Shown in pieces: positions 1 through 64,000 of a stretch of 64,000 bases of DNA (position 1 is its first letter; each line of letters opens with the position of its first letter). Position numbers and translations under genes: made by a program. The notes under the pieces were generated by a model. That model searched no databases and was not told the origin of the DNA. It saw nothing but the letters and a program-made list of their open reading frames with translations. This DNA is from Podarcis cretensis (lineage: Eukaryota). The DNA lies in contig OX638151.1 in assembly GCA_951804945.1 (NCBI GenBank), positions 40,982,001-41,046,000 on the forward strand, read 5' to 3'.

Positions 1-858
1 GTGAGGAGAAAACATGGCTCCGTACTTCACCCTTCCCTCCAGTGCACTTAGAAGGATTATAAGTTGTAACTTAAATGTAGGGTGGTATAGCCCCATAGAG
101 GATTCAGAGTACCAGCACTGCTTTGCTTTGCTCTGGCTTTGCTATAGCAGCAAATACTTTAAATAGAAAAAGCCCTCTGCTGTAAACCTTTATCCAATTA
201 TGTCCCCACCACTGAAAGAGCTCAGAAAGACTTGTCAACCCAGATGTAATTCTGTCACCTTCTTTCCCATTTCCTCTTTAACCTCTTCAGTGCTTAAGAC
301 TCATATTAATTCTACTAAATTGGACTTTTACTCAAATTAGCAATGTATATGTGTGCACACATTTTCTCTCTGTTTCTGTGTGCATGGGGGTGGGGCTGAT
401 CCAGGGGACGAGGAGAGAAGTGACCAGCAGGATTATGGGTAGGAGGGAAACTATCATAACAGTTTCAAGTACAATAGTTACTATAATATAAATGGTAATG
501 ATATAAAATTGTACATAGCAGTACTAGAACATTTAGACCATTCTCATATTTTAATAAAGAAGTTGGGAGGGGGATTCTTTAAAAGAAAAACATTGAAACT
601 ACATTGGTTTGTGTTTCAGTTGCCCTTTGGATATTCAAGAACTGACTAATAACAAACTGATCATTTAACATTAACAGAATGCAAAAGACAGATTAAGAGA
701 AGTCTTATTGCAAAGCCCAGTTTTACAAGTGTTATGAGAACCAAGTGACAGTGAGACATCATTCACATTGTTACGAGGAATTTGCATCATAGGAGACAAA
801 AGCAATAAAATGTGACTGTTGCAGCCATTCCAAGTATTCAAACAATTGTTAATTATGA

Positions 859-1228
859 GTGGCGCTGTGGTCTAAACCACTGATTCTTTTGGGCTTGCTG
901 ATCGGAAGGTCAGCGGTTTGAATCCGCCTGACAGCATGAGCTCCCATTGCTCTGTCCCAGCTTCTGCCAACATAGCAGTTTGAAAGCACACCAGTACTAG
1001 TAGATAAATAGGTACTGCTGCGACGGGAAGGTAAATAGTGGTTCCATGTGCTCTGACTTCCATCATGGTGTTCTGTTGCGCCAGAAGTAGTTTAATCATG
1101 CTGGCCACATGACCTGGAAAGCTGTCTGTGAACAAATGCCGACTCCCTCGGCTTGAAGTGAGATGAGCGCTGCAACCCCATAGTCACCTTTGACTGGACT
1201 TAACTATCCAGGGGTCCTTTACCTTACC
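859..1228 (+). mobile_element. Sauria SINE (older, diverged copy)
   Basis: tRNA-derived head GTGGCGCTGTGG...GGTTTGAATCC, body AGTAGATAAATAGGTAC, tail GGGGTCCTTTACCTTACC. Confidence 0.88.
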
Positions 1229-4200
1229 ATTCTCATTAAGGTGTTTGGGGCTGCAGTCCTATTGTGCTGTTAGTAAAAATAAACATCCTAGAAGCTTTTT
1301 ATGGCTGAATATCGGGGTAAAAATGCTTAAAATATAAACAAGCATCATAAATATACCAACAAAAAGGATTGGATTTTACAATCAGCAAATCTGTATTAAA
1401 TCAACATGTTTGGTACAGAAAGCCTTTTATAATCATTTCAGCTGTTAATGATTCTGCCATTGTGCATTCTAGGACTCTAAATGTATAATTAGAAGTACAC
1501 GTATAGATTACTCAGATTGCTACATTATATAATCAGAAAGATACAATTGTAAAATGATCTATTTTAACACTTGCTTAGCCAACAACTGAAATTTTCTAAA
1601 ACAGATTATTGTGCATAGTGATTTTTGCAATCCTAAAAATTATGTATAGATTTGTGTTTTTTAAAAGATTCATTTTATAGAGGATTTTGTGTACAATCTG
1701 GTTTTTCTGCTGATCTGTAACAACCTGGCCACAGAAAAATCCATATCTTGACAGTGAGTTACTCTTATAGGCATCTGTTTCCCACTTTATCTAGCATAAT
1801 TAAGACTTTAACACATGGTTTCCTGTGCATACAATGTGTAACTATTTGAAACGTGCCAATTGGATACTGTCAGTGTCCACCAAGGAAACTGGCTTCTTCT
1901 GGCAACAGGTGTACTGCTGCCAGGCTCAGCATGCCTAGAGGAGCAGCTCAGAAGACAAGAGAGCAGGCAGCTGAGGAACAAGCTTTTAAAAATCCATTTA
2001 GCTTCTGCTTCTACTTACCTGCCAGGCCAATGGAAGCAGTGGAGAGTAGACCTATAGTAAAAAACTGTTTGGAGATTAGCTATAGCTGAGAAAATAACCT
2101 ATACTGAAAGGAAAGTAAAAAACAGATGCCTTTTATGCCATCTGATGGCCATGCATTTCATATACACGCAGGTCCTGCTTTCCCAGTGCAATGCCTTCCT
2201 CTGAACAAGAAAATAATTTGTTAGGTCAGCATTCACATGACAAAGCTGGTGATTTCCATTACTTCCTATGGGAACATTTTTAATTTGTGATTTGTCCAAT
2301 CTCAATCCCTCCCTGGTTTATGCCTGAAACTGCCACAGCCAATCAGCAAAACCAAACAAAAGAAAAGCTGATTTGTTCAATCTCTCTTGCTCCCTGATTT
2401 GTCTGATCTCTCTCCGTCCCTCCATGGTTTCTGCTCAAAATGGCTGCTGGCAACAAGCAGAGCATGAACAAGTAAGGAAGTGGGCAAGCTCCAGCTGTTC
2501 AGATATCTTAATCAGCAGTTTGGGTATAACTGAAATTTTTGATAACAAGTGTTCCAATAGTGGGACCTGTGTGTACTAGTGAAAGGGGTCTACAAAATAT
2601 GTTATCTGCTTCATCATTACAAATCTAGATGTTGTGACCATGTATACTTCTTGATAGTTGGATACTTCAGTTGGAGAAGATGACCTCATTGCGGACAGAT
2701 GCTGCCCTGCAACCCTGGAAGAATAACATCAGAGCATCCTGCAGAAAAATGAAAAGAGGGACAAATAGTATAGGGACATGAATACTTACCAGATATCTGG
2801 AGAGACTTCGGGGAGGGGTGTTATGATTATGTTTATTTGTCTAGTTATATTTTGTTATATGTATATGAAAACCAATAAAAAGTACTTATAGAAAAAGCAG
2901 TGGAGAAAGAGGCATTTGATACAGTAGAATGGAGATTTTTCTTTTATTAACTGAAAGTATTTGGTTTTATACTCCAATTCTTAACTTGGATTTGCTGAAA
3001 GATGAGGAAGTGTGACCCTGTTGATTATATTGATGTGCTTCCAGAGGCAAGGCTTTTTGTGAACAAGGACATTGTTTTTCCTTTTGAGACTGTGGAACTA
3101 AAAGTTACCATCCATACCATGTCAAACTTTTGTGTTCATTTTATTTGATCACTCTATTTCCAGTCTATACCAGTGAGTGGATCATGCCAAGATGTGTTTG
3201 GAACAAAACAATTCACACTTTGCACCACATCCATCATATCTATCACTTCCCTTTTCCACTCATGTGTTTCCTGACCACGAATGCATGTATTTCATAGACC
3301 TGCATGTGCTTAAAAAAAGATTAAAAAATTGGAATGCTGGTATTTCAGAACTTTGACATTCTGATTGGCCACAGTCAGTTCTCCTTTTCCGACTGTACTT
3401 CATTTCTAATCACAATAATTTGTATTGTGTGATTGAAAAACAGCCTATGTCTTCTGTACAATGACACATGCACACAATGTAACTGGCAAATACCTCCTTT
3501 TACTAAAAGTTGGAACATTTATTATGGTCATTCATTATAAAGTGCTAACAGAATTGCTGGAAACCTTAAATTGCAATTTTTCAAAAAATAAATAATAGAG
3601 CTGCAGAAATTTGTGCATATACACTGTGCAAAAGTCTTTAGTAAAGAGATCTCTGCAATATTATAAAAGTAGTAACATGCCTGGCAGTAATGGAAAGAAA
3701 CAAAATTGCATGGATAGTGTGATCAGGTGAGAGCAGAAGAGAAGAGCTGTGATTAAAGGATAGCTTTCTGGAATTGTCATTTACCCAAATCAAAACCATA
3801 GCCAAATAATCGTAAAGGGTAAAAGAGCAAAGAGGCATCCATACATAAAGTTATGGATGAAAGGAAGAAACATTGTGGGATGTTTGCAAAAGGATGACAA
3901 GATGGTGTGGATGCCATGAAAAAACCACAGGAAACAGAGGAAAACATTGCACAATGTCTTGTCTCAAAACACCATTGATGTTTCAGGGGCTTTCAACCAT
4001 GGCAGCCTTCTGGTTAGGCCCTCTTGAGTTGGAACTGACTCCAGATGGTGGTGTTAGGCAATGATTGCTTGACCCCTTGCCAAATGTGCTTTGGGCTCCT
4101 GCAGCATTCTCTCATTTCTCCCATGCCATTATACGTTTAGATAAAAGTACTGGGAAAGGGTTTTGTAATTACAGAGTGAAACAGTTTAATAATTAGAGTG

Positions 4201-4596
4201 TGTAAATGGAAACTGCAGAGTTTAAAGTACCATAGTCATAAATGATTCTAGCAGGTATATGTAGAACAGAGAGAAGACCGAAACATATGGTGTGCCTGGT
4301 AATTGAGATGTAACCCATGGATGTGAAACTTGTAGCCTTCCAGATGACGTTAGCCTTGCCATCAGCCCCAGCCAGCATGGGCAATGATCAGAGATTATGA
4401 AAGTTGTAGTTCAACATCTGGAGGGCTAAATGTTCAGTTTGGGGGGTAGCAGTTGTGCATGGGTTCCTAGGTGTTTGAAGGTATAGGAGACAGAATGGAT
4501 TGGAGAAATGTGATTGAGAGAAGAGAGCTACTAGCAATTCAAAGAAGGAGTTCAGGTTCTAATGTTTTTTTTTTCTTGAGAGTCCATACTCAAGTT

Positions 4597-4975
4597 GGGA
4601 CGCAGGTGGCGCTGTGGGTTAAAGCCTCAGCGCCTAGGGCTTGCCGATCGAAAGGTTGGCGGTTCGAATCCCTGCGGCGGGGTGCGCTCCCGCTGCTCGG
4701 TCCCAGCGCCTGCCAACCTAGCAGTTCGAAAGCACCTCCGGGTGCAAGTAGATAAATAGGGACCGCTTACCAGCGGGAAGGTAAACGGCGTTTCCGTGTG
4801 CGGCTCTGGCTCTGGCTCTGGCTCTGGCCAGAGCAGCGATGTCATGCTGGCCACGTGACCCGGAAGTGTCTCCGGACAGCGCTGGCCCCTGGCCTCTTAA
4901 GTGAGATGGGCGCACAACCCCAGAGTCTGTCAAGACTGGCCCGTACGGGCAGGGGTACCTTTACCTTTACCTTTT
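4597..4975 (+). mobile_element. Sauria SINE (young subfamily with internal (CTCTGG)n)
   Basis: GGGACGCAGGTGGCGCTGTGG head, B-box GGTTCGAATCC, (ACCTTT)n tail, TSD-like TACTCAA. Confidence 0.92.
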
Positions 4976-5029
4976 TACTCAAATAAGTAAGAGAGGTCAG
5001 TGCCCATATTCTCAAACAACCAAAAGAAG

Positions 5030-5530
5030 GGCTTCTATTTTCTGGCGATCTAGGATGAAGGCACTTCTAGAGGTGATTATTTTGAACCCCAAGATTGCTC
5101 TTCTCTCCATTTTTGCTGCGGATGCCCAGGACCTTACTCAAATGGATCTTCTTACCTGCCTTATCGTGGCAGCACAGCTTACCATTGCTAGACACTGGAG
5201 AACCTCAAATGCTGACCTGTTTGAAGTGTGGTTTATGCAAGCTTGGGACTTAATTTTAATAGAAAAGGCAACAACAACTTCAAGACCTGAGGAACAATGC
5301 TAAATCAAATATACAACATGGTTTTGGTTTTTTTGTATGCTTTGACAACAGAACATGACTACAATCCACCTACAGCTCATGAAGATTTATGGAAGGACAC
5401 TTTTATTTGACGGGAAATATTTACATGATACTGAATTACTTTGAAATGTGACTGTGCTCTGGTGAGGGGGTGGGTCTTTATATCTTTTCTTACGTTGCTC
5501 AAACGGAAATGAAAAAAGTCATTTAAATAA
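5030..5530 (+). mobile_element. Decayed L1-clade LINE ORF2 C-terminal/3' fragment
   Basis: LIVAAQLTIARHWR...EVWFMQAWDLILIEK resembles non-mammalian L1 ORF2 C-termini; followed by an A-rich end. Confidence 0.5.
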
Positions 5531-5642
5531 ACCCAGAATTTCCTACGTCTTTACCCTGCCCCCAGCATCGACCATGATGATCAGTCTCACTGGAGTCGAT
5601 TTTCAGTCTCTAGCTCTACTGGCCAGTCAGCTGCAAGGTGTA

Positions 5643-5959
5643 CAGTGGTGCCTCGCAAGACGAAATTAATCCGTTCCGCGAGTCTCTTCGTCTAGCGGTT
5701 TTTTCGTCTTGCGAAGCAAGCCCATTGACAGCTTAGTGGATTAGCGCTATTAGCGGCTTAGCGGATCAGCTGATAAGCGGCTTAGCAGCTTAGAAAAGGG
5801 GGGGGGAGGGGAAAAAACCTGCAGGAACTCGCAAGACATTTTCGTCTTGCGAAGGAAGCCCATAGGGAAATTCGTTTTGCGAAGCGCCTCCAAACGGAAA
5901 ACCCTTTCATCTAGCGGGTTTTCCGTCTTGCGAGGCGTTCGTCTTGCGGGGCACCACTG
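5643..5959. mobile_element. Tc1/mariner(pogo/Tigger)-type MITE, family A
   Basis: TA|CAGTGGTGCCTCGCAAGACG ... CGTCTTGCGGGGCACCACTG|TA. Confidence 0.85.
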
Positions 5960-8223
5960 TATATGCATGCATCCAGTCAGCAATCACTGTGCTGCTAGGT
6001 CCCACCTTGATCTGCAGCTCACAGTTTTTTCAAGCAATTCCTTCTCTTGGAGAATGAGCTTTTAGCAATTTCCATTGAAAATAGCCTGAGAGGACGTTCA
6101 TCCCTCACCCAGAGTTTCCTTGTGATTGGCAACATTAGCCAATCAGAAGTCATCAGGACACAGCCATTTGCATGGCAGAGAGGTGCTTCTAACTGATGCC
6201 CCCAACCAACTCTGTACTTGCTGTGAAACCTCAGCTTTCTCCAGTTCTTGTGTGCTGCCCCCTAATTGGGTCCTGACTCAGTCACACCTCCTTGGGCTGT
6301 GGTGGAGCAAGAGCAAAGCTGGATTCCTCAGCTACCTCCAGAGAAGCAGGCAGCCGGAGGTATCACAGCAAGGGGGAAATCCCTCTTGCTTTTACAGTCC
6401 TCTTTGTAGCAAACCTTTTGAGTTCTCGATCAGGCTGGATGTTACACAAAAAGCGAGGAGACGCCGATGAAAAAACAACAATAGCATGTTGCCACTTTCT
6501 GATGTGTCAATGGATATTTAAAGTGTTAACATGCATTTAAGAGGTCTCAAAGGAGGGGACATTGGTTTGTTGATCCTCTCCTTGATAATGAATATGTTGG
6601 CAGGCACATAATTTGCTGAGCTATTCCTCATTTCTGTAATGGATGTATATATTTTGTTTTGGTGTGCTCAATAAACATCATTTCTGTCTTGGAAAAGACC
6701 TGTGTGAGTCATTGAGTAAATCTGCCAACATGCATTGATAACATAATTTAATCCTAATACATGAGACTCTTGGAATATGTGTTTAGTAAAAGCATGGTTT
6801 TACTCAGGAGGTGCATCAAGTATGGTAGGAGATTTCACATTAACATGCTGCTGAATCCAATTCTTGCTAGATGAGTGCGCTTTGGAAGGAGATATGCCCA
6901 GAGGTGTTTGACTTTTAGTTAATCAATAGAGGCAGAGGCAAGATGCAAAAGATAATGGAAGGATGTTGCAAAATTACTGTAGACTTTGAGTCTGATACAC
7001 ACTTTCTGAATCTTTATGAGGCTGGAATGGAGTACCAATCTAGTAGCAATTCAGCTTGGGTAGGTTTCTGCACTTGGCCAGTGGTTGTTTGTCCACCCAT
7101 GGTGTTAACTTGTTTTGGAAGGTGCTGAGTTGTTCAGTTCACATTTGGGGGGAATAATTTTTGCTGTGAACATAGGGTCTACAGGAGAGCCATGGAACAG
7201 AATGGAAGCAAACTGGTCAAGCCAAGTCTGGCTCAGTTCTGAAGCAGGCTGAACTGTCTTTCTGGAGGGCAGCGATCCGTGCAAGAACTGTGAGATCCAG
7301 GAAGACTGACAAAGCAAAGTCCTACGGCAGAAGAATGGACCCCTTTGAGGAGGACATTCAACCATGTAGTTCTAATTCAACTATGTAGCTAGCAGGAGAC
7401 AGTGCAAGGTTCCTGCTGGTGCAATAAGTTCCCCTGCCTTCCCTTTGCCCCCCCCCCCCCAAATTGACTTGGAGGTGGGGAGAGTTAGGGAAACTCCCAG
7501 AACAGCACACAGGAAGGGAGGGGCAGCTCTTTCTGTCAGGCAAACAGAAATGCTTGTGGTGTGTTCTGCCAAAGATGGACAATGATGACCACTAAAGTCG
7601 CTCTTTAACAGGCTTTATTTACAGGCTGAGTTAAATAAGGAACAAAGCAAGAGGAAACGGACATCTTGCAGCTCCACCTATGGTTGGAGAATCACTTTCC
7701 CTTTTTGGGCAAACAATGGGTTGAATCCTTATAGGTCTGCACTGAGATTCCTACTGCCCATAACTGGGCTTGCACGTTGGAAAATATCTGGGAATGCCGG
7801 TGACGCTTGGTCACCTGTGCTTGATGTCATCTTCCCATGACCTTGTCTGCAAGGTCAGAACAGTCAGAACAAATGGTGGACTACAAAGGGATGTGATGGT
7901 GAAGATCTTCACCTGCTACTCTATTCAGCACTGAGTTAATGTGTGGGGATCCAGCTTGCCAGGCCTCCAAAGGACACATGGTCCCATATCTCCCACGCTG
8001 TTGGTCAGATAGGCTTTCTAGAATAAGTGCTGATTCTAGCAAGCAGTGATTAACTCTTACGGATCTCTACAAAGCTGTGCTAGTGTAACTTCTTGCAAGT
8101 GCTAGGTCCAGGCCTGTGCACCTCTGAGGACATTCAAAGGGAAAATTTGCAGTGCATCACATGTAACTCTTTGTAATACAATGGTCTTCGGCATATGTCC
8201 AAATACAAGCTGATGGAATGTTT

Positions 8224-8497
8224 GTGGGGTTGGCAACCTAAGGCCCATGGGCAACAAGTGGCCCACAGGGGTTGTTTAACTGGTCCATGAGCCGCCCCTG
8301 AACTGAGCCACCCACTTGGCGAGTCCCTACGCGCTGCACTAAAGCAGTGTGGCGCGGGGACACGTTTCCATGGCGCCGGAAATCGCGTCTGCACCGACGC
8401 TGGAAATTGCACCTGTGCAGACACTGGAAATCATGGGCGCGGAGGGATCTCCGCTGGAGTGAACCGGCCCAGGCGCGGTAAACCTTGCCAACCCCTG
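8224..8497. mobile_element. hAT-like non-autonomous element
   Basis: Terminal inverted repeats GGGGTTGGCAA ... TTGCCAACCCCTG around a GC-rich interior. Confidence 0.6.
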
Positions 8498-10631
8498 CCC
8501 TAAAGCAGTGGAAAGCTTTCTGCAGGTTTCTACCCCCAATCTGTCATTCATCAATACAAAACTGTATTTTATTTTGACAATTTATATACCACTTAATCTG
8601 CTGTCACCTCTAAGTGGTGTACAGAAGACATAGTACAAAGGGTTGGACCCCAGCCACATGCAGCACAATTTTAGTTGGGAAATAGGATGGAAAGAAATGA
8701 AGAGAGAGAAATAGGCAGTCATAAAGCAAAGGGTATCATGGAGTGAAGGAATCGGAGAGAGACCACACCTCTGTGCTAAAGCTCATTTCCCATTTTTGCT
8801 TCTTGTGCTTGGCTCTTAAACTTTGTAGCAGGGTTTCTGCTTGGTCTGGGGGCCTTTTGGATCTCAGCTTCCTGTCCTTTTATTTGTAGTCATATAAATA
8901 TTATATTTTTAAGGGAAACGGGGAATGCAATCAGACAAGATGTAATAAACCATAATAAAACAAAACCCTACTTTCTGTGTGTAGTTTTTTGATGGAGGGG
9001 GCACACCTGGTCATCCAGATCAATCCCAGGTTCATTCATTCAAGCAAATAGATCCTCATATGGAGTCCGTATATCTGAAAACTTTGCATATTTATTGCGC
9101 TTACAGAAGGTCACCACCTCAAGTTGCTAGCCAAGTCATGTATTTTGTCCTTTGTATGATGGTGGGTCAGGTGGACCTTTTTAAGTCATTAGTTAATTTT
9201 CCATGAGTTGGTAGAAAAGGATCCCCTGCCCCCCAGATTACTCGTAATTGTCTGATCTCTGTCGCTGTGCATACTGGCATGCAGTTCTGGTCTATATCAG
9301 AAGTTGTCATTACAGAATTTCGTGGTGGCGGAGAATGGTGAAGGATTGTTGGGGAGAGTTGTAAAGACTTGCAAAGAAGAAACAGAAGACTGAAGTTGCA
9401 GGATTTTGGCAACTTTGGACTTTCGACCTGCTGAGAACTTGAAGCAAAGACTGAAAACCCTCTCAAGGCTCGGAGAGAGAACCCTTCTTGAAGCAACTGT
9501 ATCGAGTGTGTGCATTTGTGCTTACTAATTAAAACAACCTCCGATAGAGTTTGTCTGCTGCAGGAATTTTAATCGTTTTGCTGAACTTCTGACTGGGCAG
9601 TAAGCCAACTGATTATTGGGCACAAACTTCCAAAAGCCCTTTCCTTCCATTATTGTGTTAGATAGTGCCCTTAGCCAGTTATACTATCCCTCTGACAAGT
9701 TCCAAAGGACAGGGATACAGTTTGATAAGACACTGACATATTTCGATTTCAAATGAGTTACCAAGATCATGTTTGCATGGCTGATTACGTGTCAAAAATC
9801 AGCCAAATAATATGGCATAATATTGCATGTACAGCACTCCAACACCACCACATGCCAGAGCTGGTTGCTGTGTTTGGGGTTTGACATATGCCTACTATTG
9901 CCTTAGGATATTGTTCAGAACCCATCAGTTTACTCAAAGGGCAGGGGTTTCTGTGGTGTGTGTCAGGGTCAAACAAAGCAGTTAGCAGGTGTTTTAGTGG
10001 TATATACAGCCATTCTGCAGCTGGTGGAAGAGAGCATGCCTCTTTTCATCTGGGAAAGTGGAGAAAGACATCATTTGCATCAATCACAGTTTAATTTCAA
10101 TTCTTAATGGGAAATAGGAACCCCATAAAAAGGAGGGGAGAGAGTACCCAGCCTCTTTTGATTGTTTTCCTCTTTGTGGCTTCTATGCTGATCTAACTTT
10201 TTTTATATAAAAAACCCCCCAGAAAACCTTGTTATCATGTCATTCACTTGTTGGAACAAGGAGTTTCTGTCAAATGACATCATTGCTTCCATACTGAAAA
10301 AAGTACCAGAGCTCTGAAATGCTTATGTACCAAGTTTAGGTTGGCTAAGAATAAAACACAAGAAGACACCTTCCTAGGGAAATGGTCTCCCTTTGTTTCA
10401 TACATGAACACTAACAGAGATTGCAGAGATTTGGAGGATAAGGGCTGTTTTTTCCTTCTCTTTAGAGATTTCCACACCTGATGACAACAGGAACAGACTG
10501 CAGTAGAATTTGGTATGGTTGACTTTATGTACTGCTGCATGAAGGAGAGACGTGGAAATTGTAACCTAAGTTTTGAATATTGTTTATTGAGTTTGTACTT
10601 CCTTTGAAGAGGTTCATTCAAAATTATTATT

Positions 10632-10637
10632 TTTATT
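10632..10637 (-). terminator. Candidate ABCC10 polyadenylation signal (AATAAA)
   Basis: First canonical AATAAA on the minus strand downstream of the ABCC10 stop; a second lies at 10583-10588. Confidence 0.4.
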
Positions 10638-11080
10638 TAAAAACAACAGGGCTGTGCTTCCCTGTACCCCCCCCAAACCCTGCTGTGCTTCTATCCACAT
10701 ATCTATTCAATGGAGATGCCTTTCTCACTGTCCCCAGGCAAGAATTAGACAGGCATTCCTGGTTGATTGATGCGCAAAAGCCCCACCCCAAATTCTCCCT
10801 CTTCCCCACAGCTCCCTTTTGCCCCATGCTTGGCTCCACCCACTTAAACGCTTCTCACCTGCCTGCTGTTGCTTTCTGCAAGAACTCTAGCATTCTTATG
10901 AGAGGCGCTTGTCTACATTATGCAAGAGAAACTCCCTTCGCTCCCAGCATCGTCAAGAATTGAGACTGTGACTGTTAGTGCAAAGCTAATGCCCTATGGC
11001 ACTGCCCACCCCTTTTCCTATTTTTGCTACTTGTGATATTGTTGTTTTCTTCTTCTGACCCTCCTGTATTCTTTTTGTAG

Positions 11081-11211
11081 GTGTGACACAGGCTGGGAAG
11101 AGGAATACTGCAAACAATGTGTGAGGATGCCAGACTGTAGCCATGGGACTTGCTGCTAACCCTGGCAATTCAGTTGCCGAAGTGGCTGGCCAAGCAGGTT
11201 CTATGACCAAG
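11081..11211 (+). pseudogene. DLK2: DLK2 (delta-like non-canonical Notch ligand 2 / EGFL9) relic exon, EGF-like repeats, in-frame stop
   Basis: 131-nt exon between TTTTTGTAG| and |GTAGGC. Translates CDTGWEEEYCKQCVRMPDCSHGTCC*PWQFSCRSGWPSRFYDQ versus recalled human DLK2 CDPGWEGLHCERCVRMPGCQHGTCHQPWQCICHSGWAGKFCDK. TAA at 11157-11159. Syntenic position, convergent with ABCC10. Confidence 0.88.
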
Positions 11212-11576
11212 GTAGGCCACGCCACTTGGGACAGGGTGGGGACGTCTTGAATAAAGTCAGGACAGGGGAAGGACACAGTGTTAAATGCTCAGCTGCCTTA
11301 CACTGCCCACATGGCCTTGTAGCAAGCTCTCCAGGGTCTCACACAGGGTTTTTTCTTGATGCCGAGATGTGTTGGAGCGATTAACTGCAGCCCTTGGCAG
11401 TCCTGGACAGAGAATGTTCTGTCACCTGTTCTCAGTTCGTAAGCTGGACTCTCAGCCGTGTGTGGAGTGCATCTTTCGTTAAGCTGCAGATACCAGGAAA
11501 GGGTCCCACATTGCAGAGGGGAACATTCCCAGTCGTGAGGTACCAATTGTCCAGTGTTTGTGTCTCTGCAGGGAGG

Positions 11577-32349
<20,773 letters not shown>

Positions 32350-33309
32350 CCTCTGTCAGCAACAAGTACAACGGTCAAGAGTTTCTAAAGGAAAAGACAG
32401 GGAAACAATGAATGAAGCATAAAAAAGAAGTAATTTATGCCACAACCTGAACATTCTTGCAATGAAGAATAAAACCCTTTTACCACTATATTTCCTTCTC
32501 TTCTTTGTACAAGCACTGCAAAATGAGATACACACATTAATTCCACCTACCATTTTTCCAGCTGTCGGAAAAAGTAATAAAATTCATAATTAATCTCATA
32601 AAATACAAAATCTTGTACGCTGGCACTTTTGAGAGGGAGACCTTCTGCTAAAGTTTCCAACATGACTGGTGATGGTAAAGAGGTATCCAGGTCTAACCTG
32701 CATAAAAATCCCCCCATCCCAGGATGCAGGAGTGGTGGCTGTAGTCAGTCCTTTGAGAGAAATGCATTTTCACAGAATCTTCTCCATTACTGCAGGTTTC
32801 ATTGAAACTGTCAATGAGTACTGAAATGAGGTGGTGGTGATTTGCCAACACTTCAGATCTTTTCAGGGCAGGTCCATACAAGGGCAGGATCCTAAATGCA
32901 ATCAATTGTTTTACAAACCAAACAGCCAAGTAGATGTTTCTCCTTTAAGACCTAAGGCTTCCAAAGTGCTGCTTCTTCATACAAGCACTAACCTCCATCC
33001 TCTATCAAAGTCAAAGCCATGTTGCCTATCCACCCCCATTATTATTATGTGGGTTCTCCAGTTTTCAGTGAATGGCTGGGAGTGAGAAAGCAGAAGGAAG
33101 GTCCTCTTTTTCCTTTCCACTCTGCAAACAAACACAAACTACGGATTTCCTACCCCTCGCCTCCTCCCAGGCTTTCCTCAGATCGCACAGATCTTTCTGG
33201 TGCTACTTTAAAATGAAGAGAACCGAACAGCAACTGTCTGCAGGGCAGCCAGGCAAGAACAGCTGAGTTTCTTTTCAGATTTTTTTAAGGATGGGGGAAA
33301 TCCTTAAAA

Positions 33310-33830
33310 GGAGGCAGGGCGCCTCCGATTGAGGGCAACCTCGTGTGAACGATGCCTAGAAATCATGGCCTCGGCCTCAAACTCACGGTAAAGCCCGGTG
33401 TGAAGGAAGGCTTTCGCCTTCGCACGACGACTTAGCATGGACAGATGGATAATGACATGAAGGCTTGGAGTTTATCGTTACCGTGTGTTCTGAAACGTGA
33501 CCATAAAATTTCCGTTGCACGTTGCAAATGCCTTTTCCTCCGTAGGAGCAACGGAGCAGTGCAAAAGAGCCTCCAGGGAGCTGTGGGTGCACATAGGAGA
33601 GGCGGAAGCCTACTCTACGAAGCAGAGCGAGCGGGTGGGAGAAGCCGAGTGGCTCCGCTCAGCCTCCTCTCCGGCGCTCTCCTCCAGTCGGTCCCCAGCC
33701 TCACGGAGGCTTCGGTCGACCTACCCAGAGACGGGATAGTTCAACCCACCGAAGCCCTTTCTTTCCCAGGCAGTACCTTGACTCAGCGGCAGAACCGGAA
33801 CTCCAAAGCCGGCTCCTTCCATATGAGCAA
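33310..33830. promoter_or_regulatory. Second CpG-enriched patch upstream of the ABCC10 ATG exon (possible ABCC10 promoter or non-coding exon)
   Basis: Locally CpG-rich, ETS-like ACCGGAA at about 33794, minus-strand donor-like GTGAGT at 33381-33386. Confidence 0.45.
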
Positions 33831-36299
33831 ATAAATAAATAAATACAACGCTGAGCTTCCTGGTTATTTTTGCCACTGTGTTTTGCTTTGCCTTTTCATA
33901 CCTCGGAAACGTGAAAGTGAGAGTTGCTAAATAGGAAACAATAGGGGAATCCGGGATTGTATCACAGCTGTGCTTTCCCGTCTCTCCCCTCGCCAACTGA
34001 GCAAACTAAAGTAGAAGCGAAAGCAAGGAATAACCCAAGTGGGATCTGCAACGACACCAACACGTGTGCGTATTGTGTTAGGCTGGTTTTAAAATTTAAG
34101 CAGGAGCGGGGAGGCTGGGATTTATTGTGCTCGTACTGCGGGTTGCCTGCTGTTAAATCCTCCTAGTGCAAGGTCGAGTGGCCGAGAGTGATCTATAGCA
34201 GTTTTGCAATACAGTACCTTATTGTCTCATTGTTGCAAGTGAGGAAACGGGCAGAGTGTGGCTTACAGCAACCATGTTATGTAGACCAAGGCTGTATCCA
34301 ACTTTATACGTTTTGCTCAGAGGAAACCCACTGAAATTAATGTGCCTGCTCATTTCAACGGGTCTAGTTTGAGTGTAACTAACGTTGGATGCAACGTTTG
34401 TTATCCTCGGACTCGGGAGGTATTTCATAGACAGCTTTGAGAACTTATCACCTGTTGGCAAAATGCAACGTCAGGGATGCAATCGTCCGCCGAGCAGAGA
34501 GATAGGAGAGCAACGACATCACAATAAACGTTACAGGTATTTCATGTGAACTCGCCCGCGCCGGTGTTCTATATCAGCTGCAATGCTCCACACAATTGTA
34601 TGGAAAACAGAATGCAGAACAGAAAAAGACAACCCATTCAAAACATACCTCGCGTTAAAGCAAATGTCAGTTGAGTGGTCACTTACATCGCCCCCATCAA
34701 ACCCCAGCCCAGTTTGACCTGCGCTTCCCTGAATGAGGAGGCTGTTTTCATTGTAAAATGAAAGCCCCGCCCCCTCCAAAAACAGGAAGCCACAGGTATG
34801 TTGCTCTATACCTTTTTTCGTCTATGGGCATTTCGTTCCCCTGCTGCAACCAACTTACTTTCCCTCTAGCGTCCTCTAGAGGGTGGGAGGGTGTCTCGGC
34901 ATGTTGGCAGGGCGAGCAGAAGCTGGCAGCGGGTGAACTAATCGCGTTGCTGGTTATGTAATGTTGAGATCCTTTCCCATAGTTTGACTTTACAACCTTC
35001 TGGGCTGGGCAGAGGGAGTCCACCAACCATCCCACCCACCCCTCCAGGGCAGTGGATCATGAGAGTTAGAGTGTACACAAAATTATTGAAATAGAGCAGA
35101 ACATAAATCACAGCTCTAGTGTTCGGCAGCACCACAAAAAAATATATATATTGATCCAAGGCAAGAATCCTCATGATTTTTACATCTATTGACAACAAAG
35201 CCACCAAATCACAGAACATATGTGTGAGGTAGTCTATGATTTGATGGTGGTTTTGAGGGGGTCCTTTGTAAGTACTATGATGATCCATACGGATCTCTTT
35301 TATAACTTGGCTTCTGTTTCAAAAATCCCCAAAGGCAAAATGTCAAGTAGGGTTCAGAGACAGGGACAAAGGAAGCTGCCTGATACCTATTCAGACCATT
35401 GGTCAGTTAACTTAGTATGTACTATCAACACTGACAGGCAATGACTTTCCAGAATTTCAGACAGAACACCTTCCCAGCTCTACCTCAAGATTCCCAGGAT
35501 TGCATGCAAAATGCTACAGCTCTGGCAGCCCATGGGCCAAATTTGCTTAGTTGGTGGGTATTATCTGCCTGCCATCCCAGAGGCTAAAGGTGATGCAGCA
35601 AAGTAGACAACAAATCAGTTGGCTGGTAAAACTTGCCTGTCATTCCTCACTGCCTTCTAATTCCTGATAAAAAGACCAGAAGACCTCTCAACTGAAAATT
35701 CAACACAAAAAGTAATTGACACTTACCTAAAATCTTCACTGCATTTTAATGATATATAGTAACCTCCAAACAGGTGGTTAAACACTACTAGAGATTCGCC
35801 ATTTACCAATGACTTCCTATGTAAGTGTCCTTAGCCTTTGAATTATGGTAACTCCCTTCACATTCGACTTTGTTCTGCCTTATCTTGTTTTCGCGATATT
35901 ACTGAAGATAAGGATAAATTTTATGATCAAACTTTCTCTGTGACCAATGGTATTCTTAAGAATGTTTATTCAGAAGTATTTTGTTTATTTACTCAAAAAC
36001 ATCTATGCCCTTAACTGCCCATGAATGGTCCCCAAAGCAGCTTGCATACGATATTAAAACAATTCAAGAAAACACAAAACTAAAACCAGCAACGAGAACA
36101 GCATCACCATGAACAACAGTTAAAAACTGATCAGAAATCATTCACTAGAATTGAATCCATGCATCTAAATTCATATCCTGAATGAAGCGCGTCACAGGCA
36201 TGCATTCAACAGGTGACGCTTCCCCTCCGCACGTTGCTAACAGGTAAACCTCCTTAGTTTACTAAACTTTTTCCAGCAGACATATTAAGCTCAGAGGAC

Positions 36300-37150
36300 G
36301 TTGACGGGGGAGATTTAGCGCACACATGGGAGGCGGAGATTGGACCTAATAAGGCGGGCAGCCTAATAACACTGCAGTTTACACTGGGGACCGCCTCCCG
36401 TTGCGCTTACCTTCCTCCCTATCACGTGACTCAGGGCCCGGGCCCGCCCCCCGCCATTTCGTCCGTCCGTGAGCCGTTCGCAGGGCTCGCTGATGGTCTC
36501 GCGACGCATCTCCCCCCCCAACCCCGCCTCTTCCCTCGGCCTCGCACGCGGCACGTGACCGCTATTTCCCTATCCGCCATTTTGTCGGGGCAGCCCGAGG
36601 AAGCTTTTTGTAACCTCAGGCTCTTGCGTTTGCGTCCGGTGCGCGCGCGCATGCACGAATGGAGCGTGCTGAGGGAGGATGGTCAGCAGGAGGAGCAAGG
36701 AGGAGCGGCCTCGGCGAGGAGTGAGGGCGGGCGGCCTCCGGGGCTCCTTGAGCCGCCGCCGCCGCCGCCACTACTACCACCGCCGGCAGCGCCATGTACC
36801 GTACCAGTAGCGTGTCTTCCTCCAGCCGGTCCAAAGAGAGCAGTAGCTCGGGCTCGCGCAGTTCCCGCTCCGGTGCCTCCGGTTCGACGCGGGGCCGGAG
36901 CCCGCGCCGCTCACGCTCGCCTTCCCCGCGAGGCCGCCGGTACCGTTCGCCGTCCAGCAGCCGCTCTTCTCGCCGCTCGCCGTCCCCGCGCCGCAGTAGT
37001 CGGGTACGGTCTCCGTCCGTGGGGAGCCGGAGCCGAGCCGGCTCAGAGCAGGCTTGCCCGGCATAGCGACCTAAGGACCGGGCCTTGGGAATATTAGTCC
37101 GCCCTCCCCTTTATCCCCCCTCCTCACGGCCATGGTAACGGCTCCCTGCC
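36300..37150. promoter_or_regulatory. CpG island / likely bidirectional ZNF318-ABCC10 promoter
   Basis: Very high GC and CpG density. E-boxes CACGTGAC at about 36423 and 36552, GC box GGCCCGCCCC at 36441, YY1-like CCGCCATTT at about 36451 and 36574, NRF1-like GCGCATGC at about 36647, minus-strand donor AG|GTAAGC at 36411/36410. Confidence 0.8.
36794..37003 (+). CDS. ZNF318: ZNF318 exon 1 coding part (Ser/Arg-rich)
   Basis: GCCATGT start, MYRTSSVSSS...RRSSR, donor CGG|GTACGG in phase 0 matching exon 2. Confidence 0.85.
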
Positions 37151-40100
37151 TGGCTGCTCGCTTGCTCGCCTGAGCCATACACCGAAGTGGTGACAAACGG
37201 AGGATATATCCCCTTTGGTCTCTTCCTGTCGTCACCTTTCCTGCAGGTTTCAGGAAAGGCGACCCTTCCCTTCGCGCTCCCGAAGTGCACAAAGACCTCT
37301 CACATCGCTGGGCCAGGGCCTTAGCAACCTCTTGCATCCCCCCAACAGTTGTACCTGCAAGCACAGTTTTGGTTAGGGGAGGACTAACACAAAGGCATAG
37401 TTGTTCAGCCAAAGTTGGCGGGCTCCCCCCCCCCCCAAAAAAAAGTCACGGAGGACGCAAGCCTATACACACTTACTTGGGAGTAATTTAATTTAGTAAG
37501 ACGTCTCAGTAAGTTTAGAGCTGGCCTAAGAGGTTGCCTAAGGTGGAGGAGCAAGTGGTACACCTGCCCTCCGTTTATGGTTCATAAGGCTGGTTCAGTG
37601 ATTTTGGTATCCAAGGCTGGTTCAGTGATTTTGGAACATGAGACAGAAAATCCAGAAAAACCTCTTCCACCCCCCTTGCTGGCAGTAGGAAGATAATAAC
37701 AATAACAGACTACTACAAATTCACTGCCCTTCCATTACCCTTTAAAGCAGTTGCCTACGGTGCACTCTTCATTTCCTAATGGTAGGGTTGCCCAACATGT
37801 TTTGGGGAATTTATTTTCAGGTTCTTTGGTCATTATTCTTTCTTAGAAAAGCAGAGAATGCTTGTGGGTTGTGGGAGCTTAGTTCTTTGTGGATTGAATA
37901 GGAAGGTAGGACCATGCTAAGTTTGAAACTAAACATAGTATAAGTACTTGAAATATATTTCGGGAGAAATCAGTAGGGTTAATAAACAGGCTAGGTCATA
38001 CAGCAAATGGCTAAAGTAACCTGTCCTTTGGAAAATAATAATTGTGTCCATTTTCACAGGTGTATATGGGAATAGGTAAGATAAACAAAAATAAAATAAA
38101 TGGAGCAATATTTATACAGGAATGAAAAGTAGTTAAGCAGTTGTCCATATACGAGGCTGCAACATAAATTACCTAACTAGGAAATAAGTCCCACTACACA
38201 TAGTGGAGTCATTCTGAGTAAATACGCACATAATGACACTGGTTGCAATTGTAATTGTTTTGGTTCCCAAAGTACTTCACTTCTCTTTTGGCCTTTGATT
38301 TTCAGAAATTCTGCTAGTTTGAAAATCATTTCAGCTAAGCATCTGAGGAACAGTTTCTTAGATGGGGATATTGAAATTAAATAGATTATTTAGGAAGTAT
38401 AAATATTTCATAATTGATTTTTAATGTTCTGATTGTTTATAGGTATGAAACCCAAATAAATTTTAAATACATATGTCTATTAGCCTTTGGCTTACCTCAC
38501 AATTCATCATCTTTTAATTTCTGCTCTACTGCTTTGCAGTTGTAACCTTAGAAGAGTTTTAGTATATTTGTTTTGATTTATAATTTTCCTATGCTTGTTG
38601 GGGATAGCGGAATATAACACAATCTTAAGCATATTGACTCAAAAATAAGTCTCTTTATATTCAATTGGATTTGATTTCTGATAACTGTGTTTAGGATTGC
38701 TGTTAGACAAATTAAGTTTATATAATAAAAACTTTTAATACGCCATCTCTTAAAGCAGTACTAGAAAATACTTATGCCCTTACTGAGGGAAATAAATCAG
38801 TTATGTGGGCAGACATCAAGAGTGATTTTTTTTTTTAGCCTAGCACACAATTTCTTGGAAATTAGAGGTGGCAGTCTCCAGTGTTTTTCAAACTTGGATC
38901 CCCAGCTGTTGTTGAACTACGACTCCCATCATTCCTGACCACTGGTCCTGCTAACTTAAGGTGATGGGAGTTGTAGTCCAACAACAGCTGGGGACTCAGG
39001 TTTGAGGAAAAACTGCTGTAAACAGTGTGGGGCCAAATCCTTTCCCATCATTATAGATAAAAAGCATTTAATGGTAGGGTAGCACTTTTTTTTTTTTAAA
39101 ACCCATGGGCCACATACACATTTAACCAGAACTCCAGGGACCTCATGCCAGTGGTGGATGTGGCCCCCCCATGCTTCCATGCCCACACTCACATGTGCAC
39201 ACAGGGCACAGGCCCTTGGCCCTTAGCTGTTCCCCAAGTTGGCCCTCACATTCCCCAGCCCAGCAGGGACCTCCCTGTTCATCAAGTTATCAGACTGATG
39301 GCTGGGCAGGGACTGATTGGATTGCCATCAGGGCACTAGACTGTGTGTGGTTTTTTTGTTTACTTCACCCACCCCAATGTTATGTCTCTCTTATTTGCTC
39401 ACAAAATTGGTAGGTTCTTTAGAGGGCCAGGGAAATGGTTTGGGAGGCTTCAGGCCAGGGGTTAGCTACCTGTGCTCTAAGGAAAATAGTGCTGGGGGCA
39501 CAGCACTGATGTAATATGTAGATCAAGAAAACTGAACAGAATTGTGAGGACCTTTCATTAAAGCTCCTAGAGTATGAGTAATAACCTGCTACTGGTCCTT
39601 TTTGATCTTCTGGCTTAGAATGAGCAGAGCTGCTTGTGATCAGCCCAACCAACTGAACAGGAGCTTTCCCCAAATATTCAGTGGCATTAAAAAATAGTGA
39701 AATTGACTCAGGCCATGTATAAAGTACAATACTCAGGCAAGAGTCCTGGAAATTAATAGTACTTTTTAAAAGATTTTCCTGAAAATCCAGACTGCTGACT
39801 TGCTGCCCAGTGTTCTGAAAAGGAAAGGTTGAAAACTTGTGATAGCTGGGGAGTTGAAACCCAACTTAAAAGTGAACAGTAGCCTACTTGAGAGGGGCAT
39901 AAGTCACTTCCAGGTTAGATAAAGGAGCCCCAAACTGCAATTATGGTTTTATTTCTGCTCATGGCATAAGTGATACATGGGTGGAGTTTATAAAACTACC
40001 AATATAAAATTGTATATTTATAAACATGAATTCACCGGTAGTCATGTACTGTGGCAAAGCAGTTACATGAGTTTTCTGGATAATTTTGAATCAGACTTTT

Positions 40101-43100
40101 TCAGTGCCTTAAATTGATTGGGATTGGATTTAGTTTATTTGAATTACAGTGGTACCTCCGGTTGTGCATGGGATCCGTTCCGGAGTTCTGGTCAGATCCT
40201 GAGAAATTTGCAGCTGGAGGTGCCTGTTCTGCACACGGTGCGGTAGAGCGCTTCTGCGCATGCACGTGACAAAACCTGGAAAAATACTTCCGGGTTTGCC
40301 GCGTGCGTAACCCGAAGGATACACAACCAGAGGTGTATGCAGCCAGAGGTACCACTGTATTTGGTTTTTGGATTTTAATTAAGCCTTGTTTATACATGCA
40401 TGCTTGAGCACACAAATCTGCAAATCAGTAGTTCTCATGTGAGAGAGAAGATGCTTTCCAGAGACAGTCATCTAACTCAAAAAATGTTGAAACTTTGAAA
40501 TGCTCCAAATTTAACTCTATTCTTTCCATCCATTTTATTACTAATTAATTTTATGAAACAATATATTCCAATAAAGTGAGAATATTCTGTGGAAACAAAC
40601 ATCACTGGGGATATTTTCTGCCCTACATCACTGGCTGCAATTTTTCTTAATGGTAAAGTTGTCAATCTAGTTTCATTGCCTACACATGTGTTCACAGATG
40701 CCTTCAGTGCAGATGAGTGCAAGTTTGACATGCATTGTCTGATTTAAGTTGGCGTTGACACTTTAAATTGCTTGATTTCACAGTGGTTTTGGCTTATTCC
40801 TTTAATTTGATTAGTTTTCATTTCAAAGCAACAAAGGTGATGTCAAAGCAGCTTACAACAATAACATAATCTATCCTAATAATTAGCATGATGGAACTGT
40901 ATTTTTCTCCAATTGCAGAGACGTTCCACAGGCCGGCGCTCACGTTCCCCGGGCCGGCACTCACGTTCCCCAGGCCGGCATTCTCCAAGTCGACATTCTG
41001 AGTCTTCAGTGGAACAGAATTTACGGATCACAGTTGGCAATGACCGTTACGGCATTGACACACCTGAGAGAAAGAGAATATCTGATAGACTAGGCTCACC
41101 AGTTGATAGTCTGAGTGATTTGGACAGGTATGCCTCTGAAGAATAGCCTTTCAGAATTACACCTTTTAGTTCTCGTGTCATAGGTGATGTAAATGATCAC
41201 CAACTTGCTGTGAGATGGTATGGAAATTGTATGGAAATTGTGAGATGGTATGGAAATTGTATTGGATGGAATATATCAAGAATCTCACAGAGATGTTTTG
41301 CTTTCTTCACTTTTATGTCGTATTGGTACTCCCAAGTAGTTGCCAAAACCCGGTGGTAGCTCTTAAACTAAAATTGTGCAGTAAGATATATAAAAGGATG
41401 TCACATAGAGGATGTCAAATATATAAAAGGATGTCACATAGAGGAGGGAGAAAGGTTGTTTTCTGCTGCTCCAGAGAAGCGGACACGGAGCAATGGCTCC
41501 AAACTACAAGAAAGAAGATTCCACCTAAACATTAGGAAGAACTTCCTGACAGTAAGAGCTTGTTTGACAGTGGAATTTGCTGCCAAGGAGTGTGGTGGAG
41601 TCTCCTTCTTTGGAGGTCTTTAAGCAGAGGCTTGACAACCATATGTCAGGAGTGCTGTGATGGTGTTTCCTGCTTGGCAGGGGGTTGGACTCGATGGCCC
41701 TTGTGGTCTCTTCCAACTCTATGATTCTATGATTCTATGATTCTATGATTCTAAGATTAGATTCTGAAGAACTAAATGCATACAAGTACAGGAATAATAT
41801 GAATGTATGCTTGTTGTAATTTTAACCATGTTGTTGATGGTGATGGAATATATTATAAATGCCCATAAATTAGAAAGGGAGAAAGTTGAAGATAAAAAAA
41901 TAAATAAATTAGGAAGTTAAACAGCTAGTTGGCTGAAGGCAACATAAGATTCTCACTAGATCAACACTCTTGAGTTTTTATGAGAATTTATTTCAGTGGT
42001 GAACTACTGTGGATAAAGTTTTTATGTGTCTCAGTTGCTGGTAACAGCGGACTGTCCTTTATAGCTGAATTGCTAACAATCTCAAAAAACATTTTGATAG
42101 ACTATTTAACCATTGCTTAAATTGGTGAAATTCTGAAATTAACACATTTGTCCTATGTACCATTGCTGCTGATCTTACTTCAGTTAGCGTGCCATATCTA
42201 TATCAGTTCTGTGATACTATGATTGCAGTGATCCATTTTGTACAGGCTTGTATTTTGTAGTCAAGTTTGGTAAACTTATACTGCAAGCCTATTAGAAGTA
42301 AATCCCATTGAGTTCACTGGGCTTACTTCTAGGTAACTGTCTCAGGTTCCAGCTACTGTTTAACCTATATCATCTTAAAAGCAAATTATGAAGTATAAAC
42401 TAGGCTTAAAATTAAGTGAATAGGTGTCAATTTACAGCTTGCATTTGGTCCCAAACAATCCTTTTTGCAGTTTGTGTTCTCTTGTTAGAATCTTGTGAAG
42501 CATAATTTATTTTTATTTTTTAATTAGCTCATTTGACTGGAGGGGTACATTTAAATTTTGTTCTTCCCTGCTGTATGGTAGTAGCAGTGCTGGTAAAGTT
42601 TTACTTTATTCCCAGTATATATAAATAAATAAGAGAGCATCTTTTATGAAATCTGATGAATACTCTTTAGCCTTCTTGTCATGCTGGCTTTTGTGAAGGC
42701 AGACCGAAGGCATGCTGGCTTTTGTGAAGGCAGTGGAAAATGACTAATTATTTTACTTGGATATAAGGGAGGAATCATTTAGAGACAGTTAACGTATAAT
42801 GTCATCCTTCAGAGAAGTTCACAACAACGTTGACTGCAGTGACAGGAAATAAAGTTGCTTTGATCCAGGAATTGTAAATAAGCTTTGGAGAAGGAGTGGA
42901 CCATTTATAGTTTAGTGAGATTGTAATCATAAGAAATTGCTGGGTGCTTGTTCACATGTAGTGCTATATAGGATGGGTGGGTCATTTATTTATGCGCTTC
43001 TTCTATATGTAGGACACGTAGTGTGAATTGTGGCCTGTTGGTGTATGTTTGTAACAAGTGTGTTTCATTCAGTCTGCACTCTTCACACCAAAACATCACT

Positions 43101-46100
43101 TTAGCAGGGCCTAGTTGGTATGAATATTTAGTAAACACCCAGGACAAGCTTCCAGAATACCACTCTTGCAGAATGTAAACAATATTGCCCACAGTGGATA
43201 ACAATAGATTTAAAACTGTGTTCCTCTGCTAGCATCAATAGTAGTATTACAAGAGGTTTTGAAAATACCGTATTTTTTCACTCCATAAGACACACCTAGT
43301 TCTTAGAGGGGGAATGCAAGAAAAAAAATATTCTTTAAAGGGAGTGCTGAGCAGAGCCTGTATGCATCCCAGGCTCTGCTCAGCGCTCCCTTTCATGAGC
43401 CGCATGGAGTGTGTGGAGGCTTTCCCCCGAAAACAGGCTGTCAGTGACAGGCTCCCCTTCTCCCTCCTAGGAGAAAAGCCCCCAAGAGCTGCAAACACGC
43501 TCCACACGGCTCTTTAAAGGTAGTGCTGAGCAGAGCCTGTATGCATCCCAGGCTCTGTTCAGCGCTCCGTTTCACGAGCTGCGTGGAGTGTGTGTGTGGC
43601 GCTTGCAGGCTGTCCTTCTCCCACCTCATAGAGCCGCACTCCCTTTAAAGAGCCGCGCCTAGCGTGTGTGCAGGTCTTGGGGGCTTTTCCCCCGAGGACG
43701 GGGAAGGGTAAGTGACAGGCTGCCCTTCTCCCTCCTTGGGAAAAAGCCCGCAAGAGCCGCACTCCCTTTAAAGAGCGCGCGGAGCGTGTGTGCAGCTCTT
43801 GGGGGCGTTTCCCGCCTGCATTCACTCCATAAGACACACACACATTTCCCATTACTTTTTAGGAGGGGAAAAGTGTGTCTTATGGAGCAAAAAATATGGT
43901 ATGTCTGCATCTGAGGAGTGTGGTGCATGCAGATAATTTCACACAACCTTTTCTGAAGAAGAATGGTGGGAGATGGGCAAAAAAGTACAAAGCTAGTTTT
44001 TAATCATTTTTCCTTAATTGAAATCATGAGTTTTTTAATTGTTCAATCGACAGTACTACTTATTTTTTTCTGCTCATTTTATCTTTAGTGGACTCTAATC
44101 TAAGAGGTTAGCAATAACAGCAAATACGGAACTGAAATATTTACTTTCTGAAAATGAATTGAAGTTTAAGAGAGAATTAAGCACCCATTTAGTAAACTTA
44201 CTAATTAGTGCTTCTTGTGGGAATTACTATTTCTAGGATGAAACTGCTTTCATTTTCTTTATTTTTCTGATATTTCTTGTGAAACAGAGGAGTTTTTGAG
44301 ACATAAAAAGCAACAGCAAAGTCATAAAACAAGGATGGCACAAGTTGGGCCTGTAGTTGAGTGCCCATGCTTCGGGTGCTAGTTGTCTGTACTTGTTTTC
44401 AGGATTTTCCTTCTGTCCATGCCCCTCAACAGTGAGTTGGTATTTGTTGTCTACAGCAGGGACAACCAACTCCCAAGAGACTGCGATCTACTCACAGAAA
44501 AAAAATATGGCAGTGATCTACCCCCTTTTTGGGGTGTTCAGGTGTCATTTTTTTAATGGAGGAAAGTCGAAGTTGTTAAACTTTTTTTAGAGGGGCAGGT
44601 CTGAAATGTTGAGCTTTCTTTTGGGGGAAAAGTCACTCACCAAAAGATTGATCAGGAAACAAAATGCCTCACGGGGAGGACAGGGCAAGGGGCCAGGGTC
44701 AGGTTCTATTTTTATAATGAATGATTTTAGAGTGTTATGTTGTGTTGTACTGTTTTATTGTTGTTAGCCGCCTTGACCTCGGCTTCGGCTGGGGAGGGCG
44801 GGATATAAATAAAATTTATTATTATTATTTTCCCCCCACAAAGGAAAAATTGACCATGATTGACTCAAGTCTCCCGGGGATCGACCAGTTGATCACGGTC
44901 GACCGGTTGGACATCCCTGATCTACTGGATATACTCAATTGTTATTTGGATTCTTTTGCCTTAAGTCTTTTGTGTATTTCTACAAATCTTGGGGTCTTCC
45001 TGAGCCTGCTGACAATTGTCTCGTGTGCATCAGTGCTGCTCTTTTGACTAAGTAAATTTCTATGCTGGAGAACTGAATTCACCATTTGTATATAGGATAC
45101 TTGCACTGTCCATTGTTTGTAGCTAGTTCAGAGTGACAACTTAATCTTGGTAACAAACATAATTTTGATTGAATCTCTCTTCCAATTGATATCCTGATCC
45201 TATGGACTTATTTTAGGTGTAATTGGGTCTTAAGTGGCTTAAGTGCTATAGCTAAACCAGAGCACTGTGTTTGATAACTGAGTTCATCAGTTGAGTCCCA
45301 TTTGCCATTATCTACCTTATTCTCCTGGGAACCAACTACCTTTTGGTTGCAGATATACACAATAGATTGTGAAAAACCTTAGAATGTAATTCTGTATTAT
45401 TTGCTCCTGTCAAAGTGGCATTGCTGTCCTGTATTGCAGTTCATATTTGAGGTTGGGACACTTTGGTCTGATTATTTGAGCAGTTTGTGTGATGAGCTGC
45501 TCATAATGTCAGACCACAAGAAATCAGCAAAACCACATTTCACTGTTCATTCACAAATTACATTACATGCATATATTATATAAACTTCACTGTTTTTCTT
45601 GAAAAATCTTTGAGCTGTTAAGGCCAGTGATATTTTGTCTTCTAAATGCTGGGTGCATTGGGGGGGGGCATCTCAGAAAGCAGGTTTTGAAAATACTAGC
45701 AGGGGAAATGCTTATGTTTTCTTCTATAATATTGTTGCTGATGATGGAGGAATCATAATAGCCATGGTGTAAAAATACTTCTAAGTAATGTTAGGTTGCT
45801 CACTTCTCCTATTTTCATCCTGATGAAGTTATTGCTTCCCTGGATGGTCAGTCAGACATAAGAATGAATGAATTTTAATGTATGTAGTCCAAACTAAAAT
45901 AAAACAATTAAGGTGTATATGTATTTTGGAAATAATCTTACAAAAATTACTAGCCTGCAGGGCAAAGGAGGAACAGAACACTGTGTTTCTGTGCTGGGCC
46001 AAGAGGAGGAGGCTTTCCTCCTCTGGCAGCCTCTGGGTTTCTCTGTTGGGCTCAGAAGTAGCAGAACGCTCTGTCTCTCCTCTGCCAACCTACTCACTCA

Positions 46101-49100
46101 CCTGCATGCAGCCCGTTGTTGCCTGTGGCTGCTAGGCTAATGCTTAAAAGCTGTACAGTGGTACCTCACAAGACGAATGCCTCGCAAGACGAAAAACGCG
46201 CAAGACGAAAGAGTTTTCCGTTTTTTGACTCGTTCCGCAAGACGAATTTCCCTATGGGCTTGCGAAACGTCTTGCGAGTTCTTGCGAGTTCTTGCGAGTT
46301 TGTTTCCTTTTTCTTAAAGCCGCTAAGCTGTTAATAGCCGCTAAGCCGCTAATAGCCGCTAAGCCGCTAATAGCCGTGCTTCGCAAGACGAAAAAACCGC
46401 AAGACGAAGAGACTCGCGGAACGGATTAATTTCATCTTGCGAGGCACCACTGTATAAAATAAAGATACTTGGTTGGATCCAGAGTTCTGTGGGCAAAATT
46501 TCACTCATGGAACAAGGTGCTCTCAGGTCTTGGCTCTCCCACTCTGTTTATGTTGCATGTCTCATGGTCATAAATATCAAGACCTCTAAAATGAGTGGTG
46601 AAGGTATTGCTTAATATGCAGCATCTCCAGAACCAGCCATCTTAGCTTCAAAGCATGAATCATGCATTTTACGCCTCTCTGAGTTCAGGGGATGCTGTTC
46701 CAAGTTGCTGACTTTGTTGTAACTTATGTGCCTCTCTTATCAGGGATGACTTGGCCGATGGTCCAATATTTAGCAGAGGCCTTTCACGTCCTCGAAGCCT
46801 TGAGCGATATCCCTCCTGTGAGGAAAATGCTTCTAGTCCTTTCAGTATGAGACATAATGAGGACTCTCACAGTAGGGATGTTTTCCTCCACCAATCAGAC
46901 TACAACATGAACTATGACCATCTACAGGCTCTCCCAAGGGAAACTGATAGGGATGGTGTACTACTTAGGAAGTCCTCGTATTCATCAGAGGATAGAGGGC
47001 GAGAGCCCAAACGTCCTCGATATGACCGAGACAACAGACTAATTGATATGAGCATAGAGCCTCAGGGTTTCCTGCCAGGGACACGAAACTATCGTAAGCG
47101 AAGTCCTAGTAGGAGCCCAAGCCCACCATATCTGGATTTCCGTGAGCTTGAAAGTGCTAGGAGAAAAAGAGAAGAGGAGCTGAGCAGAAATTTGAGTCGA
47201 GAATTGCCTGGACATGGTTATATGATCCCTGACAGGAGCAACCCACTGCAGTCTTCTGAACCTCGGTATCTCTATAGACCGGATGAAGCACCAGCAATGC
47301 CCAAAAAGTCCATTTTGAAGAAACGCGTGGAGGATTCTTCTGTGCAGGTTTGGCCTACATTCTTTTCTCTCCTTACTAAACTGTCAGTTACACTTTGCTG
47401 CTTTTTAGTAAATCTTATTTTACTTAATTGCGAAGCAATCTTATTTTACAATACCCAGGTCACCCTTGCTGTTGTGGAATCTTAAATGCCAAAATAACAG
47501 CATATTTAGGAACTGCTGTGTCTCTTTCACACCTTCCTACGGTTGACTGTTACTGTTCTAAACCACTGGCTACGATCCTGGTGTATCAAAGTTTTGTCTG
47601 TTTTATTGGTTATCACTGAATGTATTCACAAATGACAATTATTTCTTTTTTCTTTTAGCCTGAAGTCTTTTCCAGCAGTTCTGCCTCTCTCAAAGAGCCT
47701 CCCCTTATTACAGATCATCCTCCTTCGCAGAAGCGTAGCAGCATTGCTCCTTTTTCATCTGAGGTGGAGAATTTCCTTAAACAGTTCAACAAAAGTGCAG
47801 TTTCAGAATCTACAAATAAAGAGTCTCAAGGGAGTGTGCATAATTGGAAACTAAATTCTGGCCAACAGCAAAACACTTCCCCCTTCGAACAGAATTTCAG
47901 CAGTTTTTGGAAACAGAAAGACTATCATGAGTCCATATCAGAGCCTGAAGACCGGCACAATGACTTCTTACTTCCTCATGAAAGAGCCAGCCAGGATGGG
48001 AGTGGCTTTTCACGCATTCTTGGTATGATGGCAGATTCTACCAGTGCTCAGGAAAAGAGAAGGCGTGGCTTTCCTGACATTGAGGATGAAGAGAAGTTTC
48101 TTTATGGCGATGATGAAGATGACACTAGCATTAATTCCCCTGCTACTCTAAAGCCAACACTTAGTGTTGTTAAAGAACCTGAAAGCCTGAAAGAAAGTTC
48201 TCCTCCTGCTAATCCCTCTGTAAAACCTGGAAAATCCAGACCAGAGTATGAGAAAATTCATGACTTGCTCAAAACTATTGGTCTTGACATTGGGGTAACT
48301 GAAATTGGTAAGCTTGCTGCCCGCACTCAGGAACGACTCCATGGGAAGAAAGCATCTCGTTCTCCTGATCGTCATTCAATAACGTCTCATAAATTGGAAT
48401 CTAGGGAGAGGCGTCGTAGTCGTAGTGACACTCATTCTCCAGAATCAAGGCAGCATCACTCTCTCTCTCCCTCTGGTTCTTTCCCGCCATCTAAAGATAT
48501 ACCCTCTATTTCAAATTCTGAGCACACAGAAAGCATAACTGTAGGGCAAAATAATCCCACTCCCATACCAGAACAGTCTGTTCCCCCAATATCTCTAATG
48601 CCGTCGGCTCCACCTCTTCCTAATTTGTCTTCTACTTCCACTTCGGTTTCCCGGTATAGAGTTTCTCGCTTTTCACCATTCACTGCAACTCAACTGCCGC
48701 AAAACTATCCATCTCCCACAATGCCCCCTCCTGGTTATGATGCATATGGACACTATATGGCATATGCAGCATCTGGCTGGCCCATGTATGCTGCTCCTCA
48801 GCAGGCTGACCCCACACTTTCAGATGTACATGGGCTTGTCACACTGACAGTACCACCAAATCCCACGCGACCCAACCTCCGAGTTATTGAGACGGTTTCC
48901 ACAGGCAAAGGGACTCCCGATACCAAGAGAGATGACTCTGTGCTTGTACAAATCCCTAGTGCTACGACTTACTCAAAATTATCCCCTCAGTTTTCTCAGC
49001 CTTTTCTTAAAAGTGCTAAAGAAAGAATATCCGATGAAAGAAATCGGGCTTCTCAGAAGCTAAAGGTGAGTATTTTTAATGATGTTGATAATTTTGTTTC

Positions 49101-52100
49101 TTACAACACACAATCTAAAGGCATAAGAATGCTGAGTATCTGTGTTTATTTTTCAATCTTGATTGCTGTTTTTGGAATAGAATGTGCCTCCAGTGTTTAA
49201 AAATATTTGACTGTTCAATTAATCTGTGGCAGGAGATGCCTTATAAACACTTGAAACAAGGACACATCTTATTACTGAGTTGAGTTTCTTAGTGTGTTTC
49301 AAGTAGCATTTAAAATTCTTGAAACAAAGTGAAACAGATTACAGTCCTGTGAAATATCCCAAATTAGCAAGGTTCTCATAAAAATCTCTTTTAGGTTTTC
49401 TTTTTATATTCAGTTGCATTTGTGCATTTGGTGTCTTCATTTAGGAGTGAAGAGAAACATTTACTAAATAATAAGATTCTAGAATGGTAACTAGTACAAG
49501 ACTAAATTCACCAGGAAAACAGGCAAATATTTCCAAAAATGGATGCTTAAATATTATTACATTGCAGTAGATTGTGGCTACGTTCCAACAGAGTTAGTAT
49601 GTGCTGCAGCCCATTGATTTCAGTGGGCTTAAGCATGCTTAATTTTAATTAAACATCCAGTTGTGTCCCTCCTTTGACAGAGCATTCTTTCAGACTGGAG
49701 GCTTCTGTGAGCAGGAAGGGGTGTGTATGATTTTTTTAAATAACATTTTCCATCTGCAGCCCCTTCACTCATTTCAGAGAACTTCCTCTGTAGTTGAGAG
49801 AAAAGCAAAAGTTACTTAATTATTAAACTTTTATTTTGATTGAAAAATCAACATAGATACAGCATAGAATAAATGAGCTGCAACCTCTGAGCAGAGATGC
49901 ATTTGCATCAGATACTAATCCTCAAGGATACTTTAACATGATTATTGGAATTTCTCAAATTCAAGAAAAAGCAGTGGGAGTCATCCCAGTGTTTCTTTGA
50001 CTGGTCGATGAAAGAGGGTATTTTTATATCTTTGTTTCCTTCATTAACTTTCTAGGTAATGGAGGAAAGAGAGAAGTTGAGGTCTGAACAGGAAGCACGA
50101 CAAAAGAAACTGCACTATCTCAGGACTGAATTAGAACGACTTTTAAAACAGCAAGGTACTGTTTTCTCTCATTTTATGCCTCATTTTTCCCTGTGATGCT
50201 CTATAGTGGTGATACCAAGTGTAGGATTATTTTTACTTCTACTAATTTAGGCACCCCTAAATATTATCCTAAACAGGAATTAATTATTGTGAATCCTGTA
50301 TTGATTATTGCCAGTTCTGCATTCAGTAATGTGGACATAACTTTCTGGCATTTGGGCCTAACAGAATGGTGTGGGTCACATTTAAGTACACAAAATAATT
50401 TTGCATGTGTTAACATGATTTTCTTATGCTTCCTACTCCACTACTTTGACCGACTCAGGGGAGATGCTGCGGAAGAAACGTAGGGAGAAGGATGGACACA
50501 AAGACCCTTTGCTAATAGAAGTGAACAAACTACAGGAGAACATCATGAACGAGATTTCTCAGCTGAAGTTACATGCAGAGGCTGCAGAGAAGAAACAATC
50601 TGAGCTTGACAAAGTAGCTCAGATCCTGGGTATTAATATATTTGAGAAGTCCCGGAAGCAGTCTTCAGAAAATAAGGACTCATCAGAAAAAAACAAGTCA
50701 GAAAATGCAAAAGGTCAGGAGAGAACTTCCAACTCAGTCAAGGTAAAATTCTAAGTGCTGATTCTAACTGATGTTCTCACTTTTGGTAAAAACAGGGTGT
50801 TTGGAAGAATTTCTTGCCACCCGCTTCTTACATATTAAGTTCAAACTTTGTTAAGCTGTCACTTGTGTTTGACATAATTTTTATTTATTATTAGTATCCT
50901 GACTTTGGGGGTCACACATTCTTACCATGTTACTTAAAAGTAACATTAAATTCGTAAAAAATACAATAAACAATATCAACAAAAATAATAATAATCAAGA
51001 TCCTTCCCACAGGGAAGTTGGTGATAGAAAGGCCTAAGACAGGGAGGTAATAGTCTTTCCTGAATCCTTTCCACTGGTCCAGGAGTGGAGGGAATGATTT
51101 TAAGAGGAGGCTGGTGTTAGAATAATCTGATGACATTCTGCAGAGTAGGAAAAAACCAGAATGTTTATGCACAACAGTTATCAAGTAGTTTCTGAAGGAC
51201 CATGAATGTTGATTATTTCATGGAGCTTGTAATTTTAATTTCAAATAGCTTTCTGTGTGGTCCAGTTTTGAAAAACTTACATAAATTGAATTAATAGAAA
51301 TTGCTAAAAACACAACACCCATAATATAATGTTGATTTTTTTTTCTCCCCTTCAGCCTGAGGAAGTGCATAAAGAGAGAAGTCTATGTGGTGCTGAATAT
51401 GATTCATTCCTGTTTTTTTCTGTCTTAAATAATGCTATGATTATCTTTTGACTTGCTATGATTACCTTTTGACTTGAAATCTACCTCAGGCAGATTTTTC
51501 ATGCTCCTGCAATAGCCTTCATTTTCTTTAATAAACATTTTAAAAAGGGAAGAAATCATTGTGGCATTTTCTGGTTTGATGTAAAGAATCTGATAATTAT
51601 TCTGGAAGGAGACAACATGCATGTTTTTTCTTGTCGATCACAAGTGTGGAGTTACACAGTCTTTGCAAAAATGACAGAAAAAACCCCAAGAAAATTTAGT
51701 GGGAATGCAATTCTAATTTGGGTTGCCTTCCAAAACAGCCTGCTTGCATCAGGATGGATTTTCCCTTCTGCTACTCATTAACTTGGAAACTATGAGAGAA
51801 ATTTCCTAGCTCTTCTGAAAGTGAAACACTATGGAAAACACTGGATATGTGATCTCCTTAAGTCTGCTTTGCCGACCAGACCCTGTTTGTAGGCTTCCCA
51901 TAGACAGGATGCTAGACTAGATGGGCCATTGGTTTGATCACAGCATATCTGCTCTTAAAAAGGTAAAGGTACCCCTGCCTATACGGGCCAGTCTTGACAG
52001 ACTCTGGGGTTGTGCGCCCATCTCACTTAAGAGGCCGGGGGCCAGCGCTGTCCGGAGACACTTCCGGGTCACGTGGCCAGCGTGACATCGCTGCTCTGGC

Positions 52101-55100
52101 CAGAGCCAGAGCCAGAGCCGCACACGGAAACGCCGTTTACCTTCCCGCTGGTAAGCGGTCCCTATTTATCTACTTGCACCCGGAGGTGCTTTCAAACTGC
52201 TAGGTTGGCAGGCGCTGGGACCGAGCAGCGGGAGCGCACCCCGCCGCAGGGATTCGAACCGCCGACCTTTCGATCGGCAAGCCCTAGGCGCTGAGGCTTT
52301 TACCCACAGCGCCACCTGCGTCCCATATCTGCTCTTACAATCATGTAAAAACTAATCAGTTTCTAGAGCTCACAGCGCATTATTTGTGGGAGCAAGCAGA
52401 TCTGTGAAAGAGGAGGGGGATGTCTATATAATGCCAAAACATTCTTTATAATTCTCAAAGAAGGGAGTTAGAGGATATGAGCACACAACATTAAACATAA
52501 TGCTTTTCTTCACTGACTGACCTAAATATTTTTGGAAGAAAAAACTACAGTATCTTGACTGGAATACAAGGGTCTTATGTTGGTACTCTGGTCTCCTGAT
52601 CCAGTCAGTTCTTAATAATAGCTTGGAAGAGCAATTTATGTTTCCCCTGCAACTCTTTACAACTCGTTTAGGGAGGCTTTCCTAGGGATGTGGATTTTTA
52701 AAGAGTTTTATCACATATATTATACTTCTAGGGGACCAAAGAGTCAAACAGCATGACATAATAGACCCTATTTCTCATGTATGTTAAATGCAATAGCAGA
52801 GTCAGTAATTCAAGATTTGAGACAGACCAGATTCTTCTGCTGCAAGCTTTCTTCAGTGACAGCTTAGAACCTTAGAACCTGAGCACTTGCGTTTTGCCAC
52901 AATATAGAGTGTATCATATAAAGTAGTTACAGGTAGGTAGCCGTGTTGGTCTGCCGTAGTCGAAACAAAACAAAATATTAAAAAATAAAAAAAATTCCTT
53001 CCAGTAGCACCTTAGAGACCACCTAGGTTGGTTATTGGTATGAGCTTTCGTGTATCTGAAGAGGTGTGTGTTCATTTTATTTTGTTTCATATAGAGAGGG
53101 TATGCAAAGTGACTGGCTTTTTCAAAGACTTTTAAGTGTTTTTGAGAATTTACAAATTCATTGGGAGTTGCTGGGTATTTGGTACTTAAGTATTTGGTAC
53201 TTAAGTATGCATACCGCACACATGCACCGTGTACTCCATGGGATGTCATCCCTTGATTGCTTAGTACCTGCAACCTTGGCAACATGCTTGAGTCTCGTTG
53301 GAAGTTCTTTCCTGTTGACTGAACAACATCTGAGTCAGCAGTGCCAGCTCACTGAAATGGTGGAATTATCCTGGGCATTGACAAGCAGGTGATATATAGT
53401 TACATATATGTATATTTTGTGTTGTTTCTACTAAAGGCTAGTTTTGAGGCACTGGCTGTCATTTCACAGTTAGTAATATTTCATTTTTTTTCCAATTTAG
53501 GATTTAAAAACTAATGACAAACCTGGGTGCAGGAGCCCCAAGTCTACAGAATCTCATTTTCAGCCATCCAAACAGCATTCCCAGGAAACGAATATTTATG
53601 ACTATTATGACACGGGAAACCACTGGTGCAAGGACTGCAATACCATCTGTGGGACCATGTTTGATTTCTTCACACATATGCATAATAAGAAGCACAGACA
53701 GGTGTGTGCTATCGGGTTTTCATTAAGTAGTTTTAATTTGCTCTTCCAAGTTGTAAAATAATGTTTTGTAGAAAACAAAGAACTACATGCCAATCAACTT
53801 TCCTTTTAGAAAATACAGTTTGGAATAAGTTCTTATTCCTAATCTTTTTGGTATGGTTTGTCACTTACTATATTTCTCCACGTATAAGACGCCCTCTGTT
53901 TTTTTGAACCCAAAATTAAGATACCAATATTTTAAACATCAAACAGAACAACTTTTATATTTTCTTACATATTCAATGTCTGAGGGTAACTATTTGAATC
54001 CCAGCTTCATTTTGAGTGTCAATATGTGAGACAGTTCAGTACATGCCCACTTGGTATGTATAGTTCTGTTTTTCCTCAGTGCTTTTAGCATTTGGCAGGA
54101 AAGCAGACCTCATTTTAATATTTCTTTTGTCATTGTAAATAGACCTTGGATCCATATAACAGACCTTGGGATTTGAAGACTCAAACTGAAACAAAGCAAG
54201 ACCTTACAAAACGCATTGACAAGATACCAGTTCCTGCCAAAGGTAAGTTGCTTTTTATAGTTTAAGTGGTGTTTAGGAGGGCCAGATTGTTCACCTTACT
54301 GCCAAGAAATGTTTTGTCTTACTAGTGTCAACAAAAGACTCACTTCCAAGTAAACGTCTGACAGTTATTTTGTTTGCATGAATTGCTCTGTTACTGAATT
54401 AGTTGGGGATTGAAATGCAACATAAATTTGTATTTGAATGATAAACAAAGTATACAATGATAAGAATTGTTGAACAAGTGTAGTTTCCATTCTTCAGATC
54501 AGTTTGTTTCAAGTGGAATCCATGGTTAATTGGCTCATTTCAATTGTAGGGCTTTTTTTGTGTACTTTTTGTGGTTTTTTTTGGATTTTTTGTTGTTCAA
54601 AGCTGTAGCGTGTCTTATTATCATATTTCTGTAATTGATTGTTTTGGGCGGCATTTCAGGTTCCGAATTTCTAATCCCAGTCACTGGATATTACTGTCAG
54701 CTGTGCCAAGAATTTTTTGGAGATCAGATATCAGCAGAACAACATGTGAAAAATAATCCACATAATGAGAAATATAAGGTACCTGGAGTATTCGTTTTGA
54801 ATAAAAATGTTTAAAAGTCATCTTATTGAAGTCTTAAAGTCTTTTTCTGTTGCAAAAGGGAGGAGAAGCTATAGCTAAGTGGCATGACATATACTTAATA
54901 TGCAAAAGGTTCTGAATTCTGTCCCTGGCATCTCCAGGTAGAGCTGGGAAGGACTTTCAATCTTTTTGAGTCACTGTATGAACCTATGAACCTGAGAGTG
55001 TCTCATGCTATACCGACTGAGCTTTGCTAATGTAGATATTCTGAATAATAATTGTCTAGGAAAAACACTCTTTCTCCTCCCTCTTGCATTTCTCAGCAAG

Positions 55101-58100
55101 TACAATTAGTAGTGGGGTGGTGATGAGGAAGATAAAATATTGAGGAAGACAAACCTGTACCACTACTGAAATTTCACATTAAGTAACAAGTTCCTTGTCT
55201 TCACAGAAATATGTGGATGAAAATCCACTCTATGAAGAGAGAAGGAACATTGACCGTCAGGCAGGATTGTCTGTGATTCAAGAAACAGAACGCCGGTTGA
55301 AACGGAAGCTGTGTGAAAAGCAAAAAGAAGAGAGAGACGAAAAAGCAGTGAAAGTGGCAAGGAAAGAGGAACGAAAAAGTAAAGAGGAACCAAAGAATTC
55401 CAAAGAACTAGGAGATGGGGATAATGAAAATGAGTCTAATAAAAGGAAAGGAGTTTCTAATGGCCAGAAATGTGGGATTAAGCTTAAATTGAAAAAAGAT
55501 GACAAAGAGGTTGAAAAGAAGGAAGGGAAAAAAGAGGAACCACCAAAGGAGTCAAGAATGGCATCTTTTGGAAAGTTCAGCTGGAGGAAGACTGAGAGAG
55601 ATGAAAAAAATCAAGGCAAAGATGTAACTGCCCCTAAGGAGGAGAGCTTTGAGGAAAGTAAAGATAAAGAAAGCAAGTCACAATCTGGAAAACCAAATTC
55701 AAAGCCAATTGCAATTAAATTGTCTGGGAAAACTGTTATCCCACACACTAGTCCCTGGACACCAGTTGTTTCAACATCATCACAAGCAAAAATCAGGCCC
55801 AATTTACCAGCCCCCATGATGGTTCTCAGAAAGTCAGCAACAGCAACAGTAAGCAAGCCTGCACCTTTGAATACTTTCTTATCCATAAAATCCTCTGGTG
55901 CTAGCACCAAGCCACTTCCTGTTGTAAAAGAGGGTAATCCAGAACTTGTTCTACCTCCTGATATTATTTCGAAAGCATTTGGGGGAGAAGTAGTAGTTTT
56001 AAAGGGTTCACAGGAGAATGCAACGGTACCAGAACAAACAGAGGAACCTGATCATGAAGCTGTGTCCCGGGCTGTAGAACATGCAAAAGCTGCGGAACAT
56101 GCAAAGGCGACCGCAGCAATAGCACAGGAACAAGCAGCAAAGGCACAGGAGCAAGCAAATGTTGTGGCAAAAGCACAAGCAAAGGCACGGGAACTTGCTG
56201 CTGTGATAAAGGAGCAAGTTACAAGATTGGGTATTTTTGAGAGACCTAATTGCCGTCCTCCTCTACTTCCACTGCCATCAGGACCGCCGCTGTCAGCAGC
56301 ACTGCCAGTACCACCAGCAATGGCATTCCCACCTCCACCCGCAGTGCCACCAAAACAAGCAACCATCCTTGCAGATGACATGGCTCCTGGTGTGTCTGAG
56401 GATGATAAAAACATACTGGCAGTGCCCATGTGTCCCCATCCTTTGCCACCACCAACTATTTTCAGAGACCATGTTAAAAAACTGGAGAAAAAGAACTCTT
56501 GCCTGGCAGCAGGTAATGCCAAAGATCTATACGATATTTTCTACAACCGCAGTGGGAGGAGTCCAGCTGATAGCAAGTCTGTGAACTCTGCAACTTCAGA
56601 TAAAATTAAATCAAATCCTGTTGAGAGACAGAAAAAAACAGACCAGATGGCAGATCCCAAACCAAGCAGCAAGCCTGTCACACAAGAAACTCTACAAAAC
56701 ATACACAGTACCTCAGATGTTAACAAAATCCCTTTAAATGACAAGACCCCAGAAACAGATGATGCTGAAGTTGAGAAACTTTTGGCAGCCTATGAAGAAA
56801 ACTTTAAAACTGGTGTTGAGAGGGAATCAAAGAAAATCTCTCTTTCAGATGCACAGTCAATATTAAAATATGAATCCAATGATTTTTCAGTAAATGCCCC
56901 TGAGACAACAGATTTTAAATCTGATGATGATAAAGAATTAGCAGTGCAGTTGTCAGTAGATCGTGTTGCTCTTTTAGAAGATGTTAGCAAGAAACCATCT
57001 GAACTTGAAACAATAGAGTTAGCTATGCAGTTGCCAGAAAGCAATGCTTCTCCTTTGGAAGAACTCTACAAGAATTCCTCAGTATGTGAGGCAGCAGAGG
57101 TTAAATCTGATGATGATGAATTAACAATGCAGTTGTCCCTGGAACCTGGTACTAAGAAGCCATCGGAGCTGGGGACAGCAGAATTTGTGCTGCAGTTGCC
57201 AGAAAGCAGTGTTCCTTCTTTGGATGACTTTAGCAACAAACCCGCTGATCTTGTGACAACAGATTTTAAATCTGATGATGATAAAGAATTGGAAATGAAA
57301 TTGTCAGAAAACCATGTTGATCTCTTAGAAGATGTTAGCAAGAAGCCATCAGAGCTGGAGACTGCAGAATTAGCCATGCAGTTGCCAGAAAGCAATGCTT
57401 CTCCTTTGGAAGAACTTCATAAGAATCCATCTGTGTGTGAGGAAGCAGTGTTTAAATCTCTGGATGATAAAGAATCAGCAATGCAGTTGTCACAGGAACA
57501 TGATAATAAGAAGTCATCGGAACTGGAGACAGCAGAATTTACTATGCGGTTGCCAGAGAGCAGTGTTCCTCCTTTGGATGATGTTACCAACAAGCCCACA
57601 GGCCTTAAGACAACAGACGTTAAATCTCCTGACGATAAAGAACTAACAGTGCAGTTGTCAGAAAGCAGTGTTTTTCCTTTGGATGATTTTAGCAACAAAC
57701 CTGCAGACTTTGAGACAACAGACTTTAAATTTCCAGATGATAAGGAATTAGGCTTACATATGTCAGAAGACCATGTTGCTCTTTTAAAAGAGCGCGATGT
57801 TAGCAAGAAACGATCTGAATTTAAGACAGCAGGATTAGCCATGCAGTTGCCAGAAAGCAATACTTCTTTGGAAGAATTTTGCCAGAATTCATTGGAGTGC
57901 AGGGCAGCAGAGTATAAATCTCCTGATGATAAAGAATTAGCACTGCAATTGTCAGAAGACCAAGAGGCTCTTCTAAAAGATGTTAGCAATAAACCTCTGG
58001 GGCATGAGATGGCAGAGTTTAAATTTCCTGGTAAGAAAGAGTTAATAATGCAAATGGCAGAAAATGAGACTGACTTTACTGCTGAAGATGTTGGTGTGGC

Positions 58101-59931
58101 AAGTGGCACAGACATCAGCGACGAGTCACAAGACCAGCAGAAAATGGATGAATCCAAATTAAACAAGATCAGTAAAAGTTTGGAGATGAAGGCATATTTG
58201 ACAAATTTAGGTGAGAGAGATGTAGGAGGAGAACATTCAGAATTTGCAGGACATCAGTTTGTTGTTAGTCAGGAGCAGGAATCTCGGTTATTTGAAACAC
58301 AAATTGATACCCCTAAGGGAGAAGGCCATACTATAACAGAAGATAAGCAACTTGATGACAGTTCTGAATCAACAATTTCTATGTGGGTTTCAGAGGTGCG
58401 TGTTCAGAGTCCACTGGCATGGGAGCCAACCTCATCTTCAAAAGTGAATAAGAAAAATCCTCAAATAGCAATGATAGATCAGAGTTCCAATAAAGAACCA
58501 TTATTGGATCTAAAATGGGGCAATGTGGGCCTTGATAGGCTTGAATCAGCAATCAGTGATGAAAGGCCACAGACTTCAGAAGTCCAGAACATAGATCCTG
58601 GGTTGAAGCCTTTAAATACAGATGAATTTAATAATTCCTGTATAAATAATGAACAAAAATTGTTGACTAGTTCTCAACCAAACGATGAAAATTGTAATGT
58701 AGTTGGTGTTCCAGTATCAGAAGAGATGTCAAATGAGTGCCTTGTTAACGTAACAATGATAAGCAGTACACTAGGGAAACATGAAGAAATTAATCAGCAT
58801 CCATTAAGCTGTGAAACCAAGGATTCCCAAGCTAAGGAAGCTGAAACTTTGGGCAGTATGTCTTCTGCAAATGATGAACTTCATTCCAGTGCAGAATTAA
58901 TGTTTATAAAAAATAATGGGTGTGGGCCTTCTGAATCTGATCTCAGTTTAAATGACAATGCAGGGAGAGGTTCTGTAGAAACATATAGCACTCACTTTTC
59001 CAGTGTTCAGCCAGAGATGGTTCAAGAACCACTAGGTGCTCTTCCAACAGAAATCAGTGTTGAGCATCTTGGAGAGGTAGCCCTTACATTTACAGACATG
59101 AACACTGGGATCTTGGATACCTCAGCAGCTGGTGACTTGGACTTGAATAGCACTTATTCAGAACTTAACTTTGATCATTCTACAACCCCTTCTCCAAAGT
59201 CTGGAAAAATAAAGCCTAATGATTCTCCTAGATTGAAACCATGCCTGGAAATAGAAACCATTAATTTTAGTCTGGGAGATATTGAGGTAGAACGTGAACA
59301 TCTGGGCATCCTACCATCTGAAATTCTGAATGAGGATATTGTAAGGAGTCCAAAGTTAGAAACCATTTCATCCATTTCTTTAGGGTCCAACAAAACTAGA
59401 GAATTGGGTATTGAGCAACCTACAATTGAACCAGAAATGATTGCTTTTGTTGAGTTAGCATCTGGTGAGGAAGAGGATAAATTTTGCTCCTTGGTTTCTG
59501 ATGTAATTGTCCCAGACATAGTGTCTCCTGCATCAAATGGTAGCACTGCTGGACCAAGCATGTCACTCATCGAAATGCAGGACATGCCTCCAATTTCCAT
59601 GGTATTGCAATCAGATGTTAGCAGAGACAGCACTTCTGATATGCCACCATTGAGTAGCGACGAAAAAAATGTACAATGCCAAGCAACTGAGTGCAAGGAA
59701 TCCTTCCTTCTAGATCTACAGAAAACATCTGTAGAAGTGGGGGGCTCAGGTGACAACGAATTGTACATTGTCAAGAATGAGATGCAGGCATCTGCAAGGG
59801 AGTTAAACAAGACAGATGAAGTGGAAAATAATGATAGTAGATATGAGATTAACAGTAAGTTGACTTCAGAAGTAACTGAAAGCTCTGCAGAGTACCTGGT
59901 AAGTTCAGATAATATTGATCCTGATGTTTGA
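36794..59931 (+). CDS. ZNF318: Zinc finger protein 318 (two matrin/U1-type C2H2 fingers), 10 coding exons, about 2652 aa
   Basis: Spliced translation has an RS-rich N-terminus and the conserved blocks LRITVGND, MPKKSILKKR, DFLLPHERASQDGSGFSRIL, FPDIEDEEKFLYGD, IHDLLKTIGLDIG and GEMLRKKRREKDGHKDPLL. Fingers are HWCKDCNTICGTMFDFFTHMHNKKH and YCQLCQEFFGDQISAEQHVK. Exons total 7959 nt. Confidence 0.96.
38879..39014. mobile_element. Squamate palindromic MITE (same hairpin family)
   Basis: CAGTGTTTTTCAAAC...ACTACGACTCCCATC...GATGGGAGTTGTAGT...GTTTGAGGAAAAACTG. Confidence 0.7.
40147..40357. mobile_element. Tc1/mariner-type MITE
   Basis: TA|CAGTGGTACCTC ... GAGGTACCACTG|TA. Confidence 0.83.
40919..41127 (+). 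CDS. ZNF318: ZNF318 exon 2
   Basis: RRSTGRRSRSPGRH...LRITVGNDRYGIDTPERKRISDRLGSPVD; |GTATGC. Confidence 0.92.
41419..41753 (+). mobile_element. CR1 LINE 3' end
   Basis: ...AAGAAGATTCCACCTAAACATTAGGAAGAACTTCCTGAC... ending in the CR1 8-mer tail (ATTCTATG)n. Confidence 0.87.
43268..43899. mobile_element. Tc1/mariner-type MITE, family B (longer, internal repeats, inverted relative to 12463)
   Basis: TA|CCGTATTTTTTCACTCCATAAGAC ... GTCTTATGGAGCAAAAAATATGG|TA; internal direct repeats. Confidence 0.8.
46156..46452. mobile_element. Tc1/mariner-type MITE, family A (inverted relative to 5643)
   Basis: TA TSD, CAGTGGT(A/G)CCTC TIRs, internal GCCGCTAA and CTTGCGAGTT repeats. Confidence 0.85.
46744..47347 (+). 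CDS. ZNF318: ZNF318 exon 3
   Basis: DDLADGPIFSR...MPKKSILKKRVEDSSVQ|GTTTGG. Confidence 0.92.
47659..49065 (+). CDS. ZNF318: ZNF318 exon 4
   Basis: 1407 nt, PEVFSSS...NRASQKLK|GTGAGT. Confidence 0.93.
50056..50155 (+). CDS. ZNF318: ZNF318 exon 5 (coiled coil)
   Basis: VMEEREKLRSEQEARQKKLHYLRTELERLLKQQ. Confidence 0.92.
50459..50742 (+). CDS. ZNF318: ZNF318 exon 6
   Basis: GEMLRKKRREKDGHKDPLL...SNSVK|GTAAAA. Confidence 0.92.
51958..52324 (-). mobile_element. Sauria SINE (young), 13-bp TSD
   Basis: Near-identical to the 4597 copy; TSD ATATCTGCTCTTA at 51945-51957 and 52325-52337. Confidence 0.93.
52927..53070. mobile_element. Penelope-like element terminal fragment
   Basis: GGTAGCCGTGTTGGTCTG...CCTTCCAGTAGCACCTTAGAGACC...TATGAGCTTTCGTG joined to TATCTGAAGAGGTGTG, matching the recalled squamate Penelope end. 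Confidence 0.6.
53501..53701 (+). CDS. ZNF318: ZNF318 exon 7 (zinc finger 1)
   Basis: ...YDYYDTGNHWCKDCNTICGTMFDFFTHMHNKKHRQ. Confidence 0.93.
54143..54242 (+). CDS. ZNF318: ZNF318 exon 8
   Basis: TLDPYNRPWDLKTQTETKQDLTKRIDKIPVPAK|GTAAGT. Confidence 0.93.
54660..54778 (+). CDS. ZNF318: ZNF318 exon 9 (zinc finger 2)
   Basis: GSEFLIPVTGYYCQLCQEFFGDQISAEQHVKNNPHNEKYK. Confidence 0.93.
55207..59931 (+). CDS. ZNF318: ZNF318 exon 10 (large terminal coding exon)
   Basis: KYVDENPLYEERRNIDRQAGL... 4725 nt open to TGA. Confidence 0.94.
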   Translation, partial: KYVDENPLYEERRNIDRQAGLSVIQETERRLKRKLCEKQKEERDEKAVKVARKEERKSKEEPKNSKELGDGDNENESNKRKGVSNGQKCGIKLKLKKDDKEVEKKEGKKEEPPKESRMASFGKFSWRKTERDEKNQGKDVTAPKEESFEESKDKESKSQSGKPNSKPIAIKLSGKTVIPHTSPWTPVVSTSSQAKIRPNLPAPMMVLRKSATATVSKPAPLNTFLSIKSSGASTKPLPVVKEGNPELVLPPDIISKAFGGEVVVLKGSQENATVPEQTEEPDHEAVSRAVEHAKAAEHAKATAAIAQEQAAKAQEQANVVAKAQAKARELAAVIKEQVTRLGIFERPNCRPPLLPLPSGPPLSAALPVPPAMAFPPPPAVPPKQATILADDMAPGVSEDDKNILAVPMCPHPLPPPTIFRDHVKKLEKKNSCLAAGNAKDLYDIFYNRSGRSPADSKSVNSATSDKIKSNPVERQKKTDQMADPKPSSKPVTQETLQNIHSTSDVNKIPLNDKTPETDDAEVEKLLAAYEENFKTGVERESKKISLSDAQSILKYESNDFSVNAPETTDFKSDDDKELAVQLSVDRVALLEDVSKKPSELETIELAMQLPESNASPLEELYKNSSVCEAAEVKSDDDELTMQLSLEPGTKKPSELGTAEFVLQLPESSVPSLDDFSNKPADLVTTDFKSDDDKELEMKLSENHVDLLEDVSKKPSELETAELAMQLPESNASPLEELHKNPSVCEEAVFKSLDDKESAMQLSQEHDNKKSSELETAEFTMRLPESSVPPLDDVTNKPTGLKTTDVKSPDDKELTVQLSESSVFPLDDFSNKPADFETTDFKFPDDKELGLHMSEDHVALLKERDVSKKRSEFKTAGLAMQLPESNTSLEEFCQNSLECRAAEYKSPDDKELALQLSEDQEALLKDVSNKPLGHEMAEFKFPGKKELIMQMAENETDFTAEDVGVASGTDISDESQDQQKMDESKLNKISKSLEMKAYLTNLGERDVGGEHSEFAGHQFVVSQEQESRLFETQIDTPKGEGHTITEDKQLDDSSESTISMWVSEVRVQSPLAWEPTSSSKVNKKNPQIAMIDQSSNKEPLLDLKWGNVGLDRLESAISDERPQTSEVQNIDPGLKPLNTDEFNNSCINNEQKLLTSSQPNDENCNVVGVPVSEEMSNECLVNVTMISSTLGKHEEINQHPLSCETKDSQAKEAETLGSMSSANDELHSSAELMFIKNNGCGPSESDLSLNDNAGRGSVETYSTHFSSVQPEMVQEPLGALPTEISVEHLGEVALTFTDMNTGILDTSAAGDLDLNSTYSELNFDHSTTPSPKSGKIKPNDSPRLKPCLEIETINFSLGDIEVEREHLGILPSEILNEDIVRSPKLETISSISLGSNKTRELGIEQPTIEPEMIAFVELASGEEEDKFCSLVSDVIVPDIVSPASNGSTAGPSMSLIEMQDMPPISMVLQSDVSRDSTSDMPPLSSDEKNVQCQATECKESFLLDLQKTSVEVGGSGDNELYIVKNEMQASARELNKTDEVENNDSRYEINSKLTSEVTESSAEYLVSSDNIDPDV
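56902..58070 (+). repeat. Coding tandem repeat (about 13 units of 26-37 aa) in ZNF318 exon 10
   Basis: Recurrent TTDFKSDDDKEL.MQL.E and ETAELAMQLPES units; 351-nt higher-order period (ACAACAGATTTTAAATCTGATGATGATAAAGAATT at 56905 and 57256). Confidence 0.9.
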
Positions 59932-61275
59932 GTAGCTGTTGTGTAAATTTTGTAAATATTCTGTTTGAGTTTGATATGTTAGATATTTTTGAAGTAGATA
60001 TTTGCTAAAGCCTGAACTTCATTTGCCCTGAAAAATATACACCATTGTACATATTGGATTGTATAAACATTTTTTTGTTGAACTTAGAACATTTCATTTC
60101 TATTTCTTGCAGATAAAATGCAATTACTCATCTATAGCTAACCTTCACATATAATACAGAACCATGGTTTAGCATTATCAGAATGCATAACAGTGAACCT
60201 TTAGCTTGCACACTTCATTTTACCTCTCCGGGTGTGACTGTGAGGAAATTGAACGTTGCATTAATCACAGTTTCACATTATGTCTGAAACACAAACTGTG
60301 GTTAATCTTAAGCTTCATAAACTATGATATGAAGTTGGCTTGTTTCCACCAACCATAGGACTAGCTCCATTTTCTCTGGATATGGACAGCAAGACAAGCT
60401 AAGCTACAGTTGGTCTAAAATGGAAGTGAAAGTTTCCAAATGTCATGACTGGAGGAAAAAGGTGGTAGCAAGTGAGCTCACGGCTTGCTGCAGATTTTCC
60501 TTGTAATGCTTAAACAATAGTTTGGCATTTTGTGGGAATGCAGCCAGTGTGTATGTGGGCCTTTGGAGGGTTTATTGCTGTTGGGGCATATATGGGTTTT
60601 GTGGGTTTTTTGCATTTTTCTTTGACTATTTTATTGGTTTCTGATTTACACAGCTTTTGTAAGTAACATTCCAAGTGCAACAGTGACAAGTGCAAGAACA
60701 CCTGTTCTGAACTTGAAGAAAAAAGAAGGCTCTTGCTGAAACATTTGAGCAGAAAGTTTATTTGAAATGTTATGCATGTTTTGTTGCACAAAATGTAAAA
60801 TGCATAAAGATTGTTCTGCATTTTTGACTTGTAATTACGTTGTTGAATTGCATCTGTAATCCAGACTGTAATGCCATGTTACTGTGTGTGTGGATATCAT
60901 CTCGCTGAGCAAAGAAGAAAAATCTACCAACTCACTTTTGGAGACGGAAACTATTTGGTAAGGCTGTGGCCCAACAACTGGACTCTGCATATTGAGGTCA
61001 CTTACATGATTTGAAATCACATTTCATTTCATTGTATTGTAATGCAGTAACTGTTTGTGTTGAATTGTTTAGCAGCTGCCCAGCTCAGAAGAAATAGAAG
61101 ATCTCAACTTTGCTCTCAGGATTGGATTCACTTCACATACCCAGACATTACATGCCTGAATGAACCCCTGAGCCGCAAAATACTGTTTTGTGAAGGTTTT
61201 TCACTTATTCAGCTTGTCAAGATATGAAGTAAACGTTTGCATGGATCTATATAAAAGGTTTATCTGTAAATCTAA

Positions 61276-62132
61276 AATAAACCCAATATATCAAAGATAT
61301 TGCCATTTTCCCCTTTGTTCTTTAAATAAGTGGTTCTACAAGTTGTTGTTTTTTGTGAACATTCAGACAACTGGTTCTTCAGTTAATTTCCCATTTTCAC
61401 CACACTGGAAATTAAATCAAGCCATGAATTATGCAGCATTATGAGAAAACTTTGCTTAAATATTCAGCAGGTTAAACATGGTGTGTAACTTAACGTTCTT
61501 TCAATTTTAAAAGAAAATAGTATGGTAAAAATGCTTTGAAAACTTCTGGTTTTTTCCTCCATTATGTTTTAAAAGATGTCCACAAATAAAGTTAGTGTTT
61601 GTAAAGTGGGATATGAATGAACTGTTAAAAAACAGAAAAAAGGTTTATGCTAATTTAAAATGTAGTTGAATTAAGTAAATAAGTATTTATGGTGGAAATA
61701 CAATTGTGCTATCAGTTGTTCAGCCCACACTGTTGCACTCGCACTTCTGTGCTGACCCAGAACATTACACAGGTACAAAAGTAGGAATTGCTGCTAGCAA
61801 CCACCATTACCAATATCAGAAGCAAGATAGCATAAAGGAAGAGGTGGGATTGTGGTTGCTTTGCTTGTCTGTATCCATAGGTTACTGACAACTCGGAAGC
61901 CAACTCTGCTGCTACAGTTCTGTACTCTGCTTGATAGTATATATGAACAGGATTTCAGGTGGTGGGGCAGCAAAGACATGCTTCTTACTTTGCTTGGAAT
62001 ATCAACAGGTGCAGTAGAGGTCACACTGCTGTTGCAGCTGCACACATCTGTGGATTCGTGGTTTTGATCAAAGAAGTAAGTTTAGTAAACATTTTCTGCC
62101 TCTCATAACTTATTCCAGTGAAATCCAATAAA
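61276..62132 (+). terminator. Candidate ZNF318 polyadenylation signals
   Basis: AATAAA at 61276, 61585 and 62127 in AU-rich 3' UTR-like sequence. Confidence 0.45.
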
Positions 62133-62837
62133 CACTGGTTTCATCTGATATTTCTTCCAATTTTATCCTTCCTTCAAGGAGTTACAGGCTCTCTCTTCTG
62201 TCCATTTTATAATAATCAACAGTTCTATGAGGTATATTGAGCTAAGAAATGATGACTAGATTAAGGCTACCCAATGAGCTTCAGAGCTGAGGAGGTATCT
62301 CTTCCACACTGGTGTTATCCAATGTCTTCCAGATGTTGGGTTACAGTTCCCATAATCCCTGGCCAAAAGCCATGCTTTCTGGGGCTGATGGGAGTTTTAG
62401 TCCAACAGTATCTGGAAGGTGTACCACATTGGCCATCCCTGCATTACACCACAATCTCTTGTTATTTTCTTATCCATATTACCTACCATGACTATGCTTT
62501 TCCCCTCACAAACTTGGATTGAAACTCCTACTTCATGTATAAGAAAGCTCCAAAAGGAAAGGGGAAAAACCTTTTTTTTTTTTTAATTCTAAATGCCTTC
62601 ATTTTACTGATAGAATTATAGTTTTAAAATGTAACGGGTAACTTAACTGATGTTAGTTCATGTTGAGAGAAGTTATTTTAGTTCAGACAGTTCAATGTGA
62701 AAATTGCATTACAGTAGAAAACGATATTGAATAGCAAGATGGTAAGAGTTTGCCTATGCACATGAATTGACAATGTGGTAAAACGGAAACAAATTGTGAT
62801 GACAAGGGATTGCCCTTATTAACAAAAATTAACTAAT

Positions 62838-64000
62838 CACAGGGTCTGGGTGGCATCTGCCTGGCATTTCTTAAAAGATTTCAAATGTGAAATTGCTGGT
62901 CTTTTAACAAAAATACAGTTCCTAAGATCAGACACACTCTGAGGATTATAAAGTAGCCAACTTTTTTTTTGGCGGTGGGAGGAATGTGGGAAATAACAGG
63001 CCAGTTACCTTAACATCTGTTCCAGAAAAATTGGTGGAAAGCATTATTAAAGATAGAATTGTGAGGTATATAAAAGTACAAGAGTTGTTGAAACAAAACC
63101 AGCATGACTTCTGCAAGGGTAAGTCCTGTCTAAACATTCTAGAGTTCTCTGAGAGTGTCAACAAGCATATTGGTTGAGGTGACCTGGTTGATACTGTGTA
63201 CTTAAACTTCTAAAAAGCTTTTGATAAAGTATCTCACCAAAGACTCCTGAGTAAGTGTAACAGACATGAAATGAGAGGTCCTCTTATGGATCAGGAATTG
63301 GTTAAGTAGCAAGAAGCACAGAGTAAGAATAAATGGACAGTTCTCCCAATGGAGGACTCCAAAGGATTAGTATGGGACCTGTACTTCTTAATGTATTCAA
63401 TAATGATCTAGAGTTTGGGTTGATCAGGGAGGTAGCCAAGTTTGCTGCTGATAACAAATTGTTCATTGTGGCTAAAAAGAATTGCAGGCAGTTCCAAAAG
63501 GATCTCCAAACTGGGTGAATGGGCAGTAAGATGGCAAATGCAATTCAAAGTAAGGTGCAGAGAGATCATACTTTTAAGTACTATATATATGCTAATGGGA
63601 CCTGAATTTTCAGTGACTGGCCAGGAATGAGACACATAGAGGATAAGCGTGAACCAAATGGCAAAAGTGATGTCCACGTTCGGGATCTTTAAAACTGCCA
63701 ATATAATGTTATACATACCTGGTGAGACCACACTTGAAATATTGTGTGCAGTTTTGGTCACCTCAAGTTGGAAAAGGTTCAGAAAAAGGCAACCAAATTG
63801 GATCAAGGGACTGGAACAACTGCATAAGGAAAGGTTAACAACATCCAGGGCTCTTTATTTTAGAAAAGAGGTGAGTACACTTGATCTTATCCAAAAGGCC
63901 AAGAAGTGATGATAAGGATGTAGAAAATCATGTATGGTAGGAAGAAAAACTCCATTCTATAATTTTGACCGTCCAATGAAGCCAAATGCTGGAAGTTTCA
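62838..64000 (+). mobile_element. Degraded CR1 LINE ORF2 (reverse transcriptase) fragment, runs off window
   Basis: GNNRPVTLTSVPEKLVESIIKDRI...NQHDFCKGKSCL, DF*KAFDKV, AKFAAD motifs with stops and frameshifts. Confidence 0.85.

Follow-up and report, generated by a model that had tools for sequence, protein, structure and literature searches.

The DNA analysed here, a 64-kb window (64,000 nucleotides) of contig OX638151.1 from the wall lizard Podarcis cretensis, contains what we interpret as a pseudogene of DLK2 (protein delta homolog 2, EGFL9) at its orthologous locus, with the EGF1-2 exon as the last recognisable remnant of the gene. We give this reading a probability of about 0.72. A non-canonical Notch ligand restricted to vertebrates, DLK2 modulates Notch/Numb signalling, and its functional form combines six EGF-like repeats with a transmembrane segment and a short cytoplasmic tail. 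An initial annotation of this DNA had called DLK2 dead at its orthologous locus, and the lesions in the surviving exon, the missing 3' exons and the synteny agree with that call.

The remnant and its splice sites are as follows:

11081-11211, plus strand: relic DLK2 exon (131 nt), covering the C-terminal part of EGF1 and the atypical EGF2 (the equivalent of JAG1 exon 6)
11055-11080, plus strand: polypyrimidine tract and AG acceptor, in sequence still near consensus
11212-11217, plus strand: GT donor (GTAGGC), still near consensus

The acceptor reads CTGACCCTCCTGTATTCTTTTTGTAG, with its AG at 11079-80 and a G as the first base of the exon, and the donor reads CAAG/GTAGGC, with its GT at 11212-13. 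Base 11081 is the last of a split codon and the relic peptide hence begins at 11082, in which frame it reads CDTGWEEEYCKQCVRMPDCSHGTCC, then a stop codon, then PWQFSCRSGWPSRFYDQ. The final base of the exon opens another split codon, so that the intron phases, read from the window sequence, are phase 2 in and phase 1 out. The 131-nt segment with an acceptor and a GT donor had been described in the initial annotation, exactly with this sequence and frame. According to PMC2725086, the equivalent exon of JAG1/2, DLL1/4, DLK1 and DLK2 usually lies between phase 2 and phase 1 introns. The size and intron phases of the relic are the same as those of the JAG1 exon 6 equivalent, which marks it as an exon of the DLK/DSL-ligand type; in length (131 nt), phases (2/1) and content (the end of EGF1 plus the atypical EGF2) it is built as the DLK2 exon is.

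Identities to the individual ligands were counted by hand on the exon peptides shown in Additional file 7 of PMC2725086:

Relic against chicken DLK2: 26 of 43 residues identical
Relic against human DLK2: 25 of 43
Relic against chicken DLK1: 19 of 43
Relic against chicken DLL4: 19 of 43
Relic against human JAG1: 17 of 43

At the 18 sites where the chicken DLK2 and DLK1 peptides shown there differ, the relic has the DLK2-type residue at 8, the DLK1-type residue at 1 and neither at 9. Its DLK2-type residues include the R-M in CVRMP, the T in HGTC, the S in SGW and the F before the last cysteine. The human DLK2 exon given in the initial annotation agrees with the alignment as shown, and the check proposed there, whether DLK1 or another EGF protein might be closer, comes out with DLK2 highest among the peptides compared.

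Statistically scored matches were obtained from structures and domain models. A PDB search with relic residues 1-25 matched the atypical EGF1/EGF2 of DLL1 (E 2.4e-4) and also JAG1, JAG2 and DLL4; no DLK chain was returned, and the scored matches are thus confined to DLL1, JAG and DLL4. The piece that follows the stop codon matches DLL4 residues 242-259, collinear with the match of the first piece to residues 216-239 of the same chain, and it matches the Pfam JAG1-like_EGF2 model with a score below threshold. When the window was translated in all six frames, a residue pattern of the DOS type turned up a single time; 200 shuffles gave no instance of it. The PDB and Pfam matches together with this shuffle control place the EGF reading of the relic beyond chance. 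An ESM Atlas search with the first relic piece returned generic EGF clusters only, below 0.9, and protein searches gave no candidates for either the 40-aa sense open stretch of the relic (full-length DLK2 lies outside the length range searched) or the 96-aa antisense ORF that crosses it.

The assignment of the segment to DLK2, as first proposed in the initial annotation, stands on the identity counts, the diagnostic residues, the exon size and phases and the tail-to-tail position next to ABCC10, and at the level of sequence comparison it is supported that the exon at 11081-11211 derives from DLK2 rather than from DLK1 or a DSL ligand. That the relic would be an exon of another DOS-domain ligand (DLK1, DLL1/4 or JAG1/2) would suit the restriction of the scored matches to DLL1, JAG and DLL4, but it is extremely improbable given the 26/43 against 17-19/43 identities in the peptides shown, the CVRMP block, the DLK2 type of 8 of the 9 informative diagnostic sites, a place adjoining ABCC10 that is the place of DLK2, and a scan of the 64-kb window that found neither a DSL-domain exon nor an additional EGF exon nearby; a chance EGF-like reading, which we hold to be just as improbable, is opposed by the lack of the pattern in the 200 shuffles.

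The exon is disabled by several substitutions, placed by comparison with the published alignment as shown in PMC2725086:

11157-11159, plus strand: in-frame TAA at the position of a DLK2 Gln, one step from CAA (published alignment)
11169-11171, plus strand: TTC (Phe) for the EGF2 cysteine of PWQC (published alignment)
11202-11204, plus strand: TAT (Tyr) for the last EGF2 cysteine, that of FCD (published alignment)
11100-11102, plus strand: GAG (Glu) for the Gly of the EGF1 GWxG (published alignment)
11133-11135, plus strand: GAC (Asp) for the small residue before the second EGF2 cysteine, which is Gly in all DLK2 sequences shown
11193-11195, plus strand: AGC (Ser) for the Gly of the EGF2 GWxG (published alignment)

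The change of Gln to TAA, of PWQC to PWQF and of FCD to FYD had been listed in the initial annotation and each is present in the window sequence. Beyond those two lost cysteines, three glycines that are near-invariant in the sequences shown have been replaced as well. The idea that several independent lesions disable the exon is thereby borne out by one stop, two cysteine and three glycine changes. Both GWxG glycines are invariant across the sequences shown in the published alignment (PMC2725086), and by comparison with these the relic has at least six independent substitutions at invariant or near-invariant residues, in addition to ~11 other replacements in its 43 codons. An open frame with all EGF cysteines, as a functional DLK2 would have, is not found here (TAA, Cys to Phe, Cys to Tyr). 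In the usual EGF disulfide pairing, the six cysteines of EGF2 form three disulfides; with two of the six gone, two of the three disulfides would be broken. On its predicted translation, the relic cannot encode a folded EGF pair of the DOS type.

An assembly or sequencing artefact, in which the gene would be intact in the animal and both the stop codon and the missing 3' exons would be errors, is very improbable. At least six hits on invariant or near-invariant residues plus ~11 replacements fit no base-calling error pattern, the window has neither an N nor a gap, and the adjoining ABCC10 terminal exon is clean.

The surroundings of the relic are as follows, with the exons of ABCC10 and ZNF318 each placed individually by comparison with database proteins:

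11577-11714, minus strand: ABCC10 terminal coding exon, with its TGA stop at 11577-11579
11580-32349, minus strand: ABCC10 coding exons, collinear with residues 1-1547 of full-length newt ABCC10
40919-59901, plus strand: ZNF318, head to head with ABCC10 (database protein mapping)
11212-11576, no strand assigned: spacer of 365 nt from the relic exon to the ABCC10 stop codon, without EGF-like coding potential in any frame
10583-10588 and 10632-10637, minus strand: two AATAAA signals, the first candidate poly(A) signals past the ABCC10 stop

The ABCC10 terminal exon ends in ...HLLHSGQQ followed by TGA, and from its sequence the gene looks complete and intact. ZNF318 is 95.8%, 96.6% and 97.0% identical over the whole protein to its counterparts in P. 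muralis, P. raffonei and P. lilfordi, respectively; its large exon is 95% identical to that of Podarcis muralis and 43-63% identical to those of other squamate families. These values identify the host as a Podarcis-like lacertid distinct from the three species compared. In cattle and human the gene order is ZNF318-ABCC10-DLK2-TJAP1 (PMC7655849, PMC8942952). TJAP1 falls outside the 64-kb window; within it, the tail-to-tail arrangement of DLK2 and ABCC10 that the initial annotation had stated is recovered, with the relic 365 nt from the stop of ABCC10 on the opposite strand and ZNF318 beyond. The strand and place of the relic fit the mammalian gene order, which makes this the orthologous position of DLK2. 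Since the first minus-strand AATAAA lies beyond the relic, the ABCC10 3'UTR would be ~1 kb long and probably includes the relic exon in antisense orientation.

Several other features of the two neighbouring genes were recorded. A G+C-rich stretch (0.55) at 36000-37400, with the first coding exon of ABCC10 (32349, minus strand) on one side and ZNF318 (40919, plus strand) on the other, is probably a CpG-island promoter common to both; a 223-aa ORF within it looks spurious. An ABCC10 intron contains a perfect tandem duplication at 15086-15285 (2 x 100 nt, 99%), and beside it are (ATA)n microsatellites with the inverted repeat pairs 15286-15650 and 23950-24299 on either side. The large ZNF318 exon carries in-frame tandem repeats at 56900-58020 (units of ~165-186 nt and 351 nt, 60-86% alike) that code for repeated '...KKPSELETAE..QLPES...' modules. 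An ABCC10 exon ORF at 18817-19158 (minus strand) matches an exon-level ORF cluster at 89% identity; the cluster was seen on >229 Logan, ENA and JGI contigs, so that public read sets and metagenomes commonly contain DNA of a related reptile.

With regard to the rest of the gene, a tolerant EGF signature scan of the whole 64 kb in six frames found the relic itself only. Together with the 365-nt spacer, this means that the EGF3-6, membrane-span and tail exons are absent from the place where they would be expected: the interval between the relic and ABCC10 has no room for the DLK2 3' exons and holds no trace of them. Six EGF repeats with a transmembrane segment and a tail were likewise not found anywhere in the 64-kb window. 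Upstream, crude cysteine-pattern and donor-anchored scans of positions 1-11080, run without a full-length sauropsid DLK2 reference, found no DLK2 exons, and no Pfam or Rfam families were found in the flanks of the relic. The 11 kb upstream of the relic contain copies of a tRNA-derived SINE and, judged by eye, a putative L1-type fragment (Pfam gave no match).

Copies of one tRNA-derived SINE family were seen at 891-989, 4596-4968, 27823-28183, 31736-32095 and 51959-52325. Over 227 nt, the copy at 4596-4822 is 99% complementary to the inverted one at 52099-52325, which points to insertions that are either very young or homogenised. A metagenome scan with the ABCC10 terminal-exon ORF returned five loci, none of them on a squamate contig or on one of human appearance. 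Two of these, MDSP01076133.1 (920-1057) and MDSQ01048998.1 (1583-1720), have a terminal ABCC10 exon that shares 62% identity with that of the lizard; by eye it is fish ABCC10, probably from host DNA in the metagenome, and on both contigs no DLK2-like ORF was found within 1.4 kb downstream of the exon. The remaining three loci are distant.

The simplest route to this state would be a deletion that removed the 3' two-thirds of DLK2 (EGF3-6, the transmembrane segment and the cytoplasmic tail). The surviving EGF1-2 exon would have decayed through point substitutions that produced one nonsense codon and replaced two cysteines and three glycines, and it would now be without coding function, probably as an antisense part of the ABCC10 3'UTR.

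As for the age of this decay, the DLK2 exon is almost frozen in birds and mammals, with 40 of 45 residues identical between chicken and human in the alignment shown in PMC2725086. At positions where the chicken and human DLK2 peptides shown agree, the lizard lineage has 15 changes. The changes need ~20 amino-acid-changing nucleotide substitutions in 129 nt, or ~0.2 per non-synonymous site. From this we infer, roughly and on an assumed neutral rate, that the exon has been free of constraint for a long time, at least tens of millions of years. The exon has no indel across its 131 nt and keeps both splice sites despite these ~20 substitutions. The unchanged length and splice sites are somewhat unexpected under long neutral decay and hint at recent or partial constraint, for example within a transcript or the ABCC10 3'UTR; they leave some room for a residual non-coding use.

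Such a use could take the form of a relic kept as non-coding RNA, either spliced into what remains of a plus-strand transcript or as a constrained part of the ABCC10 3'UTR. It would be compatible with, and not exclusive of, the main pseudogene reading, and we consider it improbable. The intact splice sites and lack of indels under heavy substitution speak for it, as do a plus-strand AATAAA at 11250-11255, 39 nt past the relic donor, and the minus-strand poly(A) signals beyond the relic. Against it, there is no Rfam match, and the four splice-site bases could have survived by chance along with the reading length, which is unlikely without being negligible (roughly a few per cent). The plus-strand AATAAA itself may be due to chance or may mark the end of a residual plus-strand transcript.

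To return to the DLK2 pseudogene, the loss is probably genome-wide in this lizard, with no working DLK2 presumed elsewhere in its genome. A functional DLK2 could instead survive upstream of the window or on another chromosome, the relic being a leftover or partial duplicate, and this would mean relocation or duplication rather than loss. The window spans only 11 kb upstream of the relic, which leaves space for such a copy. DLK2 is reported as annotated and expressed in the squamate Pogona vitticeps, with differential expression in the gonads and a place among the testis-upregulated genes (PMC9034607). Zebrafish dlk2 mutants have neural stem-cell and neurogenesis defects (bioRxiv 10.1101/2023.07.20.549453), and full loss might therefore be costly. 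Nonetheless, the relic sits exactly at the DLK2 site of a conserved gene order and no EGF signature was found in the 11 kb upstream or in the rest of the window, and we regard a surviving copy as unlikely.

A chicken DLK2 gene was used in PMC2725086. If the annotation of the agamid Pogona is right, squamates ancestrally had DLK2 and its loss is not squamate-wide; any loss would then be limited to the lacertid side. Among the papers searched, none reports DLK2 loss in any reptile, and Pogona is the only squamate in which they mention the gene. On balance, we lean slightly towards a complete and ancient loss of DLK2 in wall lizards, one that may extend to a wider lacertid or lacertoid clade; the relic may then have kept its intact splice sites through a present use in the ABCC10 3'UTR or a residual transcript.

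If true, a lizard clade without DLK2 would amount to a natural knockout, with DLK1 or other factors having to take over what DLK2 does. Such a clade would help to find out how far DLK2 can be dispensed with and whether DLK1 makes up for it. Comparative genomics has many such gene losses on record. The event is of a familiar type and the case is new; its interest is moderate, owing to the strong conservation of DLK2 and to the zebrafish neurogenesis phenotype.

Compared with known systems, the relic resembles DLK2/EGFL9 in its 131-nt phase 2/1 unit, in CVRMP, HGTC, SGW and the F before the last Cys, and in adjoining ABCC10 tail-to-tail with ZNF318 beyond. It differs from DLK2 in that a stop interrupts EGF2, other residues stand in for two cysteines and three conserved glycines, and no other exon (EGF3-6, membrane span) is detectable around it in the window scan. 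With DLK1 it shares the exon architecture and the DOS-type EGF pair without a DSL domain; unlike DLK1, which sits in another synteny block, it is identical at only 19 of 43 residues and has one DLK1 diagnostic residue against eight of DLK2 in the peptides shown. The JAG1 exon 6 unit (PDB 2KB9; PMC2725086) is a homologous exon-encoded fold unit, to which the first 24 residues of the relic align with E 1e-3 and the second piece aligns over EGF2. Canonical ligands have an upstream DSL domain exon and many more EGF exons, none of which were found beside the relic.

Unitary pseudogenes are lineage-specific losses of a conserved single-copy gene, such as GULO in primates. On the sequence of the 64-kb window, the relic is a candidate for this class: as in the established cases, lesions disable the copy at the orthologous locus, and the gene is presumably functional in related lineages.
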